Shown: positions 1-62,758 of the stretch, piece after piece
Position numbering within the stretch: the stretch's first letter is position 1
How the letters are laid out: each line of letters begins with the position of its first letter
Source: Acidobacteriota bacterium
GTDB lineage: Bacteria > Acidobacteriota > UBA6911
NCBI GenBank assembly: GCA_016934555.1
Contig: JAFGSS010000001.1
Span: forward strand, 1 to 62,758
Length of the DNA stretch: 62,758 bases
Reading direction: 5' to 3'
Notes under the pieces: model-generated
Told to the model about the DNA's origin: nothing
Seen by the model: only the letters and a program-made list of their open reading frames with translations
Databases searched by the model: none
Position numbers and translations under genes: made by a program

Positions 1-2
1 GC

Positions 3-629
3 TTCGAAAGTGACGACATCATCGAACTGGTCGAGGAGGGGGAAGACCTCGGCTGGATCCTCGACCGGCTCGGGAGCGGCAGCAGCGGCATGGACCGGGA
101 AGAGGCGGCGGCGCTGCTGGGGCAGCTCCGCTCGCTCCTCGGACCGGGGCCCGGACCCGGATCCGCGGTCGAAGGGAAAGATACCGTCCCGGATGCGGCC
201 GGGCCCGGGGCGCCCCCCCCGGAGGATGCGGCGGACCTTTCCACGCTCGATTTTGGTCAATTACTCGATTCCCTCCCCCCGGGCGTGAAGCTCCCCCCCG
301 GGATGAGCCTCGGCAAGATCAGGGAACTGATGGAATCGCCGCAGGGGAAAGCCATGTCCGACTTCCTCCTCTTCTGTCAGGAGAGGGGGATCGAGATGAA
401 CGAGAAAAGCATGACCGACCCCCGGACGGAAAAACTGCGGGAGGAGTGGCAGAAAACGCCCCGCGCCGCCTTCGACGGCAAGACCCCGGCCGAAGTCCTG
501 GAGGAGAGCCAGGGGCCCCTGCCGGGCAAGGTGGAGACCTTCCGGCGGGAAGAGGCGCGCGTGGGGCGCAACGACCCCTGCCCCTGCGGCAGCGGGAAGA
601 AATTCAAGAAATGCTGCGGGAAAGCCTGA
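3..629 (+). CDS. SEC-C motif domain protein (5' end may lie upstream of the window; internal ATG at 90)
   Basis: C-terminus [19 protein letters not shown] is the SecA-type metal-binding SEC-C motif. The frame is open from nt 3 with no stop before the ATG at 90. Stop TGA at 627-629. Confidence 0.6.
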
Positions 630-643
630 GGGAGGGGGCGGTC

Positions 644-1063
644 ATGGAAAAGAACAAGCGCCTGGTGCTCGATTTCTACGAGGAGGTCCTCTGCGGCCGG
701 AACATGGCGGAGGCCCCGCGCTTTCTGCACGAGGATTACGTGCAGCACAATCCCTACGCGGCGCAGGGGATCGCCGGCTTCCTGGAGTTCCACCGGGGAT
801 TTTTCTCCGCCATCCCCGACGCGCGCGTCACCGTCAACATGACCGCGGCCGAAGGGGACCTGGTGTTCGTCCACGGCACCTACACCGGCACCCATACCGG
901 CGAGGGGTTTCTCGACCTGCCGCCCACCGGGAACAGGGTGCGCTACGACGTCGTCGACATCTTCCGGGTGCGGGACGGGAAACTGAGCGAGCACTGGGAC
1001 GTGGCCGACACGCGCGCCATCTTCACCCAGCTTGGCGCCCTCCCCCCGGTCCCCGGACCCTGA
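644..1063 (+). CDS. SnoaL-like / NTF2-fold ester cyclase family protein
   Basis: ATG at 644 is preceded by GGAGGGGG. MEKNKRLVLDFYEEV...HEDYVQHNP...DIFRVRDGKLSEHWD is typical of the SnoaL-like polyketide cyclase fold. The longer ORF from 446 is an Arg/Gly-rich extension overlapping the upstream gene. Confidence 0.7.
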   Translation: MEKNKRLVLDFYEEVLCGRNMAEAPRFLHEDYVQHNPYAAQGIAGFLEFHRGFFSAIPDARVTVNMTAAEGDLVFVHGTYTGTHTGEGFLDLPPTGNRVRYDVVDIFRVRDGKLSEHWDVADTRAIFTQLGALPPVPGP

Positions 1064-1158
1064 CCCCCCGCCGATTTTCCTGCCGGAATCCGCCCGATCC
1101 TGTCGATATGAAGAGGTCCGGGCGCTGATGCCCGGATTACGGCGGACCCCCCTGGCCC

Positions 1159-2718
1159 ATGACACGTTCTGAAGGAAGCGATTCCGGCGCGAAAAGGAAA
1201 CGACGCCCCCCGGCGGCTCGGGGTGAGGGCGCGTCCCCTTCTTTCGGTGAGGCGGAATGGCGCCGATTGAAGCAGGAGCTCGAGTATTCCAACACCCTGA
1301 TGCGGACGCAGCAGGAATGCGCCCTGGACGGCATCCTGGTCGTGAGCGAGAAGGGGAAGATCGTTTCCTACAACCAGAAGTATGTCGATATCTGGAAGCT
1401 CCCCGAAGAGATCCTGGCCTCGCGCTCGAATGAACGGGCCCTCGAGTACGCCTCCGGGCTGGTGCTGAACTGCGATGCCGCCAACGCCGTGGTGCGCGAC
1501 CTGTACGAGAACCGGCGCAGCAGGAGCCATGACGAGATCCTGCTGCGGGACGGCAGGGTGCTGGAACGCTACTCCGCCCCCCTGGAAGCCGACGACGGCC
1601 GCTACTACGGCCGGGTGTGGTATTTCCGCGACATCACCCCCCACAAGAAGGCGGAGGACAGGATCCGGCAGGCCAACGAGCGGCTGCGCGGTACGATCAG
1701 CCAGCTGAAGGAACAGAAGAAACAGAGCGGCATCCTGAGCGAGATGCGCGAGATACTTCAGGCCTGCGACTCCACCTCGGAAGTCGGTTCGATCGTGCGG
1801 AGATCGATGCTGAAGCTTTTCCCGCACGCCTCCGGGGCCCTGTACATGATGGGCGGATCGGGCCGGGAGCTCGAGGCCGTCGCCGCCTGGGGGCCGGGAT
1901 CGGACGCTGCGAGCCCGGGAAGTTTTCCGACGGACCATTGCTGGGCGTTGCGGCGCGGGCGCCTCCATCTGGTGGACGAACCTGGCGCAGGTCCCGTGTG
2001 CGCCCACCTGCGGAAGGGATCCCGCACCCCCTCGGCCTGCGTCCCGCTCGCGGCGAAGGGGGAGGTCCTCGGGATCCTTCACCTGCGGGTGGAAGAGGGC
2101 GTCCCCCAGGAAATCCAGGCCCGGACCACCGGCCAGATCGGAAGGCTGGCCACCACGATCGGCGAATACCTCTCCCTTTCCATAGCCAACCTGCGCTTGC
2201 GCGAGCGGCTCGCCGAACAGTCGATCCGGGATCCGCTGACGGGGCTCTACAACCGCCGGTACATGGAAGAGGCGCTCGGGAGGGAGATCAGCCGCGCCGA
2301 AAGAAACCACACGCCCGTCGCCGTCGTGATGCTGGACATCGACCATTTCAAGCCCTTCAACGACCGGTACGGGCACCCGGCGGGGGACGCGCTGCTCGAG
2401 AGCCTGGGCGCCTTCCTGAAAACGAACCTCCGGGGAGGGGACGCCGCCTGCCGCTACGGCGGTGAGGAATTCATCCTGTTTCTGCCGGACACTTCACTCG
2501 AGGGGGCGTGCCGGAACATGGAGCGGATCAGGGAGGGGATCGGGAGCCTCCGGATCTCCCACCTGGGAAGGAGGCTTCCCCCGGTCATGGTCTCGATAGG
2601 AATCTCCGCCTACCCCGATCATGGGAAGGATATGCACACCCTGATCCATGCGGCGGACAGGGCCCTGTACCGGGCGAAGGATGAGGGGCGCAACCGCATA
2701 CTCGCGGCCGCGGGCTGA
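1159..2718 (+). CDS. PAS-GAF-GGDEF diguanylate cyclase
   Basis: N-terminal PAS-like segment (DGILVVSEKGKIVSYNQ...WYFRDIT), a central GAF-like region, and a C-terminal GGDEF domain (DPLTGLYNRRY...RYGGEEF...ADRALYRAKDEGRNR). Confidence 0.9.
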   Translation: MTRSEGSDSGAKRKRRPPAARGEGASPSFGEAEWRRLKQELEYSNTLMRTQQECALDGILVVSEKGKIVSYNQKYVDIWKLPEEILASRSNERALEYASGLVLNCDAANAVVRDLYENRRSRSHDEILLRDGRVLERYSAPLEADDGRYYGRVWYFRDITPHKKAEDRIRQANERLRGTISQLKEQKKQSGILSEMREILQACDSTSEVGSIVRRSMLKLFPHASGALYMMGGSGRELEAVAAWGPGSDAASPGSFPTDHCWALRRGRLHLVDEPGAGPVCAHLRKGSRTPSACVPLAAKGEVLGILHLRVEEGVPQEIQARTTGQIGRLATTIGEYLSLSIANLRLRERLAEQSIRDPLTGLYNRRYMEEALGREISRAERNHTPVAVVMLDIDHFKPFNDRYGHPAGDALLESLGAFLKTNLRGGDAACRYGGEEFILFLPDTSLEGACRNMERIREGIGSLRISHLGRRLPPVMVSIGISAYPDHGKDMHTLIHAADRALYRAKDEGRNRILAAAG

Positions 2719-2757
2719 ACCGGGGGGATCGATGCCCCCCCGGCTTCCAAAGAGCGG

Positions 2758-4359
2758 CTACTCGGCAGACGCCTTCTGCTTCTGGCGGTATTCGGCCTTG
2801 GAGCAGGAGTACTGTTTCTCGATCTTTTCGCGGAACACGGAGCCTGAGTTGTAGGCGCAGAACGGGTAGATGCGCTTGTCCGGCGTGGAATAGTGGATGA
2901 CGCAGCGCTTCACCCGCTCCACGTCGTAGTTATAGCCGTCCATGAAATGCATGCCGGCCACCATGAGGGTCTTGTAGGTATAGGTGCCGTCATTGGCGCC
3001 CCGCCCCGCCTTCTTGTCGAGCAACCCCTCGATCGTCTGCCCGAGCTTGGTCAGCGTCAGGCCTTCCGGTGCCTGGCTCGAATCGAAATGCTTGTTGGCG
3101 CTCGAGAAAAGGCTGAACTTGCTCAGGTTGTTGTAGAGCGATTTGAAGGTGGTCCGGTTCTTGAGCTTGTCCGCCTGTTTCTGGATGTCGTTGAAAAGCC
3201 CCTGGATATCGAGGAAACGGGTGACGGGCGTCGGCTTCCGGTTCTGATCCACGAAGAAATAGGTCCCGATCCCGCACAGCGGGTGGCAGGAGACCATGAC
3301 GTTGGGTTCGTTTCTCAGCGCCTGGATCAGCTCGGTGATCGGCGTGGTGCAGGAGAGCGGGAACCAGTCCTCCTTGGTCGTATACCCGAGGGTGTTCACC
3401 CCTTCCGCCAGGTCGGAGAGCGTGTAGCGCATCTGATCCCGCTCCGCCTGGTCGATCCGGCCGGTGATGGCCACGGGCTGGAAACTGATCCCGGAGCAGA
3501 CGTCGATGGTGTCCAGCGCGAACTGGACGATCTTCGGGACCTGGTCGTCGTTGACCCCCTTGACGATGGTCGGGACGTAGACAATCTTGAGCCCCGCCTT
3601 GCGGACGTTGTCGATGGCCTTCATCTTGATATCGAGGAGGTCCTTGCGTCCCCGGATCTTCTCATACAGTTCGGGATTGAGCCCGTCGAACTGCAGGTAG
3701 AGGGTGTGGAGCCCCGCCTCGCGTGATTTTTCCGCAAAGGAATCTTCGGCGAACTTCAGGCCGTTGGTGGCGCACTGCACGTGGGAGAAACCCATCTCGT
3801 TGGCCTTGGCCAGGATGCGGAACCATTCAGGGTACAACGTGGGCTCGCCGCCGGCGAACTGCACGACGCGACCCGCGACCGGGCGGGAATCCCGGAGCGC
3901 CTGCAGCGCGTCCACGATCTGCTCGAAGGAGGGTTCGTAGATGTAGTCCTGGACATTCGCGTTGGCGAAACAGATCGGGCAGGAAAGGTTGCAGCGGTTG
4001 GTCAGATCCACGTTGGCCAGCACCGTGTGGCTGACGTGCAGGTTGCACAGACCGCAGTCTTCGGGACACGACTTGGCGTCGGGAATGGCCGGGTTGGTCA
4101 CGCCGCAACCCACATCGCGGTTCCACGCCATCAGGCGATGAAAGTACTCGGCGTGCGACAGGAGGGTGTCCCTGAAGGGACCATGTTCGGGACAGGTCTT
4201 CTCCATGATGACCTTGCCGTCCTGTTCGAACACCCGGGCCTCCACGTGAACCCCGCATTCGGGGCAAAGGGAAACAGTCGTATACGGCAGGTCACCGGGC
4301 AGCGGATTGATGGAAGCACCGGTCAGGGTTTTCTTTTGAGACGGAACCTTGGTAGCCAT
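2758..4359 (-). CDS. Radical SAM protein, COG1964 / tetraether-lipid-synthase (Tes)-like family
   Basis: N-terminal zinc-ribbon-like SLCPECG...KTCPEHGPF, followed by the radical SAM cluster motif NRCNLSCPICF (CxxxCxxC) and GGEPTL. Length 533 aa. GAGGGA lies upstream of the ATG at 4359. Confidence 0.8.
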   Translation of the reverse strand: MATKVPSQKKTLTGASINPLPGDLPYTTVSLCPECGVHVEARVFEQDGKVIMEKTCPEHGPFRDTLLSHAEYFHRLMAWNRDVGCGVTNPAIPDAKSCPEDCGLCNLHVSHTVLANVDLTNRCNLSCPICFANANVQDYIYEPSFEQIVDALQALRDSRPVAGRVVQFAGGEPTLYPEWFRILAKANEMGFSHVQCATNGLKFAEDSFAEKSREAGLHTLYLQFDGLNPELYEKIRGRKDLLDIKMKAIDNVRKAGLKIVYVPTIVKGVNDDQVPKIVQFALDTIDVCSGISFQPVAITGRIDQAERDQMRYTLSDLAEGVNTLGYTTKEDWFPLSCTTPITELIQALRNEPNVMVSCHPLCGIGTYFFVDQNRKPTPVTRFLDIQGLFNDIQKQADKLKNRTTFKSLYNNLSKFSLFSSANKHFDSSQAPEGLTLTKLGQTIEGLLDKKAGRGANDGTYTYKTLMVAGMHFMDGYNYDVERVKRCVIHYSTPDKRIYPFCAYNSGSVFREKIEKQYSCSKAEYRQKQKASAE

Positions 4360-4538
4360 TCACATTCCCTCGTCGAAATCAGGGGCCGTGCACGATTTTG
4401 CGCCCCACCCCTGAGTTATCTTTGCTTCACGGCCCCGCAGGCGGGCATTCCCCCCGGACGGCATCCCCGCGAACCGGCCGGGGGCCCGGAGCCGTAAACC
4501 CTGGATTCTACCGTCAACGCGACGGGAGAAACAAGAAA

Positions 4539-5072
4539 TTATCTGTCGACCCCCAAACGGGGGCCGGCGACCGGAGCCCCGAGGACGCACTGCCAGTACT
4601 CCACGTCCAGCCACCGCCCCAGCTTCCACCCCACCCCGTGGAGGCGCCCGGCACGCCGGAAGCCCGCCCGTTCGTGCAGCCGGACACTGGCCGGGTTCGG
4701 GAGGGCGATGATCGCGACGGCATTGACGATCCCCCTCTGCTGGAGGGCCGAAAGGAGATGCGCGTACAACCGCCGGCCGGACCCTTTACCGGTCGCATCC
4801 GGCCTCAGGTAGATGGTGGTTTCCACGCTGAACCGGTAGGCCGAGCGATCCTTGAATATATCGGCGTAGGCGTAGCCGATGACCTCCCCCTCCGCTTCCC
4901 CCACAAACCAGGGGTAGCGGGCGGCGACGCGTTCGACGCGCCGCGCCATCTCCTTCACGGTCACCTCCTCCTCTTCAAAGGTGACGATCGTATGGCGCAC
5001 GAAGTGGTTGTATATGCCGGCCACGGCGGCCGCGTCTTCAGCAACAACGGGACGGATGCGCACCTCTTTCAC
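4539..5072 (-). CDS. GNAT N-acetyltransferase, phosphinothricin-acetyltransferase-like
   Basis: VRIRPVVAEDAAAVAGIYNHFV...TFEEEEV...RGKGSGRRLYAHLL...NPASVRLHERAGF. I prefer the GTG start at 5072, which has an adjacent GGAGGGG. The ORF track's alternative start is 5132. Confidence 0.75.
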   Translation of the reverse strand: MKEVRIRPVVAEDAAAVAGIYNHFVRHTIVTFEEEEVTVKEMARRVERVAARYPWFVGEAEGEVIGYAYADIFKDRSAYRFSVETTIYLRPDATGKGSGRRLYAHLLSALQQRGIVNAVAIIALPNPASVRLHERAGFRRAGRLHGVGWKLGRWLDVEYWQCVLGAPVAGPRLGVDR

Positions 5073-5203
5073 CCCCTCCGGGTTACGGCGACCGACGCCC
5101 GTGGCCGCCGGGTCCACCCTATGGGTATACACCCATCGACAGGCCGCAGTCTCCCGAATTCATTTTCATTTTGACCGGCCGCTCCGCATAGTAAAATGAG
5201 CCA

Positions 5204-5467
5204 ATGGTCAGATACGCAAGACGCGTCGTCGTGTTCACGGTCGGCATGACGATATTTCTTTTCGGGATCGCCCTGGTCGTCCTCCCGGGGCCCGCCTTCG
5301 TCGTCATTCCCATCGGGCTGGCCATCCTGGCCACGGAGCACGCCTGGGCCCGGCACTGGCTGCGCGTCATGAAGGAATCGGCGGAGAAAGGGGTCGAAAG
5401 GCTGAACCTCCGTTCCCTGTTTTCCAGGACCCCCGGGCACGACGGTGGGGAGAGCACTGGCCGATAG
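5204..5467 (+). CDS. Small membrane protein, PGPGW-type
   Basis: Two hydrophobic helices and an LPGPAFVVIPIG motif reminiscent of the PGPGW putative transmembrane family. Confidence 0.55.
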   Translation: MVRYARRVVVFTVGMTIFLFGIALVVLPGPAFVVIPIGLAILATEHAWARHWLRVMKESAEKGVERLNLRSLFSRTPGHDGGESTGR

Positions 5468-5557
5468 TCCCATAAATTCCCTGATTGCAACGGTTCCCCC
5501 CCATCGTCAAATAAGATACAATGCATTCCTCGACTGCGTTGGCGGGTGGGGAGAGCG

Positions 5558-8500
5558 ATGAAGAAGCGCTGGATCGGACGCATAATCAAGGCGCTGGCGG
5601 CACTGGCCGTCTTCGTTGCCCTCATTCCGCTCCTGCTGCTGGCGCCGCCGGTCGGAAACTGGGTGTTCCATAAGGCGGGCGGATATCTCCGGCGCAGCGC
5701 GAAGATGGAGCTGCAGGCGGACCGGGTCCGGCTGAACCTGTTCACAGGGTCGGTCCGGTTGGAAAACCTGTCGCTCGCGGCTGCGCGCACCCCAGGACTC
5801 CCCCCCCTGCTGCAGGCCGATCACGCCTACGCCGACCTCGGTCTGCTCGATGCCGTCAGGGGGGTGTGGACGGTGGAAACCCTGCAGATCCACAAACCCA
5901 GGGTGCATTATTTCGTCGGCCCGGACGGGGAAACGAACCTGCCCCGGACGGAGGCCTCCGGGGACGCCTTACCCGATCTGCGGATTCTCCAGGCCGGCCT
6001 CACCGACGGCGCCCTGCGGTGGGAAGACCGCCGGCACGGACTGTGGATCGAACTCCCCCGCTGGGATCTTGCCGTCGAGGGAAACCGGGAGTCGCGCGCG
6101 CACCGCATCACCTTCGCCGGCCGGCAGGTTTCGACCTTCACCCTGGGGGACTTTTCGATCCCCGTCGATTCCGTCGATTTCGCAGGCGTTATGGACGGAC
6201 CCTTATGGCGCATAGACTCGGCCCGGGTCGGTGCCGCCCGGTCCACCCTTGAGTTCGGGGGATCCGTACGGAACCTCCGGGAACTCGACCTGGAACTGGC
6301 GCCCGGACTGGATGCCGGCGCCATCGCCGAAGCCGCGGGGTACGGGGGCAGGATCGCCGGCCGGGTCTCCGGAACCATCGGGGTCCGCGGCCCGCTCGAC
6401 AACCTGCGGATAGAGGGCCGGCTCGCGGGAGAGGGGGTGAAGCTGGAGGGGGTGCCTCCGCTCGACCTCCGGCTTGCCGCGGACCTGGAGTGGGATGCGG
6501 CCGGGGAGAGGGTGTCGATCGGAAGCCTGGACCTCGCCTCACCTTTAGGATCGCTCGGCGCCGAGGGAACGCTGTGCGCCGGGGAGGAGTGCGGGACCAG
6601 TGCCCTGCGGGCGCGGCTTCGTGACGTCGATCTCCTTCCCTTCGCGCGCAGCCTCGGTCTCCCTTTCCGCCTGGCCAGCCGGGTGGGAGGGACGGTCTCC
6701 GTCGAGTGGCGGGGGAAGCCCGCGCTGGCAAACATCCGCGCCAACGCCTCCCTCGAACTCGGGAGCACCCGTCCGGCGCCGGAGGCCGATCTCCTCCCCG
6801 TCTCCGCGACGGTGGATGCGGAGTTCGCATCCGGCCGGCTGCGGGGACACATACGCTCGCTTTCGGTCCTGGGTGCGCGGGCGACGGGCGAGTTCACCCT
6901 CCGATCTTTTCGCATCCTCGAGGGACACCTCCAGGGGGAAGCCGCCGACCTGGACGATTCCATGCAGCAGCTCGTGCGCTTTCTGGGGCATCCGGAATCC
7001 CCCGCAGGCGTCAGCCTGGCCGGCAACCTGAACTTCGACGTCCGGGCGGCGGGGGAACTGGACGACCTGGAGGTCGAGGCCGGGCTGGACGCCCCGTCGC
7101 TCGCGATCGCGGGCCTCGGGGGAATGGGGACCGAGGCGCGCGCCGTCTACCGAAACGGGACCCTCTCGTTTCAGAACAACCTCCGTCTTCCCGGCGAGGG
7201 CCTGCTGGAGGCCCAGGGCCTGCTCGATTTCGGCGGGGACGAGCCACGGTTGCGTCTCGCGGCCAAATCCGCGGCCCCCGTGCCGCTCGAGGCTCTCAAT
7301 TCACTGCTCGGGCGCTCGATCCCGATGTCGGGCACCCTGGAGACCTCGCTGCGCCTGGGCGGCCCCGTCGACAACCTCGCCGGGGATCTCTCCATCACGG
7401 GAGAAGCGCTCTCCCTGTACGAACTACCCCTGGGGCGGCTGGACATCCTGCTCGGCCTGGCCGATCGGGAGATCCGGTCCAGCCGGATTCGGATGTCGCG
7501 CAACCCCGAGCACCCATCGGCCGATCTGCTGACGGCCCGTGTTTCCTACTCCCTGGATACCGGCCGTTACGAACTCGAGGCGGAGGGGGCGGGGCTGGCC
7601 CTCGTCCCCGCGCACCTTCCCGGCGGAGCCCAAATCAACGGAACCCTCTCGCTCGAGGCTTCGGGAACGGGGACGATCGAAAATCCTTCCTTTGACCTCC
7701 AACTCGGATCGAACGACCTGCATGCATGGCGGAAACCCCTGGGCCCGGTTTCGGTCACGGCCCGGATCCGGGGGCCGGAAGCCGGCATCCGGGCGCTGGC
7801 ACCCGATCTTGATCTCTCCTCCGATGCCGCCCTGACACTGAGGGACCCCTGGCCCTTCCAGGTCACCGTCCAGGCGCGGGACTCCGACCTGGCCGCCGCC
7901 GGACTCGTGTGGCGCGGCCGGCCGGTAACCGGATCGCTCAGGGCGGACATCTCGGGTTCCGGAGAGCTGGGCGACCTGGAGGCGTCCCGGATCGAGGCGC
8001 TGATCGAAGAGGTGGCGGCGCGGGCGGGCGGACTCGAAGTGCGCACCGGGGCGGCGGCCGGAATCCACTATCGGGACCGCTCCCTGGAGTTCGCACCCCC
8101 CCTCGCCCTGGCCGGGGGCCATTCGGCGATAGAGCTTGGCGGCCGCCTCCCCATCCGGGCGGCGGCGCCGGCCGGAACCGTCAACCTCAAAGGGCGGCTC
8201 GACCTGGCGGACACCGGAAAAGTCTTCACCCCCCCCGAGGGATTCGGGCTCGAAGGAGTCCTCGATCTCGACCTGGTTCTCTCCGGCGCCTACGGAGATT
8301 TTGCCATCACGGGCGGATTCGGCCTGGACGCCGGAACGATATTCATTCCCAAAGCCGCCGTACCCATGACGGAAGCCTCCGCCCACGCGAAGATCGAGGA
8401 CGGGGTGCTGGTCCTGGAGCGGGCGGCCGCGAAATGGGGGAAAGGCAGCATCGGACTCTCGGGCACCGTCCCCCTCGGGTTGCTGCCCGAAGACCTTCCC

Positions 8501-11500
8501 CTCGAATTTGCGCGCCGGCCAGGGCCTGCCGAGTTCGTCCTCGACGTTGAAAATCTCGCCCCGGAAGCGACGGGATTCCTTCCCGAGGGAATTTCGGGCC
8601 TGGTTTCGCTCCGCGCCAGGGGGCGCGCCGAACATCCGGACCTCAAGGCCCTGGACGGCGACATCCGGTTCGGCACCCTGGACTTCAAGGTCGACACCAT
8701 CGGCTTCAGCCAGGCGGAACCGGTCCTGATCGAAATCCGCCGCGGCGTCGCCGCCATCGCCCGGCTCGCGCTCTCCGGGCCGGAAACCCGTATCGAGGCG
8801 TCCGGGACGGCGGGAGTGTACCCGCGGGGGCCGCTGGACCTCGCCGTCGAGGGCTCCCTCGACGCCGGGCTGCTCGGCGTTTTCAGCGAGGGGGTGAAAA
8901 CGGCGGGCGAACTGCGGATCGACGCGCGGGTCACGGGAGCCCTCGACGCCCCGGTTCTTTCGGGCCGGGCGGAAATGGACAACGGGAAGTTGGCCCTCCA
9001 ATCCCCCCGGCTCGCGGCCGACGATCTGAAGGTGCGGCTGGACCTCACCTCCGATTCCATCATCGTGCGCGAACTCACCGGCGTCCTCAACGGCGGCGCC
9101 ATGTCGGTCGAGGGTTCGATCGGGTACCATGACGGGATCCATAACGGCATCGATCTCGAGGCGAGCGTGCGGGACGTCTTCCTGGACTTCCCCGAGGGGC
9201 TGAAATCGGCGTCGAGCGGGAACCTGACCATGAAATCGGGGGAAGACACGATCGTCGTCGGCGGCAGCCTGCGGATCATGGAAAGCGCCTACCGGGATTC
9301 GATCGAAGTCGGGGGGCAGCTCGTCAACTACCTGAAATCGCAGCAGGTGGTGACCCTCGGCGAGGAACCCAATCCCTTCCTGGACCGGCTCCGGTTCAAC
9401 ATCGCCGTCCGCACCGTAACCCCGCTGCTGGTACAGAACAACATCGCCAGGGTCGAGGCCTCCGCCACGAATCTCCGCCTGGTCGGAAGCTATGCCGACC
9501 CCTCGGTCATCGGCCGCATCACCCTCGGCGAGGGGGGAGAGATCGTCCTCAACCAGCAGACCTATTACATCAACCGGGGGGTGATCACCCTGGTGAACCA
9601 GAGCCGCATCGAACCGGAATTCAACATCCAGGCGCAGACGAAGATCGACATCTACGAGATCACGCTCCAGCTGATCGGGAACCCCGACCGGATGTCCACC
9701 CTGCTCTCTTCCGACCCGCCGCTTTCGGAAAGGGACATCCTCTCGCTCCTCCTCACGGGCAAAACCGTCGCCGAGACCCAGGGGCGCGAGATGCAGATGG
9801 CCCGGACCCAGGCGCTGTCGCTGATCGCCGGACAGGCGGGGGCGGGAGTCACCAACGAGGCACGCAAGGCTCTGCACCTGAGCACCCTCCGGATCGACCC
9901 GGGGCTGATCGCCTCGGAATCCAACCCGGGGGCCCGCCTCACGATCGGGGAGGACGTCACGCGCGCCCTCAGCCTCGTCTATTCCATGAACCTCGTCAAC
10001 GGAGGGGACCAGATCTGGGCGGCCGAGTACGATATCGGCCGGCGCCTCTCGACCCAGGCCACCAAGCAGCAGGACAACAGCTACCGCTTCGAGTTCCGCC
10101 ACGACCTGCGCTTCGGGGGCGCAGGGGCGCGCCGCGGGGCGCAGCGGCAGGCGGCCCGGTTCGAGATCGGGTCGATCGAGTTCCTGGGGGAGGAGGCGCA
10201 CTCCGAAAAGGACCTGATGGACCGGTTCAAAAACAGGACGGGCGACCGGTACGAGTTTCAGAAAGTCCAGAAGGGGCTGGACCGCCTGAACGACTTCTAC
10301 TTCAGCCAGAACCGCCTGGAAGCCGATATCCGGCTCCAGCGCGAAACCGGGGAGAAGACCGTCGACCTGAAGGTCGGCATCGACCCCGGCCCGGTGGTGG
10401 AATTCGACTACGGCTCGTTCCCCCTCCGCAAGGAGGTGCGCGAGCGGGTCGCCAGGGCGTGGGCGGACGGGGTGTTCGAGGCCGAAAGACTGGACGAGGC
10501 GTCGCTCGTCATCCGCCGCTCCCTGACCGAAAGCGGTTTCCTCCAGGCCACGGTCGCGGCGGAAATGGCGGAGGGGGACGGCCGGAAGCGCGTTCGGTTC
10601 GCCATCGACCCCGGCCCCCATTACGCGGACGTTCCCCTCTCCTTCCCGGGGGCGGAGGGCATCTCCCCGGGCGCGCTCGGCGAACTCCTCGAGGCCGCCG
10701 ACCTGGAGCGCGAGATCTACGTCAACCCGAAAAAGGTGGCCGATTTCCTCCGGCGCTACTACCGCAACCGCGGGTACCTCCAGGCGGAGGTCTCCCCGCC
10801 GGAATTCCGAGCGGCCGCCCTGGAGACGGTGATCGCCGTTGCCGAGGGGCCGCTCTTCGTCATCGGCGAACTCGAGTTCTCCGGCAACAAGGTCTTCAGC
10901 TATGACGAACTCTGGATGGTCATCCCCACCTCGAGCGGCAGCGTCTACAACCCGGACTCGCTGAGGGAATCGGTCCGGGAGATGGAGAACCTCTACCACG
11001 GCCAGGGGTACAACGACGTCTCCATCACCTTCCGGGTGGTCCAGGACACCCCCGGGACCCGGGCCGACGTGAACTTCCAGATCACCGAACGGCGGCAGTC
11101 GGTCATCCGGGATATCGTGATCGAGGGGAACCGGGACACCCGGCCTGGGTTCGTCACCCGGCAGATCGACTTCCGGGTCGGCGACCCCCTGGATTACGAA
11201 AAGATCAACGAGGCCCGGAGGCGCCTGTATTCCACGGGGGTGTACACGACCGTCGATTTCCAGATGGAGGAACTCCCTTCCGAGGCTCCGGCCCCGGAGC
11301 GGAAGGACATGCGGGTGCGGGTCCGGCTGCGCGAGACCCAGCCCTACCGCCTGCAATACGGGCTCTTCTACGATACCGACCGCGGCGTCGGCGGCCTCGT
11401 GGAGGCGCAGCACCTGAACCTCCTGGGGCGGGCGACCAACCTCGGCCTCCGCCTCCGCTACGACTCCGACCTCAAGGAGGGGCGGTTGTACTATCACCAG

Positions 11501-12364
11501 CCTTTCGTGACCCGGCTCCACCTCAAGATGGACGCCAGCGCGTTCTGGCAGCAGGAGACGCGCTCCTTCTTTTCGGCGAAGCGCATCGGGTTCTCCCTGA
11601 TGCAGGAGCGGGGGCTTCCCCGGAGTTTCCGCCTCGATTACGGCTACCGCTACGATCACGTCCGCTGGAACGGACTGCCGCCCGACCCGATCCTCTTCCA
11701 GGCCAGCGACCCCGTCGCCCGGCTGACCGGGACGCTGACGCGCGACACGCGCGACAGCGTGCTCGACCCCACACGCGGGGAGTTCACCTCCCAAACATTC
11801 GAATTCGGCCCCCGCTGGCTCGGGTCCGAGGTCGGTTTCGCACGGTACTCGGGGCAATATTTCCGCTACCTCCCCCTGGACAAGTACCTGGGAAAACCGA
11901 TCGTGGACCGGAAAGGGGAACCGCTGCCGACGAACTTCGTCTACGCCGCGGCGCTGCGCCTGGGGCTGACGTCCCCCTTCGGGAAACAATCGCTGATCGC
12001 GCCCGAGCGCTTCTTCGCCGGGGGCGGCACCACCATGAGGGGGTTCGAGCAGGACCTGATGGGGCCGGTGGAGGAGCAGCCGGACGGCAGCCTGCGGCCG
12101 AGCGGGGGGGAAGCCATGTTCCTGCTCAACAACGAACTCCGCTTCCCGATCGTGGGCATCCTCCAGGGGGTGGCGTTCCTCGACATCGGCAACGTCTACA
12201 GGAAGCTGACCGACTTCGATTTCACCCTGCGCAAGACGGCCGGGGCCGGGCTCAGGCTGAAGATCCGGTCGATCCCCCTGCGGTTCGACTACGGGTTCAA
12301 GCTCGACCGGAAAACGGGTGAGAGCGGCGGAGAATTCTTCTTCAGCATAGGGCAGGCGTTCTAG
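5558..12364 (+). CDS. Fusion protein: N-terminal membrane anchor + TamB/AsmA-like (DUF490) region + POTRA repeats + Omp85/BamA-TamA-type beta-barrel
   Basis: One continuous ORF. ATG at 5558 follows GGGGAGAG (the track's GTG start is 5546). A TM helix (IIKALAALAVFVALIPLLLLAPP) opens the protein. It is followed by about 1500 aa of beta-rich TamB-like sequence, ending in a DUF490-like block (LSSDPPLSERDILSLLLTGKT...YSMNLVNGGDQIWAAEYDIGRRLSTQATKQQDNSYRFEFRHDLRF, to about nt 10120). POTRA-like repeats start at FEIGSIEFLGEE (nt 10160). The Omp85 barrel carries the motifs FFAGGGTTMRGF, FLDIGNVY and GAGLRLKIRSIPLRFDYGF, and ends in the C-terminal beta-signal FFFSIGQAF. Confidence 0.85.
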   Translation: MKKRWIGRIIKALAALAVFVALIPLLLLAPPVGNWVFHKAGGYLRRSAKMELQADRVRLNLFTGSVRLENLSLAAARTPGLPPLLQADHAYADLGLLDAVRGVWTVETLQIHKPRVHYFVGPDGETNLPRTEASGDALPDLRILQAGLTDGALRWEDRRHGLWIELPRWDLAVEGNRESRAHRITFAGRQVSTFTLGDFSIPVDSVDFAGVMDGPLWRIDSARVGAARSTLEFGGSVRNLRELDLELAPGLDAGAIAEAAGYGGRIAGRVSGTIGVRGPLDNLRIEGRLAGEGVKLEGVPPLDLRLAADLEWDAAGERVSIGSLDLASPLGSLGAEGTLCAGEECGTSALRARLRDVDLLPFARSLGLPFRLASRVGGTVSVEWRGKPALANIRANASLELGSTRPAPEADLLPVSATVDAEFASGRLRGHIRSLSVLGARATGEFTLRSFRILEGHLQGEAADLDDSMQQLVRFLGHPESPAGVSLAGNLNFDVRAAGELDDLEVEAGLDAPSLAIAGLGGMGTEARAVYRNGTLSFQNNLRLPGEGLLEAQGLLDFGGDEPRLRLAAKSAAPVPLEALNSLLGRSIPMSGTLETSLRLGGPVDNLAGDLSITGEALSLYELPLGRLDILLGLADREIRSSRIRMSRNPEHPSADLLTARVSYSLDTGRYELEAEGAGLALVPAHLPGGAQINGTLSLEASGTGTIENPSFDLQLGSNDLHAWRKPLGPVSVTARIRGPEAGIRALAPDLDLSSDAALTLRDPWPFQVTVQARDSDLAAAGLVWRGRPVTGSLRADISGSGELGDLEASRIEALIEEVAARAGGLEVRTGAAAGIHYRDRSLEFAPPLALAGGHSAIELGGRLPIRAAAPAGTVNLKGRLDLADTGKVFTPPEGFGLEGVLDLDLVLSGAYGDFAITGGFGLDAGTIFIPKAAVPMTEASAHAKIEDGVLVLERAAAKWGKGSIGLSGTVPLGLLPEDLPLEFARRPGPAEFVLDVENLAPEATGFLPEGISGLVSLRARGRAEHPDLKALDGDIRFGTLDFKVDTIGFSQAEPVLIEIRRGVAAIARLALSGPETRIEASGTAGVYPRGPLDLAVEGSLDAGLLGVFSEGVKTAGELRIDARVTGALDAPVLSGRAEMDNGKLALQSPRLAADDLKVRLDLTSDSIIVRELTGVLNGGAMSVEGSIGYHDGIHNGIDLEASVRDVFLDFPEGLKSASSGNLTMKSGEDTIVVGGSLRIMESAYRDSIEVGGQLVNYLKSQQVVTLGEEPNPFLDRLRFNIAVRTVTPLLVQNNIARVEASATNLRLVGSYADPSVIGRITLGEGGEIVLNQQTYYINRGVITLVNQSRIEPEFNIQAQTKIDIYEITLQLIGNPDRMSTLLSSDPPLSERDILSLLLTGKTVAETQGREMQMARTQALSLIAGQAGAGVTNEARKALHLSTLRIDPGLIASESNPGARLTIGEDVTRALSLVYSMNLVNGGDQIWAAEYDIGRRLSTQATKQQDNSYRFEFRHDLRFGGAGARRGAQRQAARFEIGSIEFLGEEAHSEKDLMDRFKNRTGDRYEFQKVQKGLDRLNDFYFSQNRLEADIRLQRETGEKTVDLKVGIDPGPVVEFDYGSFPLRKEVRERVARAWADGVFEAERLDEASLVIRRSLTESGFLQATVAAEMAEGDGRKRVRFAIDPGPHYADVPLSFPGAEGISPGALGELLEAADLEREIYVNPKKVADFLRRYYRNRGYLQAEVSPPEFRAAALETVIAVAEGPLFVIGELEFSGNKVFSYDELWMVIPTSSGSVYNPDSLRESVREMENLYHGQGYNDVSITFRVVQDTPGTRADVNFQITERRQSVIRDIVIEGNRDTRPGFVTRQIDFRVGDPLDYEKINEARRRLYSTGVYTTVDFQMEELPSEAPAPERKDMRVRVRLRETQPYRLQYGLFYDTDRGVGGLVEAQHLNLLGRATNLGLRLRYDSDLKEGRLYYHQPFVTRLHLKMDASAFWQQETRSFFSAKRIGFSLMQERGLPRSFRLDYGYRYDHVRWNGLPPDPILFQASDPVARLTGTLTRDTRDSVLDPTRGEFTSQTFEFGPRWLGSEVGFARYSGQYFRYLPLDKYLGKPIVDRKGEPLPTNFVYAAALRLGLTSPFGKQSLIAPERFFAGGGTTMRGFEQDLMGPVEEQPDGSLRPSGGEAMFLLNNELRFPIVGILQGVAFLDIGNVYRKLTDFDFTLRKTAGAGLRLKIRSIPLRFDYGFKLDRKTGESGGEFFFSIGQAF

Positions 12365-13164
12365 CCGCGCCCGCGGCTTCTCCCCTGGATCCAGCGGAAG
12401 ACGGGGTCACGCCCCTCCTCTCCGGGAACGCGCCGACGCCTGAGTTCCGCGAGGTTGCGCTCCATGATCGTGTGAACGTCCTCCATGAGACGGCGCTTTT
12501 CCCCCCTCGAGTAGGAGGCCAGGTCGATCGGGCGGTTCATCCTGATACGGATGACGGTGCCGGGGTTCACCTCGAGGGTCCTGGGCGCGATCACGCGGCT
12601 GCTGCCGTCGAGCGTCACCGGAACCAGGGGGACGCCTGCGCGCAGGGCCAGGGCGAAGGCCCCGCTGTGGAACGAGCCCAGTTCCCCCGTCCGGCTCCGC
12701 GTCCCTTCCGGGAAGGCGATGGCGCTGACGCCCCCGGCGATCGTCCCGGCCGCGGCCACGATGCTCCTGGCCGCTTCCCGGGGATTTTCCCGGTCGATGG
12801 GGATGTAGCCCGAACGCCGCATGTGCCACCCCATGAAGGGGACGTTGAAAAGCTGCTTTTTGGCGATCCAGCGGAACTGGATCGGCAGGTACGCCGCGAG
12901 CGACAGGATGTCGTGCAGCCCGCTGTGATTGGCCACGAAGATCTGCGGCCGGCGCGGATCGACATGTTCCAGCCCCTCGATCTCCACCCGGGCGCGGCTG
13001 AGCCAGAGGTTGTCCCGGGACCAGCGCCGCATGCAGAAGTGCTGGATCCGGCCGCTTCGGGACAGGAGGCTCCCCGCAAGCGACACCGTCGCCCAGAAGG
13101 CGGTGCTGAGCCCGCAGCCGGTCCAGCACCAGATCGTGTACGCCCCCGCCCGTCTGTTTTTCAT
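12361..13164 (-). CDS. plsC: 1-acyl-sn-glycerol-3-phosphate acyltransferase
   Basis: Acyltransferase motifs VANHSGLHD (HX4D) and AFPEGTRSRTG. The stop overlaps the stop of the convergent giant gene within the tetranucleotide CTAG (12361-12364). Confidence 0.9.
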   Translation of the reverse strand: MKNRRAGAYTIWCWTGCGLSTAFWATVSLAGSLLSRSGRIQHFCMRRWSRDNLWLSRARVEIEGLEHVDPRRPQIFVANHSGLHDILSLAAYLPIQFRWIAKKQLFNVPFMGWHMRRSGYIPIDRENPREAARSIVAAAGTIAGGVSAIAFPEGTRSRTGELGSFHSGAFALALRAGVPLVPVTLDGSSRVIAPRTLEVNPGTVIRIRMNRPIDLASYSRGEKRRLMEDVHTIMERNLAELRRRRVPGEEGRDPVFRWIQGRSRGRG

Positions 13165-13197
13165 TCGGAAGAATGTACCACAGCCGCCGGCGCGCGC

Positions 13198-13710
13198 CTA
13201 CGGCCCCGACCGCTCCCCGGCCCGCTCCGCCTCCCGCACCTTTTCGGCCTCCCGGGCCTTCTCCGCCTCCTCCAGCCACCCGCGGCGCAGCCGCTCCATG
13301 GGGATGCCGGAGGTGTAGGGCTTGATGTCGAGCACCGGCGTGCCGTCGAGCATGTCGACGCCCTTCAGCACGAGGCGCGCCCCTTCGCGCCGGATCAGTT
13401 CCACCGCCGTCAGCCCGATAGCGTTCGGCCGATGGGGGGAACGCGTGGCGAACACCCCGTGTTCCCTCCCGTCGGTGGGAGTCCCTCCCACCAGCGAGTA
13501 CCCGTCCGCCCGGTGGAACACCCAGAGGATCCAGAGATGGGAGAAACCCTCGATTTCCTCGAGGCCCGCGGCGAATTCGGGCAGGACCTCGAGAACCCCC
13601 TCCATGGTGTGCTCCGCCCCCAGCCCCTTGGGCACCTGGCTCGTTTCGGTGTAGGCGCTCCGGATATACCCGATCGGGCGCACCGTGTACTCTTCCGACC
13701 CTGGATTCAT
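13198..13710 (-). CDS. trmO: tRNA (t6A37) methyltransferase TrmO/TsaA (YaeB, UPF0066) family
   Basis: MNPGSEEYTVRPIGYIRS...FSHLWILWVFH...GVFATRSPHRPNAIGLT...GTPVLDIKPY. ATG at 13710 overlaps the upstream gene's stop (ATGA). The 489-aa ORF from 14667 is an out-of-context extension. Confidence 0.85.
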   Translation of the reverse strand: MNPGSEEYTVRPIGYIRSAYTETSQVPKGLGAEHTMEGVLEVLPEFAAGLEEIEGFSHLWILWVFHRADGYSLVGGTPTDGREHGVFATRSPHRPNAIGLTAVELIRREGARLVLKGVDMLDGTPVLDIKPYTSGIPMERLRRGWLEEAEKAREAEKVREAERAGERSGP

Positions 13711-15419
13711 TCCCCCCGCTCCTTCCTCGCGTACTCCGCCTCGAGCCGCAGGGCCGTAACGAATTCCGGCGCGACATCCACCGGGATCGATTGCAGTCGA
13801 TCCAGCATCCTCCCGACTTCGGGTCGGAGGACCCCCAGCCGCCCGAGCAGTTCCCGCGCCCGGGCGGCGTCCCCTTCCGCTTCGATCGTGAGGATCTCGC
13901 GCGTAAGCGCCCGCACCCCGTCCCGGATCTTTTCGCGCTTCACCCGGAAGGTGCCGTCCCCCGCCACCTCGAACGCGCCGTAATCGAGCAGGAAATTGAG
14001 CTGGACGGCGATCCCCCGCCCGTGCGCCTCGTTGATCCCGAAGCGGATCGAACGGAAAGCGGAAGCGAGGAAGGTGTCGTACACGCTCTCCTCGAGACCC
14101 CGGTCGAGCACCCCCTTGTCGGCAAGATACCCGAGGGCGAACAGGCCGGAGATGTCGGCCTTGGCCTCCTCGATCGCGCTGTAGGCGTCCGAGAGGGCCT
14201 GGCGCACGCTGATCTCCTCCCCGTCCACCACCGCCCGGTGCGGGCCCAGGCCGTGCATCAGTTCGTGCAGGACGGTGTGGGTGAAAAAGGCCTCGAAGCG
14301 GACCCTTTTCCCGTCGTCGGGAGCAAGTACGACGGCGGCGATGGGAGCCAGCACCTTGTCGAATTTCGCCTGCTGCACGTTCCGGAGCATGACGCGCTTG
14401 GCCCCCTTTTCCCGGATGACGCGCTCGTCGTTGGGAAGGTTGAAGGCCGCCGTCTGCACCCCGCGGTTGCCGTCCCCGGAGGCGAAGACCAGGTTCACCA
14501 CCCTGATGGGGGCCATCGCCCCGATCTTCGGGTTCCGGTAGCGGGGATCGACGGGAAGGTGGTCCTCGATCTCCTGCAGTTCGGCCCCGAGGCGCCCGAG
14601 CTTCCGGGTCTCCTCCTCGTCGCGGACGGCTATGAAGGCCTCGAAGGCAGCCTTGGCGTTGAACCACTCGTCTTCATAGACCTCGTAGGGCCCGATGGTC
14701 GGTTCGATCGCCCCCTCGATCCCCATCCAGGCCAGGTCGCTCGGGTAGTAATCGTTGTCGAGGAAAGCCTCCGCGCGCCCTTCAAGGTATTCCCTGAGGG
14801 TGGGTTCGGCCGTAAGCCCCGCGGCCTCCCGGAGCAGCCCGGCGCAGAGCGCCAGTTCCCCCTGGTACTCCAGGCTGTAGGGGATGGCGGCAAAAGCCCC
14901 GCCGTCGCCCGGCGCGTGCCGGATCACGGTGAAGAAGCCCCTGGCCTCCGACTCCTCCCCCGGCGGCAAAGACCGAAGCCACGCCTCCACCTCCGCCCTG
15001 GTCGAGCCGGCAGGATAGAAGCCGGCCCCGGCGGGCTTCGGGGGGACCCCCGCGATGAAACTTGCATTGTGGTCCAGGCGGGACCAGGGCCCCTTGTTGA
15101 GCAGAAAATGGTCGAGCCGGGCCCTTCCGAGCGGAGTCCCGTCGCGGAGCAGGTCGAGCAGCAGGGTTCCGTTCCCCGCCCAGACCTGGCGCAGGAAGAG
15201 GGAGTCCATGATCCTGGCGGCCTCCACCAGCCGGCCGAGGGCCCTGCGTTCCCCCTCGGGCAGCAGTGACACCTCGGCCGAAATCTCCACCGGGGCGAAT
15301 CGTTCGGTCATGGCCTGGAATTTTTCGAGATCGGGCATGGACGCCTCCGCTGCACTCAGGAAAACACCGGCAGCCGCCAGTAAAACCTTCGCCTTGTTCA
15401 TGGAACCAGCATACCTCAT
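13707..15419 (-). CDS. Secreted zinc metallopeptidase, M49 (DPP III)-like with HExxH variant
   Basis: Signal-peptide-like N-terminus (MNKAKVLLAAAGVFLSAAEA). It carries HELMHGLGPH plus a downstream IEEAKADISG second metal motif. ATG at 15419 is preceded by GGAAGG. Confidence 0.65.
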   Translation of the reverse strand: MRYAGSMNKAKVLLAAAGVFLSAAEASMPDLEKFQAMTERFAPVEISAEVSLLPEGERRALGRLVEAARIMDSLFLRQVWAGNGTLLLDLLRDGTPLGRARLDHFLLNKGPWSRLDHNASFIAGVPPKPAGAGFYPAGSTRAEVEAWLRSLPPGEESEARGFFTVIRHAPGDGGAFAAIPYSLEYQGELALCAGLLREAAGLTAEPTLREYLEGRAEAFLDNDYYPSDLAWMGIEGAIEPTIGPYEVYEDEWFNAKAAFEAFIAVRDEEETRKLGRLGAELQEIEDHLPVDPRYRNPKIGAMAPIRVVNLVFASGDGNRGVQTAAFNLPNDERVIREKGAKRVMLRNVQQAKFDKVLAPIAAVVLAPDDGKRVRFEAFFTHTVLHELMHGLGPHRAVVDGEEISVRQALSDAYSAIEEAKADISGLFALGYLADKGVLDRGLEESVYDTFLASAFRSIRFGINEAHGRGIAVQLNFLLDYGAFEVAGDGTFRVKREKIRDGVRALTREILTIEAEGDAARARELLGRLGVLRPEVGRMLDRLQSIPVDVAPEFVTALRLEAEYARKERGE

Positions 15420-15482
15420 TTGACCTTCCCGGGCAGGCCAAATCGGGCCGCGTCCGGGCACCTCGCGCGCCGCCGGGCGAGG

Positions 15483-15511
15483 TTGCAATGAGGGGTCGGA
15501 TTCTCTATGAT
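15483..15511 (+). promoter_or_regulatory. Sigma70-like promoter candidate for top6B/top6A
   Basis: TTGCAA (15483-15488), an exact 17-nt spacer, then TATGAT (15506-15511), about 20 nt upstream of the GTG at 15532. Confidence 0.45.
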
Positions 15512-15531
15512 GTGCCTTTCCAAACCGGGGA

Positions 15532-17133
15532 GTGCACGTGACCGAGACTCGAGCCGCAGCCGCAGGGACCCGCAAGCGCCAGACCGCGGAAAGCATGGCC
15601 GCGCGCCAGCGTGAAATTTCTATTTCGGAATTTTTCAGCAAGAACCGGCACCTGCTGGGATTCGACAACCCGCAAAAGGCGCTGCTGACGGCGGTCAAGG
15701 AGGCGGTGGACAACTCGCTCGACGCCTGCGAGGAGGCGGGCTTCCTCCCCTCGATCCGCATCGCCATCCGGCAGGTCGGGGAAGACCGCTTCCGCGTGTC
15801 CGTGGAGGACAACGGGCCCGGGATCGTCAAGGCGCAGATCCCGAAGATCTTCGGCAAGCTCCTGTACGGATCGAAGTTTCACACGCTCAAGCAGGCGCGG
15901 GGGCAGCAGGGGATCGGCATCTCGGCGGCCGGGATGTACGGGCTGCTCACCACCGGGAAATCGATCGTCATCACCTCCCGCACCGGCGCGGGCAAGCCGG
16001 CGCACTACTACGAGATCCAGATCGACACCCGGAAGAACGCGCCCCAGATCATCACCGACAGGATCATCGACTGGGACCCCCCGCACGGGACCCTGGTGGA
16101 AATCGAGCTGATCGGGACCTACAAGAAGGGACGGCACTCGGTCGAGGACTACGTGCGCCAGACGGCCATCGCCAACCCCCATTGCGAGATCTTCTACACC
16201 CCCCCCGACGCGGCCGAACCGATGCACCTGGTCCGGGGCTCGGAACTGCTGCCCCCGGAGCCCCGGGAAATCAAACCCCACCCCTACGGGGTGGAACTCG
16301 GCGTGCTCATCCGGATGATGAAGGAGACCTCCGCCCGCCAGCTGGGCGCCGCCCTGCAGAAGGATTTTTCGCGCGTGAGCGCGAAGATCGCGGCGGAGAT
16401 CTGCAAGGCGGCCGGGCTGCGGCCCAGCGCCAACCCCCATACCCTTCCGGGACAGGAGGCGGAGAGGCTCTACAAGGCGATCAACGGCGTGAAGATCATG
16501 AGCCCGGCGACCAACTGCCTCTCCCCCATCGGGGAGGAGCAGATCCTGGCGGGCCTCCGCAAGGAAATCGACGCCGATTTCTTCACCGCCATCACGCGCT
16601 CGCCGGCGGTCTACCGGGGCAACCCCTTCCAGATCGAGGTCGGACTCGCCTACGGCGGGCGCCTCCCGGGGGACGAGCTGGTGGACCTGCTCCGCTTCGC
16701 CAACCGCGTCCCCCTGCAGTACCAGCAGTCGGCCTGCGCCATCACCAAGGCCGTGCTCGGCATCGACTGGCGCAGCTACGGGCTGCCACAGTCCAAGGGG
16801 GCGCTCCCGACAGGGCCCGTGGCGCTGTTCGTGCACATGGCTTCCGTCTGGGTCCCCTTCACTTCGGAGAGCAAGGAGTCGGTGGCCCCCTATCCCGAAA
16901 TCCTGCGCGAGCTGCGCCTGGCGCTGCAGGAATGCGGGCGCAAGCTCGCCAGCCACATCCGCGCCCACCGCCGGGCGGCCGAAGAGGAAAAGAAGAAGTC
17001 GTACATCGAGAAATACATCCCGCACATCGGCATCGCCCTGCGCGAAATCCTGGCGCTCTCGGAGCGCGAGGAGCGGGAGGTCGTCACCACCCTGGTCGAC
17101 GTCCTCGAACGGAGCCGCGGCAGGGAACAATGA
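15532..17133 (+). CDS. top6B: DNA topoisomerase VI subunit B
   Basis: REISISEFFSKNRHLLGFDNPQKALLTAVKEAVDNSLDACEEAG is a Bergerat/GHKL ATPase N-terminus typical of Top6B. GPGI and GQQGIGISAA motifs are present. Length 533 aa. An alternative ATG start lies at 15595. Confidence 0.9.
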   Translation: MHVTETRAAAAGTRKRQTAESMAARQREISISEFFSKNRHLLGFDNPQKALLTAVKEAVDNSLDACEEAGFLPSIRIAIRQVGEDRFRVSVEDNGPGIVKAQIPKIFGKLLYGSKFHTLKQARGQQGIGISAAGMYGLLTTGKSIVITSRTGAGKPAHYYEIQIDTRKNAPQIITDRIIDWDPPHGTLVEIELIGTYKKGRHSVEDYVRQTAIANPHCEIFYTPPDAAEPMHLVRGSELLPPEPREIKPHPYGVELGVLIRMMKETSARQLGAALQKDFSRVSAKIAAEICKAAGLRPSANPHTLPGQEAERLYKAINGVKIMSPATNCLSPIGEEQILAGLRKEIDADFFTAITRSPAVYRGNPFQIEVGLAYGGRLPGDELVDLLRFANRVPLQYQQSACAITKAVLGIDWRSYGLPQSKGALPTGPVALFVHMASVWVPFTSESKESVAPYPEILRELRLALQECGRKLASHIRAHRRAAEEEKKKSYIEKYIPHIGIALREILALSEREEREVVTTLVDVLERSRGREQ

Positions 17134-17191
17134 AGCCCGGGCCCATCGGCAACGGAGCCTGAAAACACGAACCCTGGTTGGAGTCGACCCC

Positions 17192-18319
17192 ATGGCGAAG
17201 AAATCAGAAACCGGGAAAAAGGCCGCGCCCAGCTCGGGCAAAGCCGTCCTCAAGGCGATCGTAAGCTCGGCGGAGGATATCCGGCGCAAGATCATGGCGG
17301 GCAGGAAGCCGACCATGAAGCTCCCGGTCCGCTCCCTTTCCAACGTCCGGTACCAGCCCGAGCGCGGATTCTTTGAAATGAAGGGGCAGAAGAAGGAACG
17401 GACGCTCACGGTGAACACCGTCAAGACCTTCGCCCAGACCCTGCGCATGGTGGCGCTCTCGAAGGAGCTGGTGGAAAACGACGACATCGCAACCAAGAGG
17501 GAGGCCTACTACGTTTCCAAGAACTGGGAGGAGGCGCGTTTTGCCGAGCAGCCGGAATCTGACACCGTCATGGACGACGTCGAGGCCTTTTTCGGCGTCA
17601 ACCGCGAGCAGCTCGGCTTCATCCCCGAGGAAAAGGGGGGGGACGTCGCCGGCCGCCTGGTCGTGATCGACCGCGACCGCGACACGGGGCAGACGCTCCG
17701 GATCGACTGCACCCGGTTCGGGTCGGGCGCCTACAGCATCCCGATTTCCGTGGAAGACCTCAAGTTCGAGACCCAGGCCGATTTCATCCTCGCCATCGAG
17801 ACCGCGGGGATGTTCCAGCGCCTGGTGAAGCACAACTACTGGAAGAAGGCCAACTGCATCCTGGTCAGCATGGGGGGGGTCCCGACGCGCGCCTGCCGCC
17901 GCTTCATCCGCCGCCTGGCCGACTTCAAAAAGATCCCGGTCTACGTCTTCGTCGACGGGGACCCCTACGGGATCACCAACATCTACCGCACCCTCAAGGT
18001 GGGGAGCGGCAACGCCGCGCACCTCAACGAATACTTCTGCGTCCCCCAGGCCACCTTCCTGGGGATCACGCCCCAGGACGTCATCGACTACAAGCTCCCC
18101 ACCCACCCCCTGAAGGACGTGGACATCAAGCGCGCGCGGGACGCCATCAAAAACGACCCCTTCATCAAACACTACCGGCCGTGGATCAAGGCGATGGAGC
18201 AGATGCTCAAGATGGGGGTGCGCGCCGAACAGCAGGCGCTGGCCAAGCACGGGCTCAACTACGTCATCGAGGAGTACCTGCCCCAGAAGCTCAGCCACCC
18301 CGAACGCTTTTTGCCGTAG
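17192..18319 (+). CDS. top6A: DNA topoisomerase VI subunit A (Spo11-like)
   Basis: REAYYVS (catalytic Tyr region) and the Toprim motifs LAIETAGMF and VDGDPYGI. It follows top6B directly. Confidence 0.9.
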   Translation: MAKKSETGKKAAPSSGKAVLKAIVSSAEDIRRKIMAGRKPTMKLPVRSLSNVRYQPERGFFEMKGQKKERTLTVNTVKTFAQTLRMVALSKELVENDDIATKREAYYVSKNWEEARFAEQPESDTVMDDVEAFFGVNREQLGFIPEEKGGDVAGRLVVIDRDRDTGQTLRIDCTRFGSGAYSIPISVEDLKFETQADFILAIETAGMFQRLVKHNYWKKANCILVSMGGVPTRACRRFIRRLADFKKIPVYVFVDGDPYGITNIYRTLKVGSGNAAHLNEYFCVPQATFLGITPQDVIDYKLPTHPLKDVDIKRARDAIKNDPFIKHYRPWIKAMEQMLKMGVRAEQQALAKHGLNYVIEEYLPQKLSHPERFLP

Positions 18320-18340
18320 GGGACAGTCACCAGTGTCCCC
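18319..18340. repeat. Palindromic repeat element copy A (GGGGACAGTCACCAGTGTCCCC), a likely bidirectional terminator hairpin
   Basis: Stem GGGGACA/TGTCCCC with an 8-nt loop. It exactly fills the gap between the top6A stop (18317-18319) and the convergent GNAT stop (18340-18342). Near-identical copies lie at 20173 and 37926. Confidence 0.7.
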
Positions 18341-18795
18341 TATTCCTTCATCCACTCGAACAGGCGGTAATGCCCGTCGTCCATGCCGCAGTGCCGGTAG
18401 ACGGCGGCGGCATTGCGGTTGCCGCGCTCCACGTAGAGCCGGATCCCGTGGACATCCGTGCGCTCCGCCGCCTCCCGCTTCACCCGGCCGAACATCTCCC
18501 TGAATGCGCCCGCGCCCCGGCAATCGGGGACCACGTATACGGAGTGGACCCAGAGCACCTCGCCCCCCCGCCAGTCGCTCCATTCGTAGAGCACCATCAG
18601 ACAGCCGGCGGGGCGGCCGTCCGCTTCCGCCACCAGGTAGTAACCCCGTTCGGGGCAGCCGAGGATATGCCGGACCCCCTTCCCCACCCTCTCCGGGTCC
18701 AGGACCTTCCCTTCGGTCTCCAGCGCCATGGCGACCTGAAACGCCGCCAGTGCCGGGGCGTCACCGGGCCCGGCCCTGCGAACTCTGAATTCCAT
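18340..18795 (-). CDS. GNAT family N-acetyltransferase
   Basis: MEFRVRRAGPGDAPALAAF...VHSVYVVPDCRGAGAFREMF...NRNAAAVYRHCGM is a typical GNAT acetyl-CoA binding core. Confidence 0.8.
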   Translation of the reverse strand: MEFRVRRAGPGDAPALAAFQVAMALETEGKVLDPERVGKGVRHILGCPERGYYLVAEADGRPAGCLMVLYEWSDWRGGEVLWVHSVYVVPDCRGAGAFREMFGRVKREAAERTDVHGIRLYVERGNRNAAAVYRHCGMDDGHYRLFEWMKE

Positions 18796-19026
18796 GGATG
18801 GCCTCCCTGCGGGCCTCCTCCCGGAGCCGCCAGCGCCTGCTGTTTCATGCCCCCGGCGCGGCCGGCATCCGGGATCGAGGACCGACAGGTATTATGCCTG
18901 AATCCGCGTCCGTGCGCCCCCCTCCTTTTGAGCAGGGTGCGCAGCGCCATCTTTGGTAGAATGAAGTCAACGGCAATGTCGCCCCCGGCTTCGACCGAAG
19001 CGTGCGGTCCACACAAAGGAGGCATC

Positions 19027-20172
19027 ATGCATCGTTTCACCCGGCAGCACCTGAACCTTCTGACGGCGCGGCACGAGTCCCCCTGCGTCTCCCTGTATCA
19101 GTCCACTCACCGGCATCGTCCCCTGAACCAGCAGGACCCGGTCCGGTACCGCAACCTGCTCCGGGAGATGGACGCCTCCCTCCGCCGGCTTTACCCGGCG
19201 AGGGACGTGAAGCCGATCCTGGAACCCTTCGAGAAACTCGTCCGCGACGATGTTTTCTGGAACGGGAGGACCGAGGGAATGGCGCTCTTCGCTGCGCCCG
19301 GAATGTTCCAGGCGCTGTACCTGCAGCAGGCGGTCCCCGATCTTCTCATCGTGGCCGACAGCTTTCACATCAAGCCGCTGCTGCGGATCGCGCAGTCTGC
19401 CGACCGCTACCAGGTCCTGTGCCTCACCCGGCGGGAGGCCAGCCTCTACGAGGGGAACCGGGACGCGCTCGATGCGGTGGAACTGAAAAACATGCCCTCG
19501 ACCCTTACCGACGCGCTGGGGGAGGAGTTGACCGAACCGCACCAGACCGTCGCTTCCTACGGACAGGGAAGCGGCGGCACGCCCATGCGCCACGGGCACG
19601 GTTCGAGGAAGGACGAGGTCGACACCGACACCGAGCGGTTCTTCCGCGTCATCGACAGGGGCATCCTGGAACATTACTCGCAGCCTTCCGGCCTCCCCCT
19701 GATGCTGGCCGCGCTGCCCGAGTACCACACGCTGTTCCGATCGGTCAGCCACAATCCCCAGCTCCTGCAGGCGGGGATCACGATCAACCCGGACGCCCTG
19801 ACCCCGGAACAGCTGCGGACCGAATCGTGGCGCAGGATGGAACCGCTCTACCAGAAGCGGATCGACGCCTTGATCCGCGACTACCAGGAGGCGAAGTCCC
19901 GCAGGCAGGGATCAGACGACCTGTCCCTGCTGGCGGCGGCGGCGGCCGAGGGGCGCGTCGCCACGCTCTTGGTCGAGGCACACCGCCAGGTGCCGGGCCG
20001 GATCCTCTCCGGCACCGGCGAGATCAGGGCGAGCGCGATGTCCGACCCGGACACCGATGACGTCCTGGACGATCTGGCCGAACACGTGCTCCGGACGAAG
20101 GGAGAGGTGATCGTCATCCCCGGGGAGGAGATGCCCACCAGGACCGGCGCGGCCGCCATCTACCGTTACTGA
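19027..20172 (+). CDS. Bacterial archaeo-eukaryotic release factor (baeRF)-like protein
   Basis: ATG at 19027 is preceded by AAAGGAGG. The N-terminal PCVSLYQSTHRHRP...VRYRNLLREM and the C-terminal GEVIVIPGEEMPTRTGAAAIYRY resemble the baeRF3/7 families (eRF1/Pelota-like domain ending in an aromatic-rich tail). The 663-aa track ORF from 18181 is an upstream extension across the GNAT gene. Confidence 0.55.
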   Translation: MHRFTRQHLNLLTARHESPCVSLYQSTHRHRPLNQQDPVRYRNLLREMDASLRRLYPARDVKPILEPFEKLVRDDVFWNGRTEGMALFAAPGMFQALYLQQAVPDLLIVADSFHIKPLLRIAQSADRYQVLCLTRREASLYEGNRDALDAVELKNMPSTLTDALGEELTEPHQTVASYGQGSGGTPMRHGHGSRKDEVDTDTERFFRVIDRGILEHYSQPSGLPLMLAALPEYHTLFRSVSHNPQLLQAGITINPDALTPEQLRTESWRRMEPLYQKRIDALIRDYQEAKSRRQGSDDLSLLAAAAAEGRVATLLVEAHRQVPGRILSGTGEIRASAMSDPDTDDVLDDLAEHVLRTKGEVIVIPGEEMPTRTGAAAIYRY

Positions 20173-21164
20173 GGGGGACAGTCACCGGTGTCCCCAAAAT
20201 CGCTCGCGCTGGGGCAGCCGCCCCAGGAGGTCGCGGCGCGGACGGCGCGCAGGATGGCCGTGGCCAGGGCGTCGGCGGCCAGCGCCCCGACCGTGCCGGC
20301 GTCGGCGGTGCGCCCCAGGGTTCCGGTAGCGAGGGCGAAGACGGTGTCCCCGTCCCAGGGCATGTGCGCGGGGCGGATGCAGCGCGCCAGGGCGTCCTGG
20401 GCCATCCGGGCGACGCGGGTGCAGCCCGATTTCGACAGGTCCGCGTTGGTGGCGACGACCGCGAGCAGCGTGTTCCCTGCGCCGGGGGGAGGGGGCTCCT
20501 CCCCCCGGCGCAGCGCCTCCATGCTGTCGGCCAGTCCCCTGCCGTCGGGCGTTCGGGCACCGGCGAGAATCCGGCCCGAACCGGGATCGACGACGTCGCC
20601 GAAGGAATTGACGGCCGCCAGGGCGCCCACCTTCAGCCCGTCCGGGCGCTCGACCGACCACGACCCGAGCCCCCCGCGCATGGCGCGGGCGGGACCGAAC
20701 ATCTTCCCCACCGTGGCGCCGGCGCCCGCCCCCACATTCCCCTCCCCGACCGGATCAGTGCCGGCTGACTGCATGGCGGCGTATCCCGCCGCTGCGTCCG
20801 GGCGGATCCTGCCGTCCCCCAGCTGGAGATCGAAGAGAATGGCGCCGCAGACGATGGGGACCCGGACCTCACCGGCGGCGAAACCGCGCCCCTGCTCTTC
20901 GAGCCAGCGCATGATTCCGGTCGCCGCCTCGAGCCCGAACGCGCTCCCCCCCGCCAGGAAGACCGCGTCGACCCGCCCGACGCTGTTTTCGGGGCGCAGC
21001 AGCTCCAGTTCCCGGCTGCCCGGGGCGCCCCCCCGGACATCGACCCCGGCCGCAAAAGGCCGGTCCGCAAGGATGACGGTACAGCCCGTGGGACGGCCCG
21101 TGCAGGTATAGTGCCCCACCCTGAGGCCGTCGATGTCGGTCAGCGAACGCGTCCTCCGGTTCAT
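20166..21164 (-). CDS. P1/S58 family peptidase (DmpA / L-aminopeptidase-D-esterase-like)
   Basis: GLRVGHYT...TGCTVIL...GGAPGSRE...AVFLAGGSAFGLEAATG...NTLLAVVATNA...GDTVFALATG. ATG at 21164. Confidence 0.85.
   Translation of the reverse strand: MNRRTRSLTDIDGLRVGHYTCTGRPTGCTVILADRPFAAGVDVRGGAPGSRELELLRPENSVGRVDAVFLAGGSAFGLEAATGIMRWLEEQGRGFAAGEVRVPIVCGAILFDLQLGDGRIRPDAAAGYAAMQSAGTDPVGEGNVGAGAGATVGKMFGPARAMRGGLGSWSVERPDGLKVGALAAVNSFGDVVDPGSGRILAGARTPDGRGLADSMEALRRGEEPPPPGAGNTLLAVVATNADLSKSGCTRVARMAQDALARCIRPAHMPWDGDTVFALATGTLGRTADAGTVGALAADALATAILRAVRAATSWGGCPSASDFGDTGDCPPQ
20173..20195. repeat. Palindromic repeat element copy B (GGGGGACAGTCACCGGTGTCCCC)
   Basis: It starts 1 nt after the baeRF TGA (20170-20172) and lies inside the last ~10 codons (DFGDTGDCPPQ) of the convergent DmpA-like ORF. 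Confidence 0.7.
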
Positions 21165-21373
21165 GGATGCCCCCCGGCCGGCCGAATGTCCGGGATCGCC
21201 CCGAAAACGATATTCGGAACGGTGTGACGCCGGCCACACCCTATTATGCATAATTCCCTTAGTTTTTTAAGGTTGTACGGTGATTTGACCCGCTGTTTTT
21301 GGTAGATTACTGGGGTTCCATCACAAGTCGGCGTGCGGGGCGCGGGCGGGGGACCATTTTCCAATCATCAGGC

Positions 21374-23428
21374 ATGGACGGAATGCAGGAGATCAGACGC
21401 ATTCTTCTGACCGGCGGCGGAACCGCGGGTCATGTCAACCCGGCGCTGGCCATCGGATCGGCCCTTGATTCCGGGAAAACCCGTTTCCTTTTTGTCGGGG
21501 TCAGGGGAAGGATCGAGGAGCAGGTCGTCCCGCGCGAGGGGATGCCGATAAAGTACGTCCGGGCCTCCGGTTTCCCCGGCACCCTCTCCCCCGCCCTCCT
21601 CCCCTTTCTGGCCAACCTGTCGATCGGCATCCTGCAGTCTCTCTGGATCCTCTACCGGTTCCGCCCCGACGTCATCGTGGGGACCGGGGGCTACGTCTCC
21701 GCCCCCATCGTCATGGCCGCCGCGGTGCTCCGGAAACTGCGCCTCAGCCATGCCCGCGTCTTCATCCACGAGCAGAACGCGGTCCCGGGCAAACTGAACC
21801 AGCTGATGGGACGATTCGCCGACCGCATTCTGGTCACCTTCCCCGAGACCCTCTCCTTCTTCCCCGCCAACGGGGCGCTGGCGGGCTACCCGCTGCGGAG
21901 GCGCATCGCCGCGGTCGGCCGGGAGGAGGCGCTGAAAAAGATCGATTTCCCCATTCCGGAGCACCGCAAGGTGGTCCTGGTCTTCGGGGGAAGCCAGGGG
22001 TCGCGGACCATCAACCGGGCCCTCGTCGACGCGCTCCGGCACCTCCTCCCCTTCCGCGACCGCCTCTTCATCGTCCACGGCACCGGGTTGATGAAAAGCC
22101 GTCAATACGACGCCTCCGCCGACACCGAGGCGAGGGTGCGCCGCCTGTACGAAGGGGAGGAGCTCGGGCAGATCGAGTCCTTCTACCTTCATCGTCCCTA
22201 TTTTTACAATATCGAAAACCTGTACGCGGTGAGCGATCTCGTGATCGCCCGCGCCGGTGCCGGGAGCCTCAACGAGATCTCGGCCATGGGGCTCCCGGCC
22301 CTCATCATCCCCAAGTCCAATCTCCCCGGGAACCACCAGGTGATGAACGCACGCAGCATGGAACGGGCGGGGGGAGCCGAAATCCTCTACGAACAGATCG
22401 CGCCGGTCGACGGCAGGCTCGATGAATGGCTCGACGGCAAGGCCCTGGCGGAGGCGATCGCCTCGCTGGCGCTGGACGACGACCGGCTGGAGCGCCTGCG
22501 GCACCGGAGCCGCGAGTTCCTCAACCGGGATGCGCTCGGCAGGATCGCCCGCATCATCCGCGCCGAGGACGCCGGGGAGACCGAAGCCGCGCCCGGCGCC
22601 CCCCTCCCCGGAACGGGGCCGGAGGAGGAGCGCCTTCCCGGCAACCGCGCGCTGCTGTTGCTGCTGGAAAAGGCGGAGCGCTCGCACCCCCATCTCTACA
22701 ACCCGGAAACCGTCGTCGGGCGCCCGCAGGACCTGGAATTTTACAGGAACCGGGCCAGCGCGCTGCTGATCCACCCCTCCTGGCCCGAACGCAACCTGGG
22801 AGTCAAGCTCCTGGGACTGCTGCACGCGCGCGAAAAAGCGCCGGCGCTGGTGACCCTGCTCAGGGAGCGAAAGCAGGCCTCTCTCCTGAAGCGTTGCCTG
22901 GGCGGGGATTTCGAACAGGTCGGCTTCATCCGGCGCAACATCGTCACCGCCCTGGTCCGGATGGACGCGCTCGACGAGGGAATCGAGGCGGCGCTGCTCG
23001 AGGCCCTGGGAGACCCCTACTACGAGGTCCAGGCCGAAGCCGCCCGTGCCGCCGCCCACTTCGGGAGCCGCCTCCCGAGCCGCGAGCGCTTCGTGTGCGC
23101 GCTGCTTGAAAATCTCAAGGACAGGAACCTGGACGTCAGCACCGCGGCCGCGGAGGCCCTCGGCGTCATCGGCGGCGAGCGGGACGCACTCCCCGCGCTC
23201 CTTAAGCTGTGGGACACCCGGTTCTGGAAGATGCGGGCGGCGGCCCTCCGCGGCCTCTATCTCCTGGTCGAGCGGGGGGAGGTGTCCGACCCCAAGGCGC
23301 TCGAAACGGAAATCCCCAGGTTCATTCTGACTTCGACCGACTTCCGGCCCCATTTTGAGATAAAATCGACCTACCGGCGCCTCATGGAATCCCTTTCCAG
23401 GACAAAGGAGAAGGGTCTTCGGCCATGA
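21374..23428 (+). CDS. murG: MurG-type glycosyltransferase (lipid I to lipid II) with ~290-aa C-terminal HEAT-repeat extension
   Basis: The MurG core shows ILLTGGGTAGHVNPALAIG, GGSQGSRTIN, ARAGAGSLNEISAMGLPALIIP and NHQVMNA. The C-terminal part has HEAT/PBS-lyase-like repeats (DPYYEVQAEAARAAAHFG, DRNLDVSTAAAEALGVIGG, FWKMRAAALRGL). The stop overlaps the mraY ATG (ATGA). Confidence 0.8.
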   Translation: MDGMQEIRRILLTGGGTAGHVNPALAIGSALDSGKTRFLFVGVRGRIEEQVVPREGMPIKYVRASGFPGTLSPALLPFLANLSIGILQSLWILYRFRPDVIVGTGGYVSAPIVMAAAVLRKLRLSHARVFIHEQNAVPGKLNQLMGRFADRILVTFPETLSFFPANGALAGYPLRRRIAAVGREEALKKIDFPIPEHRKVVLVFGGSQGSRTINRALVDALRHLLPFRDRLFIVHGTGLMKSRQYDASADTEARVRRLYEGEELGQIESFYLHRPYFYNIENLYAVSDLVIARAGAGSLNEISAMGLPALIIPKSNLPGNHQVMNARSMERAGGAEILYEQIAPVDGRLDEWLDGKALAEAIASLALDDDRLERLRHRSREFLNRDALGRIARIIRAEDAGETEAAPGAPLPGTGPEEERLPGNRALLLLLEKAERSHPHLYNPETVVGRPQDLEFYRNRASALLIHPSWPERNLGVKLLGLLHAREKAPALVTLLRERKQASLLKRCLGGDFEQVGFIRRNIVTALVRMDALDEGIEAALLEALGDPYYEVQAEAARAAAHFGSRLPSRERFVCALLENLKDRNLDVSTAAAEALGVIGGERDALPALLKLWDTRFWKMRAAALRGLYLLVERGEVSDPKALETEIPRFILTSTDFRPHFEIKSTYRRLMESLSRTKEKGLRP

Positions 23429-24531
23429 TCTATCTTCTCGGAAAATACCTCCACCCCAACTTTGAGCCCTTCTCCTTCCTGCGCCTGGTGGAGTACATCT
23501 CGGCCAGGGCCATCGGCGCCGCACTGACGGCCATCATCCTGACGCTCGCGCTGACGCCGCTCGTGATCCGGTACCTGCACCGCAGGGGCATGGTGGACCA
23601 GTGGCGGAACACGGGGGTCTCCTCCGCTTTCGACAAGGCGGGGACCCCGGCGATGGGGGGCGCCATCGTCGCCGGGTGCGTCCTGGTCTCCTGCCTGCTC
23701 TGGTGCAACATGTCCAACCTGTACCTCCTGGCGGTGCTCGCGGGAATGGTCTGGTTCGGCGGGATCGGTCTGGTGGACGATATCGCCAAAACGAAGGCGC
23801 GCTCGGGCGACGGGGGGATGAGCGAGACCAAAAAACTGCTGCTGCAGGCGACGTTCGCCGCTGGGCTGGCGCTCTTTCTGGCCAGCCCCTGGTCGCCGCT
23901 GCCGGCCGGTCACGCGGGCGCCTTCTACGTCCCGTTCGTCAAGGCCCCTTTGTTTGCTTCCCTCTGGCTGTACCTCCCCATCGTCTTCTTTTTCGTGGTG
24001 GTGGTGGGGAACGCGGTGAACATCGCCGACGGGATGGACGGCCTGGCCATCGTCCCCTCGGTCTTCGCCATCGGGGTGCTGGGCTTTTTCGGCTACCTCC
24101 TCGGCAACGCCATCTGGGCCCGGTACCTCAACTATCCCTTTTACCCGGGGACGGGGGAACTCGCGGTCTTCGCTTCCGCCTTCGCCGGGGCGGGCATCGG
24201 CTTTCTCTGGTTCAACGCCTACCCGGCCCAGATCTTCATGGGGGACACCGGGTCGATGGCCATCGGCGGCTCGATCGCGGTGCTTTCGGTGATGTTGAAG
24301 CAGGAAGCCCTCTTCCTGATCCTCGGCGGCCTTTTCGTGGCCGAGGCCGCCACGTCGCAGATCCAGGACAAGATCGGGATCCGGTGGCTCGGCCGCCGGA
24401 TATTCATGCGGGCGCCGCTGCACCACGCCATGCAGCACAACGGGCTGGCCGAGACCAAGGTGGTGATCCGGCTCTGGATCGTCTCGGGGATCCTGGCCCT
24501 GGCCGCCCTGGCGACCCTGAAACTGCGCTGA
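23425..24531 (+). CDS. mraY: Phospho-N-acetylmuramoyl-pentapeptide transferase
   Basis: GTPAMGG, LVDD, NAVNIADGMDGLA, FMGDTGSMAIGG, RAPLHH, and C-terminal LATLKLR. About 10 TM helices. Confidence 0.95.
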   Translation: MIYLLGKYLHPNFEPFSFLRLVEYISARAIGAALTAIILTLALTPLVIRYLHRRGMVDQWRNTGVSSAFDKAGTPAMGGAIVAGCVLVSCLLWCNMSNLYLLAVLAGMVWFGGIGLVDDIAKTKARSGDGGMSETKKLLLQATFAAGLALFLASPWSPLPAGHAGAFYVPFVKAPLFASLWLYLPIVFFFVVVVGNAVNIADGMDGLAIVPSVFAIGVLGFFGYLLGNAIWARYLNYPFYPGTGELAVFASAFAGAGIGFLWFNAYPAQIFMGDTGSMAIGGSIAVLSVMLKQEALFLILGGLFVAEAATSQIQDKIGIRWLGRRIFMRAPLHHAMQHNGLAETKVVIRLWIVSGILALAALATLKLR

Positions 24532-24534
24532 CCC

Positions 24535-26172
24535 ATGCCGACCGACAGATCCCCCTCGCAGGCCCCTGCCCCGCCGGACCTGTCGCCCCCGGGGCAGGCG
24601 GGTTCGGGCCGAAACGCCCTCCTGGTGGGGTCCGGGATCCTGTCGAGCCGCATCGTCGGGCTGATACGGGAGCGCATCTTCGCCCACTACTTCGGCAACT
24701 CGGCCGCCGCCGACGCGTTCAAGGCCGCGCTGAAGATCCCCAACATCCTGCAGAACCTTTTCGGGGAAGGGGCGCTCTCCTCCTCCTTCATCCCGGTCTA
24801 TGCCCGCCTGCTGGCCTCCGGAGACCGCCGCGAGGCCGCCCGCGTCGCGCGCGTCGTCGGGTCGCTCCTCGCACTCGCCATGTCGCTGCTGGTGCTGGTC
24901 GGGATGCTGGCGACCCCGCTGCTGATCGATCTCATCGCCCCGGGGTTCGCGGGGGAAAAGCGGGAGGCCACGATCCGCATGGTGCGCATCGTTTTCCCCG
25001 GCATCGGCCTGCTCGTGCTCTCGGCCTGGTGCCTCGGGATCCTGAACAGCCACCGCCGCTTCTTCCTCCCCTACGCGGCGCCGGTGCTCTGGAACCTGGC
25101 GATGATCGGGACCCTGGTCGGGTTCGGCGGGCGGGAGGACACCTACCGCCTGGCGGAATACCTGGCCTGGGGTTCGGTCGCCGGAAGCCTCCTGCAGTTC
25201 GGCGTGCAGCTTCCGGCGGTCCTGCGCCTCGCCGGGGAAATCCATTTCCAGTGGGACATCGCATCGGCCCAGGTGCGTACCGTCATCCGCAACTTCATCC
25301 CCGGCATGGCCACCCGCGGGGTCAACCAGGTGAGCAGCGCCATAGACACCATCCTGGCCAGTTTCCTGCCGACGGGGGCCGTGGCCGCGCTGGCCTACAC
25401 CCAGACCCTCTACCTCATCCCGGTCAGCCTGTTCGGCATGTCCATCTCGAACGCCGAACTGCCTGAAATGTCCAGCCAGCTGGGCGAGCGGGATACCGTG
25501 GCGGAGGGTTTGCGCCTCCGCCTGGACAGGGCGCTCGGGCGCGTCGCCTTTTTCGTGGTCCCCTCGGCCGCGGCCTTCCTGGCGCTCGGCGACAGCATCA
25601 TCGGGCTCCTCTACCAGACCGGGGAATTCACCGTCGAGGACACGCGCTTCGTCTGGGCGGTGCTGGCCGGGTATACGACGGGGCTGCTGGCGGCGACCCT
25701 GGGGCGCCTGTACACCTCGGTCTTCTGGGCGCTGGGGGACACCCGGACCCCGCTTCGGTGCGCCGCGATCCGGATCTCGACGGCGGCGGGGCTGGGATGG
25801 TTTCTGGCTTTCCCGGTCCCCGCCTGGCTCGGCCTCCCCGCCCGGGCGGGGCTCGTGGGGCTCACGGCGGCGGCGGGGCTCGCGGCCTGGGTGGAATTCT
25901 CGCTGCTGCGCCGGGCCCTCATCCGGCGTATCGGCCGGGTCCGCCTGGCCCTCCCCCATGTCGTTCGGCTGTGGGGGGCCGCGCTGGCCGCCGCGGCCGC
26001 GGCGTTCGCTCTCAAATTGTGGCTGCGCGAGCTGCCGCCCTATATTTCGGGCTCCCTGGTCCTGGCCGTGTTCGGGTCCCTCTACCTGGCCGGGGCGGCC
26101 GCACTGGGGATGCCGGATGCGGTCCGGATCGTCCGGGCGGTGCGAAAAAGGATGCCGTTCCGGGCCGCCTAA
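24535..26172 (+). CDS. murJ: Lipid II flippase MurJ (MviN)
   Basis: SRIVGLIRERIFAHYFGNSAAADAFKAALKIPNILQNLFGEGALSSSFIPVY is the hallmark MurJ N-terminus. The protein is polytopic. It starts 3 nt after the mraY stop. Confidence 0.9.
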   Translation: MPTDRSPSQAPAPPDLSPPGQAGSGRNALLVGSGILSSRIVGLIRERIFAHYFGNSAAADAFKAALKIPNILQNLFGEGALSSSFIPVYARLLASGDRREAARVARVVGSLLALAMSLLVLVGMLATPLLIDLIAPGFAGEKREATIRMVRIVFPGIGLLVLSAWCLGILNSHRRFFLPYAAPVLWNLAMIGTLVGFGGREDTYRLAEYLAWGSVAGSLLQFGVQLPAVLRLAGEIHFQWDIASAQVRTVIRNFIPGMATRGVNQVSSAIDTILASFLPTGAVAALAYTQTLYLIPVSLFGMSISNAELPEMSSQLGERDTVAEGLRLRLDRALGRVAFFVVPSAAAFLALGDSIIGLLYQTGEFTVEDTRFVWAVLAGYTTGLLAATLGRLYTSVFWALGDTRTPLRCAAIRISTAAGLGWFLAFPVPAWLGLPARAGLVGLTAAAGLAAWVEFSLLRRALIRRIGRVRLALPHVVRLWGAALAAAAAAFALKLWLRELPPYISGSLVLAVFGSLYLAGAAALGMPDAVRIVRAVRKRMPFRAA

Positions 26173-26723
26173 CCCTCTTTGAGCCTGGCCCGCAGCCGCC
26201 GGAACTCCTCGGTGCCGGCGCGGCGCAGCCATTCGTAGACCACCGACTCGGCCGTCGTGATGGTGATGCCTGAACGGCCCAGCCGCTCCACGCCGAGCTG
26301 GAAATCCATCGACCTCCGGGAGGAGGTGGCATCGGCCGCGACAAAGACACTCTCCCCCTGGAAATCGAGCTCCAGCGCCGTCTGGGCCACGCACACGTGG
26401 GTTTCGATCCCCGCCAGCACGATCTGGTTGCGCCCGAGCTCGTAAAGATGCTCGCTGAACCCGGGGCTGGAGACGCAGCTGAAATGAATTTTTTCCAGCG
26501 GCCGCGTCCCCGGGAGCAGCTCCCGGATCTCCCCGATGGTGGGACCGAGTCCCGCGGGGTACTGCTCGGTAAGAACGACCGGGATTTCAAACGTGTTCGC
26601 CGCCGCGATCAGCAGATCGATCTTCCGCAGCACCCGCTCATGGTCGAAGACGGCGGGAAAGAGCTTTTCCTGCACATCGATGACCACCAGCACGCTGCGC
26701 CCGCAGTCCAGAAGTTCCGACAT
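26169..26723 (-). CDS. Isochorismatase-family hydrolase
   Basis: VLVVIDVQEKLF...VVLTEQYP...IVLAGIETHVCVAQTALEL contains the catalytic Cys motif. Confidence 0.85.
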   Translation of the reverse strand: MSELLDCGRSVLVVIDVQEKLFPAVFDHERVLRKIDLLIAAANTFEIPVVLTEQYPAGLGPTIGEIRELLPGTRPLEKIHFSCVSSPGFSEHLYELGRNQIVLAGIETHVCVAQTALELDFQGESVFVAADATSSRRSMDFQLGVERLGRSGITITTAESVVYEWLRRAGTEEFRRLRARLKEG

Positions 26724-26838
26724 CCCCTCCCCCTTTTTTTATATCGCCCCGTTTCCATCGAAAATACCACATATGCCCGGCGGCGGGTGACAAAAGGGGA
26801 GGGATGGATTACTCTGTCCCTTTACAAGGAGGATCCCC

Positions 26839-27585
26839 GTGAAAAAAATCGTACTGCTGAGGCATGGAGAGAGCGTCTGGAACCGCGAGAACCTTTTCAC
26901 CGGCTGGACGGACGTGGACCTGAGCCAGCAGGGGACCAGGGAGGCCGTCGAAGCCGGCCGCCTGCTCCGTGCCGAAGGCTACGTCTTCGATCAGGCATTC
27001 ACCTCCGTGCTGAAACGGGCGATCAGGACGCTCTGGCTGGTGCTGGAGGAAATGGACCTCTGCTGGATTCCCGTCTTCAACAGTTGGCGGTTGAACGAGC
27101 GGCACTACGGCGCCCTGCAGGGGCTCAACAAGGTGGCCACGGCCGAGAAGTTCGGGGCGGAACAGGTCCACGTGTGGCGCCGCTCCTACGACATCCGTCC
27201 CCCGGAGCTCGATCCGGAGGACGAGCGCTCCCCGGCACGCGACCCGCGCTACGCCGGACTGGACCCGGGGGAGATCCCCATGGCCGAGTGCCTCAAGGAT
27301 ACGGTCGGACGCGTCCTCCCCTTCTGGCACGAGACGATCGTTCCGGCCGTCCGCTCAGGACGGCGCGTGCTGGTGTCGGCTCACGGCAACAGCCTGCGCG
27401 CCCTGGTTAAATACCTGGACGACATGCCGGAGGCCGAGATCGTGGGACTGAACATCCCCACCGGGATCCCGATGGTGTACGAATTCACCGACGACATGGC
27501 CCCCATCCGCCGTTACTACCTGGGAGACCCGGAAGCCGCCCGGAAGGCGGCCGAGGCGGTGGCAAACCAGGCGAAGAAGATTTGA
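26839..27585 (+). CDS. gpmA: 2,3-bisphosphoglycerate-dependent phosphoglycerate mutase
   Basis: GTG start after [44 protein letters not shown] and [10 protein letters not shown]. Confidence 0.95.
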
Positions 27586-27588
27586 CGA

Positions 27589-27616
27589 TTTACGAACGGA
27601 AAAAATTGTGTAATAT
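27589..27616 (+). promoter_or_regulatory. Sigma70-like promoter candidate upstream of the ferredoxin gene
   Basis: TTTACG (27589-27594), a 16-nt spacer, then TAATAT (27611-27616), in an AT-rich intergenic patch. Confidence 0.3.
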
Positions 27617-27712
27617 CATTTCGCGGACAATGGAGGCCGCATGCGGGGCCGAGCCCCCCGTGCCCGGCCTTGCGGTTCCAATCGGCGGCAAACATACAAG
27701 GAGAGAGCGTTT

Positions 27713-27967
27713 ATGAGCCGTGTAATCATCGAGACCTGTGACAAGCACCTGGCCTGCGTGGATGTCTGTCCCGTGGACTGCATTCACCCCCTCAAGGACG
27801 AGGGGGGGTTTGACGAATGCACCCAGCTCTACATCAATCCCGACGAGTGCATCGATTGCGGCGCCTGTGAAGCCGTCTGCCCGGTCAACGCGATTTTCCC
27901 GGAAGAGGAAGTCCCGGAGCAGTCTCAGGCTTCCATAGCCGCCAACCGGGACCATTTCAAGAAATAG
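27713..27967 (+). CDS. 4Fe-4S dicluster-type ferredoxin
   Basis: ATG at 27713 follows AAGGAGAGAG. CDKHLACVDVCPVDCI and CIDCGACEAVCPVNAI are cluster motifs. Confidence 0.85.
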   Translation: MSRVIIETCDKHLACVDVCPVDCIHPLKDEGGFDECTQLYINPDECIDCGACEAVCPVNAIFPEEEVPEQSQASIAANRDHFKK

Positions 27968-27994
27968 GCCGCGAGCTCCGGTGCCGGCCGCCGG

Positions 27995-28035
27995 GGGTCT
28001 ACCCTTTTCTCTCGAAAACGTGAAGACCCTTTTTC
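27995..28035 (+). terminator. Rho-independent terminator candidate after the ferredoxin gene
   Basis: Outer stem GGGTCT/AGACCC and inner stem TTTTC/GAAAA, followed by TTTTTCT. Confidence 0.5.
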
Positions 28036-28047
28036 TGGATCCCTGAA

Positions 28048-29271
28048 ATGTTCTCCACCATCGCGCGCAGGATCCGCGGGGAATCCAACGCCCTCTACAG
28101 GGCCCGGGACGAGGTACGGGCCTCGGGCCGGCCCGTCGTGGACCTGGTGTCGGGCAACCTCAACGATTGCGGCTACGTCTTCCCCCAGAACCTGCTGGAG
28201 GAGATCCTCGTGGAGGCGTCCCGCCGCTCCGCCGTCTACCGGCCCGACTCCTTCGGGCAGGCGACGGCGCGGGAGGCGGTCTCGGAGTTCTATCTCAAGA
28301 GCGGCTGCACCCTCGCGCCCGATTCGATCCTCGTCACCCCCGGGACCAGCCTCGCCTACTGGTACTGCTTCAAACTTCTGGCCGACGAAGGGGACGAAAT
28401 CCTCTGTCCCCGCCCCTCCTATCCACTCTTCGACTACATCGCCCTGATGGGGGGCGTGAACCTGGTCCCATACCGCATGCGGGAAGAGGAGGGATGGGGC
28501 ATCGACCTGGAGCACCTGGAAGCCAGCATCTCCACGAGGACCCGGGCGGTGGTGCTGATCTCCCCCCATAATCCCACCGGCCACGTGGCCTCGGCCGGGG
28601 AGATCGAGGGACTCGCCGAAATCGCCCGCCGCCACGACCTGGCCATCATCAGCGACGAGGTGTTCAGCGAAGCCCTCCTTCCGGGAAAGCGGACGCTTCG
28701 GCCGGAGCCGCTCCCCCGCCCCGCCTCGAGCGGCGCGCCGCTGGTGATCACCCTCAACGGCTTCTCCAAGATGTTCGCCCTGCCGGGGATGAAATTCGGC
28801 TGGATGGCCCTGTCGGGTGACCCGGAGAAGGTGCGCCGGGCGCTCGGCTCGCTGGAGCTCATCTCCGACACCTTCCTCCCCGTCAACGAAACCGTCCAGG
28901 CGGCGGCACCCGGCATCTTCCAACTGGGCAACGCGGTGAGATTCGAATTCGGGATGCGCATCCGGGACTGCTGGCGCCGGACGGAGGCGTTGCTTGCCAC
29001 CTGTTCCGATCGCTGCAGCTATGTCCGACCGCAGGGAGGGTTTTACGTCGCGCTGAGCCTCGGCGACCAGGACGAGGAACGGACCGCGGAGAGGATCCTT
29101 CGCGAAAGGAGCCTCCTGGTCCACCCGGGATGGTTTTACGACATGGATCCGCACCACCTGGTTTTCTGTTTCGTGCAGAAACCGGAAGTCCTCGAGGATT
29201 GCATCCCCGGGCTGTTCGAGGCCGCCCGCCCGTCGGCCGACGGCCCGGAACGGTCGGAGCCGGAACCATGA
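28048..29271 (+). CDS. PLP-dependent aminotransferase, class I/II
   Basis: ISPHNPTGHV, ISDEVF and NGFSKMFALPGMKFGW (PLP-lysine motif SK). Confidence 0.85.
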   Translation: MFSTIARRIRGESNALYRARDEVRASGRPVVDLVSGNLNDCGYVFPQNLLEEILVEASRRSAVYRPDSFGQATAREAVSEFYLKSGCTLAPDSILVTPGTSLAYWYCFKLLADEGDEILCPRPSYPLFDYIALMGGVNLVPYRMREEEGWGIDLEHLEASISTRTRAVVLISPHNPTGHVASAGEIEGLAEIARRHDLAIISDEVFSEALLPGKRTLRPEPLPRPASSGAPLVITLNGFSKMFALPGMKFGWMALSGDPEKVRRALGSLELISDTFLPVNETVQAAAPGIFQLGNAVRFEFGMRIRDCWRRTEALLATCSDRCSYVRPQGGFYVALSLGDQDEERTAERILRERSLLVHPGWFYDMDPHHLVFCFVQKPEVLEDCIPGLFEAARPSADGPERSEPEP

Positions 29272-30035
29272 ATTATCTGCGCTACCGGTACCGGGGAAAG
29301 GTTGCGACCGGGGTCGCGGAAGGGGGCAGGGTCCGGGAACTCCGCATGGGGTCGTGCGACGAATGCATGGAGACGGGCCCGCCGGTCGGCCTGGACCAGG
29401 TCGAGATCCTGTGCCCCTCCGAACCGACCAAGATCCTCGCCGTGGGGCTGAATTACCGCAGTCATCTTGATCACCATGCCCCGGGGACCGCGGCGCCCGC
29501 CAGTCCCGAAATCTTTTTCAAACCCCCTTCGGCCCTCCTCCCCCATGGCGGGGAGATCCTGATCCCCCCCGACGCGCACGACGTGCACTACGAGGGGGAA
29601 CTCGTGATCGTCATCGGGGGGATGGCCCGCCGGGTCTCCCCCGGGGAGGCGCATAATTACATCCTGGGATACAGCTGCGGCATTGATGTCAGCGCCCGGA
29701 TCTGGCAGACAAACGACCTGCAGTGGTGGCGCGCCAAGGGGTGTGACACCTTCGCTCCCGCGGGACCGGTCGTGGCGACCAACTTCGACTGGGCAAGCGG
29801 GGGGATCGAGACCCGCGTCAACGGCGCCGTGGTGCAGTCGGGCCGGTTCAGCGAGTTCCTTTTCAATCCGCCGATGATCGTGAGCTACGCCAGCCGGTAT
29901 CTGACCCTGATGCCGGGAGACCTCATCTATACCGGGACCCCCGGCGGCACCGGAGCGCTGCACCCGGGCGACCGGGTGGAGGTGGAGATCCCCGGAATCG
30001 GGACACTGTGCAGCAGTGTCGCCGCGGGCGCCTGA
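29268..30035 (+). CDS. Fumarylacetoacetate hydrolase (FAH) family protein
   Basis: ATG at 29268 overlaps the upstream stop (ATGA). VGLNYRSH, FFKPPSAL, HYEGELVIVIG, KGCDTFAPAGP and LMPGDLIYTGTPGG. Confidence 0.85.
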   Translation: MNYLRYRYRGKVATGVAEGGRVRELRMGSCDECMETGPPVGLDQVEILCPSEPTKILAVGLNYRSHLDHHAPGTAAPASPEIFFKPPSALLPHGGEILIPPDAHDVHYEGELVIVIGGMARRVSPGEAHNYILGYSCGIDVSARIWQTNDLQWWRAKGCDTFAPAGPVVATNFDWASGGIETRVNGAVVQSGRFSEFLFNPPMIVSYASRYLTLMPGDLIYTGTPGGTGALHPGDRVEVEIPGIGTLCSSVAAGA

Positions 30036-30046
30036 AAGAGCCGCGC

Positions 30047-31435
30047 CTAACGCCCGCTGGGGAGGGCGGCGCCCAGTTTGCGCGCGATCCGGTCCTCGAT
30101 CCAGTGGCTGTCGCACCATTCGATGGAATCCACGGGGAGCCCCTGCAGGAGCACGCTGAAGTGGAGATGGTCGCCTCCAGCCAGCCCGGTTTCCCCCGTT
30201 CTGCCGATGACGTCCCCCCGCGACACCTCCTGCCCCTCCCCGGCACCCATGGACGAAAGGTGCGCGTAGATGCTCTGAAGACCGTACCCGTGATCGATGA
30301 CGATGGCGTTGCCGTAAATCCCCAGGTAGCCGGCAAAGACCACCACCCCCGCGTTGGCGGCGGGGACCGGCGCCTGTTTGACCGAAGCCAGGTCGTACCC
30401 CAGGTGGGTCTGGACGTCCACCTCCCGTCCCTCGTAGAGATAGGATCTCCGTTCGGCGAACGAGGCTGTCGTCTTGCTGTTGGGCATCATCACAAATTCC
30501 CCGCGCCAGAGGAAACCGGGGGTGGTAGTGCGCACCAGGGCCAGGATAGTCTCCTGGTTCGCGTCGCGCATCTCGCGGTTTATGGCCAGGTAGCTCTCGA
30601 GCAGGGTCCCCCGCTCCCGGAACCCGGGGGTCTGGGAAACGATCGCCGGCACCACCTTGTCGAGGAAGGAGTCGGAGACCTGGATGGTGTCGGTCCGCAG
30701 CGGCCTCGGGAAGAACCGGTCGATGAAGGCCGCCTCCGCCGCGTTCCCCGCGGCGTCCTCCACCACCAGCCGGACCTCGGGCCGGTCCATGTCATAGGGG
30801 ACGGCAAAGAGAGCGAACCGGTCGTGCGCCCCCCCGCCCGGAAGCGGGAATCCCGGGAACCACCAGGAGCCGGCGCGCACGCCGTCACGCACGGCCGATT
30901 CCCCGACGCTGTAGACGACGGCTTCGCACCCCCCCTGCCGGACGTAGGTCTGGGACGACCGGACCTGGAGCGACGGGGGAGTCAGGCGGACCGGCAGGGT
31001 CAGTTCCTCGACATGAGGATCCGGATGCCGGAGCCAGGTCGGGGCCCGGTCGCTCGTCACGCGGATGGTCGCTTCCCCCCCGGTCAGGGCGGGAAGGCTT
31101 TGGCGGCCGGCCTCGACCCCGATGGTATCCCGGACGGTCTTGGATCCCAGAAACGGAATCTGCGAAGCGGCGGTGTAGGTTTTTTCGAACAGCGGCGCGG
31201 AATGCTCCCCCTGAACGAGCTCGATCCGGACCCGCGACAGTCCCCTCCGCGGCTCGGCGATCTCGATCGTCACGGGCGTCCTCTTGCCGATGACGCTCAT
31301 CGCCGGTTGGATACGGACATCAGGTTTTCCCCCGACCCGGAAAATGCCGAGGGCGAGAAAGGCCAGCAGGCACGCACAGACGATGACCACCACCGGTTTG
31401 AGGGAACGCCCTCCACGCATTACCGCATCCGCCAT
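30047..31435 (-). CDS. M23 family metallopeptidase (membrane-anchored)
   Basis: N-terminal TM helix (VVVIVCACLLAFLALGIF). The C-terminal LytM domain reads IDHGYGLQSIYAHLS...GETGLAGGDHLHFSV. Confidence 0.85.
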   Translation of the reverse strand: MADAVMRGGRSLKPVVVIVCACLLAFLALGIFRVGGKPDVRIQPAMSVIGKRTPVTIEIAEPRRGLSRVRIELVQGEHSAPLFEKTYTAASQIPFLGSKTVRDTIGVEAGRQSLPALTGGEATIRVTSDRAPTWLRHPDPHVEELTLPVRLTPPSLQVRSSQTYVRQGGCEAVVYSVGESAVRDGVRAGSWWFPGFPLPGGGAHDRFALFAVPYDMDRPEVRLVVEDAAGNAAEAAFIDRFFPRPLRTDTIQVSDSFLDKVVPAIVSQTPGFRERGTLLESYLAINREMRDANQETILALVRTTTPGFLWRGEFVMMPNSKTTASFAERRSYLYEGREVDVQTHLGYDLASVKQAPVPAANAGVVVFAGYLGIYGNAIVIDHGYGLQSIYAHLSSMGAGEGQEVSRGDVIGRTGETGLAGGDHLHFSVLLQGLPVDSIEWCDSHWIEDRIARKLGAALPSGR

Positions 31436-31635
31436 GATTTTACAGTCCTCCGCTTGTTTTGACCGGCCCAGTGTACCACCACTCACTCCCCGGTTGCAGG
31501 GGCACGGGCATGAAAGCGCCCGCCCGAAACCCGTCGCGGTGAAGTTGATTGCTCCAAGCTCTGCAATCAGTGTATGATGGCCCAACAACGGAGAAGCGTG
31601 CTCTCAGATCAGGTTCTATGCAAGGAGGCAGTGCG

Positions 31636-31989
31636 ATGAAAAAGCTTTCAACCGCGGTTTTTCTCGGCCTGTGGATTTTGGTTTCGCTGGGCTGTTCTTC
31701 AACCCCTTCGGGAACGGTGGCGGTCAAGGACCTTCAGGGAAGTATCGCCGACCGGATCGGACAGGATGTCGTGGTGGTGGGAATGGCGGACACCCGGACT
31801 CCCATGGCTTCGTTCAGGATGTTCAAGCTTTCATCGGGGAACAACTATGTCTGGGCCTCGATCCCCGAGAACGCCGAGGAACCCCCCCAGGGACTCAAGG
31901 TGCGGGTCACCGGGACCGTCCAGCAGAAGGAATTCCCGGCCATGGGGAACGTGCTTTTCATCGAATCGAAAAAGATAGGAATGGAATAG
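31636..31989 (+). CDS. Small lipoprotein, function unknown
   Basis: AAGGAGG lies 8 nt upstream of the ATG. Signal peptide with lipobox LVSLGC. Confidence 0.6.
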   Translation: MKKLSTAVFLGLWILVSLGCSSTPSGTVAVKDLQGSIADRIGQDVVVVGMADTRTPMASFRMFKLSSGNNYVWASIPENAEEPPQGLKVRVTGTVQQKEFPAMGNVLFIESKKIGME

Positions 31990-32009
31990 ACGCAGCGATC
32001 GAACACGGG

Positions 32010-32037
32010 GGGACAGTCCCGAGGCTGTCCCTGTTTT
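32010..32037 (+). terminator. Rho-independent terminator (GGGACAG-N8-CTGTCCC + TGTTTT)
   Basis: A 7-bp GC-rich stem and T-tract about 20 nt after the lipoprotein stop. The stem shares GGGACAGTC with the repeat family at 18319/20173/37926. Confidence 0.6.
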
Positions 32038-32051
32038 CCGAACCTCGGCGA

Positions 32052-32780
32052 CTACAGATACCGATCCAGAAACCTTTCCAGGCTCGTCCCGGCCACCGCG
32101 GCGTGCTCCTTCCACTGCCGCCAGGTGTGGGCCATTCCCGTATGCAGGAGTGTCTTCACCCGGGCACCCACCCCCGAGGAGGGATCGAAGGCGAACGGCT
32201 GCAAAAAGGTGTCCCGGGCCTCGTCGCTGACCGCCCGGATGCAGCCCAGGCGCACGCCCGCGCAAGCGGCCACCCGGGCCAGGGCGGCCGTTTCCATGTC
32301 CACGATCGAGGCGTGAAACGACCTGAACAGGATCTCCTTGTGCGCAGGGTTCCCCAGGACGTGGGGTGAAGTGAGGACCGTTCCGGCCGTCGCCCCGATT
32401 CCCGCGGCCGCGGCCGCGGAGACGAGCGCGTGGGCGTCGTCCAGCTCGAACGCCCCCCCGGCCCGCACCCGGTTCCAGTCCGTCCCGTCGAGGGTCAGTT
32501 CAATCGCCCGCGTCGCGGCCACCAGGCTCCCCAGCTCAAGGCCCGGATCGAGAGCCCCGGCGTATCCCACCACGAGGATCCGCTCTGGACGGACTTTTTC
32601 CAGCGCGGCCGCGAGGTTCCGGGCCGCCTTTTCAGGCCCCACGCCCGCCCGCAGGAAGCCCACCGCCCGCCCGTCCCGCGTGCCGCGCCGCAGCCGCCCG
32701 CCCGACACGCTCTCCAGCCCGCAGCAGAGCCTCATGCCCGCCTTCAGTTCCTCTTCCAGTGCAGCGACAACCAGGAGCAT
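32052..32780 (-). CDS. PNP_UDP_1 phosphorylase-family protein (MTA/SAH nucleosidase / HpnG-like)
   Basis: ILVVGYAGALDP...HASIVDMETAALARVA...IRAVSD is a nucleoside phosphorylase fold signature. Confidence 0.65.
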   Translation of the reverse strand: MLLVVAALEEELKAGMRLCCGLESVSGGRLRRGTRDGRAVGFLRAGVGPEKAARNLAAALEKVRPERILVVGYAGALDPGLELGSLVAATRAIELTLDGTDWNRVRAGGAFELDDAHALVSAAAAAGIGATAGTVLTSPHVLGNPAHKEILFRSFHASIVDMETAALARVAACAGVRLGCIRAVSDEARDTFLQPFAFDPSSGVGARVKTLLHTGMAHTWRQWKEHAAVAGTSLERFLDRYL

Positions 32781-32982
32781 AGGCCCTCAGGATAGGCCGG
32801 CCGGCGCCGCGAGACAAGCGCCATTCCGCCGCGCCTCTACCCGCTCCCGCCCGGGATCCTCCATTGAGAGGAGGGGGGAAGATATATTTGAACCGGCCGC
32901 AAATATTGGGGTATAGGTATGAAGACCCGGAAAACCGGAAAAGGCACGGGTCCAAATCCATCAACCGCAGACGGAATCAAGG

Positions 32983-33954
32983 ATGGGAAACATGAGATCG
33001 GTCGTCATCCTGCTTTGGCTGGCGGTGCTTCCGGGAGTGGCCGCCGCACGCGAAGGATTTGAAGAGGCGAAAGAGCACTACGGGAAGGGGGAATACCGGC
33101 AGGCCTCGACCCTCCTCCGGGACCTGGCACGATCCGATCCGAAAAACGCCGAAATCCGGTTCTGGCTCTCGCGGACCCACACCCGGCTCCGCGAGTGGAA
33201 GGAGGCGGTCCGGGAACTGGAGCAGGCGGTGAAGCTCGAGCCCCGCAACGCGCGCTACCATCTCTGGCTCGGACGCGCCTACGGGGACCGGGCCTCCCGG
33301 GCGTTTTTTACTTCCGCCTTCTCGCTGGCCCGGAAGGTGGTGAAGGAGTTCGAAACCGCCAGGGACCTGGCCCCCGAAGACATCGACGTCCGGTTCGATC
33401 TTCTCGAATACTACCTCCAGGCTCCAGGAATTGTGGGCGGGGGGAAGGACAAGGCGGAGGCGGAGGCGAAGGTCATCGCCGGGATCGACCCCGCCAAGAA
33501 ATTCATCGCGGACGCGACCCTTCACATGAAAAACAAGGACTGGGAGAAGGCGGAAGCCTCCCTGCTCCGGGCGACCGCCGAATACCCGCGGCAAGCCAGC
33601 GCCCACCGGGACCTGGCCGGGTACCGGTTCGACCGGAAAGACTACAGGGGGGCCCTGGATTCCGGCCGGAAGGCCCTGGACCTGGGCCCGAATTCAAAAA
33701 GCTCGGCGCTCCTGGTGGCATCGGCTCAGGTGAGGCTCGGCGTGGAACTGGAAGAGGCGGAGCGGAGCCTCGCGTCTCTCGCCCGCGGTTCCCTCCACGA
33801 CGGGGACCCCTCCCACGAGGAGGTGCACTACTGGATCGGCCAGTGCCGTCTCGCCCGGGGGGAGACCGCCGGGGCGCGCGCGGCGTTCGAGACCGCCCTC
33901 CGGTTCAACCCCGAATATTCCAGGGCCAAGGACGCGCTGGCAGAAATCAAATAG
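32983..33954 (+). CDS. Secreted TPR-repeat protein
   Basis: Signal peptide (VVILLWLAVLPGVAAA), followed by repeated TPR-like A/Y/L patterns (EAKEHYGKGEYRQA..., RYHLWLGRAYG...). Confidence 0.7.
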   Translation: MGNMRSVVILLWLAVLPGVAAAREGFEEAKEHYGKGEYRQASTLLRDLARSDPKNAEIRFWLSRTHTRLREWKEAVRELEQAVKLEPRNARYHLWLGRAYGDRASRAFFTSAFSLARKVVKEFETARDLAPEDIDVRFDLLEYYLQAPGIVGGGKDKAEAEAKVIAGIDPAKKFIADATLHMKNKDWEKAEASLLRATAEYPRQASAHRDLAGYRFDRKDYRGALDSGRKALDLGPNSKSSALLVASAQVRLGVELEEAERSLASLARGSLHDGDPSHEEVHYWIGQCRLARGETAGARAAFETALRFNPEYSRAKDALAEIK

Positions 33955-34006
33955 ACTTCCCCAATTGCGGGCCTGTTTCCGGAACACACATTCGAGGCGT
34001 CGAGTC

Positions 34007-35314
34007 ATGAAGAGATTGTCGGGAACCCTTGTTGTTTGGACCCTCTGCCTGTCATGGGCCCACGCTGCCGAAACACCGGCCGGGGCGCGGGCGCTGACGC
34101 TGCAGGAAGCCGTCAGCCTGGCCCTGGAGCGTTCGCCGGAGGTGCTGCTCGCCCGGACGCAGGCGCTCCAGGCGGGGGAGTCGGTGCGCGAGAGCCGCTC
34201 GCTCGACCGGCCGCAGGTGACCGCGGGAACCGGACTGGCCTACAACAACGGCTTCCCCCTCAGCATCGAGGGGAGCGCCCCCTCCATATTCAAGATCATC
34301 GGGAGCCAGTCCCTGTTCAGCGCGAAGAACTCCAACCTCATAAAGGAGTCGAAGGAGTCGGAGCGTGCCGGCGGGTTCGCCGCCGGGCGCGTCCGGAACG
34401 AGGTGGCCGCCCGGACCGCCCTCTGCTACAGCCGGCTGCACCAGGCGCGCAAGGTCCAGGCGCTGGCCGGGCGCCGGCTGGAGGAGGCGCTCAGGCGGCA
34501 GGAGACGACCGAGTCGCTGCTCGAGGGGGGGAAGGCGCGCCCCGTCGACGCCGCCGTCGCCCGCACCGCCGCCGCCGCCGCCCGGCAGGACGTGTTGGTC
34601 GCCCGGGAGGAGGCGCGCGTTCTCCAGGCCGAACTGTCGGCCCTGACCGGGATCGCGGGCGGCGTCTCCATCGAGACCCGTGATCCCCTGATCGGCAATC
34701 CCCTCGAAGGGGAGCCGGCCGAGGAGATGTATCGGCGGGCGGTCCGATCCTCGCCCGAGATCCTCGAGGCCGAGGCTGCCGTCCGGGCCAGGGGATTCCA
34801 CACCGCCGCGGAAAAGGGGGAGCGCCACCCGCGCATGAACTTCGTCACCGAATACGCCCTGTTCAGCCGCTCCAACAACTACGAGGATTATTACCGCCGC
34901 TTCGAGCGGCACAACTACCTCCTGGGGCTGTCGATCGAAGTCCCCCTCTTCACCGGGTCGCGCACGGACGCCCGCATCGCCCGGAGCCGGCTCGAGGAGG
35001 AGGGGGAACGTCACCGGCTGGAGGGGTTGAAGTCGGACCTGAGGGTGGCGATCGCACGCGCGCTCGGCGCGCTCGCCATCGCCCGCGGGGCCGCGGAGCT
35101 GGCACGCCAGGACCTCGAGACCGCCAGGGAGCTGCAGGTGCTGGACGAGGCGCTTCTGGCCGAGGGCCGGATGAGCGAACAGGAGATGGCCGCGGTCCGG
35201 TTCGAGCTGCAGGGGAAGGAACGCGCCCTCGTCGACGCGGACCACGCCCTGATCGAGCGCCGGATCGAGCTGCTGCGCCTGACGGGGACCGCCTCCTCGG
35301 CCCTCGCCGAATAG
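34007..35314 (+). CDS. TolC-family outer membrane efflux protein
   Basis: Signal peptide, then LTLQEAVSLALERSPEVLLAR. The sequence has an internally duplicated coiled-coil/beta structure typical of outer membrane factors. Confidence 0.8.
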   Translation: MKRLSGTLVVWTLCLSWAHAAETPAGARALTLQEAVSLALERSPEVLLARTQALQAGESVRESRSLDRPQVTAGTGLAYNNGFPLSIEGSAPSIFKIIGSQSLFSAKNSNLIKESKESERAGGFAAGRVRNEVAARTALCYSRLHQARKVQALAGRRLEEALRRQETTESLLEGGKARPVDAAVARTAAAAARQDVLVAREEARVLQAELSALTGIAGGVSIETRDPLIGNPLEGEPAEEMYRRAVRSSPEILEAEAAVRARGFHTAAEKGERHPRMNFVTEYALFSRSNNYEDYYRRFERHNYLLGLSIEVPLFTGSRTDARIARSRLEEEGERHRLEGLKSDLRVAIARALGALAIARGAAELARQDLETARELQVLDEALLAEGRMSEQEMAAVRFELQGKERALVDADHALIERRIELLRLTGTASSALAE

Positions 35315-35391
35315 GTCCCCGCAAATCGGTTTCTCCCCCGCATCCCGCTTTGGGGTAAGATGGGCCCGATCTGTCCCGCAAAAGGAGGGCC

Positions 35392-37125
35392 ATGGAACCG
35401 AGACACAAGCAGACCGTCCGCATAGTCCTGGCGACCGCCGTCATCGCGGCCTCGCTGATCGCCTGGCTCCTGTCCACGCCTGCGCCCGACATGCCGGTGA
35501 GCCAGGCGCCCCTCGAGTTCGATGCCGGGCGCGCCCTCGGGGCCGCGCGCGCATTCGTGACCCGGAACCCGGACCGGCTCTTCGGCAGCCTGGAGTCCCG
35601 GCAGTCGAGCGGGGACCTCATCGACTCCCTCTCCTCGTTCGGCTACGAGGTCGAGTTCATCCACTTCGATGCGAGGGTAAAGAGCCGCAGCCGGGTGGGG
35701 CGCAACGTGCTGGCGCTCAGGAAGGGGGAGTCGGACGAGATCGTCGCCCTCGTCGCCCATTACGACACCGCCGCCACCACCGTCGAGGGGGGGATGAAAA
35801 ACGGCGCCGCGGTCGGGGTGCTCCTGGAACTCGCCCGCGTGTTTTCGAGAGTTCCGACGCACAGGAGCCTCCTCTTCATCTTCACCGACGGGGGGGAATG
35901 GGGGAACACGGGCGCCGCGGACCTGGCGGCCCGGTATCCGCTGAAGGACCGCATCGCCGCCGTCCTGTCGCTCGATCATGTGGCCCCCGGAGAGCTTGAG
36001 GCCTTCCGCCTCGAGGAAACCGGGCAGGTCTCGGGATTCACCCCCCCGTGGCTGCGCCGCCTGGCGGCGCAGGCCGCCTCCGCGGGGGGCCTCGGCGTCA
36101 GGGGAGCCTCGCGCCTCGGGGAAACCGTCGAGCGGGCGCTGCAGATTTCGAGCGCGGACCAGGGACCGTTCCTGCGGGCGGGGATCGCGGCCGTCAACCT
36201 GGGAAGCGTATCGACCGACCGCTCCCGGGCGCGGGAGCTCTTCCATTCCCCCGGGGACGGCATCGCCAGCATCCGGCCCGAGAGCGTGCACAGTTTCGGC
36301 CTGGCGGCCGAACGGATCGTGCGCTCCCTGGACGAGGCGCCGGAGATCCCCCGGGAAGCGCCCGACGCCTGTCGCAGCGCGGGCGGGAAGTTTCTGGCCA
36401 TCCCCTGGGTCCGGGTCAGCCAGCTGTTGTGGTTTCTGCCGCTCTGTCCCTTCCTCTGGTGGCAGCTGGCGGGCGCGCGGCCGAAACTCGACGCCGCCCA
36501 GGTCTCGAGAGAGCTCTGGGCCGTTGCGGCCACCTTCCTCCCCTTCCTCGTCCTCTTCCTGGGCGTGCGCCTGACGGGGGCGCTGCGCCTCCTGCCGGTG
36601 TACCCCCTCTACCCGGCGACGGCGCGCGACCCCGTCCTGGTCAACCCCGACTGGCGCGTTCTCGGGGCCATTTTCGGGGCCGCCGCCCTCATCGCCCTCA
36701 CCTCCTGGGTGGTGTGCCGATACGGGCTCAAAGGCTGGCCCGAGCCGCGGTACGCGGCCTCGAAAGCGGTGCTGCTCGCGCTCCTGATTCTGGTTGTCGC
36801 CCTGGCTTTTGCGCGCAACTCCCACTGGGCGTGGCTGTTTTTGCTGCTCCCCGCGTGGTTGTGGACCCTGATCGGGCGCGCGTCCTCGAGGAAGGGGAGG
36901 GCCCTGGCGATTGCGGGGATCCTGGCCGGCGCGGTACCCAGCCTGCTCGTGCTCGGCCGCCACGCGTCCGACCTCTACCTGGGATGGAACTACGCCTGGT
37001 ACCACGCGCTCGCGCTGCACAACGGCCTCTTCACCCCGGCCGGATATTTCCTGGGCGCGCTCGCCGTAACCCTGGGGATCCGCTTCATCGTCATCAGCCC
37101 AGCGCAACGTCGAGCGTCATCATGA
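35392..37125 (+). CDS. M28 family zinc peptidase fused to a polytopic membrane domain
   Basis: N-terminal TM helix. The M28 core reads ALVAHYDT...[18 protein letters not shown]...[16 protein letters not shown]. The C-terminal half has about 6 hydrophobic helices. Confidence 0.75.
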
Positions 37126-37879
37126 CCGCAAAGCCCAGCATGGCCCCCAGGGTGGCGATATCGGTGTTCTTTTCGGCCTGGGATTCGGGGATCAGCTCCT
37201 CGATGACGACGAACATCATGGCCCCGGCGGCAAACGACAGAGCGTAGGGGAGGATCGGACGCATCACCAGCACGGCGGCGGCGCCCGCCACGCCGGCGAT
37301 CGGTTCCACGATCCCCGACAACTGCCCGTACAGAAAGCATTTGCTCCGGGAGAGCCCCTCGCGCCTGAGGGGGACGGCCACGGCCATCCCCTCGGGGAAA
37401 TTCTGGATGCCGATGCCGAGCGCCAGCACCACCGCGGCGGCGATCGTGGCCGAGGAGAGGCCATACGCCGCGGCGCCGAAGGCCACCCCCACGGCCAGGC
37501 CCTCGGGAATGTTGTGGAGGGTGATGGCCAGCACCAGCAGGACGCTCCTGCGCCACGAGGTGGGAATCCCCTCCGCCTCGTCGAGTTCCATGCCCGGGTG
37601 CAGGTGTGGCAGCACCCAATCGATCAGCCGCAGGAAGACGCCGCCGAGCAGGAACCCCACCACCGCGGGGACCCAGGGAAGCGACCCGTTGGTTTCCTCC
37701 GCCATCTCGATGGCCGGGGCCAGCAGGGACCAGAAACTGGCCGCTATCATCACGCCGGCGGCGAACCCCAGCATGGAGTCGAGCACCTTGCGGTTGATGG
37801 TCTTGAAAAAGAAGACCACCGAAGCGCCGAGCGCGGTCACGGCCCACGTGAACAGCGTCGCCCACAGGGCCTGAAGCAC
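37094..37879 (-). CDS. zupT: ZIP-family zinc transporter
   Basis: [14 protein letters not shown] and QNFPEGMAV motifs, about 8 TM helices. Its 3' end overlaps the convergent M28 gene by 32 nt. Confidence 0.9.
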
Positions 37880-37925
37880 GGGATGGAGTTCCTTGAACCA
37901 GTCGATGATAAAGTCCTCGAGAAAT

Positions 37926-37970
37926 GGGGACAGTCACCGGTGTCCCTCCGTGGACACCGGTGACTGTCCC
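37926..37970. repeat. Two head-to-head copies of the GGGACAGTCACCGGTGTCC element forming a 19-bp perfect inverted repeat
   Basis: GGGACAGTCACCGGTGTCC (37927-37945), a 6-nt spacer, then GGACACCGGTGACTGTCCC (37952-37970). It abuts the YtxH-like stop (37970-37972) and lies about 47 nt upstream of the zupT start codon on the minus strand. Confidence 0.75.
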
Positions 37971-38308
37971 TAGCCGGCCTGGATCTTCTCGACCTGTTCC
38001 CCGATCGTCTTTCTGGCGGCCGCCAGGGCCTGCCGAAGCTCTTCCAGCTTTCCGTCGGTCCACTGCACGCCGTCGGCCAGTCCCGCCTGCAGCCTCTCCT
38101 CGACGTCGCCCTTGATGTTCTCCACCGAATGCCACAGTTCACGCTGCACCGCATGAGCCCGGCTCCCGGCGTTCTCGGCCAGGTAACGGATCTTGCGCCT
38201 CGTCTTGCGTCCGGATTGCGGCGCAAACAGGAGCGCGATTCCCGCACCGAGCAGGGCGCCCGCTATCAAAGCGGTCGCGACCTCTTTCCTCGTGTTATCG
38301 TCGGCCAT
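37970..38308 (-). CDS. YtxH-domain protein
   Basis: N-terminal helix ALIAGALLGAGIALLFAPQSGRKTRRKI, followed by a coiled helical tail, as in the YtxH family. Confidence 0.65.
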   Translation of the reverse strand: MADDNTRKEVATALIAGALLGAGIALLFAPQSGRKTRRKIRYLAENAGSRAHAVQRELWHSVENIKGDVEERLQAGLADGVQWTDGKLEELRQALAAARKTIGEQVEKIQAG

Positions 38309-38480
38309 AGCCTCCTCCTTTCTCCCCCCTGCGGGCGATCATGACACGCCGACCGTCGAAGGGCTATGATCATTATGTCCCAGGAAGGGCCGAAAACAAA
38401 TGGGCCCCTTGCCTTCCGGGGCCCCATCGGGCAACCTACAAAAGAGGGCCTCGAGGACAGACCCGAGGGTGGAGACGCCT

Positions 38481-39008
38481 ATGGAAGCGAAAAACCGGTG
38501 CCCCGAATGCGGATACAGCTCCAATGAGGCCTTTACGGAATGTCCCGCCTGCGCCGCGGAAGAGAAGCCGGGGACCGGTTCCCCGAAAAACAAAATCACC
38601 CTGATTGTGGTGATCCTCCTCGCGCTCTGGGGGGTTTGGAGCTGGATCGGAGGCGATTCCGGCGCCGGGAATTCGGGGCGTGCGGAGCTCAGGATCAGCG
38701 CGGGGGAGAGGGTCGACCTCGCCGGCCACCTGGCCGAGGGTCGCCACACGGTCTTTCTCTTCTATGCCGACTGGTGACCCTCCTGCCGCAGAATACTGCC
38801 TCAGTTGGAGGCGGCCGACGCGCAATCCGATTTTTTCGAACTGCGGGAGATCGACATCACCGACTGGAACTCTTCCGTGGCCGGCCAGTACAACATCCGC
38901 AGCATCCCCCACTGCATGATTTACAGCCGTGACGGCGAGCTGAAGGAATCGGGTCCGGACGTCTGCTGGGCCGTCGTGGAGAATCCGTCGGCCCTGCTGC
39001 GGTACTGA
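38481..39008 (+). CDS. Membrane-anchored thioredoxin-like selenoprotein candidate (in-frame UGA at 38775-38777, motif W-U-P-S-C)
   Basis: GGTGGAG lies before the ATG at 38481. The protein has an N-terminal zinc ribbon (CPECG...CPAC) and a TM helix (ITLIVVILLALWGVWSWIG). The Trx fold then reads TVFLFYADW-TGA-PSCRRILPQLE...NIRSIPHCMIYSRDGE. The track ORFs 38400-38777 and 38805-39008 are in the same frame and are separated only by this TGA. Confidence 0.7.
38796..38814 (+). promoter_or_regulatory. Candidate SECIS hairpin for the Trx-like selenoprotein
   Basis: CTGCCTC AGTTG GAGGCGG is a 7-bp stem (one G-U pair) with a 5-nt loop containing GU. It begins 19 nt after the UGA. Confidence 0.4.
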
Positions 39009-39103
39009 CCGGATGTCGGGCTCCCGTTTTAGGGAGTACCCATCATGCGGGGAAACCTGTATCATTATCCCTGTATGTCAAAATTTGGTCTGGAGGAGAG
39101 AGA

Positions 39104-39430
39104 GTGTTACAAGTTACCGAAAAAGCGAGTGAGATGATCAGGCTTTATCTCAAGGACAGGACAGACGCTCCGTCCATCCGCCTCATGCTGAACGAAGGGG
39201 GTTGATCGGGGCCCTCCGTGGGCATGACTCTGGATGAGTCAACGGAAAACGACGCGTCTTTTGAAAACAATGGGATCACCTTTGTCGTCGACAAGGAATT
39301 TCTGGAACAGATCCAGCCCGTGACGATCGATTTCGTGTCGACCCCCATGGGAGAGGGATTTCAGATCTCCTCCAACCTCCCGAAACCCGAAGGAGCCTGC
39401 GGCTCCTGCGCCGGGTCCTGCAACTCCTGA
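39104..39430 (+). CDS. HesB/IscA-like selenoprotein candidate (in-frame UGA at 39203-39205, motif G-G-U-S-G)
   Basis: GTG at 39104 follows GGAGGAG. The translation reads VLQVTEKASEMIRLYLKDRTDAPSIRLMLNEGG-TGA-SGPSVGMTLDE...GITFVVDKEF...GACGSCAGSC. The TGA occupies the conserved Cys of the IscA/HesB GGCSG motif. The track ORF 39218-39430 is the in-frame downstream half. Confidence 0.7.
39225..39241 (+). promoter_or_regulatory. Candidate SECIS hairpin for the HesB-like selenoprotein
   Basis: TGACTC TGGAT GAGTCA is a 6-bp stem with a 5-nt loop, starting 20 nt after the UGA. A smaller hairpin, GCCC-TCCGT-GGGC, lies at 39211-39223. Confidence 0.35.
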
Positions 39431-39510
39431 CACGATCCAAAACCACGACACGCCAGCCGGCGCCCCTTGCCGGGCGCCGGCCTTTGTTTCAGGACCCGAT
39501 CGGGAGAAGC

Positions 39511-40590
39511 CTAATCCGGCCAGGTGGGTCCGGGCAGGGGCGGAAGCTGGCGCGTCATGAGGGCCCGGATGGCCCGGTTGAACCCGTCCGGTTCCGATGC
39601 CTCCAGCCGGCGGACCTCCGATGCCGCCTCCTCCATGACAGGGGCGTCCTCCGCCACCTCCAGGGGCAACAGCCCCGGATAAGAGCGCTGGATCAACGCA
39701 AACGCCTTCTGCCGCTCCGGGTCGAGGGCCAGAAACCGGTCGATCTCGTCGAGCATGGCCCCCTTGTCCCGGTCCAGGCGGCCGTCCACCTGCATGAGCA
39801 GGTTGAGGCTGAAATCGCCGCAGCGGAAATGGGCCGGCATTTCGTCGAGATGCTCGACGAGCAGCCGGATCTCGGCCACGATTTCCACATCCGTCATCGG
39901 CTCGAAGGCACCTTCCCGCGTCATCCGCTCGAGCGGCGACAGGGGGTGGATGGCCAGGGTGCGCACGCGGACGTAATCGGGACGGATCCGGTTGAGGATT
40001 TTCGCGGTCTCCAGGGCGTGATCCCGGCTCAGTCGGCGCCCCCCCACTCCCGGCATGATGTACTCGGAAAGCGATATCCCGGAGGAGACCACGTGCAGTC
40101 CCCCCGCAAGGATATCGTCGGGGGTGTTCCCCTTCCGGATCAATTCGAGCACCTCGGCCGAGCCGCTTTCCATCCCCGAGTGGATCCGGGTGAGGACCGC
40201 CTCCCTCAGCCGGCCGAGATCCTCGACGCTCTTCCCCTTCATGGTCTTGGCCCGCGCGTAAGTGGTCACGCGCCGGACCGATGGGAAGCGCATACGGATA
40301 TGGCCGATGATGTCGAGCAGCTCATCGGTGGGCACGACCAGACTGTCGGCATCCTGCAGGAAGGCCGATTCGGGAGCGAGGCCGCGGGACGCATAAAGCT
40401 CGGCCATCCGGTCGACGTCCCGCCTGACCTCCTCCACCGGGCGCTTGGAGAATTTCAGCCCCTTGAAGGGGGGGCAGATGTGGCAGCGGTTCCAGGGGCA
40501 GTTGCGGGTGACGCGCACCAGCAGGCTGCCGGCCTCGTTGGGGGGGCGGATGGCGCCTTGTTCGAACATGATTTCAGACTCCTGTCCCAT
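39511..40590 (-). CDS. Radical SAM domain protein with non-canonical Cx4Cx2C spacing
   Basis: The translation reads [21 protein letters not shown] checked the spacing on the nucleotide sequence: tgc ccc tgg aac cgc tgc cac atc tgc. An alternative start lies at 40569 (MFEQG). Confidence 0.7.
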
Positions 40591-40619
40591 TCTCGCCGGC
40601 CTCCAGTCTCCCGGCGTTC

Positions 40620-41483
40620 TCAGTTCTCGGCGCAGACGACGCCGCGCAGCATCCGGATGTTGTCGCGGACGTGGGGGCTGTCTTCCGGGGCCGCGGTCCG
40701 GGTGAGGTAGACCTCGAGCGACGCGAGGGCCCGGGCAAAAAGGCCGGTCTGCATGTAGAGGAGGCCCCGGTCCCTGATTTCCGACGGGACCCCCGGGTTC
40801 AGCATCAGGATCTTGTCCACGGCCGAGAGGGCCTTCAGGTGCTCTTCCCTCTGGGTGTAGATCGCCTTCAGGTTGTAGAGCATCCGGGTGAGGATCGCCC
40901 TGTTTCCCATCGGCTCGAGCAGCGCCGCGTCCACCGTTATCGCCCCGTCGTGGATCCGGTCGAGCAGTTCCTGGCAGTCGCTGAGGGTGAGGATGCGGCC
41001 GCGGTGGAAGGGGTCGATGAGAATGCCCCGGCCCGCCGCCTTGTGCTTGACGAGGAAATGTCCCGGGAGCCCGACCCCGCCTATCGGGAACCCGATGCGG
41101 CGGGCGACCTCCATGTAGATGATCGACAGGGAGATCGGGATCCCGAGGCGGCGGTCGAGAACCTCGTTCAGGAAGCTGTTCCGGGGATCGTAATAATCCT
41201 CCCCGTTGCCGCTGAGCCCCTCCTGGACAAACAGGACCTCGTTGAGCCCATCGATGACGCGGGCGGGTTCCCGGCTGTCCCCGATGAGGACCTCCGCACG
41301 GGCGGCCAGGACATCCAGTCGCCTCAGGTACCCGTCCGTGTCCAGCCCGGGGTATTCCTCGGCCGCGATGGCGAGGGCCGCCCGGTCCAGGGGCAGGGCG
41401 CCGTCATCCAGGACCGCCATCGCCCCAAAGGCCTGCTGTGCTTTCAGAATATCGATGATCACCGGGGCCTCGAAAAACTCCAT
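40620..41483 (-). CDS. Transglutaminase-like/TPR protein (SirB1 / UPF0162 family)
   Basis: [50 protein letters not shown] plus a C-terminal TPR-like region. Confidence 0.7.
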
Positions 41484-41545
41484 CCGGCCCGGGGGAAATG
41501 CCCTTTCGACCGGACGGTCGCTGCGGGAGGGTCCAAACCCGCCCT

Positions 41546-42409
41546 TCAGCGGGGGAACACGAGCGGGGTGCGCAACCGGAACTCCAAAATGGTCTCCGCC
41601 GGTATCTTGAGGGTCTCTCCCCTGGTGACCACCTGCACCCCGGTACCGACCGCGGCGCCCGAAGCCGCGCCGATGGCCGCCCCCTTCCCTCCCCCGGCGA
41701 TGGCGCCGATGATGGCGCCGAGCGCGGCGGTTCCGCCCACGGTCGCCGCCGTGCGGTTGCCGCGGGAAGCGCCGACTTCGGTGTAATCGGAGGTGTCCAG
41801 GATGTGCGACCGGCCGTCGACGACGAGTTCCGTCAGTTCCAGGACGAGTTCGGACCGCCCGGCCAGCTTCCCCGATTCCCGGGAAAAAGCGATGCGGCCC
41901 TTCACCAGCGAGCCGCGGGGGGCCACCGTCCGGTCGCCGGAAACCAGCGGATCCTCCAGGATGGCCTCGAAAACGTCCCCGACGCGGTTACGGTCGGTGT
42001 CGATGGCCGAGGTGGTCCGGACGGTCACCGCGGTCCCCGCGGCGAATACGGTCCCGTCCGCGGTCGCGGCAGCCGGGGTAACCGCACTTTCCGCCGCAGT
42101 CCCGGCATCCGTCGAAAGCGTTTCCCCGGCCTCGACCGGCGGGAGTTCCCGGGCCGCCTGCGCCGCGGCGGGAGCCTCCGCCTGAATGGGTTCCGGCTGA
42201 GTGAACGTAATCCGGTCGATATCGGCAACCGGGAAGATCTCTATCCTCCCGAGGACGCGGAATTCCACCGTATCCGCATCTCCACGCATGAATTTCCCGG
42301 AATAGGCGGTTCCGTCCCTGAGCACGATCTGGTCGGCCCGGGCGATTCCCCCCAGGATCATGATCGCCGCGAGACTCGCGGTAATGACGGATTTCAACCC
42401 CATACGCAT
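41546..42409 (-). CDS. Secreted protein with C-terminal glycine-zipper segment
   Basis: AGGAGGGGGA lies before the ATG at 42409. Signal peptide, then [33 protein letters not shown]. Confidence 0.5.
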
Positions 42410-42518
42410 ATCCCCCTCCTGTCGAAAAACCGTGGGACCCACCGCCCATACCTCCATGATGAGCCACCGGGCGGCCCGGATGCAACCGGTTCCCCGAAAA
42501 AACGCGAAGCGCGAGGAG

Positions 42519-43013
42519 CTAGCCGCGTGGCCTGTTTTGTGGATTCGGCTGCTCTTCCCCCTGAAACCCGTAGCGCAGCACCCTGACCTTGACCATCCTG
42601 CGGCCGAATTCGAGGCACTGTTCGTAGCTGGGGATGTAGATATCGATGATTCTGCCCTTGATCAGCGCCCCGGTGTCCAGGACCTGGTAGATGCCGCCCA
42701 TCAGGGGCGAATCGACGTAAATCATGGAACCCAATGGGATAACCCTGGGGTCGGCGGCCACGTGCCCCGGGGCCACGTGGATCCCGCTCTTGGTAATCCC
42801 GGTGACGCAGTAGGCGGTGGCCTGAAACTGCTTCATGTCCTGGGAAACCGGCGGGAAATCCGTAAGATTCTGATAATTAAAAACTTGCGCGTCGACGGTC
42901 GGGGAGCATTCCCGGCGGGTGACGTGAAGCAGACACGCGAATCCCGCGATGACGATGAGGATGCGGAGGCGGCTCATCCGCCGCCAGCTTACGAAACGTT
43001 TTTCCTTCAGCAT
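42519..43013 (-). CDS. 3D-domain (MltA/RlpA-like double-psi beta-barrel) protein
   Basis: TM/signal anchor, then ATAYCVTGITKSGIHVAPGHVAADPRVIPLGSMIYVD...DTGALIKGRIIDIYI. Confidence 0.7.
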   Translation of the reverse strand: MLKEKRFVSWRRMSRLRILIVIAGFACLLHVTRRECSPTVDAQVFNYQNLTDFPPVSQDMKQFQATAYCVTGITKSGIHVAPGHVAADPRVIPLGSMIYVDSPLMGGIYQVLDTGALIKGRIIDIYIPSYEQCLEFGRRMVKVRVLRYGFQGEEQPNPQNRPRG

Positions 43014-43219
43014 AGGGGTCCTCTCATTCAGGAAGGGGACTATCCCTTTCCTGCAATGGTGTAATGAATCAGCAGCAGGGACTAATGGGGAGGGAAAAAG
43101 AGACGTTTGCGCAAGTTGCACAACGGAAAATGAAAGGTTTCACCAGACTATCGCCAAACATGGGAAAAAGGCTACCAGACGGGAGCGCCGCAAGGCAAAT
43201 GTTATTTTGGGGGGGGAAC

Positions 43220-43256
43220 CCGGCGGCAGGCGGTGCGAAAAACCACCTGCCGCCGG
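43220..43256 (-). terminator. Strong GC hairpin downstream of the 43275-43844 gene
   Basis: CCGGCGGCAGG...CCTGCCGCCGG is an 11-bp perfect stem with an inner GGTG/CACC extension. No clear U-tract follows. Confidence 0.4.
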
Positions 43257-43274
43257 TGGAACCATGGGCCTTGG

Positions 43275-43844
43275 TCAGTAGAGCCTGAAGAACAGCGTCC
43301 TGCCTCGGCCGGTGGCGCCCCCCGTATCCGGATCGAACACCATGACCGGCTTCGGGTCCTTCTCCTCCACCGCAAAGGCCACCCAACCTTCGACCGACCC
43401 GCCCGGCTTCACGATCCCGGCCATGGGCGGGGCCGGCACCTTGACCGGCACCCGCTCATACTCGGTCAGATCCTCCGAGAGTGCGACCCATTCGAGCGGC
43501 GCCTCCCCGAGGGTGAAGGTGAGGGTATCGCTGACGGCCCTCCCCTTCAGTTCGAACCTGACGCGCGCCAGGATGTATTCCATCCCCGCCCGGGGTGCCG
43601 GGTTATCCGGATCTGCCGCCCTGAGGCGCTCGAGCGCCTCCCGGCCGCGCACGATTTCGACCACGGTGATGGCGATGTCGTAGATGTTCGAATAAACCGA
43701 TCCGAGTTCAACCATGGACCGCACCCGGGAGCCAATGGCAGCCGGTTTCGTCGAGGAATTCTCCTGCGCCGCCGCCGGCTCGAGCCCGCCGGCGGCCGCC
43801 AGCACCAGGATCCCTGCCATAAACACTGCGAATCTGCTTTTCAT
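43275..43844 (-). CDS. Secreted hypothetical protein (DUF4352-like beta-sandwich suspected)
   Basis: AGGAG lies before the ATG at 43844. Signal peptide MKSRFAVFMAGILVLAAAGG. It starts 8 nt after the upstream selenoprotein-candidate stop. Confidence 0.5.
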   Translation of the reverse strand: MKSRFAVFMAGILVLAAAGGLEPAAAQENSSTKPAAIGSRVRSMVELGSVYSNIYDIAITVVEIVRGREALERLRAADPDNPAPRAGMEYILARVRFELKGRAVSDTLTFTLGEAPLEWVALSEDLTEYERVPVKVPAPPMAGIVKPGGSVEGWVAFAVEEKDPKPVMVFDPDTGGATGRGRTLFFRLY

Positions 43845-43851
43845 AGGTCTC

Positions 43852-45633
43852 CTATCTCCAGTCATCCACGCTGGCGCTCCCCACATAGCCGAAATCCCCG
43901 CCGGACCAGAAGGTGTTCGTACCCCCTCCCGTGACGACGATTTCAATGGATGTGGAGGTTTCGTTGCTGTCCCTGGACGCCATGAATGCCGGGTTGCGCC
44001 CGGCGGAGGCGCTGCGGGTGTACCGGGAAACGGGGACCACCGCCCCCTCGCCCTGCCGGAGCCACCCGGCGTAGGGCTCCACCCCCTTCTTCGCCTGCTC
44101 CAGCGCCCGCTCGTTTTGAGACCAGTAGAGCCACCCCGGCGTTCCGGTGTTTTCAGCGAGGTATTTCGCGAACGATTCCTTGGTGGGGTGGCCGTTCGCC
44201 GCCACGTCCGCCGCGACGATCGGGTCGAGGACGAGCGTGGCCTGGGTGGTGCCGAAGGAGAAGAAATGCTCCAGCCAGCCCCGGATAACCTCGTGAATCG
44301 GCAGCGGCGAGTACCACGCGATGTCGCTCATGCTCCAGCCGCTGAAGACGCTGACGACGCTATCCGATTTTTTGAATCCCTTCTGCACGTGAAGCGGCTT
44401 CCAGCCCGCCGGCAACCCCGCCTCGTTTTCCGGGAAACAGAGGTTGTTATAGTTCAGAGGGTTCCCCTGGCTCCCGAGGTAGGTTTCCCCCGGTTTCCCC
44501 GAACCGCCGAGATTCTTGGAAATCAGGGTCCAGCACCGGCCGATGGCGCTGTTGGCCCGGTTGACGGGTCCCATCGCCCCGATCCCCGTATTCATCCCGA
44601 TTTCGTCCACTACCGGCCCGTTGACCACGACCATCCGGGCGAAGGACGAAGTGGAACTGAACATCGAGGTGACCCCCTTGCCCGCCAGGGCCAGGATCGT
44701 GGGGAAATATTCCGGCTTGGCGCCCGCCATCACGGCGTTCACGGCCACCATCTCGACGGTGTAATACCAGGCTTCGTGCGGGGGGGAGGGGCGCATCTGT
44801 CCCACCCACTCGTCCGGCTGGCGGCTCGTGGCCTTCAGCATCTCGGCGACCTTTTCCTCGGTCGGAAGGATGACGGGATTGCCGTCGGTGAATCCCTGCT
44901 CGTGGAAATACTCCATGAGCTTTTCGGGGGTATCGGGCGGCAGCAGCCGCGTCCGCGCCTCCCGCGGTAGAAAACCGGCCTTGCCGTCCTCGGCCGAAAG
45001 CGGGCGGCTCAGTCCGGCGTATATCTGCCCGAGCATCGGCTGGCCCGAGTTGGGATCGTTCCCGGCGACATATTGGCGGCACAGTTCCGCCGGACGGTCG
45101 GTGATGGGGTGGGGGGTATAGGTGATCCGCATGTTGGGGATCCCCTTCTTGTAGGAGATCGTGGTCACGAGCTCCTTGAAACGCGCCGTGATGATGGGGA
45201 CCGCGGGCACGCCCATCCTTTCCAGGGTCACTGCATGGCCGACGACCGCCGGCGAGCAGCTGCTTCAATGCCCCACCAGGACGATGGCCCCCGCGGCCTT
45301 CGCCTTGACCTCCTTCCAGAGGTTCGGGTCATCATCCATGTACCCGCCGATCTTGTCCTTCAGTACCCACGTCGTCGCGGGATACTTCGCCTTGAGGGCC
45401 GCATGGAGCTCCTCGACGAAGGGCTTCGTGTTCGGATACTTGGTGTCCACGATGTAGACCGTCTTGCCGTCGAGCGAAGCGGGACGCGCCGCCATGGGAA
45501 TCTTGCGAATTTCGGGCTTGATCCCCTGGGGATTCATCACCACTATCCGGGCCGGGTCCGCCGTCCATCCGACCGATGCGGCCGCAGCCGCCATGAGGGC
45601 AAGGCCCAGTATTTTGACCGCCGTGTTTTTCAT
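43852..45633 (-). CDS. UGSC-like selenoprotein candidate with large C-terminal domain (in-frame UGA at 45267-45265, motif H-U-S-S-C)
   Basis: GGGAGG lies before the ATG at 45633. The minus-strand read is ...GAIVLVGH-TGA-SSCSPAVVGHAVTLERMGVPAVPIITARF..., verified on the nucleotide sequence. The track ORFs 45265-45687 and 43852-45231 are in the same frame, 12 codons apart, with this TGA the only stop between them. The N-terminus resembles a signal peptide or membrane anchor. Confidence 0.65.
45231..45259 (-). promoter_or_regulatory. Candidate SECIS hairpin for the USSC selenoprotein
   Basis: On the minus strand: CUGC-UC-GCCG-[GCGGUCGU]-CGGC-CAU-GCAG. The apical loop contains GGUC about 21-24 nt from the U of the UGA, similar in position to the E. 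coli fdhF SECIS loop. Confidence 0.4.
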
Positions 45634-45675
45634 ACCATCAACCTCCCGCTGAATGAATTGGAGCCGCCGCTCCCG

Positions 45676-45693
45676 AATTCCATGCATGGAATT
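45676..45693. promoter_or_regulatory. 18-bp perfect palindrome AATTCCATGCATGGAATT in a divergent intergenic region
   Basis: It lies between the selenoprotein-candidate operon (start 45633, minus strand) and hypA (start 45876, plus strand). This is a candidate dimeric-regulator operator. Confidence 0.35.
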
Positions 45694-45875
45694 GCCTGAA
45701 GACCCATTAAATCACAAATCGGCCGGAATCGCTCGGTCCAAATCAGGGGCAAACCGCCGCGGGAATAAAAAGGGGCTGTTAGCCATCGGGCCCCGCGTAT
45801 GGTAATCTAACCTGTTTGGTGAAAAATGAAGCCAAGACGCAATACCTGTGCCACCCTCGCCTCCGGTTTGTCATC

Positions 45876-46238
45876 ATGCATGAACTAGGCATCGCGCAGA
45901 ACATCATGGAAATTGTCCGGCAGTCGGTCCCCGAAGGACTGGCCCGGGACATCAGGAAGATCAGGGTCCGGGTCGGGCAGTTCGCGGGAGTGGTCCCCGA
46001 TTCGCTCGATTTCTGCTTCGGCGTGATGGCGGGGGAATCGGAGATGCCGCGGGCGGCGCTCCTCATCGAGGAGGTGCCCACGGCCTGCCGCTGCCGGGGG
46101 TGCGGACGGGAATTCGAGATGGAAGAACTGGTGTTCCTCTGCCCCCACTGCGGCGGCACCGACCTGGAGGTGATTTCGGGCAAGGAACTGGAGGTCGTGG
46201 ACATCGAACTGGTGGATCATGGCGGTGAGGCCTTATGA
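45876..46238 (+). CDS. hypA: Hydrogenase nickel insertion protein HypA
   Basis: MHELGIAQNIMEIV... with CRCRGCG...CPHCGG zinc motifs. Confidence 0.9.
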   Translation: MHELGIAQNIMEIVRQSVPEGLARDIRKIRVRVGQFAGVVPDSLDFCFGVMAGESEMPRAALLIEEVPTACRCRGCGREFEMEELVFLCPHCGGTDLEVISGKELEVVDIELVDHGGEAL

Positions 46239-46891
46239 GCATAGTGACCATTGAGCGGAAAGTACTCGAAAAGAACGACCAGATCGCCGAGCGGAACCGG
46301 CGCTTCTTCCGGGACCGGGGGATCTTCGTCCTGAACCTCGTCAGCAGCCCGGGCGCCGGGAAGACCTCCATCCTGGAAAAGACTTTCGAGCGGTTGCGGG
46401 ACGACTGCAGGATGGCCGTCATCGAGGGGGACGTCCAGACCGACCTGGACGCCCAGCGGGTGGCCGAGTACCAGGTCCCCGTGGTCCAGATCGTGACCAT
46501 GGGGGGCTGCCACCTCGAGGCGGGCCTGGTGGCCGACGCCATGGGAAAACTGGACCTGGACTCCGTCGACCTGCTCTTCATCGAAAATGTCGGGAACCTG
46601 GTCTGCCCTTCCGGCTACGACCTCGGGGAGGCGCTGAAGGTGGTGGTCCTGAGTACGACCGAGGGGGACGACAAACCCCTGAAGTACCCGGCGATGTTCC
46701 GCAACGCATCGGTCCTCCTCATCAACAAGACCGACCTGATCCCCTACGTGAACTGCCGGCTCGACGTCCTGCGCGGCAACGCCCTTAAAATCAATCCCGA
46801 TCTCCGGGTTTTTGAAATATCCTGCTCCACGGGCGCCGGGATCGACGCCTGGTGCGAATGGCTCAGGGGAAAGGGCGCTTCCGGGCAGTGA
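46235..46891 (+). CDS. hypB: Hydrogenase nickel-incorporation GTPase HypB
   Basis: P-loop SSPGAGKTSILE, ENVGNLVCP and LINKTDL. The ATG overlaps the hypA stop (ATGA). Confidence 0.9.
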   Translation: MSIVTIERKVLEKNDQIAERNRRFFRDRGIFVLNLVSSPGAGKTSILEKTFERLRDDCRMAVIEGDVQTDLDAQRVAEYQVPVVQIVTMGGCHLEAGLVADAMGKLDLDSVDLLFIENVGNLVCPSGYDLGEALKVVVLSTTEGDDKPLKYPAMFRNASVLLINKTDLIPYVNCRLDVLRGNALKINPDLRVFEISCSTGAGIDAWCEWLRGKGASGQ

Positions 46892-46899
46892 TTCAAAGG

Positions 46900-49233
46900 A
46901 TGCAGATCACCATCCAGGGAGCGGTCCAGGGGGTTGGTTTCCGCCCTTTTATCCACAGGCTCGCTTCCGGGATGGGTCTCACCGGATCGGTCCGGAATTC
47001 CTCCCAGGGGGTTTTCATCGAGGTCGAAGGGGAACCACCGTTGCTCGACTCCTTCCTCCTGCGGATCGAAAGGGAGAAGCCGGAGCTCTCCTTCATCCAG
47101 AGCCTGGAATTCTCCATCCTCGACCCGGTCTTCTTCCGGGGGTTTACAATCGGGCCGAGCGAAGCGGCGGGGGAGACCAACGCCCTGATCCTGCCCGACA
47201 TCGCCACCTGCGACGACTGCGCCCGCGAAATCATGGACCCCTCCAACCGCCGCTACCGCTATCCGTTCACCAACTGCACCCGCTGCGGTCCACGCTTCAC
47301 CATCATCGAATCCCTCCCGTACGACCGGCCCAACACCTCCATGAAGTCATTCGAGATGTGCCCCCGGTGCCGGGCCGAGTACGAAGACCCGGCTGACCGA
47401 CGTTTCCACGCGCAGCCGAACGCCTGCCCCGTGTGCGGCCCTCGGCTCGAGCTACGCGACGGCGCGGGACGGACCGTCGCCGAAGACGGCGGGGCGCTCG
47501 AGGCGGCGGCCGGGGCGGTGCTCGGGGGGAAGGTCGTCGCCGTGAAGGGCCTGGGGGGCTTTCACCTCATCGCCGACGCCACCCGGGCCGGATCGGTCGA
47601 AACCCTCCGGCAAAGGAAGCACCGGGAGCAGAAGCCCTTCGCCCTCATGTTCCCCTCGCTCGACGCCGTGCGCGCCGAGTGCCTCGTCTCCCCGCTCGAG
47701 GAGCGGGGGCTCCGGTCCCCCCAGTCGCCCATCGTCCTGCTCGCGAGGAGAACGGATCTCCCGTCGTCCCTGGCCGAAGGAGTCGCCCCGGGCAATCCCT
47801 TCCTGGGGGTGATGCTGCCCTACACCCCGCTGCACCACCTGCTGATGCACGAGATCGGCCGCCCCGTCATCGCCACCAGCGGGAACCTCGCGGACGAACC
47901 GATCTGCATAGACGAGGCCGAAGCCCTCGGGCGCCTCGAGGGGATCGCCGATCTTTTTCTCGTGCACGACCGGCCCATCGTGCGGCACGCGGACGATTCC
48001 ATCGTCCGGATCGTCCTCGGGCGCGAGCTCGTAGTGCGCAGGGCCCGCGGCTACGCCCCCCTTCCCCTGCGTCCGCACGGGATCGTTTCCGACATCCTCG
48101 CCGTCGGCGGGCACCTGAAAAACACCATCGCCGTTTCCGTCGCCGGGAATGTTTTCCTCAGCCAGCACATCGGGGACCTGGAAACGGAGCAGTCGGGCAG
48201 GGCCTTCCGCGGGGCGATCGAGAGTTTCCTGCGCCTCTACCCGGTGCGGCCGAAGTGGATCGCAGCCGACATGCATCCCGATTACGCCTCGAGCCGGTAC
48301 GCCCGGGCGGCGGGCATCCCGCTCATCGAAATCCAGCACCACCACGCCCACGTCGCCGCCTGCATGGCGGAGAACGAACTGGAGGGAGATGTCCTCGGGG
48401 TGTGCTGGGACGGCACCGGATACGGGGAGGACGGCACCGTCTGGGGAGGGGAATTTCTGCGGACGGAAGGGACCGGGTTCGCCCGGGTGGCCGCAGTGCG
48501 CCGGTTCCGTCTGCCGGGGAGCGCCGCGGCGGTCCAGGAACCGCGGCGCTCGGCCCTCGGGGTGCTGTACGAGATCCTGGGCGATGCCGTCTTCGGGGAA
48601 ACCGATCTCGCGCCGGTCCGGGCCTTCAGCGCGGCCGAGATCCCCGTCCTCCGCACTATGCTGCGCCGGGGCATCCACTCCCCCTGGACGACGAGCGCGG
48701 GGCGGCTTTTCGACGCGGTGGCGTCCCTTGCCGGGTTGCGCCAGAAGCTCCGGTTCGAGGGCCAGGCGGCCATGGAGCTGGAGTTCGCCGCGGAGGGGAC
48801 GGGAGGGGGCGCCTACCCCTTCGGGCTTCTGGACCCGGAGCGCGCCGGGGCGGGAGCCCTCGGCGTGGACTGGGAACCGCTGATCCGGGCCGTCATCGCC
48901 GATGTCCGCGCCTCCGTCCCCCCGGCGGAAATCTCCGGGAGGTTTCACAACGCGCTGGCCGACATCATCGTGGCGGTGGCGCAGAGGGTGGGAGTCCCGC
49001 GCGTAGCCTTGACCGGGGGCTGCTTCCAAAACAAAATACTGTTGGAGCGGGCCGTGGGGAGGCTGCGGGAGGAGGGGTTCTGCCCCTACTGGCACCAGCG
49101 GATTCCTCCCAACGACGGCGGCATCGCGCTGGGACAGATCGCGGCGGCGTCGCGGATTCTCGGCAAGGGCGAAACGAACGAGTTCATAATCAGAGGAGGG
49201 GGCCATGTGCCTGGCGGTTCCGGGAAAGATTGA
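46900..49233 (+). CDS. hypF: Carbamoyltransferase HypF
   Basis: Acylphosphatase domain (IQGAVQGVGFRPFIHRLA), two zinc fingers (CDDCAREIMDPSNRRYRYPFTNCTRCGPRFTI; CPRCRAEYEDPADRRFHAQPNACPVCGPRL), and YrdC and Kae1-like domains. Confidence 0.9.
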   Translation: MQITIQGAVQGVGFRPFIHRLASGMGLTGSVRNSSQGVFIEVEGEPPLLDSFLLRIEREKPELSFIQSLEFSILDPVFFRGFTIGPSEAAGETNALILPDIATCDDCAREIMDPSNRRYRYPFTNCTRCGPRFTIIESLPYDRPNTSMKSFEMCPRCRAEYEDPADRRFHAQPNACPVCGPRLELRDGAGRTVAEDGGALEAAAGAVLGGKVVAVKGLGGFHLIADATRAGSVETLRQRKHREQKPFALMFPSLDAVRAECLVSPLEERGLRSPQSPIVLLARRTDLPSSLAEGVAPGNPFLGVMLPYTPLHHLLMHEIGRPVIATSGNLADEPICIDEAEALGRLEGIADLFLVHDRPIVRHADDSIVRIVLGRELVVRRARGYAPLPLRPHGIVSDILAVGGHLKNTIAVSVAGNVFLSQHIGDLETEQSGRAFRGAIESFLRLYPVRPKWIAADMHPDYASSRYARAAGIPLIEIQHHHAHVAACMAENELEGDVLGVCWDGTGYGEDGTVWGGEFLRTEGTGFARVAAVRRFRLPGSAAAVQEPRRSALGVLYEILGDAVFGETDLAPVRAFSAAEIPVLRTMLRRGIHSPWTTSAGRLFDAVASLAGLRQKLRFEGQAAMELEFAAEGTGGGAYPFGLLDPERAGAGALGVDWEPLIRAVIADVRASVPPAEISGRFHNALADIIVAVAQRVGVPRVALTGGCFQNKILLERAVGRLREEGFCPYWHQRIPPNDGGIALGQIAAASRILGKGETNEFIIRGGGHVPGGSGKD

Positions 49234-49453
49234 GAGCATCGACAGCACCGATCCGGTGTTTCGCAGCGGAAAGGTCAATTTCGGCGGGATCCTCAAGGAG
49301 GTCAACCTCGCCTACGTGCCGGAGGCGAACATCGGCGATTACGTCCTCGTGCATGTCGGGTTCGCCATCAGCACCATAGACGAGGCGCAGGCGAAGGAAA
49401 CACTCTCGTACCTCGAGGAGATCGACCGGCTGGCCGGGGTGGAGAACGGATGA
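49205..49453 (+). CDS. hypC: Hydrogenase assembly chaperone HypC
   Basis: The [10 protein letters not shown]-terminus is diagnostic for HypC/HupF. Confidence 0.9.
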
Positions 49454-50541
49454 AGCATATCGACGAGTACCGCGACGGGACCGCCGCCCGGGCCTACGCG
49501 GAGGCGATCGCCAGGATCACCACCCGGCCCTGGACGATCATGGAAGTATGCGGCGGACAGACCCATTCCATCGTCAAGTTCGGCATCGACGAGCTGCTCC
49601 CCCCCGCCGTCACCCTGGTCCACGGCCCCGGGTGCCCCGTATGCGTCACGGCGCTCGAGTATGTCGAAAAGGCGATCGAAATCGCCTCCCTCCCCGGGGT
49701 CCTGTTCTGTTCCTTCGGGGACATGCTGCGGGTCCCGGGGATTTCCCGGGACCTTCTCTCGGTAAAAGCGTCGGGAGGGGACGTGCGGATCGTCTATTCG
49801 CCCCTGGACGCGCTCAGGCTGGCCGCGGACCATCCCGACCGCGAGGTCGTATTCTTTGCCGTGGGGTTCGAGACCACGGCGCCCGCCGTCGCCATGGCCG
49901 CCTGGCAGGCCGTCCGGCAGGGGGCGCGCAATTTTTCCATGCTGGTGTCCCACGTGCGGGTCCCCCCGGCCATGGAAGCGGTCCTCTCGTCCCCCGACAA
50001 CCGGGTCCAGGGCTTCCTGGCGGCGGGTCATGTGTGCGCCGTGATGGGAACGGCCGAATACGGGCCGATCGCCTCCCGCTACCATATCCCCATCGTCGTC
50101 ACGGGATTCGAACCGGTCGATATCCTGCAGGGGCTTTACATGTGCCTCCGGCAGCTCGAACAGGGGCGGGCGGAGGTGGAAAACCAGTACTCCCGCTCGG
50201 TGCGCCCCGAAGGGAACCCCGCCGCCCGGAAGCTGATGGGGGAGATATTCCGGGTGGTCCCGCGCAAGTGGCGCGGGATCGGGGAAATCGCCCAAAGCGG
50301 CCTGGGCCTCAGGGAGAAATATGCCGGGCTCGACGCCGAGACCCGGTTCGGGGTCGCCCATCGCACGACCGAGGAGCCGCCGGAGTGCCGGAGCGGCCTG
50401 GTCCTGCAGGGGATTCTGAAGCCCCGCGAATGCCCCGAGTTCGGCACCCGATGCACCCCGGAACACCCCCTGGGAGCGACGATGGTGTCTTCCGAGGGGG
50501 CCTGCGCCGCCTACTATCATTACCGGAGAAGAAGAAGCTGA
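49450..50541 (+). CDS. hypD: Hydrogenase formation protein HypD
   Basis: [20 protein letters not shown] and GFETTAP motifs. The ATG overlaps the hypC stop. Confidence 0.9.
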
Positions 50542-50567
50542 CATCCACCCATCCAGAGGGAGCCATC

Positions 50568-51617
50568 GTGAAGACCGGTAACTCGTTTGTCTGTCCCATA
50601 CCCATTCGACAGTATCCCCAGGTGCTGCTGGCCCACGGCGGCGGGGGAACCCTGACGCACCAGCTGATCGAAAAGATGTTTCTCCCCGCTTTCGGCAACC
50701 CCCTTCTCGGCGCCCGGCACGACGGGGCGGTCTTCGACCCGCCCGAGGGCCGGATGGCGTTCACGACCGACTCCTACGTGGTCCGTCCCCTCTTTTTCCC
50801 GGGCGGCGACATCGGCACCCTTGCGGTCAACGGCACCGTGAACGACCTGGCGATGTGCGGCGCCCGCCCGCTCTACCTGAGCGCCGGCTTCATCATCGAG
50901 GAGGGGCTCCCGATGGACACCCTCTGGAGGGTGGTCCAATCGATGAAGCGGGCGGCCGACGACGCCGGTGTCCAGATCGTCACGGGGGACACCAAGGTCG
51001 TGGACCGGGGGAAGGGGGACGGGATCTTCATCAATACGGCGGGGGTCGGCGCCGTCCCTCCCGGCCGCGCCATATCCCCCTCGGCGGTGCGGGAGGGGGA
51101 CCGGATCCTGCTCAGCGGGGATATCGGCCGGCATGGGATCGCCATCATGGCCGTACGCGAGGGGCTGGAGTTCGAAACCACCATCACGAGCGACTGCGCC
51201 CCGCTCGCCGGGATCGTGGAGTCGCTCTGCGAGGCCGGGATCGACATCCACTGCATGCGCGACCTCACCCGGGGCGGGCTGGCCAGCACGCTGGTGGAAA
51301 TCGCCGAAGCCACCGCCCTGCAGTGCGAAATCGAGGAGGCGTCGGTGCCCATCCGGGAAGAGGTCCGCGCGGCGTGCGAAATCCTCGGGTTCGACCCCCT
51401 CTATGTGGCCAACGAGGGACGCTTCGCCGCCTTCGTTCCCCCGGACCAGGCCGAAAGGGCCATCGACCTGATGCGGAGGCACCCGCTGGGGGCCGGCGCC
51501 GACATCATCGGGACGGTGAAGACAGGCAGCCCGGGGCTGGCCACCCTCCGCAGCCTCATCGGGGCCACCCGCGTCATCGACATGCTCAGCGGCGAGCAGC
51601 TTCCCCGCATCTGTTGA
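50568..51617 (+). CDS. hypE: Hydrogenase maturation protein HypE
   Basis: GTG at 50568 follows AGAGGGAG. AIR-synthase-like fold (AHGGGG, GDTKVV) and the diagnostic C-terminus PRIC. Confidence 0.9.
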
Positions 51618-52254
51618 GACGCGTGGCGGAGCGGGACAGCCTCATCCGTTTCAGCCGCTCGAATTCGGCCCGGTCCTGAAACAGGCGGATGCCCGCAATC
51701 CCCCTGGCCCCGGCATCCATGACGGGGCCGAGCCGTTCCGGCTTCATCCCCCCGAGCCCGAAAACCGGCAGCGAGGTCGCGGCACAGGCCCGGGCGAGGA
51801 AACCGAGCCCAAGGCTGGGGCCCATCCCCTCCTTGGAGGGGGTGGGGAAGAGGTGCCCGGCAAGGACATAATCGGCCCCCGCGGCCGCCGCCTTCCGGAT
51901 CTCGGCCAGCGAGTGGACCGAAACGCCGACCAGGAATCCTTCCGGACTCCATCCCCTCACGTCCGCGACCCCCATCCCGGTGCCGGGGAGGTGCACCCCG
52001 CAGGCACCCGCGGCCAGGGCGATGTCGGCCCTGCCGTTGACCAGGACCCGGCACCCGGTGCCGCGGGCCATGCCCACGATCTTCCGGACGAGCGCGTACA
52101 GGTCGCGGTCCGGCAGGTCCTTTTCCCGGACCTGGATGAAGTCCACTCCCCAGGCGAGCGCCCGGCGGACGCAGACGGCGAAGGAGCGCCCGTCGAGCCG
52201 GCGCCGGTCGGTGATGTAATAGAAGAGCGGGCGCTCAGCGTGAAAACAACCCAT
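51586..52254 (-). CDS. thiE: Thiamine-phosphate synthase
   Basis: [24 protein letters not shown] and PVFGLGG. Its 3' end overlaps the convergent hypE by 32 nt. Confidence 0.85.
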
Positions 52255-52492
52255 GGGACGCGCTCCTCCAGTGAAGGACTTCGTGGAGGCCGATCAGGAT
52301 GCTGTCGACCCCCAGGCCCAGCACCGCCCCCTTGAAGAAGGGGTTGGTGACGACGGGCTCGATCTGCGGGCAGAGGTAGAGCACAAGGTTGTTGTCCCAG
52401 ATGCCGAGCCACGGGAGCAGCAGCAGGGCCACGCCGACTTCCAGCGAATAGAGGATGTAGATGACGTTGAAGATCCTGGCGGTCATTCGCAC
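52235..52492 (-). CDS. Small hypothetical membrane protein
   Basis: Two predicted hydrophobic helices (IFNVIYILYSLEVGVALLLLPWLGIW; AVLGLGVDSILIGL). No recognisable family. Confidence 0.4.
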   Translation of the reverse strand: MRMTARIFNVIYILYSLEVGVALLLLPWLGIWDNNLVLYLCPQIEPVVTNPFFKGAVLGLGVDSILIGLHEVLHWRSASHGLFSR

Positions 52493-52548
52493 GCGCGGCC
52501 TATTCCCAATCCTCGGGCGATACCCGGACCCGGAGCGCGCACCCCCGG

Positions 52549-55095
52549 CTACCGGCCGTTCAGCCCGCTCCTGAGCTCGTCGATTCGTTGCGCGACATCC
52601 CGGTATCCGGGATCCTGGCTGAAGATCCCGTCAAAGCATTCCATCGCCCGGTCGGCGCTCCCGGCCATGGCATGGGCGATCCCCATGTCGTAGCGGAAGG
52701 CGAGGGCTTCGTGGGACGAAGGCTCCGTAAGGTCCAGACCGGTCTGGCACCAGCGGATGACCGAACGGGGCATGTCCTTCTTCAAGAAACAGGTGCTCAG
52801 CATCCCGCAGCACTGGATCACCTGGGGGTCCCCCTTGCGCATCTCGATCCCCTTGAGGGCGGCTTCGAATTCCTTGATCGCCTCGTCCGTCAGTTCCATG
52901 TCCCGGTAGGCTATGCCCAGGCTGAAGTGCTCTTCAAAGGACGCGCGGGCGGCCTCCTGAATCTCGGGAGAACGGACCTCGTCCATCAGGTCCGCGAACA
53001 TCTCGTTGAAGGAGGGATCGGTCCCGGCGGTGTCCCCGTGCCCTGCCGAATCCGCGGCGGCGTCGACGTCGACGATCTCGAAGGACTCCTGCAGCCCGTC
53101 GTCCGGCGGGGTTTCGGGGTGGTCGAAAAGCGCGCTCTCACCCCCGGCATAACCGGCGGGGCCTTCCCCGGCATCCGGCTTCGGTCCGCCCAGCTTTTCA
53201 TAGCGGGAAGCGAGTTCGGGGTGCCCGGGGTGGGAGCGGGCGATTTCGGCAAGCTTCGAATGCGCTTCATCCTCGAACCCGAGCCGGATGTAGAAATCGA
53301 CTTCCTGGAACTGCTCCTCCAGCGACTTGCCGGATGCGGCGGCGAAAGCCCCGGCTTCCATCCCGTCCGCGGCGGCGCCCTCTCCGCCGCAGGGAAGCGG
53401 GCCCTCCGCCATGAACTCGTCGAGCAGGTCTCCCGAAAGGTCCTCCTCCGTCGGCGACTCCGCGGACCGTTCCTTGAATCGGCCTTTCACCGTCTCCGGA
53501 TCGATCCCCCGGCTGCGGGCGTATTCGGCCAGGTCGATGTCGCCGCCGGCCGTGCCCCGGTCCAGTTGCGCGGCTTCCGCCAGGTAATTCCGGCACGAGG
53601 CCTCGCTCCCTTCCGCCTGGTACAGGGCGGCCAGCAGCAGGCACTGTTCGGCCGCCTCGGCCGGACGGTCCTCCGATTTATAAAAGGAGAGCAGCCGGAC
53701 CCGGACCTCCTTGTCGCAGGGATTGCGCCGCTGGAGGTTTTCGAGCAGGCTCAGCGCCTTGTCCTTCAACCCGTAATTGAGAAGGAGATCGACCTCCACG
53801 ACATTTTCCGAGGGGCTCTCACCGGACAGGTCGCCATATTCCTTCTTGGCCAGGGGCGCGTGGGATTCGGCGCCCGATTCCCCGGGCCCCTCCGCGGGAG
53901 GCGCATAGGGGACATCGGGATAGGCGGCCGTAAAGGCTTCATAGTGCAGTTGCCGATGTTTCTCGCTGTCGGGGTCGGAATGAAGGATCTTCTCGATATG
54001 CTCGAGGGCTTCGATGGGGCTGCCCTGGCTCATGAAGTGATCGGCCAGCTGATCCTGGACCGAGAGGCAGCGCGCGGAATCGCCGGTCGCGGAATAGAGG
54101 GTGGCGAGGCGTACCAGGGCGGGCGCGTACCCGGGATCCTTCTCGAGGATCTGCTCGCACACGTCCACCGCACGCCCGGTCTCCCGCCTCGTGATGAGGG
54201 TGGGGATGATGGTATCCAAACACTCTATCGCTTCGTCGTACGCCCCCTTTTCGACCAGGGCGGCGGCGGCCGGGAAGAAGCTCTGGTAACGGGACTCGTC
54301 AAGGGAAAACGCCACCTTGTAGGCTTTTATGGCCGATTCCGTGTCCCCCGTTTCCATGCACGCGCGCCCCAGCATTTCGCGCAGGTCCGGGTTGTCCGGG
54401 GCCGCGGTCACCGATTTTTTCAGCAGTTCCAGGGCGGAGGCGGGATCCCCCGTCCTGAGGGAGCAGTCGAAAAATCCCTTCAGGGCGTCCAGGTCGAGCG
54501 AATCCAGCTCGATGGCGGCCCGGTACGATTCGAGCGCTCCGGCGGCATCCCCCGCCTTGGCCTGGGCACGGGCGGCCCCGGCCCAGTGCAGGCGGGCCTT
54601 TTCCCCGCTCCCCTCGGCGAGGTGGAGCTGGGCCAGCTTCCGCCGGATCCCGATGTTCAGGGGGTCGAGCTCCGCGATTTTCTCGTAGATTTCCAGGGAC
54701 TCCCGCGTCTTTCCTTCCCGCTCCAGCAGATCGATCACCCGCTGGTACTGCCGGCACGCGTCCATGCCGAGCCCCTGCTTGGCGTACAGCGACGCCATGG
54801 TGGAGTTGACCCCGATGTTGTCGGGGTCGGAGCTGAGGATCTTCTTATAGACGGCGATCGCCTTGAGGAAGAAATTGTTGTTGACGTAGGCTTCCGCCAC
54901 CCGCGAAAAAAAACGGTTGGCCTCCGCCACGTCCTTCTGCCGCAGATAGAGGTCGCCTATCGTGTTGAGGATGAGAACGTCGTCGGGATCGAGCTCGACG
55001 ATCTTCCGGTACTCGGCGATCGCCAGGCGGATCTTCCCGTGGAGCACGTACCTTTCAGCGTCTTCCAGTAATTTGGCTTTGCTATCAGCGGCCAC
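52549..55095 (-). CDS. Large TPR-repeat protein
   Basis: Many TPR units (e.g. AIAEYRKIVELDPDDVLILNTIGDLYLRQKDVAEANRFFSRVAEAY) at both termini, with an acidic low-complexity central region. Confidence 0.75.
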   Translation of the reverse strand: MAADSKAKLLEDAERYVLHGKIRLAIAEYRKIVELDPDDVLILNTIGDLYLRQKDVAEANRFFSRVAEAYVNNNFFLKAIAVYKKILSSDPDNIGVNSTMASLYAKQGLGMDACRQYQRVIDLLEREGKTRESLEIYEKIAELDPLNIGIRRKLAQLHLAEGSGEKARLHWAGAARAQAKAGDAAGALESYRAAIELDSLDLDALKGFFDCSLRTGDPASALELLKKSVTAAPDNPDLREMLGRACMETGDTESAIKAYKVAFSLDESRYQSFFPAAAALVEKGAYDEAIECLDTIIPTLITRRETGRAVDVCEQILEKDPGYAPALVRLATLYSATGDSARCLSVQDQLADHFMSQGSPIEALEHIEKILHSDPDSEKHRQLHYEAFTAAYPDVPYAPPAEGPGESGAESHAPLAKKEYGDLSGESPSENVVEVDLLLNYGLKDKALSLLENLQRRNPCDKEVRVRLLSFYKSEDRPAEAAEQCLLLAALYQAEGSEASCRNYLAEAAQLDRGTAGGDIDLAEYARSRGIDPETVKGRFKERSAESPTEEDLSGDLLDEFMAEGPLPCGGEGAAADGMEAGAFAAASGKSLEEQFQEVDFYIRLGFEDEAHSKLAEIARSHPGHPELASRYEKLGGPKPDAGEGPAGYAGGESALFDHPETPPDDGLQESFEIVDVDAAADSAGHGDTAGTDPSFNEMFADLMDEVRSPEIQEAARASFEEHFSLGIAYRDMELTDEAIKEFEAALKGIEMRKGDPQVIQCCGMLSTCFLKKDMPRSVIRWCQTGLDLTEPSSHEALAFRYDMGIAHAMAGSADRAMECFDGIFSQDPGYRDVAQRIDELRSGLNGR

Positions 55096-55183
55096 CGTAC
55101 TTCCCCCCCAGCAAACGCTTTCTCAGACTTCTGCAAGTCGCCAGTGACGGCAAGCACAACGCCGGCTCCGCGGGCGCTTCCGG

Positions 55184-55561
55184 CTATGGGGCCGGAGGCG
55201 CTTGAGGAGCGCGGGCGGTTCTCCCGGCTTCCTTCAACCGGGCGGCCTTGCCCCGGCGACCCCGGAGAAAATACAGGCGTGCGCGGCGCACTTTTCCGCT
55301 CTTGACCACCTCCATCTTTTCGATGATGGGGGAATGCACCGGGAAGATGCGCTCGATGCCGTATCCGGAGGAAACCTTTCGAACCGTGAAAGTCGAAGAA
55401 ATGCCGTTGTTTTTGTGGGCTATGACGACACCCTCGAACACCTGGATACGGTATTTGTCCCCTTCCTTGATCTTCACGTGAACCTTTACCGTATCTCCTG
55501 GACGGAAGCGGGGAAGATCGGTTCGCATTTGGGAGCTTTCCACTGCCCGAAGTAAATCCAT
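55184..55561 (-). CDS. rplS: 50S ribosomal protein L19
   Basis: [31 protein letters not shown]...[18 protein letters not shown]. Confidence 0.95.
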
Positions 55562-55573
55562 GACTATGACTCC

Positions 55574-56272
55574 TTAATTTTGGGCCAACCGCTCGTTGAT
55601 CAGCTCCGGGCGGGCCCGTTTCGTTTTCTCCAGAGCTTGTTCCTTACGCCACTCGGCTATTCTCGCATGATCCCCCGAAAGGAGCACTTCCGGAACCGTG
55701 TGTCCCCGGTATTCGGCGGGCCGCGTATACTGCGGATAATCAAGCAACCCGCTCGAAAAACTCTCATTTGCGGCCGATTCGGGGCATCCGAGGGCGCCGG
55801 GAATCAGCCGCACGATCGAGTCAAGGAGCACCATGGCCGGGATTTCTCCGCCGGTCAGGACGAAATCTCCGATAGAGATCTCCTGATCCACGAGATGATC
55901 TATCACCCGCTGGTCCACTCCTTCGTATCGGCCGCAGACCAGGATCAGATGCGGAATTGTGGAAAATTCCGCGGCCAGGTCCTGGGACCAGGGCTTCCCC
56001 TGGGGGGACAACAGGACCACCCGGCTCCTCCCCTTCTCCCCCGACTCCAAGCACGCCTCTATCGCCTCGAAAAGCGGGGCCGGCATGAACACCATCCCCT
56101 CGCCTCCGCCGTAGGGGCGGTCGTCCACCGACCGGTGCCTGTCCCGGGCGAAATCCCTGAGGTTGACGAGCCGGACATCGGCCAGCCCCGACTGCCGGGC
56201 CCGGCGAATTATGCCACAATCCAGCACGCCCGTGAACAGCTCGGGAAAAACCGTTATGATATCAAACCTCAT
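55574..56272 (-). CDS. trmD: tRNA (guanine37-N1)-methyltransferase
   Basis: MRFDIITVFPELF...DDRPYGGGEGMV...LVCGRYEGVDQRV...SIGDFVLTGGE. Confidence 0.95.
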   Translation of the reverse strand: MRFDIITVFPELFTGVLDCGIIRRARQSGLADVRLVNLRDFARDRHRSVDDRPYGGGEGMVFMPAPLFEAIEACLESGEKGRSRVVLLSPQGKPWSQDLAAEFSTIPHLILVCGRYEGVDQRVIDHLVDQEISIGDFVLTGGEIPAMVLLDSIVRLIPGALGCPESAANESFSSGLLDYPQYTRPAEYRGHTVPEVLLSGDHARIAEWRKEQALEKTKRARPELINERLAQN

Positions 56273-56799
56273 TTGCCCAGGTCCATCAATCCTTCCGGGG
56301 GGTCCACCCATATCCGCTTCTCTTCAACCGATATCCTGACACAGATGGGGTCCACGGCGGGGATCAGGAATTCCCGCTCCCCCAGCCCGACCACCAGCTG
56401 GGTGTTTCCGGCGATGTGCAGGATCCCGCGCACGCTGCCGAGCGGGTTCCCCTCGAGGTCCTCGACCCGGCACCCGACGAGGTCGTGATCGTAATAGGTC
56501 CCTTCGGGGAGGTCCATCATCCGGTCTCCCGGTATCAGGACCCAACAGTTGACGTACTCTTCCGCGGCGCCGATGCTGTCCACGCCGGCGAACTTCAGCA
56601 CCCTGCGCCCCCGGTAGTCCCACGAGTCCTCGAGGGCCAGCCGTTTTCTCGCGCCGCCGGCGGACTCCACCCACACCTCGTCCAGGCCGTCAAAACGATC
56701 GGGAAAATCGGTGTGCAGCTCCGCCAGGACCTCTCCCCGGTTTCCCCTGGTCCTGGCGATTCTGGCGATGGCGATAAAAGGAGGTGTTCCCTGTCCCAC
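56269..56799 (-). CDS. rimM: 16S rRNA processing protein RimM
   Basis: IAIARIARTRGNRGEV and a C-terminal PRC-barrel region. I prefer the GTG at 56799, which overlaps the KH gene stop by 1 nt, over the track start at 56871. Confidence 0.8.
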   Translation of the reverse strand: MGQGTPPFIAIARIARTRGNRGEVLAELHTDFPDRFDGLDEVWVESAGGARKRLALEDSWDYRGRRVLKFAGVDSIGAAEEYVNCWVLIPGDRMMDLPEGTYYDHDLVGCRVEDLEGNPLGSVRGILHIAGNTQLVVGLGEREFLIPAVDPICVRISVEEKRIWVDPPEGLMDLGK

Positions 56800-57029
56800 T
56801 ATTCCAGGATTTCCAGGACAAACCGTTTCTTGAGTTTCATGCCTGCCGCACCCAGAAGAGTGCGGATGCATCGGGCGGTCCGACCCTGCTTGCCGATTAC
56901 CTTGCCCAGGTCGCTCGGGGCTACACGAAGCTCCAGAACCGTCGTCTGCTCTCCCTCGACCTCGGTCACCGCAACCTGTTCGGGATTATCCACAAGCGCT
57001 TTCGCGATCAATTCCACCAGCTCTTTCAT
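56799..57029 (-). CDS. KH-domain RNA-binding protein (YlqC/UPF0109)
   Basis: GGAGGAGG lies before the ATG at 57029. The KH motif reads [19 protein letters not shown]. Confidence 0.85.
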
Positions 57030-57110
57030 ACGCGCCTCCTCCGAGACCACTCGAAATCATCCAGCAGAAAGCTCACCCGGGCATCGCTGCAGAAATGGAA
57101 GAACGCGGCA

Positions 57111-57368
57111 TCAACTGGCGGCTGCGGGGGCGGGCGGCGCGGCCTTTTTCAACAGGGAATTCACCGTATCCGAAGGTTTCGCACCGCATGCCAGCCAGTG
57201 GTGCACTCTGTCCATGTTCAACTCGACCAGCGGCGGGTCCGTCTTCGGATTGTAGTGTCCGAGGATCTCCACGAAACTCCCGTCCCGGGCCTGTCTTTGC
57301 TCCATAACCACCACCCGATAAAAGGGCTTCTTCTTCGCCCCCATGCGCGTCAAACGTATTCTAAGCAA
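57111..57368 (-). CDS. rpsP: 30S ribosomal protein S16
   Basis: LRIRLTRMGAKKKPFYRVVV...LGHYNP. The likely TTG start at 57368 is preceded by AGGAGG. The track start is 57404. Confidence 0.9.
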   Translation of the reverse strand: MLRIRLTRMGAKKKPFYRVVVMEQRQARDGSFVEILGHYNPKTDPPLVELNMDRVHHWLACGAKPSDTVNSLLKKAAPPAPAAAS

Positions 57369-57592
57369 AACGCCTCCTCGTATCCTGAGATCGTCAACCC
57401 GCAACGTGCGTGCGGTCTAAACCATGCTAATTCTGGCACATAAAAAGACCGGATTCAACTGCCGCGGAAACCCGGCCGGAGGGCCGGGGTGCGGCCAGAA
57501 GGCCGGCCCGACGTAAATCCATGATTTCCTGCAACTTACTGAATCATACCGGTCCCCGACCGCCGGCCGTTCCGGCGCCCGGGCCCTCCCGG

Positions 57593-58927
57593 CTACCGCG
57601 GCAGCTTCATCCCCTTCATCAGGCGCGGCATGATGCCGCGGCTGAGGCTTCGCATCATTTTCCGGGTTTCGACATACTGCTTGAGCAGCCGGTTGATTTC
57701 GGAAACGGGACGCCCGCACCCCCGGGCGATGCGCTTCTTCCTGCTGCCGTTGAGGATCTGGTGGTTGCCGCGCTCGGCATCCGTCATCGAATCGATGATG
57801 GCCTCGATATGGATCAGTTCCTTCTCGTCCACCTTCATCTGGCCGATGCCGCGCAGCGGCCCCATGTTCGGCAGCATCCCCAGGATCTGCTCCAGGGGGC
57901 CCATTTTCCGGATCTGCTTCAGCTGGTCGCGAAAATCCTCCAGCGTGAACGCGTCCTTGCGGATCTTCTCCGCCATCGCCTCGGCCTGGTCCCGGTCGAC
58001 CGTGTCCTCGGCCTTCTCGATCAGCGACAGGACGTCCCCCATCCCCAGGATGCGGCCCGCCAGCCGGTCGGGGAAAAAGGGCTCGAGCGCCTCGACCTTT
58101 TCCCCCGTCCCCACGAACTTGATCGGCTGCCCGGTCACGCTCTTGATGGAAAGCGCCGCCCCGCCGCGGGCGTCCCCGTCCATCTTGGTCAGGATGACGC
58201 CGGTCAATCCCAGTCTCTCGTGAAACTCCCGGGCGCTGCGGACCGCATCCTGGCCCGTCATGGCGTCCGCGACCAGCAGGATCTCCACCGGGGGGGTCGC
58301 GGTGCGGATCCGGTCCAGTTCCCCCATCATCTCGTCGTCGATGTGAAGCCGTCCGGCCGTGTCGATGACGAGGACGTCGTATCCCCCGTTGCGGGCGTGC
58401 CGCAGCCCCTTTTCGGCCCGGGATACCGGGTCCAGGTCGGCGGGGTCGTCGAAATACCCGAGGCGGTTGGCGGCGCACAACACCCGCAGCTGTTCGACCG
58501 CGGCCGGGCGGTAGACATCGACCGACACCAGCAGGGGGGTGTGGTTGTTCTTCACGAGCCACTGGGCGAGCTTGGCGCTGCTGGTGGTCTTCCCCGATCC
58601 CTGCAGCCCGACCATGAGGAACACGCTCGGCGGCTGCCGCGAAAACCCGAGGCCCGCCTGCTCCCCCCCGAGCAGTTCCACGAGCTCGTCGCGCACCACG
58701 CGGATGACCTGCTGGCCCGGGGTCAGCGACTCGAGCACCTCCTGCCCCAGGGCCCGCTGCTTGACCCGCTCCACGAATTCCTTGGCGAGCTTGAAGTGGA
58801 CGTCGGCGTCGAGCAGGGCGTTGCGGATCTCACGCGCCGTCTCCTCGACGTGGCGTTCCGAGACCCGCCCCTGGCCGCTCAGGTTCCTGAGGATCTTCTG
58901 AAGCTTGTTGGATAGACCGTCCAGCAT
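57593..58927 (-). CDS. ffh: Signal recognition particle protein Ffh
   Basis: N-domain [17 protein letters not shown]-domain [15 protein letters not shown] and DTAGRL, and a Met-rich M-domain. Confidence 0.95.
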
Positions 58928-59023
58928 ACCTCTTCCCGTCGAAAAAAAGCATAATCATACCTGATTTTTCGGGAAATGCCCTAAAAAGTATGCACCCCCG
59001 GGCCGGGGGCGCGGAATCTTCCA

Positions 59024-59053
59024 TTGGCTTCGGAAAGGTTTGTGGACTAAGAT
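59024..59053 (+). promoter_or_regulatory. Sigma70-like promoter candidate for selB
   Basis: TTGGCT (59024-59029), an 18-nt spacer, then TAAGAT (59048-59053), in the AT-richer ffh/selB divergent region. Confidence 0.3.
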
Positions 59054-59079
59054 GAGGTTTTTTGCGACGTTGGAAACTT

Positions 59080-60978
59080 ATGAGGCACGTAATCGCGGGG
59101 ACGGCGGGGCACATCGACCACGGCAAGAGCGCGCTGGTCCGCGCGTTGACGGGGGTCGATCCCGACCGCCTGAAGGAGGAGCAGCAGCGGGGCATCACGA
59201 TCGACCTGGGGTTCGCCCACCTGGACCTGGGGGACGTCCAGGTCGGGTTCGTCGACGTCCCGGGGCATGAGAAATTCGTCAAGAACATGCTCGCCGGGGT
59301 GGGGGGCATCGACTTCGTGCTCCTGGTCATCGCCGCCGACGAATCGATCATGCCGCAGACACGGGAGCATTTCGACATCTGCCGCCTCCTCGGGGTGAGC
59401 GCCGGGATCGTCGTCATCAACAAGGTCGACCTCGTGGACCCGGAGATGCTGGAATTGGTCGTCGACGAGGTGACCGAAGCGATGGCCGGGTCTTTCCTGG
59501 AAAAAGCCGAAATCATCCCCGTCAGCTCCAGGACCGGCGAGGGGATCGAACGGCTGAAGCGCTCGATCCACGACCTGGCGCTGACCGCAGCCCCACGTCC
59601 CGGCAACCGGCTGCTCCGGCTCCCCATCGACCGTGCCTTCAGCATCCACGGCTTCGGCACCGTGGTGACCGGCACGCTGACCTCGGGCGAGATCCAGAAG
59701 GACCAGGAGATCGAATTCGTGCCGGGCGGTCTGACGGCCAAGGTGCGCGGGCTGCAGGTGCACGGCCGGATGACGGCGCGCGCGGTGGCCGGCCAGCGCA
59801 CGGCGGTCAATCTCCAGGGGATCGACCTCGGGCAGGTGGAGCGCGGAATGGTCGTGACGGTCCCCCGCCTCTTCCGCCCCACGCAGATCCTGGACGTCCG
59901 GTTGTCGCTTCTGCCCGACGCCAAGCCGCTGCGAAACCTGGTCAAGGTCCGCTTCCACCAGGGGACGCTGGAAGTACTCGCGCGCGTCGCCCTCCTCGGA
60001 CAGGACACCCTCGCCCCGGGGGAAACCGCCTACGCCCAGCTGAGGCTGGACGCACCCGCCTTCTGCCTCCATGACGACGCCTTCATCATCCGGCGCTTCA
60101 GCCCCACGATCACCATCGGCGGCGGCCGCGTCCTCCACCCCAACCCGTCCAAGCACAAAAGCACCGACGGGCGCACCCTCGCGGCGCTCAAGGAGCTGGA
60201 CCGGGGGGAGCTCGAGGCCAAGATCCCGGTGCTCGTCGCTACCGATGCCAAGCGGGCGGTGACGGTGGGCGGGCTGAATTCGCTGCTGGGGCTGCCGGGG
60301 CCCGAAATCACCCGGATCTGCGCGGAACTGGCGAAAGCGGGGCGCATCGTCATGATCCCGGCGCCGTCCCCGATCCTGACCCTCCCATCGGTGGTGGCCG
60401 ACCTGCAGAAGGAGACCCTGGCGCGCGTCGCCGCGTTCCACAAGGACAACGAGCTGCAGCGGGGGATATCGAAAGAGGAGCTGCGCAAGCGTTTCTACGA
60501 CGACGTCCCGCTCGAGGTCTTCCGCCACTGCCTCGACCGGATGGTGGAAGCGCGGCAGATCGTTTTCCTGGGGGAGGCGGTCTCCCTGTACGGCAGGGAA
60601 ATCCAGCTGTCGGCGGAGGAGGAAGCACTCCGGGAGATGATCGAGGCCACGGTCCGGCAGGCAGCCTACCAGCCCCCCGCCATGACCGAGCTGCAGGCAT
60701 CCATTCCTGCGGACGCCGAGGGCGTCCGCCGCATCTTCTTCTGGATGCTGAAGGAAAAGATCCTGGTGAAGCTGTCGGACGACCTCATCTATCACCGCGA
60801 GACGCTCGAGGAGATGAAGGGGCGGATCCGGGCGACGTTCGCCCCGGGGGCCCGGTTCGGGGTCGCCGACTTCAAGGATCTCTTCGGCATCACCCGCAAG
60901 CACGCCATCCCGCTGCTCGAGCACTTCGACCGGGAGAAGTTCACGCGCCGCCTGGGCAACGACCGGGTCCTGGTATAG
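59080..60978 (+). CDS. selB: Selenocysteine-specific elongation factor SelB
   Basis: [25 protein letters not shown]...[10 protein letters not shown]...DVPGHEKF...NKVDL. A long C-terminal winged-helix extension (about 630 aa total) is characteristic of SelB rather than EF-Tu. Confidence 0.9.
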
Positions 60979-60997
60979 GGGGCGGTCGGGGGATGGA

Positions 60998-61026
60998 TTG
61001 ACATTGATACCTTACTCAAGTACGCT
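60998..61026 (+). promoter_or_regulatory. Sigma70-like promoter candidate for tatA
   Basis: TTGACA (60998-61003), an exact 17-nt spacer, then TACGCT (61021-61026), 30 nt upstream of the ATG. Confidence 0.4.
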
Positions 61027-61055
61027 TGAGACAGTTCGATACTGGAGGCAATAGT

Positions 61056-61235
61056 ATGTTTGGAATGGGAACGACGGAACTGCTCATAGTTCTGGCCATT
61101 GTTGTCCTGATTTTCGGCGTCAATAAGATCCCCCAGCTGGGCAAGGGCCTCGGAGAAGGGATCCGCAACTTCAAATCGGCCATCAAGACCGCCCACGAAG
61201 ACCCGGAAGAAAAACCGAAGCAGGAAAAGCAGTAG
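61056..61235 (+). CDS. tatA: Twin-arginine translocase subunit TatA/E
   Basis: GGAGG lies before the [43 protein letters not shown]. Confidence 0.9.
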
Positions 61236-61282
61236 CACCCCGCTTTGCATTCACCTCCTCCGGGTGGGCGAGCGGAGCTCCA

Positions 61283-62380
61283 TCAGGCCGGCGGGCCTCC
61301 GGATTTCCGTGCCAGGAAACGCCCGGAATCCCCCCATTCCCCATAGGCGATGGACCCCCCGGACTCCCGGATCCGGGCCTCCAGGAGTTCCACGCTCTCC
61401 TCCGGCGCCTGGTCCAGGCCGGGCTTGTTTTCATACAACAGGTAGTCGTGTCGGTATCTTGCCGGGGTGAGGTTCGGCATGACGACGTTCGCCCCCGCCA
61501 GGATCGCCCTTTCCCTCCCCCCGGGATCGATCGCCTGCATGGCCGTCGTAGCCGCGATATTGATGTCGGGCATCATCACGCGCAGCAGCGCGACCATCCT
61601 CAGGGAGAGCTCGAGCCGTTTTTGGGCGGGCGGAAGCCGCCGCGCGTGGGCGTAAAGGGGGGTGTCGGGGTGTTCGATGTAGGGCCCCATGCCGATCATG
61701 TCCACGTCCAGGTCGCGGAAGAAGAGGAGGTCGTCCGCGAGATCGGCCGCCGTCTGCATAGGCGCGCCGATCATCACGCCCGTCCCCACCTGGTACCCCG
61801 CATCGCGCAGGGCCCCCAGGGCCTCCAGGCGGGAAGCGTGGCGGTGGCGGGCGTCATCCGGGTGGAGCTTCCGGTAGAGGTCGGGGCTCGAGGCCTCGAT
61901 GCGGAGCAGGTAGCGGTGCGCCCCGGCTTCGAACCAGCGGCGGTAGGTGTCGGGCGTCTGCTCCCCGAGGGACAGGGTGACGTGCAGCGCGCCCCCCCCG
62001 AGCGCACGGATGCCCCGGAGGATGCGCTCCATCCTCGCGACGAACGGGGCGTCGTCGCGCTCCCCCGCCTGGATCACGATCGAACCGAAACGGCGCTCGA
62101 ACGCATGGCGGGCGGCGGCGATCGTTTCCTCCTCCGTCATCTCGTATCTCACCGCGGCGGCGTTGCCCGAACGGATGCCGCAGTAGAGACAGTTCTTGGA
62201 ACAGATGTTCGAGTATTCGATCAGGCCGCGCAGGTAGACCCTGCCCCCCACGCCCGAGCGCTTCACCGCCGCGGCCCGCTCAAAAAGCGGCCCGCACTCC
62301 CCTTCGTCCGCTTCCAGCACCCGGATGAGGTCTTCCCGCTCCAGGCTCTCCTTCCCCAGGATCTCCGCGATCGATTTCAT
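61283..62380 (-). CDS. hydE: HydE-like radical SAM enzyme ([FeFe]-hydrogenase maturase family; BioB/PylB-related)
   Basis: YLRGLIEYSNICSKNCLYCGIRSGN...RYEMTEEE...VIQAGE...GVMIG...NVVMPNLTP...YENKP. ATG at 62380. Confidence 0.6.
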   Translation of the reverse strand: MKSIAEILGKESLEREDLIRVLEADEGECGPLFERAAAVKRSGVGGRVYLRGLIEYSNICSKNCLYCGIRSGNAAAVRYEMTEEETIAAARHAFERRFGSIVIQAGERDDAPFVARMERILRGIRALGGGALHVTLSLGEQTPDTYRRWFEAGAHRYLLRIEASSPDLYRKLHPDDARHRHASRLEALGALRDAGYQVGTGVMIGAPMQTAADLADDLLFFRDLDVDMIGMGPYIEHPDTPLYAHARRLPPAQKRLELSLRMVALLRVMMPDINIAATTAMQAIDPGGRERAILAGANVVMPNLTPARYRHDYLLYENKPGLDQAPEESVELLEARIRESGGSIAYGEWGDSGRFLARKSGGPPA

Positions 62381-62393
62381 GCCCCTTCCCTTC

Positions 62394-62726
62394 TCAGCAC
62401 GGCGGGTCGAGGGGGGCGGCCGCCTCGCCGAGCCAGGCAAGGTAATCACCGTCGCCGGCGGTGATCGGCAGGGCGGCTATTTCGGGAACCTCGTAGGTGT
62501 GCAGGCGGCGGATCTCCCGGCGCACCGCCTCGAAATTTTCCGCACGGGTCTTGACCAGCAGCAGGCACTCCGGCTCCCGGCATACGTCCCCCTTCCAGCG
62601 GTAGACGCTCTCGACGCCGGGGACGATGTTGACGCAGGCGGCCAGGCGTGCCTCGACGAGCGCGCGCGCGATCCCTTCCGCCGATTCCGCGCCGTCGGTG
62701 GCGCACAAAACGACGATTTCGCCCAT
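62394..62726 (-). CDS. cutA: Divalent-cation tolerance protein CutA
   Basis: LVEARLAACVNIVPGVESVYRWKGDV...LLLVKT...HTYEVPEI. Confidence 0.85.
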   Translation of the reverse strand: MGEIVVLCATDGAESAEGIARALVEARLAACVNIVPGVESVYRWKGDVCREPECLLLVKTRAENFEAVRREIRRLHTYEVPEIAALPITAGDGDYLAWLGEAAAPLDPPC

Positions 62727-62758
62727 ATCCGGCTTCCTTGAGTGTTGCATCGGCCCCC

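Follow-up and report, generated by a model that had tools for sequence, protein, structure and literature searches.

It was confirmed that the source genome, that of a soil member of the Acidobacteriota, encodes TamB and an outer-membrane barrel partner as one covalent chain of 2,268 residues. In the window (the whole stretch of 62,758 nucleotides that was analysed) the chain is ordered as TM anchor, AsmA/TamB-like groove, DUF490 end, linker, five POTRA domains and Omp85 barrel (Table 1). The succession of TamB-like part, linker, POTRA and Omp85 in a single covalent frame, as proposed in the first-pass annotation, was borne out by the ORF scan and by the Pfam and NCBIfam profiles, and the domain limits given there are correct within a few codons (end of TamB at nt 10114, linker at 10115–10159, POTRA1 from nt 10160). 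DUF490, POTRA and Omp85 all score above their Pfam cut-offs (22.4 bits, the gathering cut-off of PF04357, 21.3 bits and 24 bits, respectively).

Table 1. Features of the fusion gene, with coordinates in the window
Feature	Position	Strand	Residues	Basis and details
Whole fusion gene	5558..12364	+		2,268 codons and stop at 12362–12364; Acidobacteriota bacterium, JAFGSS010000001.1
N-terminal hydrophobic signal-anchor IIKALAALAVFVALIPLLLLAPP	5582..5650	+	about 9–31	Hydropathy; AF2 helix at residues 3–27
AsmA/TamB-like repeating β-groove	5651..9727	+	about 32–1390	~1,350 aa, all-β; AF2, Pfam
Pfam TamB/DUF490 match (PF04357)	9077..10096	+	1174–1513	101 bits, E 1.1e-28, profile 4–381 of 381
DUF490 helices	9728..9874	+	about 1391–1439	Long helix 1414–1439; AF2 DSSP, model positions 292–340
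Six terminal TamB β-strands	9884..10114	+	1443–1519	AF2 DSSP, model positions 344–420
Basic Gly/Arg/Ala linker GGAGARRGAQRQAAR	10115..10159	+		15 aa, without hydrophobic core; 78-junction alignment
Five POTRA domains	10160..11242	+	about 1535–1895	Pfam PF07244 in three stretches, 128.7 bits
Omp85 16-strand barrel	11243..12361	+		L6 MRGF, C-terminal ...SIGQAF; PF01103, 141 bits at residues 1954–2268

The stop-free frame around the gene spans positions 5546–12364 of the + strand, and an SD-like stretch (GGGGAGAG) lies upstream of the start ATG at 5558. The GC3 of the gene is 0.86, which is typical of real genes within the window, and it is coding-like along the entire gene. Uninterrupted homologous genes are present in independent assemblies (L001 with 77 % identity, L002 with 84 %, P0001 identical). 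An assembly artefact, in which a missed stop, a frameshift or a chimeric contig fused two adjacent genes, is effectively refuted: a few relatives on long-read contigs are indeed split (L005 and L057, and L034 in its N-terminal part), with two or three ORFs in place of one, but the same junction is found in about 40 independent assemblies and in 222 proteins ranging down to about 23 % identity, the Omp85 part of the fused genes never carries a signal peptide, and the coding-like GC3 is continuous.

The fusion is a real, conserved family, common in uncultured Acidobacteriota, and its members join a full TamB-type bridge to a full BamA-like Omp85. The first homologue search returned 78 fusions. 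Altogether 222 homologues with lengths of 1,900 aa or more were collected, and the junction is common to them. Each of the best 150 clusters at 50 % identity matched the junction profile over its full length (positions 1–375), with E ≤1e-111, and a search with it gave a further count of 1,901 matches at E ≤1e-30. The genome scan, for which a closer junction alignment (A3) was used, located 47 loci with the fusion, mostly in Bryobacterales and Vicinamibacterales, with Luteitalea among the carriers; about 45 Acidobacteriota species genomes have it as one open frame, and a single stop-free ORF with TamB-C and barrel HMM matches was found in about 40 independent genome assemblies. No cultured strain or UniRef entry was found among the cluster names or among the matches of a search seeded with the fusion of a Bryobacter sp. 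MAG. The first-pass annotation knew of no description of this architecture and held that it would tell against the claim if the architecture proved to be common and already annotated. This came true by half, since the fusion occurs commonly in metagenomes and MAGs, where it is named automatically by pipelines as 'TamB domain-containing protein' or 'BamA/TamB'; a paper describing a single-chain TamB–Omp85 fusion was not found in the literature searched.

At the N-terminus, residues about 9–27 form the sole strongly hydrophobic 19-mer of the chain (Kyte-Doolittle ≥1.6; maximum 2.68), and a comparable N-terminal hydrophobic segment is present in 89 % of the full-length homologues (n=170). Beyond the anchor about 80 consecutive β-strands are predicted by the AF2 model of the N-terminal half (pLDDT 88.6), and in the C-terminal model the β run of the groove extends to residue about 1386. 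Hydropathy and AF2 thereby give together the signal-anchor and the long β-rich groove by which TamB/AsmA-like proteins are recognized. A DUF748/YhdP-like Pfam match at residues 2–174 is under its cut-off, and homologues of the fusion carry the precomputed annotation PF27051 TamB_N. The Foldseek search with the N-terminal half returned low-TM matches only, namely the β-belt of ApoB100, an N-terminal fragment of Vps13 (probability 0.96) and LptD; these would fit a long lipid-binding β-sheet and do not amount to a fold assignment.

The TamB C-terminal domain of E. coli consists of two helices and six strands (PMC12800296), and its conserved amphipathic helix is functionally critical (PMC13119328). 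In the fusion AF2 DSSP likewise gives helices and, after them, six terminal strands. The final strand (YRFEFRHDLRF) is β-signal-like, ends at F1519 (nt 10114) and is followed by Gly-Gly; the pLDDT climbs to 88 in this strand. Hydrophobic and charged residues alternate in it across the 222 homologues, and F is the terminal residue in 169 of them, while position −7 is acidic in 171 and position +1 is G in 196; the C-terminus of E. coli TamB reads ...ALDLLYQFEF. The family junction profile was aligned with the E. coli TamB C-terminus by hhalign with a probability of 95.8 %. The TamB part of the fusion nevertheless does not belong to the proteobacterial orthologues (NCBIfam NF047952 38.6 bits vs a cut-off of 825) and it has no free C-terminus, as the chain runs via the 15-aa linker into POTRA1. 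BLASTP of E. coli TamB against the TamB part gave no significant match, and no match was obtained with phmmer against the PDB sequences. As judged from these comparisons of sequence, the relationship to TamB is visible to profile methods only.

The linker looks structurally constrained, on account of its narrow length distribution and of the absence of a hydrophobic core. Across the 222 proteins its median length is 17 aa (5–95 %: 14–21). The linker carries a net positive charge in 85 %, R, G, P and A are abundant in it, and its highest 9-residue hydropathy is 1.36, therefore it is not a signal peptide; an own signal peptide of the Omp85 part was not seen in any fused gene among the 222. It was considered whether the chain is a precursor that is exported whole and that a periplasmic protease then cleaves, at the basic linker, into separate TamB and Omp85, so that the fusion would provide co-export and 1:1 stoichiometry only. 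The linker is flexible (low pLDDT in AF2), Arg-rich and has no secondary structure, and the lack of a signal peptide on the Omp85 part would make the co-export obligatory. On the other hand, no cleavage motif is conserved in the 222 linkers, where only composition and length are kept, and a cut would leave a TamB C-terminus of the F-G-G-x type instead of a terminal aromatic residue. To our knowledge there is no precedent for a cleaved polyprotein in Omp85 or AsmA-like biology, which also counts against this explanation, and we regard it as improbable.

The C-terminal part has the features of the Omp85/BamA proteins: POTRA and barrel matches above the Pfam cut-offs, five POTRA domains, an L6 motif and a C-terminal aromatic residue. 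What it lacks is a signal peptide of its own, POTRA1 being preceded by the basic linker. In the AF2 model the POTRA region is made of β-α-α-β-β units and the barrel strands have pLDDT values mostly of 85–95; among 170 homologues, 165 have the L6 [VIMLT]RG[FY] motif and 167 the terminal Phe. It is neither a TamA nor a TamL, since there are five POTRA domains rather than three and the scores are low (61 bits for TamA against a cut-off of 625, 90 bits for TamL against one of 400); furthermore, the region before the POTRA domains is internal to the chain, which makes a TamL lipobox impossible. By structure, Foldseek aligned ~830 columns with full-length five-POTRA E. coli BamA (E 5e-40), with slightly higher TM-scores to the substrate-engaged BamA states. 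The best NCBIfam match is BamA TIGR03303 (residues 1636–2268, starting at profile position 96).

These BamA-like properties raise the question whether the fused Omp85 could be the canonical, essential BamA of the organism, joined covalently to TamB in a Borrelia-like BamA–TamB arrangement, and not a TamA-like paralogue. The number of POTRA domains and the best profile and structure matches, which are to BamA and not to TamA, speak for it, as does the position of one fusion gene (L008), which has dxr–rseP, genes that commonly neighbour bamA, ~6 kb upstream of it. Additionally, a canonical bamA was not found in a fusion-bearing genome, and the second Omp85 seen in one MAG is TamB-linked. However, the TIGR03303 score of 250.5 bits is below the equivalog cut-off of 297.15, and the barrel tree places the fused barrels with the TamB-linked Omp85 proteins, apart from the BamA-like set. 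A canonical and a second BamA have been reported in Acidobacteria (Heinz et al. 2015, PMC4494059), and at least one more Omp85 is encoded in one fusion MAG. In the loci compared no gene neighbour is conserved across the fusion family, and neither skp nor lpxD is adjacent to the fusion. Taken with this evidence, the identity of the fused barrel with canonical BamA appears very unlikely.

The origin of the fusion can be approached through the split pairs. Besides the recurrence of the fusion itself in Acidobacteriota, which the comparison of related genomes suggested by the first-pass annotation has revealed, separate tamB and omp85 genes were found in Acidobacteriota and Nitrospirota, where tamB->omp85 is the usual order. 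The stop and start codons of such pairs often abut or overlap (TGATG in L006), and the split Omp85 relatives carry signal peptides. It had been argued that simple loss of a stop codon could not explain the fusion; this presumed the proteobacterial order tamA->tamB and is not supported here, because with tamB->omp85 and abutting or overlapping codons it would suffice that the stop was lost and that the signal peptide of Omp85 decayed. A tamB->omp85 bicistron has probably lost its stop codon, with the signal peptide of Omp85 degenerating into the linker. Among free-standing Omp85 proteins the closest relatives share no more than 28 % identity with the fused part, and in all three contexts checked they directly follow tamB.

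In a neighbour-joining tree without bootstrap 61 of the 62 fused barrels fall in one clade among the TamB-linked Omp85 proteins, and the fused barrels are separate in it from those BamA-like sequences (from Nitrospirota, Verrucomicrobiota and Omnitrophota) that have no link to TamB. The fusion event probably happened once, early in Acidobacteriota. This single origin is not secure: the neighbour-joining tree of TamB-C leaves the 10 most divergent fusions unplaced, so that it is claimed tentatively, from the barrel tree. The Vicinamibacteria MAG CAWIMD01 has a fusion (L036) and a split pair (L213) on contigs of similar GC, with 26 % identity between the two TamB parts; the fusion would therefore be an old extra paralogue, with another Omp85 available in the cell. 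Omp85 matches of ~780 aa (A4), taken up as candidates for the canonical BamA of the fusion genomes, turned out to be BamA of Verrucomicrobiota (Udaeobacter).

As for the function, we consider it fairly probable that the fusion is a hard-wired TAM, in which the DUF490 end docks in the chain's own barrel and a permanent trans-envelope lipid conduit is formed. The chain would be exported via Sec with its N-terminus staying in the inner membrane, and its C-terminal barrel would be folded into the outer membrane by another cellular Omp85. Thereafter the six strands of DUF490 would enter the lateral gate of their own barrel, the last TamB strand pairing with barrel strand β1, in an arrangement in cis that would mirror the hybrid barrel which cryo-EM has shown for TamA and TamB. 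The indications of such a cis barrel are indirect, namely the pLDDT of 88 in the last TamB strand, the pTM of 0.67 and the slightly higher TM-scores to substrate-engaged BamA. The linker would run from the periplasmic end of the last TamB strand to POTRA1, with the POTRA arm curling around the end of the groove; the curled arm is required since the 15–17 aa of the linker must reach the membrane-distal POTRA1. The outcome would be a permanent 1:1 bridge that carries phospholipids out of the inner membrane into the outer one and that may also aid outer-membrane protein assembly, like TAM. The substrate role is carried over from E. coli TAM, where lipid versus protein substrate is debated.

How a barrel could be delivered to the outer membrane while the N-terminus stays in the inner one was presented earlier as a problem of biogenesis. 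It largely dissolves, because ordinary TamB, itself anchored in the inner membrane, already spans to the outer membrane, where its six C-terminal strands are part of a hybrid barrel and the last one pairs with TamA β1 (cryo-EM; PMC12800296, PMC13119328), and because a separate Omp85 is encoded in at least one fusion MAG.

The docking of TamB at the outer membrane is itself disputed, one group describing a stable hybrid barrel with Omp85 and another a dynamic one. As a rival reading, docking in trans was weighed: the DUF490 strands may enter another barrel (canonical BamA, the Omp85 of a split pair or that of a domain-swapped second fusion copy), their own barrel acting as an independent insertase or as an outer-membrane anchor. 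Such a possibility would profit from the demanding geometry in cis, as the short linker ends at POTRA1, which is furthest from the barrel, from the other Omp85 proteins in at least one fusion-bearing MAG, and from one cryo-EM study in E. coli, where docked and undocked TamB were roughly 1:1. The single-chain AF2 model of the C-terminal part, however, has a reasonably defined arrangement (pTM 0.67), in which the last TamB strand is predicted with confidence, the small spread of linker lengths suggests a single fixed intramolecular geometry, and fusions of interacting partners usually keep the original interface. We therefore hold docking in trans to be unlikely, if less so than cleavage of the chain.

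Docking in cis has a stronger variant, which we put forward tentatively and with more doubt than belief: the DUF490 strand, held covalently within ~17 residues of the POTRA arm of its own barrel, might never be able to leave the lateral gate. If this is true, a permanently occluded Omp85 gate would be compatible with function, which would favour TAM-type machines as primarily lipid conduits over β-barrel insertases. The fusion would then be a natural experiment deciding between the stable and the dynamic TamA–TamB hybrid barrel, and these abundant soil bacteria would operate a split and a fused bridge side by side.

Compared with known systems, the fusion shares with E. coli TAM the AsmA-like groove anchored in the inner membrane, the DUF490 helices with six strands and the β-signal-like last strand (PMC12800296, PMC13119328). 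In TAM, whose stoichiometry is 1:1, the last TamB strand pairs with Omp85 β1, as is proposed in cis for the fusion. In contrast to the separate, operon-encoded subunits of TAM, the fusion is one polypeptide with TamB first and Omp85 second; it has five POTRA domains and no Omp85 signal peptide, whereas TamA has three POTRA domains, and its TamB part is of about 1,520 aa vs 1,259 in E. coli. It is not orthologous to TAM, as the NCBIfam TamA and TamB scores are far under the cut-offs.

Borrelia burgdorferi resembles the fusion in its tamB->bamA gene order and in a five-POTRA, BamA-like partner (PMC5582053, PMC11361582, PMC13382580). In the Borrelia BamA–TamB model the barrel of BamA is completed by TamB's C-terminal strands and POTRA1 lies near POTRA5, which makes the cis geometry of the fusion plausible. 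The difference is that Borrelia has two proteins, the partner being its sole canonical BamA, whereas the fusion is covalent and its barrel stands with TamB-linked paralogues.

Both halves of the fusion have their closest sequence relatives in the split pairs (L006, L059, L140–L218) and in the acidobacterial operon of a 'second BamA' with TamB (PMC4494059). They have the same gene order in most cases, a similar motif in the last TamB strand (…YALDVRVRHAF) and the same phylum, even the same MAG; unlike the fused part, which is shorter by about two POTRA domains, their Omp85 measures 900–990 aa and has its own signal peptide, and a stop lies between the genes. The split pairs are often found in an accC–accB–tamB–omp85–SurA-like cluster; the fusion gene is solitary. 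In chloroplasts TIC236, an inner-membrane TamB homologue, bridges to the outer-membrane Omp85 channel TOC75, but these are separate eukaryotic proteins serving protein import. Modules placed N-terminal to POTRA and barrel have precedents in the patatin–POTRA–Omp85 protein PlpD and in WD40-like Omp85 (Heinz & Lithgow 2014, PMC4104836), yet none of the ten Omp85 classes of that study has an AsmA/TamB module or an inner-membrane anchor.

Partner fusions are a familiar evolutionary outcome and no new biochemical principle is indicated by this one. It is, nevertheless, evidence of the Rosetta-stone type for an obligate 1:1 pairing of TamB with Omp85, and it extends this pairing well past Proteobacteria and spirochaetes. 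The Acidobacteriota, a dominant soil phylum, can hold two parallel TamB–Omp85 systems. Furthermore, the tightly length-limited linker is a geometric restraint for structural models, and the single chain of fixed stoichiometry offers a target for cryo-EM and complementation.

Among the loci examined the fusion gene is monocistronic, a single ORF in varied contexts. The PlsC-type acyltransferase gene adjoining it in the window is syntenic in close relatives only, and a small TPR gene upstream of the fusion is specific to the Bryobacterales subset.

The window carries, in one stop-free frame, a TamB-like protein that continues through a short linker into POTRA repeats and an Omp85 barrel. The start codon of this fusion gene is preceded by a Shine-Dalgarno-like GGGGAGAG, and its GC3 of 0.86 is like that of the other credible genes in this stretch of ~66 % GC. 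The single-ORF order of TamB, linker, POTRA and Omp85, which the first-pass annotation had read from the sequence, was confirmed by the open frame together with the Pfam and NCBIfam matches; TamB/DUF490, POTRA and Omp85 were all matched in the profile searches that it had proposed, and its domain boundaries hold (see the table). The identity of the parts is hardly in doubt. The top NCBIfam match was BamA (TIGR03303, residues 1636–2268), at 250.5 bits against a cut-off of 297.15, and the protein stayed far under the cut-offs of the equivalogs for proteobacterial TamA, TamB and TamL.

Table. Features of the fusion gene and of other genes in the window
Feature	Position	Details
Stop-free frame	5546–12364 (+)
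Fusion gene, from ATG	5558–12364 (+)	2,268 codons
DUF748/YhdP-like N-terminus	residues 2–174	Pfam, below cut-off
TamB/DUF490	residues 1174–1513	Pfam, 101 bits, full profile covered
Last TamB strand	end at F1519, nt 10114
Linker	nt 10115–10159	GGAGARRGAQRQAAR
POTRA1	start nt 10160
POTRA		Pfam, 128.7 bits
Omp85	residues 1954–2268	Pfam, 141 bits
Chain end of fusion protein		SIGQAF
PlsC-type (PF01553) acyltransferase	12361–13164 (−)	4-nt overlap with fusion stop codon
Topoisomerase VI subunit B	15532–17133 (+)
Topoisomerase VI subunit A	17192–18319 (+)
Protein with C-terminal baeRF family-3 domain	18181–20172 (+)	663 aa
MurG-like glycosyltransferase region	21299–26172 (+)	MurG-like protein 709 aa
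hypF, hypD, ffh, selB	46852–50541 (+), 57593–60978

The search for the same fusion in related genomes, which the first-pass annotation had suggested, supports the join as real. A full-length homologue search returned 78 proteins of 1,965–2,352 aa that share its Pfam domains at identities as low as ~23 %, and the junction could be aligned in all of them, the last TamB strand being conserved (consensus SYRFEFRHDLRF-GG) and POTRA1 following after a short basic linker. A junction profile of 376 positions was run on the representatives of 1.84 billion clusters built at 50 % identity; each of the best 150 matches covered positions 1–375 in one stretch (E ≤ 1e-111), the majority of them being 2,000–2,370 aa long with the junction around residues 1,330–1,720, and altogether 1,901 proteins reached E ≤ 1e-30. 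With each GTDB species represented by one genome, a scan gave 47 fusion loci, ~43 of which cover the entire junction, and in ~40 assemblies an HMM scan of the loci placed the TamB-C and barrel matches inside one stop-free ORF of ~2,200–2,350 codons. The hosts belong to Bryobacterales/Bryobacteraceae/Bryobacter, Solibacteraceae, 'Ca. Sulfopaludibacter', Vicinamibacterales, Luteitalea and other Acidobacteriota, and include a complete 9.1-Mb MAG chromosome of Bryobacterales (OZ252029.1); the window itself comes from an uncultured Acidobacteriota, its closest relatives being the fusions of loci L001 (77 % identity) and L002 (84 %). On some long-read contigs (L005, 6001–12883; L057, 109–6929; the N-terminal part of L034) stops or frameshifts split the gene into two or three ORFs, which would favour an assembly artefact; however, the junction is intact across the 78 aligned proteins and the ~40 assemblies, and the chance of an artefact is negligible. 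The broken copies are probably indel errors, this being the simplest reading, although real pseudogenes or secondary fissions are also possible. Two fusion MAGs are labelled Cyanobacteriota (L049, JAIEMQ010000031.1; L050, CAWHWW010000001.1); since the barrel tree nests their fusion proteins within the Vicinamibacterales ones, mislabelling or faulty binning is probable.

The N-terminal half was modelled by AF2 (residues 1–1150, pLDDT 88.6) as two helices, at 3–27 and 30–47, ahead of ~80 consecutive β-strands. Residues ~9–27 form the sole strongly hydrophobic 19-mer of the whole protein, and a similar anchor is found in 89 % of 170 full-length homologues. Foldseek gave for this half low-TM matches only, to two long lipid-binding β-sheets, the β-belt of ApoB100 and an N-terminal fragment of Vps13 (probability 0.96); these matches are compatible with an AsmA-like groove, short of proof.

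In the model of residues 1100–2268 (pLDDT 80, pTM 0.67) the β run reaches residue ~1386 and is followed by helices at 1391–1439 and six β-strands at 1443–1519, in the last of which pLDDT climbs to 88. The low-confidence linker leads to five β-α-α-β-β POTRA units and the barrel. By cryo-EM the C-terminal domain of E. coli TamB likewise consists of two helices and six strands, the last of which (residues 1251–1259) pairs with TamA β1 in a hybrid barrel (PMC12800296, PMC13119328), and hhalign matched the TamB end of the family to the E. coli TamB C-terminus with 95.8 % probability. E. coli TamB ends in ...ALDLLYQFEF; among 222 fusion proteins the last TamB strand alternates hydrophobic and charged residues, its terminal residue is Phe in 169, Gly follows at +1 in 196, and an acidic residue stands at −7 in 171. 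With the sequences anchored on the terminal Phe, this acidic position presumably corresponds to E. coli D1252. In the same 222 proteins the linker has a median length of 17 residues (5–95 % range 14–21), consists largely of R, G, P and A, carries a net positive charge in 85 % and in no case has a hydrophobic core; because of this the Omp85 part is, as read from the sequences, without its own signal peptide. Of the 170 full-length homologues, 165 retain the L6 RG(F/Y) motif of the barrel and 167 end in Phe.

With the fused Omp85 part, its free-standing relatives share ≤ 28 % identity. In all three contexts checked (proteins P0135, P0136 and P0137) omp85 stands directly after a tamB of 1,320–1,430 aa, with stop and start codons abutting or overlapping, and locus L006 has the same layout. 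Such tamB→omp85 pairs were detected by the genome and HMM scans throughout Nitrospirota (L142–L180) and also in Acidobacteriota (L181–L218: Vicinamibacterales, Luteitalea, Sulfopaludibacter), and their Omp85 proteins begin with an ordinary signal peptide, e.g. MRAVRAATLLALALFAGAALTTAQP in L213. In Terriglobia (L003) the order is reversed, omp85–x–tamB, which is the order reported for Acidobacteria by Heinz et al. 2015 (PMC4494059). It had been claimed in the first-pass annotation that stop-codon loss cannot explain the fusion; this argument started from the wrong ancestral order, because the split pairs carry tamB first and omp85 second. As a simple route, the tamB stop codon would have been lost and the ~22-aa Omp85 signal peptide degraded into the ~17-aa linker. 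A further tamB→omp85 lineage beyond these two phyla is represented by L198, L208 and L214 (unclassified / candidate division FCPU426), with TamB-like ORFs of 1,810–1,855 codons stop-to-stop followed by Omp85 ORFs of 790–855 codons. Split pairs often lie within a cluster of accC (biotin carboxylase), accB (biotin carboxyl carrier), tamB, omp85 and a SurA_N/rotamase-like gene of ~200 aa (L006, L059, L140, L141, e.g. L141 1641–11704); fatty-acid-synthesis genes in an operon with tamB would fit a lipid-transport role.

A neighbour-joining barrel tree (353 columns, 148 sequences, no bootstrap) placed 61 of 62 fused barrels in one clade, adjoining two split TamB-linked clades and away from the TamB-unlinked BamA-like sequences. 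For the reading of the fused barrel as the canonical BamA, PDB sequence matches of the C-terminal part are mainly to BamA, and Foldseek aligned ~830 columns to the full-length five-POTRA E. coli BamA (E 5e-40), TamA ranking 50th; against it stands the position in the tree, and we regard this identity as highly improbable. The TamB-C tree grouped 50 of 60 fusions and did not place the ten most divergent, so that a single early origin appears likely, though not secure. In the Vicinamibacteria MAG MFD04944.bin.1.72 a fusion (L036, CAWIMD010000002.1; GC 0.705) and a split pair (L213, CAWIMD010000001.1; GC 0.719) occur together, and their TamB parts are 26 % identical, so at least there the fusion is, by this comparison, an old additional paralogue and not a replacement, which implies two putative parallel TamB–Omp85 systems per cell.

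Overall, it is probable that the fusion protein works as a TAM in cis. The chain would be exported by Sec with its N-terminus held in the inner membrane, its barrel would be assembled by another Omp85, the six DUF490 strands would enter the lateral gate of that same barrel, and phospholipid would reach the outer membrane by way of the groove; for the hybrid barrel in cis and the lipid-conduit function the prospects are even or slightly better. The linker would exit at the periplasmic end of the last TamB strand, beside the β1 start and POTRA5, and its reach to POTRA1 would require a curled POTRA arm, as modelled for Borrelia BamA–TamB, where POTRA1 lies near POTRA5. The narrow linker length fits a single fixed geometry, and docking of the DUF490 end in trans is considered unlikely; cleavage of the chain as a polyprotein, from which a free Omp85 part would arise, is more doubtful still. 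The question raised earlier, how a chain tethered at both membranes could be assembled, stands in much reduced form, as the ordinary TamB chain is already embedded in the inner and outer membrane (PMC12800296, PMC13119328). E. coli TamB assembly depends on BAM capacity.

By predicted function and anatomy the fusion protein is a TAM-type machine. It passes the Pfam definitions of TamB, POTRA and Omp85 but scores too low for the equivalogs of BamA and of proteobacterial TamA and TamB; it differs from TamA in not having three POTRA domains, from TamB in having no free C-terminus, from Omp85 proteins in the missing signal peptide and from TAM in not being built of two subunits. Full-text searches of ~8.3 million papers and preprints turned up no natural fusion of TamB with Omp85, nor did targeted reading of the 2024 TAM review, the review on AsmA, the two surveys by Heinz, the preprint on TamL and the structural papers of 2026; in a recent survey of DUF490 protein lengths the bacterial classes listed reach only ~1,700 aa. 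In databases the fusions bear automatic names, 'TamB domain-containing protein', 'BamA/TamB' or 'YaeT'. The architecture is thus widespread yet undescribed in the literature searched: the earlier suggestion of novelty stands as regards description, not as regards rarity or lack of annotation. The fusion discloses no new principle, but it is a natural experiment useful for the literature dispute over a stable versus a dynamic TamA–TamB hybrid barrel, and a practical single-chain target.

The fusion gene stands alone, its neighbours varying by lineage. Synteny of the convergent PlsC-type acyltransferase gene is limited to L001, L002 and L057, which are close relatives, and does not extend to the whole family. 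At 26 of 45 fusion loci, all of the Bryobacterales group (L012–L054, e.g. L016 1379–2038 +), a same-strand gene for a secreted TPR protein of ~200 aa, which has a signal peptide but lacks a lipobox Cys, ends exactly at the fusion gene start; it is absent beside the fusion gene in the window, in L001 and in Vicinamibacteria. By loose analogy with BamD, this protein may have an accessory role. Elsewhere in the window, an Acidobacteriota genome is seen to carry topoisomerase VI, a type IIB enzyme found mainly in archaea and eukaryotes, and right after its genes comes that of the baeRF protein, baeRF being a bacterial relative of archaeo-eukaryotic release factors. The MurG-like glycosyltransferase has GT28 N- and C-terminal domains and C-terminal HEAT repeats, an unusual extension on MurG, and its gene is followed by a MraY-like GT4 gene and murJ. 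An ordinary housekeeping context is given by the hydrogenase maturation genes hypF and hypD, ffh (SRP54) and selB (selenocysteine elongation factor).

What the first reader, a model, noticed from the sequence alone, without database searches (positions are those of the whole stretch)
38481..39008. Unannotated selenoprotein candidate: zinc-ribbon + TM + thioredoxin fold with W-U-P-S-C active site
**Seen in the sequence.** The TGA at 38775-38777 sits exactly where thioredoxin-fold proteins carry the first Cys of WCxxC (FLFYADW-U-PSC). The frame stays open through a canonical Trx-fold continuation (SIPHCMIYSRDGE), and a 7-bp hairpin with a GU-containing loop starts 19 nt downstream.

**Inference.** The predicted topology is unusual. 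The zinc ribbon would be cytoplasmic, followed by a single TM helix. That places the Sec-containing Trx domain outside the cytoplasmic membrane.

**Established knowledge.** Trx-like selenoproteins are a known class.
Basis: partly seen in the sequence, partly recalled or inferred. Interest (0 to 1): 0.65.

Follow-up and report, generated by a model that had tools for sequence, protein, structure and literature searches.

The report
Membrane-anchored thioredoxin-like selenoprotein gene
A gene that annotation cuts in two at a TGA stop codon is really one gene for a membrane-anchored, probably periplasm-facing thioredoxin-like enzyme with selenocysteine in its active site: a genuine but fairly ordinary addition to a well-known class of bacterial selenoproteins.

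Summary

- **Gene.** 38481-39008 (+) encodes a 175-residue protein: N-terminal CxxC..CxxC zinc ribbon, one transmembrane helix, and a thioredoxin-fold domain with active site W-U-P-S-C. U is the TGA at 38775.
- **Relatives.** Acidobacteriota relatives and three more distant lineages keep the TGA. They also keep a conserved coding frame after it, and conservation stops at the second TGA.
- **Cysteine homologues.** Thirteen homologues read FYADW-C-xx-C at the same place.
- **SECIS.** A hairpin 22-40 nt from the UGA (GCCUC-AG(G)UU(G)-GAGGC) occurs in every Sec form examined and in no Cys form. It is built with codons that are rare in this genome.
- **Machinery.** selB lies in the window, and two other selenoprotein genes are nearby (IscA/HesB-type, UGSC-type). 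TGA is otherwise the commonest stop codon here.
- **Location.** Relatives without the zinc ribbon carry cleavable signal peptides, so the Sec domain is most likely outside the cytoplasmic membrane.
- **Novelty.** The zinc-ribbon/TM/Trx architecture is common among Cys homologues. Trx-like UxxC selenoproteins are a long-known class. This is a new, unannotated member, not a new kind.
- **Untested.** selA, selD and tRNA-Sec could not be checked because the genome search was shut.

The parts
38341..38370 (+). Sigma-70-like promoter candidate (ATGACA-18-TATGAT) upstream of the gene.
   Evidence: Consensus scan only, 10 of 12 matches. Not evidence of function.
38471..38474 (+). Shine-Dalgarno GGAG, 6 nt before the ATG.
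   Evidence: Read from the sequence.
38481..39008 (+). Complete selenoprotein gene: 175 residues, with Sec99 encoded by TGA and a terminal TGA stop.
   Evidence: Translation. Orthologues L001-L009, L011 and L012 share the same structure. The public annotation of this contig stops at residue 98 (P0163).
38499..38552 (+). N-terminal zinc ribbon, C7-P-E-C10 ... C21-P-A-C24, predicted cytoplasmic.
   Evidence: Weak Pfam matches to zinc-ribbon models, all below their cut-offs (DZR, RUBY_RBDX, Zn_ribbon_LapB). The same motif occurs in Cys homologues P0014, P0023, P0030, P0042, P0059, P0098, P0113 and P0151. The fourth Cys is lost in the L004 lineage.
38589..38657 (+). Single transmembrane helix, residues about 37-59 (ITLIVVILLALWGVWSWIG).
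   Evidence: Hydropathy window with mean Kyte-Doolittle score 2.24. The AlphaFold2 model has a helix at 37-56.
38688..39005 (+). Thioredoxin-fold domain, residues about 70-175, predicted extracytoplasmic.
   Evidence: PF00085 above its cut-off. AF2 pLDDT is 86-96 over residues 71-170. The Foldseek top hits are all thioredoxins.
38775..38777 (+). UGA codon for selenocysteine 99, first residue of the UxxC redox motif (W-U-P-S-C).
   Evidence: Aligns with Cys in 13 homologues and is kept as TGA in all Sec-form loci. In the model it sits at the N-terminus of helix 100-115.
38796..38814 (+). SECIS hairpin CUGCCUC-AGUUG-GAGGCGG, positions +22..+40 counted from the U of UGA.
- Present at the same offset in every Sec form, including loci at about 40-50% protein identity.
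- Absent in 13 Cys forms.
- Pair 23:39 occurs as U-G, U-A and G-C.
- It uses the rare codons CCT (5.1% of Pro) and TTG (3.9% of Leu).
39104..39430 (+). Downstream neighbour: IscA/HesB-family selenoprotein gene (GG-U-SG, TGA at 39203), possibly co-transcribed.
   Evidence: NF038090 IscA_HesB_Se scores 118.8 bits against a cut-off of 85 when TGA is read through. The L004 orthologue has Cys at that position. No terminator was called between the two genes.
39456..39481 (+). Strong intrinsic-terminator-like hairpin after the HesB-like gene.
   Evidence: Stem of 10 G-C pairs followed by a T-rich tail.
59062..60978 (+). selB, the selenocysteine-specific elongation factor (trans-acting part).
   Evidence: TIGR00475 scores 377.2 bits against a cut-off of 242.25, covering model positions 1-579 of 581.

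Best explanation
The stretch 38481-39008 is one gene for a 175-residue selenoprotein.

**Decoding.** The UGA at codon 99 is decoded as selenocysteine by SelB (encoded at 59062-60978). SelB is recruited by a small mRNA hairpin that starts 19 nt after the UGA.

**Protein.** It has a cytoplasmic N-terminal four-cysteine zinc ribbon, one transmembrane helix, and a thioredoxin-fold domain. The redox centre is a Sec99/Cys102 pair (W-U-P-S-C) at the N-terminus of helix alpha-1, facing the conserved cis-Pro143 loop.

**Topology (inferred).** The helix acts as an N-in/C-out signal anchor, so the Sec-containing domain faces the periplasm.

**Function (inferred).** The domain works as a thiol-disulfide oxidoreductase through a selenenylsulfide intermediate. 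Sec is the attacking nucleophile and Cys102 the resolving residue.

**Shown here.**
- The gene structure.
- The Sec/Cys alignment.
- Selection on the downstream frame.
- The SECIS association with Sec forms.
- The fold.
- The presence of selB.

**Inferred, not shown.**
- The topology.
- The catalytic mechanism.
- The direction of electron flow (reductant versus oxidant).
- The substrates.
For: 1. **Domain across the TGA.** The Trx domain match spans the TGA. The AF2 model gives a confident Trx fold with U99 at the helix N-cap, and Foldseek finds only thioredoxins at the top.
2. **Orthologue conservation.** Eleven orthologous loci from Acidobacteriota-type contigs keep TGA plus 76 conserved codons and then a stop, after which similarity collapses.
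3. **Selection downstream.** In pairwise comparisons downstream of the TGA, differences fall mostly at third positions. Window versus L004 gives 7 synonymous and 8 non-synonymous codon differences in 78 codons, with 6/3/9 differences at codon positions 1/2/3. Protein conservation is higher than upstream.
4. **Other Sec lineages.** L023 (WUPAC, 44% GC contig, same zinc-ribbon architecture), L025 (WURAC) and L026/L027 (WUPPC) also keep TGA plus an open conserved frame.
5. **Cys homologues.** Thirteen carry TGC or TGT at that codon. The sister of the Sec clade is P0014, with zinc ribbon + TM + WCPSC (bootstrap/aLRT 98/92).
6. **Hairpin.** It lies at +23..+39 in all Sec forms and in no Cys form. 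Of cells, 93.9% are paired against 41-59% for slid registers, and pair 23:39 is seen as UG, UA and GC. CCT and TTG, both rare in this genome, build the stem and loop.
7. **Sec use in this genome.** selB is present. An adjacent curated-family selenoprotein is present (IscA_HesB_Se). A UGSC-family gene has an in-frame TGA at 45267.
8. **No global reassignment.** TGA is the stop of 16 of 33 long ORFs, so the code is not reassigned.
9. **Extracytoplasmic domain.** Family members without a zinc ribbon start with signal peptides, for example MKKPVILYLIMLLFPFHADA and MRSWTLLWSATVVWLGIGSLTAADR.
10. **Transcription (weak).** A 168-nt metatranscriptome contig matches 38766-38933 with no mismatch, across the TGA.
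Against: - **Sec machinery.** selA, selD and tRNA-Sec were not found in the window and could not be sought in the genome (search shut; no tRNA in the window). An earlier unchecked note reports selA elsewhere in the genome.
- **Hairpin statistics.** The hairpin is short. Its folding energy is not better than shuffles. Four of its seven pairs never vary, and only one pair shows a double change.
- **Overlap with a protein motif.** The hairpin lies on the conserved peptide P-Q-L/V-E-A, so part of its conservation is at the protein level.
- **Topology.** The positive-inside bias is weak: 46 versus 34 K+R over 13 zinc-ribbon homologues, and 3 versus 2 in this protein.
- **No biochemistry.** There are no data for any family member. 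Whether the protein is a reductant or an oxidant is unknown.
- **Zinc ribbon.** It has lost one Cys in the L004 lineage, so it may not be essential.
Confidence: 0.85

Rival explanations
1. Two separate products or a decaying gene. The TGA is a real stop, the product is a 98-residue zinc-ribbon membrane protein, and the downstream 67-codon ORF (TTG at 38805) is separate or dead.
For: Gene callers split it this way in every database entry: P0002-P0005 at 98-101 aa, and P0010 and P0048 as fragments. Sec insertion is generally inefficient, so some truncated product is expected.
Against: - The Trx domain is split through its active site by such a reading.
- The TGA and the downstream frame are conserved in at least four lineages down to about 40% identity.
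- Cys homologues are continuous.
- The TTG 'start' lies inside the hairpin loop and has no Shine-Dalgarno sequence before it.
Confidence: 0.04
2. UGA is read through, but not as selenocysteine. Near-cognate Trp or Cys is inserted, or Cys is delivered on tRNA-Sec when selenium is scarce.
For: The Sec biosynthesis genes were not verified here. Cys is functionally acceptable at this site in most homologues.
Against: - selB is present and is dedicated to Sec-tRNA-Sec.
- A Sec-form-specific hairpin lies at the canonical distance.
- Two other selenoprotein genes in the window match curated Sec families.
- If Cys were intended, a one-base TGA-to-TGC/TGT change would suffice, yet TGA is kept.
Confidence: 0.05
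3. It is a selenoprotein, but with the opposite topology or not membrane-inserted. The Trx domain would be cytoplasmic and tethered to the inner face of the membrane.
For: The positive-inside signal is weak for this protein, 3 versus 2 K/R. The Pfam best match is the classical, mostly cytoplasmic thioredoxin family.
Against: - Homologous domains in relatives follow cleavable signal peptides.
- An N-terminal four-Cys zinc ribbon is unlikely to be exported and stay reduced.
- Two further Cys (C145, C161) are co-conserved in the Sec clade and its Cys sister P0014. This is compatible with a structural disulfide outside the cytoplasm. That reading is an inference, because no distance was measured.
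Confidence: 0.12

Closest known systems
Sec-containing thioredoxin / 'Trx-like 1' (COG0526) UxxC selenoproteins (Zhang & Gladyshev: PMC1088965, PMC2398784; listed as Thioredoxin PF00085 UxxC in the 2026 review PMC13188914)
   Same: - PF00085 thioredoxin fold.
- Sec replaces the first Cys of CxxC.
- The bacterial SECIS lies just downstream inside the coding region.
- Cys homologues are widespread.
   Different: - It is not a bona fide thioredoxin: TIGR01068 scores 41.5 bits against a cut-off of 96.8.
- The motif is WUPSC, not WUGPC.
- It has an N-terminal zinc ribbon and membrane anchor.
- The catalytic domain is probably periplasmic.
Cys homologues of the same family, e.g. P0014 (262 aa, zinc ribbon + TM + WCPSC) and P0023/P0030/P0042/P0059/P0113 (zinc ribbon + TM + WCGPC). 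Sources name them 'thioredoxin 1' or 'thiol-disulfide isomerase/thioredoxin'.
   Same: - Same three-part architecture.
- Same domain signature: ISxGERVDL .. FxFYADW[C/U]xxC .. LRxIDI .. SIP.
- P0014 is sister to the Sec clade and shares the two extra Cys.
   Different: They have Cys instead of Sec and no hairpin at +23..+39.
Membrane-anchored periplasmic thiol-disulfide oxidoreductases TlpA / ResA / CcmG (DsbE) / StoA
   Same: - Signal-anchor plus an extracytoplasmic Trx-fold CxxC domain.
- A W-C-P-x-C type motif also occurs in CcmG-type proteins (from my own knowledge).
- The likely working principle is the same: thiol-disulfide exchange outside the membrane.
   Different: - All these models score far below their cut-offs: StoA 32.3 against 210, ResA 17.7 against 170, DsbE 12.2 against 123, and Pfam AhpC-TSA and Redoxin below gathering.
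- There is no neighbouring cytochrome c maturation, CcdA or DsbD gene.
- It has a zinc ribbon.
- It has Sec.
Other curated Trx-like selenoprotein families: SaoT NF040730, HUIPC-motif NF047660, VPGUxxT NF041383, Trx7/PDZ NF041199, TsoB NF045694 (PMC13188914)
   Same: Trx-like fold with a Sec-containing redox motif. Several are predicted to be exported.
   Different: None of these models matches at E <= 1, except TsoB at 11.9 bits against a cut-off of 805. This is a separate subfamily.

Membership tests
Bacterial selenoprotein (SelB/SECIS-dependent UGA recoding) | In-frame UGA aligned with a conserved, catalytic Cys in homologues. | tested here: met
   TGA at 38775 aligns with TGC or TGT in 13 homologous loci.
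Bacterial selenoprotein (SelB/SECIS-dependent UGA recoding) | Coding conservation continues past the UGA to a later stop. | tested here: met
   76 conserved codons lie between the UGA and the stop. Differences are biased to third positions, and conservation is lost after the second TGA. The same holds in L023, L025 and L026.
Bacterial selenoprotein (SelB/SECIS-dependent UGA recoding) | [quoted passage not shown] | tested here: met
   A 6-7 bp stem at +22..+40 with loop AGUUG or AGGUU is present in all Sec forms and no Cys form. The energy z-score alone is not significant.
Bacterial selenoprotein (SelB/SECIS-dependent UGA recoding) | SelB encoded by the organism. | tested here: met
   TIGR00475 scores 377.2 bits against a cut-off of 242.25 at 59062-60978.
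Bacterial selenoprotein (SelB/SECIS-dependent UGA recoding) | SelA, SelD and tRNA-Sec encoded by the organism. | not testable with these tools
There is no tRNA in the window.
Bacterial selenoprotein (SelB/SECIS-dependent UGA recoding) | Selenium actually incorporated in the protein. | not testable with these tools
   This needs 75Se labelling or mass spectrometry.
Thioredoxin superfamily domain (Pfam PF00085) | Score above the Pfam gathering threshold. | tested here: met
   43.6 bits against 23.5, residues 88-154.
Thioredoxin superfamily domain (Pfam PF00085) | Trx fold with CxxC at the N-terminus of helix alpha-1 and a conserved cis-Pro loop. | tested here: met
   The AF2 model has strand 89-95 followed by helix 100-115, and P143 before strand 144-148. 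P143 is invariant in a 15-sequence alignment. Foldseek top hits are thioredoxins with E about 1e-6.
Bona fide thioredoxin (TrxA, TIGR01068) | Equivalog score above the cut-off, WCGPC motif, soluble cytoplasmic protein. | tested here: not met
   41.5 bits against a cut-off of 96.8. The motif is WUPSC. A TM helix is present.
TlpA / ResA / DsbE(CcmG) / StoA periplasmic reductases | Match to the family models above their cut-offs. | tested here: not met
   StoA 32.3 against 210, ResA 17.7 against 170, TlpA 15 against 230, DsbE 12.2 against 123. AhpC-TSA 22.4 against 26 and Redoxin 18.6 against 26.6.
Named Trx-like selenoprotein families of NCBIfam (SaoT, HUIPC-motif, VPGUxxT, Trx7/PDZ, TsoB) | Match to the family model. 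| tested here: not met
   Only TsoB appears, at 11.9 bits against a cut-off of 805. The others are absent at E <= 1.
'Trx-like 1' (COG0526) UxxC selenoprotein family of Zhang & Gladyshev 2008 | COG0526 assignment with a UxxC motif. | tested here: inconclusive
   The UxxC motif is met. COG models are not available here. Cys homologues are named 'thiol-disulfide isomerase/thioredoxin' by JGI, which is the wording that PMC2398784 gives for COG0526.

The most novel reading that the evidence does not exclude
The zinc-ribbon/TM/Trx proteins form an uncatalogued selenoprotein subfamily, made on membrane-bound ribosomes. The signal anchor emerges about 40 codons before the UGA, so SelB would have to decode UGA during co-translational insertion. 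Together with the adjacent IscA/HesB-type selenoprotein, the protein would form a dedicated two-selenoprotein module that links a cytoplasmic metal or Fe-S (or selenium) carrier to a periplasmic selenol redox centre. The zinc ribbon would be the cytoplasmic docking or sensing element.
Probability: 0.1. Interest if true: 0.6.

Novelty: new member of a known kind. Interest (0 to 1): 0.38.

Why it matters
**Annotation.** The finding corrects an annotation error that recurs across databases. The gene is stored as a 98-101 aa 'hypothetical protein' plus a 67-aa fragment.

**Selenoproteome.** It adds a membrane-anchored, probably periplasmic member to the bacterial selenoproteome. It also documents Sec use in an anaerobic Acidobacteriota lineage, which has at least three selenoprotein genes within 7 kb.

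**Material for experiments.**
- Close natural Sec/Cys pairs exist: P0014 for this protein, and the L004 orthologue for the neighbouring HesB-like protein. They would allow a test of what Sec adds to an extracytoplasmic thiol-disulfide oxidoreductase.
- The very compact, well-conserved SECIS (6 bp plus a 5-nt loop) is a convenient test object for SelB recognition outside the Proteobacteria.

None of this overturns current understanding.

Tried and rejected
- **Rfam.** A gathering-threshold scan of the whole window gave no hit, so no curated RNA family matches in the window, the SECIS region included.
- **Folding energy.** Energy against shuffles for 38775-38840 was not significant, so energy alone was dropped as an argument.
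- **ARAGORN.** No tRNA was found in the window or in 11 related loci.
- **Positive-inside rule.** The bias was only weak, so topology rests on the signal-peptide homologues instead.
- **Global TGA reassignment (code 4 or 25).** Rejected. TGA ends 16 of 33 long ORFs and ends this gene itself.
- **Membership in TlpA/ResA/DsbE and in named Trx-like selenoprotein families.** Rejected on scores.
- **Alternative start at 38400.** Not supported by the orthologues, whose conserved N-terminus begins at M-E/D-A/E-K-N.
- **First literature search.** It returned mostly eukaryotic selenoprotein papers. Two searches failed on term syntax.

Full report
**1. The observation**

The sequence is as described.
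- An ATG at 38481, with GGAG 6 nt upstream, opens a frame that reads MEAKNRCPECGYSSNEAFTECPACAA...FLFYADW.
- The frame meets TGA at 38775-38777 and continues in frame as PSCRRILPQLEAADAQSDFFELREIDITDWNSSVAGQYNIRSIPHCMIYSRDGELKESGPDVCWAVVENPSALLRY to a second TGA at 39006-39008.
- With the TGA read through, Pfam Thioredoxin (PF00085) matches residues 88-154, straddling the TGA, at E = 3.1e-11 and 43.6 bits against a gathering score of 23.5.
- The hairpin CUGCCUC-AGUUG-GAGGCGG lies at 38796-38814.
- Its folding energy is not better than shuffled sequence (z = -0.53), and Rfam has no match in the window. The sequence alone would not prove a SECIS.

**2. Comparative evidence that the UGA is decoded**

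Database entries are truncations.
- The large protein collection holds only 98-101 aa 'proteins' ending in FYADW at 69-87% identity, plus one 146-aa Cys homologue.
- Fetching their contigs shows the short entries are gene-caller truncations. In L001-L009, and in two Acidobacteriota MAG contigs (L011, L012), the TGA is followed by the same 76 codons and a stop. A 67-aa 'gene' is called in frame there.
- NCBI's own call on the window's contig is the 98-aa fragment (P0163).

The downstream part is under selection.
- It is better conserved than the N-terminal part. The L004 lineage is 69% identical upstream, but has only 8 amino-acid differences in 78 downstream codons.
- Differences fall mainly at third codon positions, and similarity collapses right after the second stop.

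More distant Sec forms exist.
- L023, from a 44% GC contig with the same zinc-ribbon architecture, reads WUPAC.
- L025 reads WURAC and L026/L027 read WUPPC. These are exported two-domain proteins whose second domain carries the TGA.
- In each the frame stays open and conserved after the TGA.

Cys forms are continuous. Thirteen homologous loci, mostly Thermodesulfobacteriota and other MAGs, have TGC or TGT at exactly this codon: FLFYADW-C-PSC, C-GPC, C-HAC, C-APC, C-PVC.

In a tree of the Trx domains, the window's clade plus L023 is monophyletic (99/89). Its sister is a Cys form with identical architecture and motif: P0014, zinc ribbon + TM + WCPSC (98/92). L025/L026 form a second Sec pair nearby.

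**3. The SECIS**

- All Sec forms carry a hairpin at the same offset from the UGA, +23..+39: UGCCUC-AGUUG-GAGGCG/A in the window's clade and L023, and GGCCUC-AGGUU-GAGGCC or -GGGGCC in L026 and L025. None of the 13 Cys forms folds there.
- On a gap-free alignment of seven distinct Sec-form sequences, 93.9% of cells pair, against 41-59% for registers slid by 1-3 nt.
- Pair 23:39 occurs as U-G, U-A and G-C, and pair 27:35 as U-A and U-G.
- Four of seven pairs never vary, so covariation is modest.
- Codon usage gives a second, independent argument. The stem and loop are written with CCT (5.1% of Pro codons in 33 long ORFs of the window) and TTG (3.9% of Leu codons). These codons are kept in all orthologues and in the low-GC L023.
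- The position and the small loop with G agree with the bacterial SECIS description in PMC1088965.
- The two other candidate selenoprotein genes of the window have comparable hairpins at +23 and +15.

**4. Sec decoding in this organism**

- selB is in the window: TIGR00475 at 377 bits against a cut-off of 242.
- The gene just downstream (39104-39430, TGA at 39203) matches the curated selenoprotein family IscA_HesB_Se (NF038090) at 118.8 bits against 85. Its L004 orthologue has Cys at that position.
- The UGSC-family gene at 45687-43852 has an in-frame TGA at 45267.
- TGA is otherwise the commonest stop, ending 16 of 33 long ORFs, so this is site-specific recoding.
- selA, selD and tRNA-Sec could not be checked. 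The window has no tRNA and the genome search was shut.
- An earlier, unchecked note of this scan reports selA on another contig.

**5. The protein**

The AlphaFold2 model was built from a 15-sequence alignment and has mean pLDDT 79, with 86-96 over residues 71-170. It shows:
- a small N-terminal beta-hairpin, the zinc ribbon (C7, C10, C21, C24);
- a helix at 37-56;
- a disordered linker;
- a classical Trx fold, with U99 at the N-terminus of helix 100-115 and invariant P143 before strand 144-148.

Foldseek against the PDB returns thioredoxins only at the top.

The protein is not a bona fide thioredoxin (TIGR01068 at 41.5 against 96.8). It is not a TlpA/ResA/DsbE/StoA member, and it does not belong to any named Trx-like selenoprotein family of NCBIfam. 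The 2026 review PMC13188914 lists those families.

**6. Topology and architecture**

- The full library search finds 2187 relatives at E <= 0.001 and 386 at E <= 1e-10.
- Among the best 150, most proteins of up to 320 aa start with a hydrophobic signal or anchor segment.
- At least nine have the same zinc ribbon + TM + Trx layout with Cys. So the architecture is typical of this family rather than peculiar to the selenoprotein.
- Members without the ribbon have classical cleavable signal peptides. This places the Trx domain outside the cytoplasmic membrane.
- The positive-inside bias of the anchor is weak, so N-in/C-out is an inference. I estimate about 75-85% likelihood.
- Two further cysteines (C145, two residues after the cis-Pro, and C161 in the last helix) are co-conserved in the Sec clade, L023 and P0014. 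They may form a structural disulfide. This was not measured.

**7. Context**

- A promoter-like site lies at 38341-38370. No terminator is called between this gene and the HesB-like gene, and a strong terminator follows the latter at 39456-39481. The two selenoprotein genes may therefore be co-transcribed.
- A conserved AT-richer intergenic stretch could also hold a second promoter.
- Synteny (TPR, OEP, M28 peptidase, ZupT, YtxH | Trx-Sec, HesB | radical SAM) is conserved in the Acidobacteriota orthologues.
- No ccdA/dsbD or cytochrome c maturation gene is nearby.
- A 168-nt metatranscriptome contig from a sediment study matches 38766-38933 without mismatch. This is weak evidence of transcription across the TGA.

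**8. Mechanism and verdict**

- Most likely the protein is a signal-anchored, periplasm-facing thiol-disulfide oxidoreductase. Its nucleophile is Sec99 and its resolving residue Cys102, cycling through a selenenylsulfide.
- Whether it acts as reductant or oxidant, and on what, is unknown. The xx dipeptide varies across the family (PS, GP, PP, AP, HA).
- Trx-fold UxxC selenoproteins have been known since the Sargasso Sea and GOS analyses (PMC1088965; PMC2398784, 'Trx-like 1', COG0526).
- I therefore file this as a new, unannotated member of a known kind, solidly supported and of moderate interest.

Noticed in passing
window 39104-39430; L004 6622-6948: The adjacent IscA/HesB-type gene has TGA (GG-U-SG) in the window. 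Its orthologue in the L004 lineage has Cys (GGCSG) in an otherwise about 85% identical protein. This is a very close natural Sec/Cys pair, while the Trx-like gene next to it keeps Sec in both.
   Followed up: partly
window 39012-39075 (and L001, L004, L008 after their stops): The spacer between the two selenoprotein genes holds a conserved block: CTCCCGTTTTAGGGAGTACCCATC ... GTATCATTAT. It contains a small hairpin and a -10-like TATCAT/CATTAT. This could be a second promoter or an RNA element, and neither scan called it.
   Followed up: no
L004-L007, L012 (orthologue residues 21-25): The zinc ribbon is degenerate in this lineage: CPAC has become CPGRG and the fourth Cys is lost. The TM helix and the Sec-Trx domain remain intact, which suggests the ribbon is dispensable.
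   Followed up: no
L025 74-880; L026/L027 1501-2280: These are exported two-domain relatives. The first Trx-like domain has lost its CxxC (WSPAW, or DDWTPDG) and the second carries Sec (WURAC, WUPPC). They form a further unannotated selenoprotein type in the same family.
   Followed up: partly
P0011 (1307 aa), P0012 (1741 aa), P0050 (2166 aa): These are giant proteins with 5-12 tandem copies of this Trx-like domain. P0016 and P0015 look like fragments of such arrays, and P0016 ends at ...EFYADW, so it may hold another TGA.
   Followed up: no
window residues C145 and C161 of the protein (nt 38913-38915, 38961-38963): Two extra cysteines are co-conserved only in the Sec clade, L023 and the Cys sister P0014 (SIPHC / DVC). 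They may form a structural disulfide or a third redox residue near the cis-Pro loop.
   Followed up: no
window 57593-58927 (-) and 59062-60978 (+): selB is transcribed divergently from ffh, the gene for the SRP protein. This is a curious neighbourhood, given that at least one selenoprotein here is a signal-anchored membrane protein.
   Followed up: no
window 45816-50541 and 61283-62449: A hypA-hypB-hypF-hypC-hypD cluster (HypF at 785.6 bits, HypD at 483.8 bits) and a HydE-like radical SAM maturase (316 bits) lie in the same window. A topoisomerase VI subunit A-like gene lies at 17192-18319. Together they point to an anaerobic lifestyle.
   Followed up: partly
window 38460: The best DNA-holding metagenome run carries a strain variant with a 12-nt insertion (ACCTGATGACAA), about 20 nt upstream of the start codon, plus a few substitutions in the 5' leader.
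   Followed up: no

Follow-up and report, generated by a model that had tools for sequence, protein, structure and literature searches.

How should a frame on the minus strand of this acidobacterial contig that breaks at a single TGA be read: as two genes, or as one gene whose TGA encodes selenocysteine (Sec), and if the latter, what kind of protein does it specify? We have analysed the locus in the context of the window, by which we mean the whole stretch of 62,758 nucleotides, and of its relatives in public databases. The gene is a new, misannotated member of the known UGSC selenoprotein family. The best overall explanation, which we regard as likely, is that its product is a Sec-containing, probably exported UGSC-fusion protein that may carry out a reductase-type reaction. 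The features of the locus are collected in Table 1.

Table 1. Features of the selenoprotein locus and of selB in the window (positions are those of the window)
Feature	Position	Strand	Details
Shine–Dalgarno-like GGGAGG	45642..45647	−	8 nt upstream of the ATG; read straight from the sequence
Selenoprotein gene, 593 codons	43852..45633	−	ATG 45633, Sec codon 123, TAG 43854–43852
Predicted Sec-type signal peptide MKNTAVKILGLALMAAAAASVGWTA	45562..45633	−	Hydrophobic N-termini of like design throughout subgroup A
UGSC-family alpha/beta redox domain, residues 32–190	45064..45540	−	Pfam PF24696, E = 9.5e-30, 104.4 bits against a cut-off of 25
UGA selenocysteine codon, residue 123 of U-S-S-C	45265..45267	−	TGA in 77/77 related loci; Cys column in 119/119 full-length homologues
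SECIS element	45230..45260	−	Lower stem 45260–45256 with 45234–45230; upper stem 45253–45248 with 45243–45238; loop GGUC 45247–45244
C-terminal domain, ~400 residues	43855..45063	−	Without a curated family or solved structural relative
Operon partner, 189-aa predicted secreted protein, probably DUF4352-related	43275..43844	−	ATG 43844, stop TGA 43277–43275
Terminator-like hairpin and T run	43233..43259	−	Hairpin 43259–43243; ends the two-gene operon
selB, Sec-specific elongation factor reading SECIS	59062..60978	+	Pfam GTP_EFTU, Beta-barrel_SelB, SelB-wing_2 and SelB-wing_3 all match

The reading frame and its internal UGA

The frame opened by the ATG at 45633 on the minus strand contains one internal stop, the TGA at 45267–45265, which is codon 123. 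An earlier note on this DNA had described two ORF halves in one frame with this TGA as the only stop between them, and the sequence confirms it; read-through gives a product containing ...GAIVLVGH-U-SSCSPAVVGHAVTLERMGVPAVPIIT..., the VLVGH-U-SSC of that note. The pattern by itself is no proof, since a scan of the GC-rich window turned up over 100 pairs of ORFs that share a frame, have 60 codons or more on each side and are separated by a single TGA. It is homology that makes the present case real.

An ORF cluster upstream of the TGA is present in 77 loci. In 77 of 77 related loci the codon is TGA, the U-x-x-C motif is present and the protein is conserved on both sides of the codon, at identities as low as 38%. 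They span Acidobacteriota, Desulfobacterales, Desulfatiglandales, Gammaproteobacteria, Rhodospirillales, Dehalococcoidales and Acidiferrales. The Pfam match to the UGSC family (PF24696) crosses codon 123, and every full-length homologue (119 of 119) has C-S-T/S-C in the corresponding column. The homologue search that the earlier note had proposed as its check bears out the claim that this is a single gene and that it contains a Sec codon: the alignment of Cys orthologues runs from end to end across the TGA, and the TGA itself is conserved throughout. We take the gene to be, almost certainly, a Sec-containing UGSC-fusion gene. The selB gene that had been reported within the window is likewise confirmed, by four Pfam matches. 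No selA or selD was seen within the window; ARAGORN found no tRNA of any kind there, and thus no tRNA-Sec, and Rfam at gathering thresholds gave no match in it.

Gene callers divide or shorten the 593-codon gene. The closest 120 database clusters begin, without exception, downstream of the TGA, so that the Sec branch of the UGSC-fusion family is systematically mis-called, and the selenoproteomes of Acidobacteriota and of sulfate-reducing and aromatic-degrading Deltaproteobacteria are therefore undercounted.

The hairpin after the UGA codon

A two-tier hairpin with a GGUC apical loop had been described downstream of the TGA and is present; its upper stem begins 11 nt past the UGA. Pair counts over 54 sequences show the upper helix to be 96% paired. 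Over codons +4 to +9 the synonymous-site entropy falls to 0–0.87 bits, compared with 1.3–1.96 bits at similar four-fold sites elsewhere, and this suppression of synonymous variation coincides exactly with the hairpin. Compensatory pairs are found in other subgroups, namely 18–30 (GC to AU) and 21–27 (CG to GC) in subgroup C, and 18–33 (GC to CG) in locus L070. The folding energy of the single sequence was no better than that of shuffles (z = +1.2), and RNAalifold on the close subgroup kept just 3 invariant pairs, an uninformative result because the stem is invariant there. For these reasons we rely on the constraint at synonymous sites and on what the other subgroups show.

In the fdhF-type SECIS of E. 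coli the hairpin lies directly 3′ of the UGA within the coding sequence, its upper stem-loop begins 11 nt beyond this codon and the apical loop carries a G and a U. The hairpin described here resembles it in position, in the 11-nt start and in the G and U of the apical loop, but the sequences are unrelated and the present upper stem has no bulged U. The hairpins of other subgroups of the family are in a different register from that of the window.

Domains of the product, its probable export and the secreted partner

The earlier note had likened the N-terminal part of the protein to both UGSC-family and Grd-type selenoproteins. The first likeness stands: PF24696 is matched well above its threshold, as it is by all 19 diverse homologues tested, and Sec and Cys alternate at the U-x-x-C motif among the homologues as in the UGSC family, whose function is uncharacterised as is that of the window protein. 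There are also differences. The motif is U-S-S-C instead of U-G-S-C (relatives have U-S-T-C, U-D-G-C and C-S-T-C, the UxxC spacing being kept while the middle residues vary). The window protein scores 72.6 bits, below the cut-off of 125, against NF041046, the NCBIfam equivalog of stand-alone proteins of ~147 aa, and full-length Cys fusions score 32–64 bits against the same model, the named ones 51–64 bits. Unlike that family, the window protein has a predicted signal peptide, a C-terminal domain of 400 aa and a DUF4352-like secreted partner. Judged by these scores, the fusion proteins have the UGSC domain in common with the small UGSC proteins without being their equivalogs.

Of the Grd-type likeness there is left a marginal echo around the Sec residue at positions about 330–397 of GrdF/GrdB (E = 0.085–0.14). 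Membership of the GrdB/PrdB families was rejected, at 11 bits against cut-offs of 600–800 and without significant homology. Neither a pyruvoyl partner (GrdE/PrdA) nor GrdA or GrdC/D lies nearby, and in 81 loci no pyruvoyl partner was among the neighbours.

UGSC selenoproteins have been known since 2007 (Zhang & Gladyshev 2007/2008, PMC1976440, PMC2398784). In ocean metagenomes a 'UGSC/Unknown_1' fusion had already been described in 2008 (PMC1976440, PMC2398784). NCBI already names the full-length Cys forms 'UGSC family (seleno)protein'. With the family established, a fusion reported and the Cys forms named, the novelty that the earlier note saw in the gene was overstated.

The structure of the product was approached through stand-ins, a 47%-identical Cys homologue and the C-terminal fragment of the window protein. 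In the AlphaFold model of the homologue (pLDDT 85.7, pTM 0.85) strands and helices alternate in the N-domain to give a parallel sheet, and the Cys lies in a loop between strand 140–146 and a helix starting at 151. The UxxC motif would therefore sit just past a strand, at the helix start, in agreement with its earlier placement at the end of a beta-strand. The best Foldseek matches of the full-length model are Rossmann-, flavodoxin- or periplasmic-binding-like and cover ~120 residues of the N-domain only; there was no thioredoxin among the top 50 for this homologue. The modelled fold of this homologue is not that of the thioredoxin-fold thiol-disulfide oxidoreductases.

The C-terminal domain, which the earlier note could assign to no family, indeed matches no curated one and no solved structure. 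It had no Pfam or NCBIfam match, and a profile search against PDB sequences gave none below E = 0.1. Foldseek matches of the C-domain model to class I fumarate hydratase, the Toblerone fold and cis-aconitate decarboxylase were dismissed as noise (best E 0.05, probability 0.12). Its conserved motifs are WTDGxPxxLPTE, TVExVAVNAVMAG, VNGP, GMNxGxGAxGPxNxANxxIGR, ENE, VVxGG and a C-terminal DxWR, and the homologue alignments contain no conserved Cys within it. The conserved residues T258, E294, N361, R366 and E402 form a cluster. The domain falls into about 3,800 clusters at 50% identity, and longer proteins that contain it have no informative extra Pfam domains. The UGSC-fusion family as a whole comprises thousands of clusters, none of them with a characterised member. 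The finding reveals neither a new decoding mechanism nor a new kind of system; it ties a selenoprotein family that is widespread and has been known since 2007 to a large conserved domain without a solved structural relative.

The N-terminus, earlier taken for a signal peptide or anchor, has the look of a Sec-type (secretory) signal peptide across the close subgroup, and the selenoprotein is probably exported by this route; the selenocysteine forms of the Acidiferrales subgroup have predicted twin-arginine signal peptides. The ATG of the downstream gene lies 7 nt past the TAG of the selenoprotein gene, and its AGGAG overlaps the upstream stop. This gene had been proposed to be a secreted operon partner, which is upheld by its adjacency in 56 related loci (in L045 and L046 it is on the opposite side of the gene). 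The window partner has no Pfam match at E up to 1, while its homologue in locus L069 (36% identity by tblastn, E = 1e-20) matches DUF4352 (PF11611; E = 7e-6, 26.7 bits against a gathering cut-off of 25.9). Both proteins of the operon carry predicted Sec-type signal peptides, so the larger one would be a periplasmic selenoprotein. A membrane-anchored thioredoxin-like selenoprotein at 38481–39008 was considered as its periplasmic reductant and rejected; it occurs with the gene in only one related locus and we therefore claim no link between the two.

Possible chemistry and competing explanations

The Cys-type relatives are proteins of ~550 aa named 'UGSC family (seleno)protein' or 'UGSC-like domain-containing protein', for example in Pseudonocardia, Microbacterium album, Aquamicrobium and Georgenia halophila. 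They share the two-domain architecture of the window protein and align with it end to end at 38–47% identity, with C-S-T-C at the Sec position, but have neither the signal peptide nor the DUF4352-like partner. Eight Cys-type contexts were examined, and in 5 of them a gene for a thioredoxin reductase (TrxR)-like flavoprotein is directly downstream, often with a GntR/FCD regulator and organic-acid transporters close by. The TrxR-like gene (TIGR01292, 271–283 bits) is directly beside the gene in loci L083, L084, L086, L087 and L089 and also adjoins it in L070, a cytoplasmic Sec form; of 9 cytoplasmic contexts examined, 6 have such a neighbour, and it is absent from all exported-type loci. The TrxR-like neighbours of the cytoplasmic relatives suggest that the U/CxxC motif goes through a redox cycle which feeds a reductase reaction.

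In such a cycle, Sec123 and Cys126 would alternate between the selenol/thiol and selenenylsulfide states, and the C-terminal domain would hold a small-molecule substrate, towards which Sec would be the nucleophile or the electron donor. The reaction would be of the reductase type, with a logic like that of GrdB/PrdB or of thioredoxin-dependent reductases. GrdB (glycine/sarcosine/betaine reductase) and PrdB (D-proline reductase) are similar in having a UxxC-type Sec, a small substrate and reducing power from the thioredoxin system, and differ in that their motif is UxxCxxC and that the window protein is predicted to be exported. In the cytoplasmic relatives the oxidised motif may be re-reduced by the dedicated TrxR-like flavoprotein encoded next door; no periplasmic electron donor was identified for the exported form. 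That the protein works as a reductase in which Sec is catalytic is a tentative proposal, to which we give somewhat less than an even chance. More speculative still, and on balance rather unlikely, is that the exported Sec forms (Sec-type in subgroup A, twin-arginine in Acidiferrales) constitute a class of periplasmic selenoenzymes of anaerobes, in which the UGSC domain would supply the selenol nucleophile for a catalytic domain whose fold has not been seen before. Such an enzyme would act, together with the DUF4352-like partner, on an organic substrate in the periplasm or outside the cell, and would draw its electrons from some source besides NAD(P)H and TrxR.

Among 31 diverse representatives (at 50% identity) that cover the position of codon 123, 11 have Cys and 20 have neither Cys nor Sec (M in 5, S in 6, T in 2, G and others), and these 20 still retain the C-terminal motifs. 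The C-terminal domain therefore works in many lineages without this redox centre, and with so many relatives lacking both residues a catalytic role of Sec is not proven. The same 20 representatives, and one non-Cys form that lies beside glycyl-radical enzymes instead of a reductase, speak for the domain being a self-sufficient non-redox enzyme or binding module, to which U-x-x-C is a redox switch or accessory. We think this unlikely, given that a costly Sec is strictly kept with its resolving Cys in 77 of 77 loci and that C-x-x-C is retained by all 119 of the Cys-type hits; the TrxR-like neighbour in 6 of 9 cytoplasmic contexts fits turnover chemistry better than a switch. A periplasmic Dsb-like thiol-disulfide oxidoreductase or isomerase acting on proteins, with the DUF4352-like partner as client or adaptor, would accommodate the UxxC motif, the predicted export and the conserved secreted partner, and one MAG record labels a relative 'Thiol-disulfide oxidoreductase protein'. 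This is improbable: the modelled N-domain is a parallel beta-alpha-beta sandwich, Rossmann- or flavodoxin-like and not of the thioredoxin fold, the mature part of the window partner is free of Cys, the cytoplasmic relatives lie within small-molecule catabolic and transport clusters, and a conserved extra domain of 400 aa is unexpected for a Dsb-type protein.

As to the gene itself, public records annotate the halves apart or omit the first, and TGA-split pairs are common in the window, as would suit two genes (an ORF of 122–140 aa ending at the TGA and one of 459 aa from GTG 45231), a pseudogene or an assembly error. It is hard to reconcile any of these with a single Pfam domain crossing the TGA, with conservation of the TGA and both flanks in 77 independent assemblies, with called starts of the second half that vary (424–460 aa) and include no conserved one, or with uninterrupted Cys homologues, and we consider them very improbable. 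Least probable of all is an alternative genetic code in which TGA is read as Trp or Gly. G or W does occupy the column in a few distant homologues, but homologues overwhelmingly have Cys, the RNA just past the codon forms a hairpin under selection, selB is present and the ordinary stop of the partner gene is itself a TGA.

The preferred reading, a Sec-containing UGSC fusion, can be approached through the TrxR-like reductase of the cytoplasmic forms, the secreted partner of the exported forms and the natural Sec, Cys and redox-dead variants. Across the family the gene contexts are heterogeneous, with organic-acid transporters, a tannase-family esterase and glycyl-radical enzymes among the neighbours; multiple paralogues per genome occur, and one genome has six copies.

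Evidence for selenocysteine at codon 123

The frame from 45633 to 43852 on the minus strand is interrupted by a single stop, the TGA at 45267–45265 (codon 123), and readthrough yields ...AIVLVGH-U-SSCSPAVVGHAVTLERMGVPAVPIIT..., the same VLVGH-U-SSCSPAVVGHAVTLERMGVPAVPIIT as in the earlier note, whose overall interpretation proves essentially right. The ORF pattern by itself is weak evidence: in a window-wide scan, more than 100 pairs of same-frame ORFs turned out to be parted by one TGA in this GC-rich stretch. In a database of 5.8 billion proteins, the 120 nearest clusters (393–460 aa) all start past the TGA and none crosses it. We take the TGA-split gene as real because of homology, not because of the ORF pattern.

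Features of the selenoprotein locus and its surroundings
Feature	Position	Strand	Remark
Selenoprotein gene ORF	ATG 45633 to TAG 43854-43852	minus	read from sequence
Shine-Dalgarno-like GGGAGG	8 nt before ATG 45633	minus	read from sequence
Hairpin lower stem	45260-45256 with 45234-45230	minus	two-tier hairpin 3' of UGA
Hairpin upper stem	45253-45248 with 45243-45238	minus	begins 11 nt after UGA
Hairpin apical loop		minus	GGUC
Partner gene, 189 aa, with signal peptide	43844-43275	minus	starts 7 nt downstream of selenoprotein stop
hypA-like, hypB-like, hypF-like, HypD (hydrogenase maturation)	45816-50541	plus	HypD by Pfam, rest from ORF translations
selB	59062-60978	plus	

Pfam PF24696 (UGSC family) matches residues 32–190 of the readthrough product (E = 9.5e-30), so that one domain spans codon 123, and the UGSC-like N-domain recognised earlier is borne out. 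Scanning one genome per species gave 79 related loci, with the codon position readable in 77. In all 77, at identities down to 38%, the codon is TGA and the U-x-x-C is kept with both flanks (...G-H-U-S-S/T-C-S/T-P-A...), the conservation across the TGA on which the earlier claim stood or fell. The loci belong to Acidobacteriota, Desulfobacterales, Desulfatiglandales, Gammaproteobacteria, Rhodospirillales, Dehalococcoidales and Acidiferrales. Uninterrupted homologues of 545–620 aa were also found. The alignment of Cys homologues over the TGA, proposed earlier as a check, gives C-S-T/S-C at the Sec column in 119 of 119 full-length top matches of a profile search, and Cys occupies the column in 11 of the 31 50%-identity representatives that span it. 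Two separate genes, a pseudogene and an alternative genetic code are all excluded by conservation. The partner gene ends in TGA as an ordinary stop. The window holds selB, as had been noted, and no tRNA-Sec, selA or selD was found within it. The comparisons show codon 123 to be a UGA predicted to be decoded as selenocysteine.

The two-tier hairpin with a GGUC loop just after the TGA, also described in the earlier note, is present. Its folding energy is ordinary for its composition (z = +1.2), and RNAalifold is uninformative because the stem is almost invariant in 54 close relatives, in which the upper helix is 96% paired and lower-helix pair 15–37 switches from C-G to U-A in nine sequences. 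Third-position entropy is 0–0.87 bits at the four-fold-degenerate codons +4 to +9 (S-P-A-V-V-G) and 1.3–1.96 bits at comparable codons up- and downstream. A divergent subgroup (loci L060, L063, L067, L071 and L079) has a hairpin in the same place with pair 18–30 changed from G-C to A-U and 21–27 from C-G to G-C; in locus L070, pair 18–33 changes from G-C to C-G, and a distinct hairpin, whose loop is GUC, is found in the Acidiferrales subgroup. Every variant retains a G-U in its apical loop, 18–23 nt after the UGA, which would fit bacterial SECIS rules. Three lines read from the alignments, namely pairing, synonymous constraint and compensatory changes, show that the RNA is under selection.

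Localisation, fold and neighbours of the probably exported forms

The N-terminus (MKNTAVKILGLALMAAAAASVGWTA...) is predicted to be a typical Sec-type signal peptide, in keeping with the signal peptide or anchor suspected earlier, and the same design recurs across the close subgroup. Twin-arginine leaders (MNRRKLLSLLGASPALLAG) are found in L062, L069 and L072–L080, from Acidiferrales and other Acidobacteriota, and a third subgroup of homologues has no leader; there would therefore be three localisation modes within one selenoprotein family. Tat export of the twin-arginine subgroup hints that the protein is folded, or loaded with a cofactor, while still in the cytoplasm.

A Cys homologue of 47% identity was modelled with AlphaFold (pLDDT 85.7, pTM 0.85), and its N-domain alternates beta and alpha elements. 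Cys148, at the Sec position, lies in the loop directly after strand 140–146, and the next helix starts at Cys151. The model shows that the U-x-x-C would sit at a strand–helix junction, much as the earlier note had placed it. Foldseek comparison of the N-domain with the PDB gave only Rossmann-, flavodoxin- or periplasmic-binding-like similarity, with the thioredoxin fold not among it. The C-terminal domain (~400 residues), assigned to no family earlier, has no match in Pfam, NCBIfam or PDB sequences, and full-length and C-domain models found no PDB structure relative (best E = 0.05, probability 0.12). The family comprises 3,778 clusters at 50% identity (E up to 1e-3). Polar residues or Gly/Pro make up its invariant and near-invariant positions (LPT, E294, MAG, NGP, N361, G365-R366, E402, W411 and the C-terminal W-R), with no Cys among them.

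The only conserved neighbour is the partner gene, which adjoins the selenoprotein gene in 56 related loci and lies on its opposite side in two Gammaproteobacteria (L045 and L046). The earlier note was right about a secreted downstream product; the gap is 7 nt. A 36%-identical partner homologue passes the Pfam threshold for DUF4352, and a terminator-like hairpin follows the partner gene. The loci show that the two domains and the two genes form one conserved module. The hyp genes diverge from this operon and are common only to the two closest MAGs, so we do not link them to it functionally.

A tannase/feruloyl-esterase-family gene lies near the cassette in 14 loci, a possible hint of aromatic-ester substrates; in one of these, L011, 8147–9757 encodes a secreted hydrolase of this family (PF07519, E = 5e-117). 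Ten loci have a second Sec-type paralogue nearby (L005, L018, L030, L031, L033, L034, L036, L047, L053 and L057), directly following the partner gene in seven; this copy ends ...ALVGD before its own TGA. One Acidobacteriota chromosome, OY761556.1, carries six Sec-type copies (L016, L017, L022, L023, L040 and L054).

Cytoplasmic relatives and possible function

Directly downstream of the Cys-type homologue, five of eight contexts have a 304–325-aa flavoprotein gene. Its product scores 271–283 bits on a thioredoxin-reductase model in L083, L084, L086 and L087, under the equivalog cut-off, and in L089 is matched by Pfam domains and tblastn only. In L070, the gene for the cytoplasmic Sec form has the same kind of thioredoxin-reductase (TrxR)-like gene directly upstream, and none of the exported-type loci carries one. 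Near cytoplasmic relatives, GntR/FCD regulators are frequent, as are transporters of the TctAB, TRAP or ABC types. An unannotated 365–382-aa protein, with no Pfam or NCBIfam match, is encoded upstream of Cys-type homologues (L082 6431–7525, L083 4183–5328, L086 4571–5680) and adjoins TctAB transporters in the latter two. One relative, whose residue at the Sec column is Met, adjoins glycyl-radical enzymes. The genes at 1571–11102 of metagenome contig L088 interleave two homologues that lack Cys at this column with two glycyl-radical enzymes and a radical-SAM activase; an amino-acid permease is adjacent.

We infer that Sec123 and Cys126 would make up a selenenylsulfide redox couple, in the service of a reaction whose small-molecule substrate the C-terminal domain binds. 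In cytoplasmic forms the adjacent TrxR-like enzyme would recycle the couple; the window's probably exported form would need another electron donor. The main rival reading, in which the C-terminal domain acts with no redox chemistry and the U-x-x-C plays an accessory part, stays viable through the 20 of 31 representatives spanning the column that have neither Cys nor Sec there. The fold of the N-domain, together with the catabolic contexts, speaks against a role as a Dsb-like protein oxidoreductase.

UGSC-containing proteins have counted as a selenoprotein family of uncharacterised function since 2007 (PMC1976440). Ocean metagenomes contain them in abundance, and a 'UGSC/Unknown_1' fusion has been reported there (PMC2398784); reviews of 2022 and 2026 still list them as uncharacterised (PMC9312934, PMC13188914). 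NCBI already calls full-length Cys forms 'UGSC family (seleno)protein'; these and the window's protein all score under the NF041046 equivalog cut-off. GrdB/PrdB membership is unsupported. The gene is a new, misannotated representative of an already known selenoprotein family rather than a system of a new kind. What is added here is the subgroups predicted to be exported, a conserved partner resembling DUF4352 proteins, the link between cytoplasmic relatives and a TrxR-like gene, a natural series of Sec, Cys and redox-dead forms, and a large domain without a solved structural relative.

Elsewhere in the window, a second likely selenoprotein gene (38481–39008, plus strand, TGA 38775–38777) encodes 175 aa with a zinc-ribbon-like N-terminus, one transmembrane helix and a thioredoxin domain with W-U-P-S-C. 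The TGA, which is retained in the 78%-identical L004 copy, falls within the Pfam Thioredoxin match (E = 3e-11); the hairpin predicted downstream is no better than shuffles. A 663-aa protein (18181–20172, plus strand) has a C-terminal bacterial archaeo-eukaryotic release-factor-like domain (baeRF family 3, E = 3e-49).
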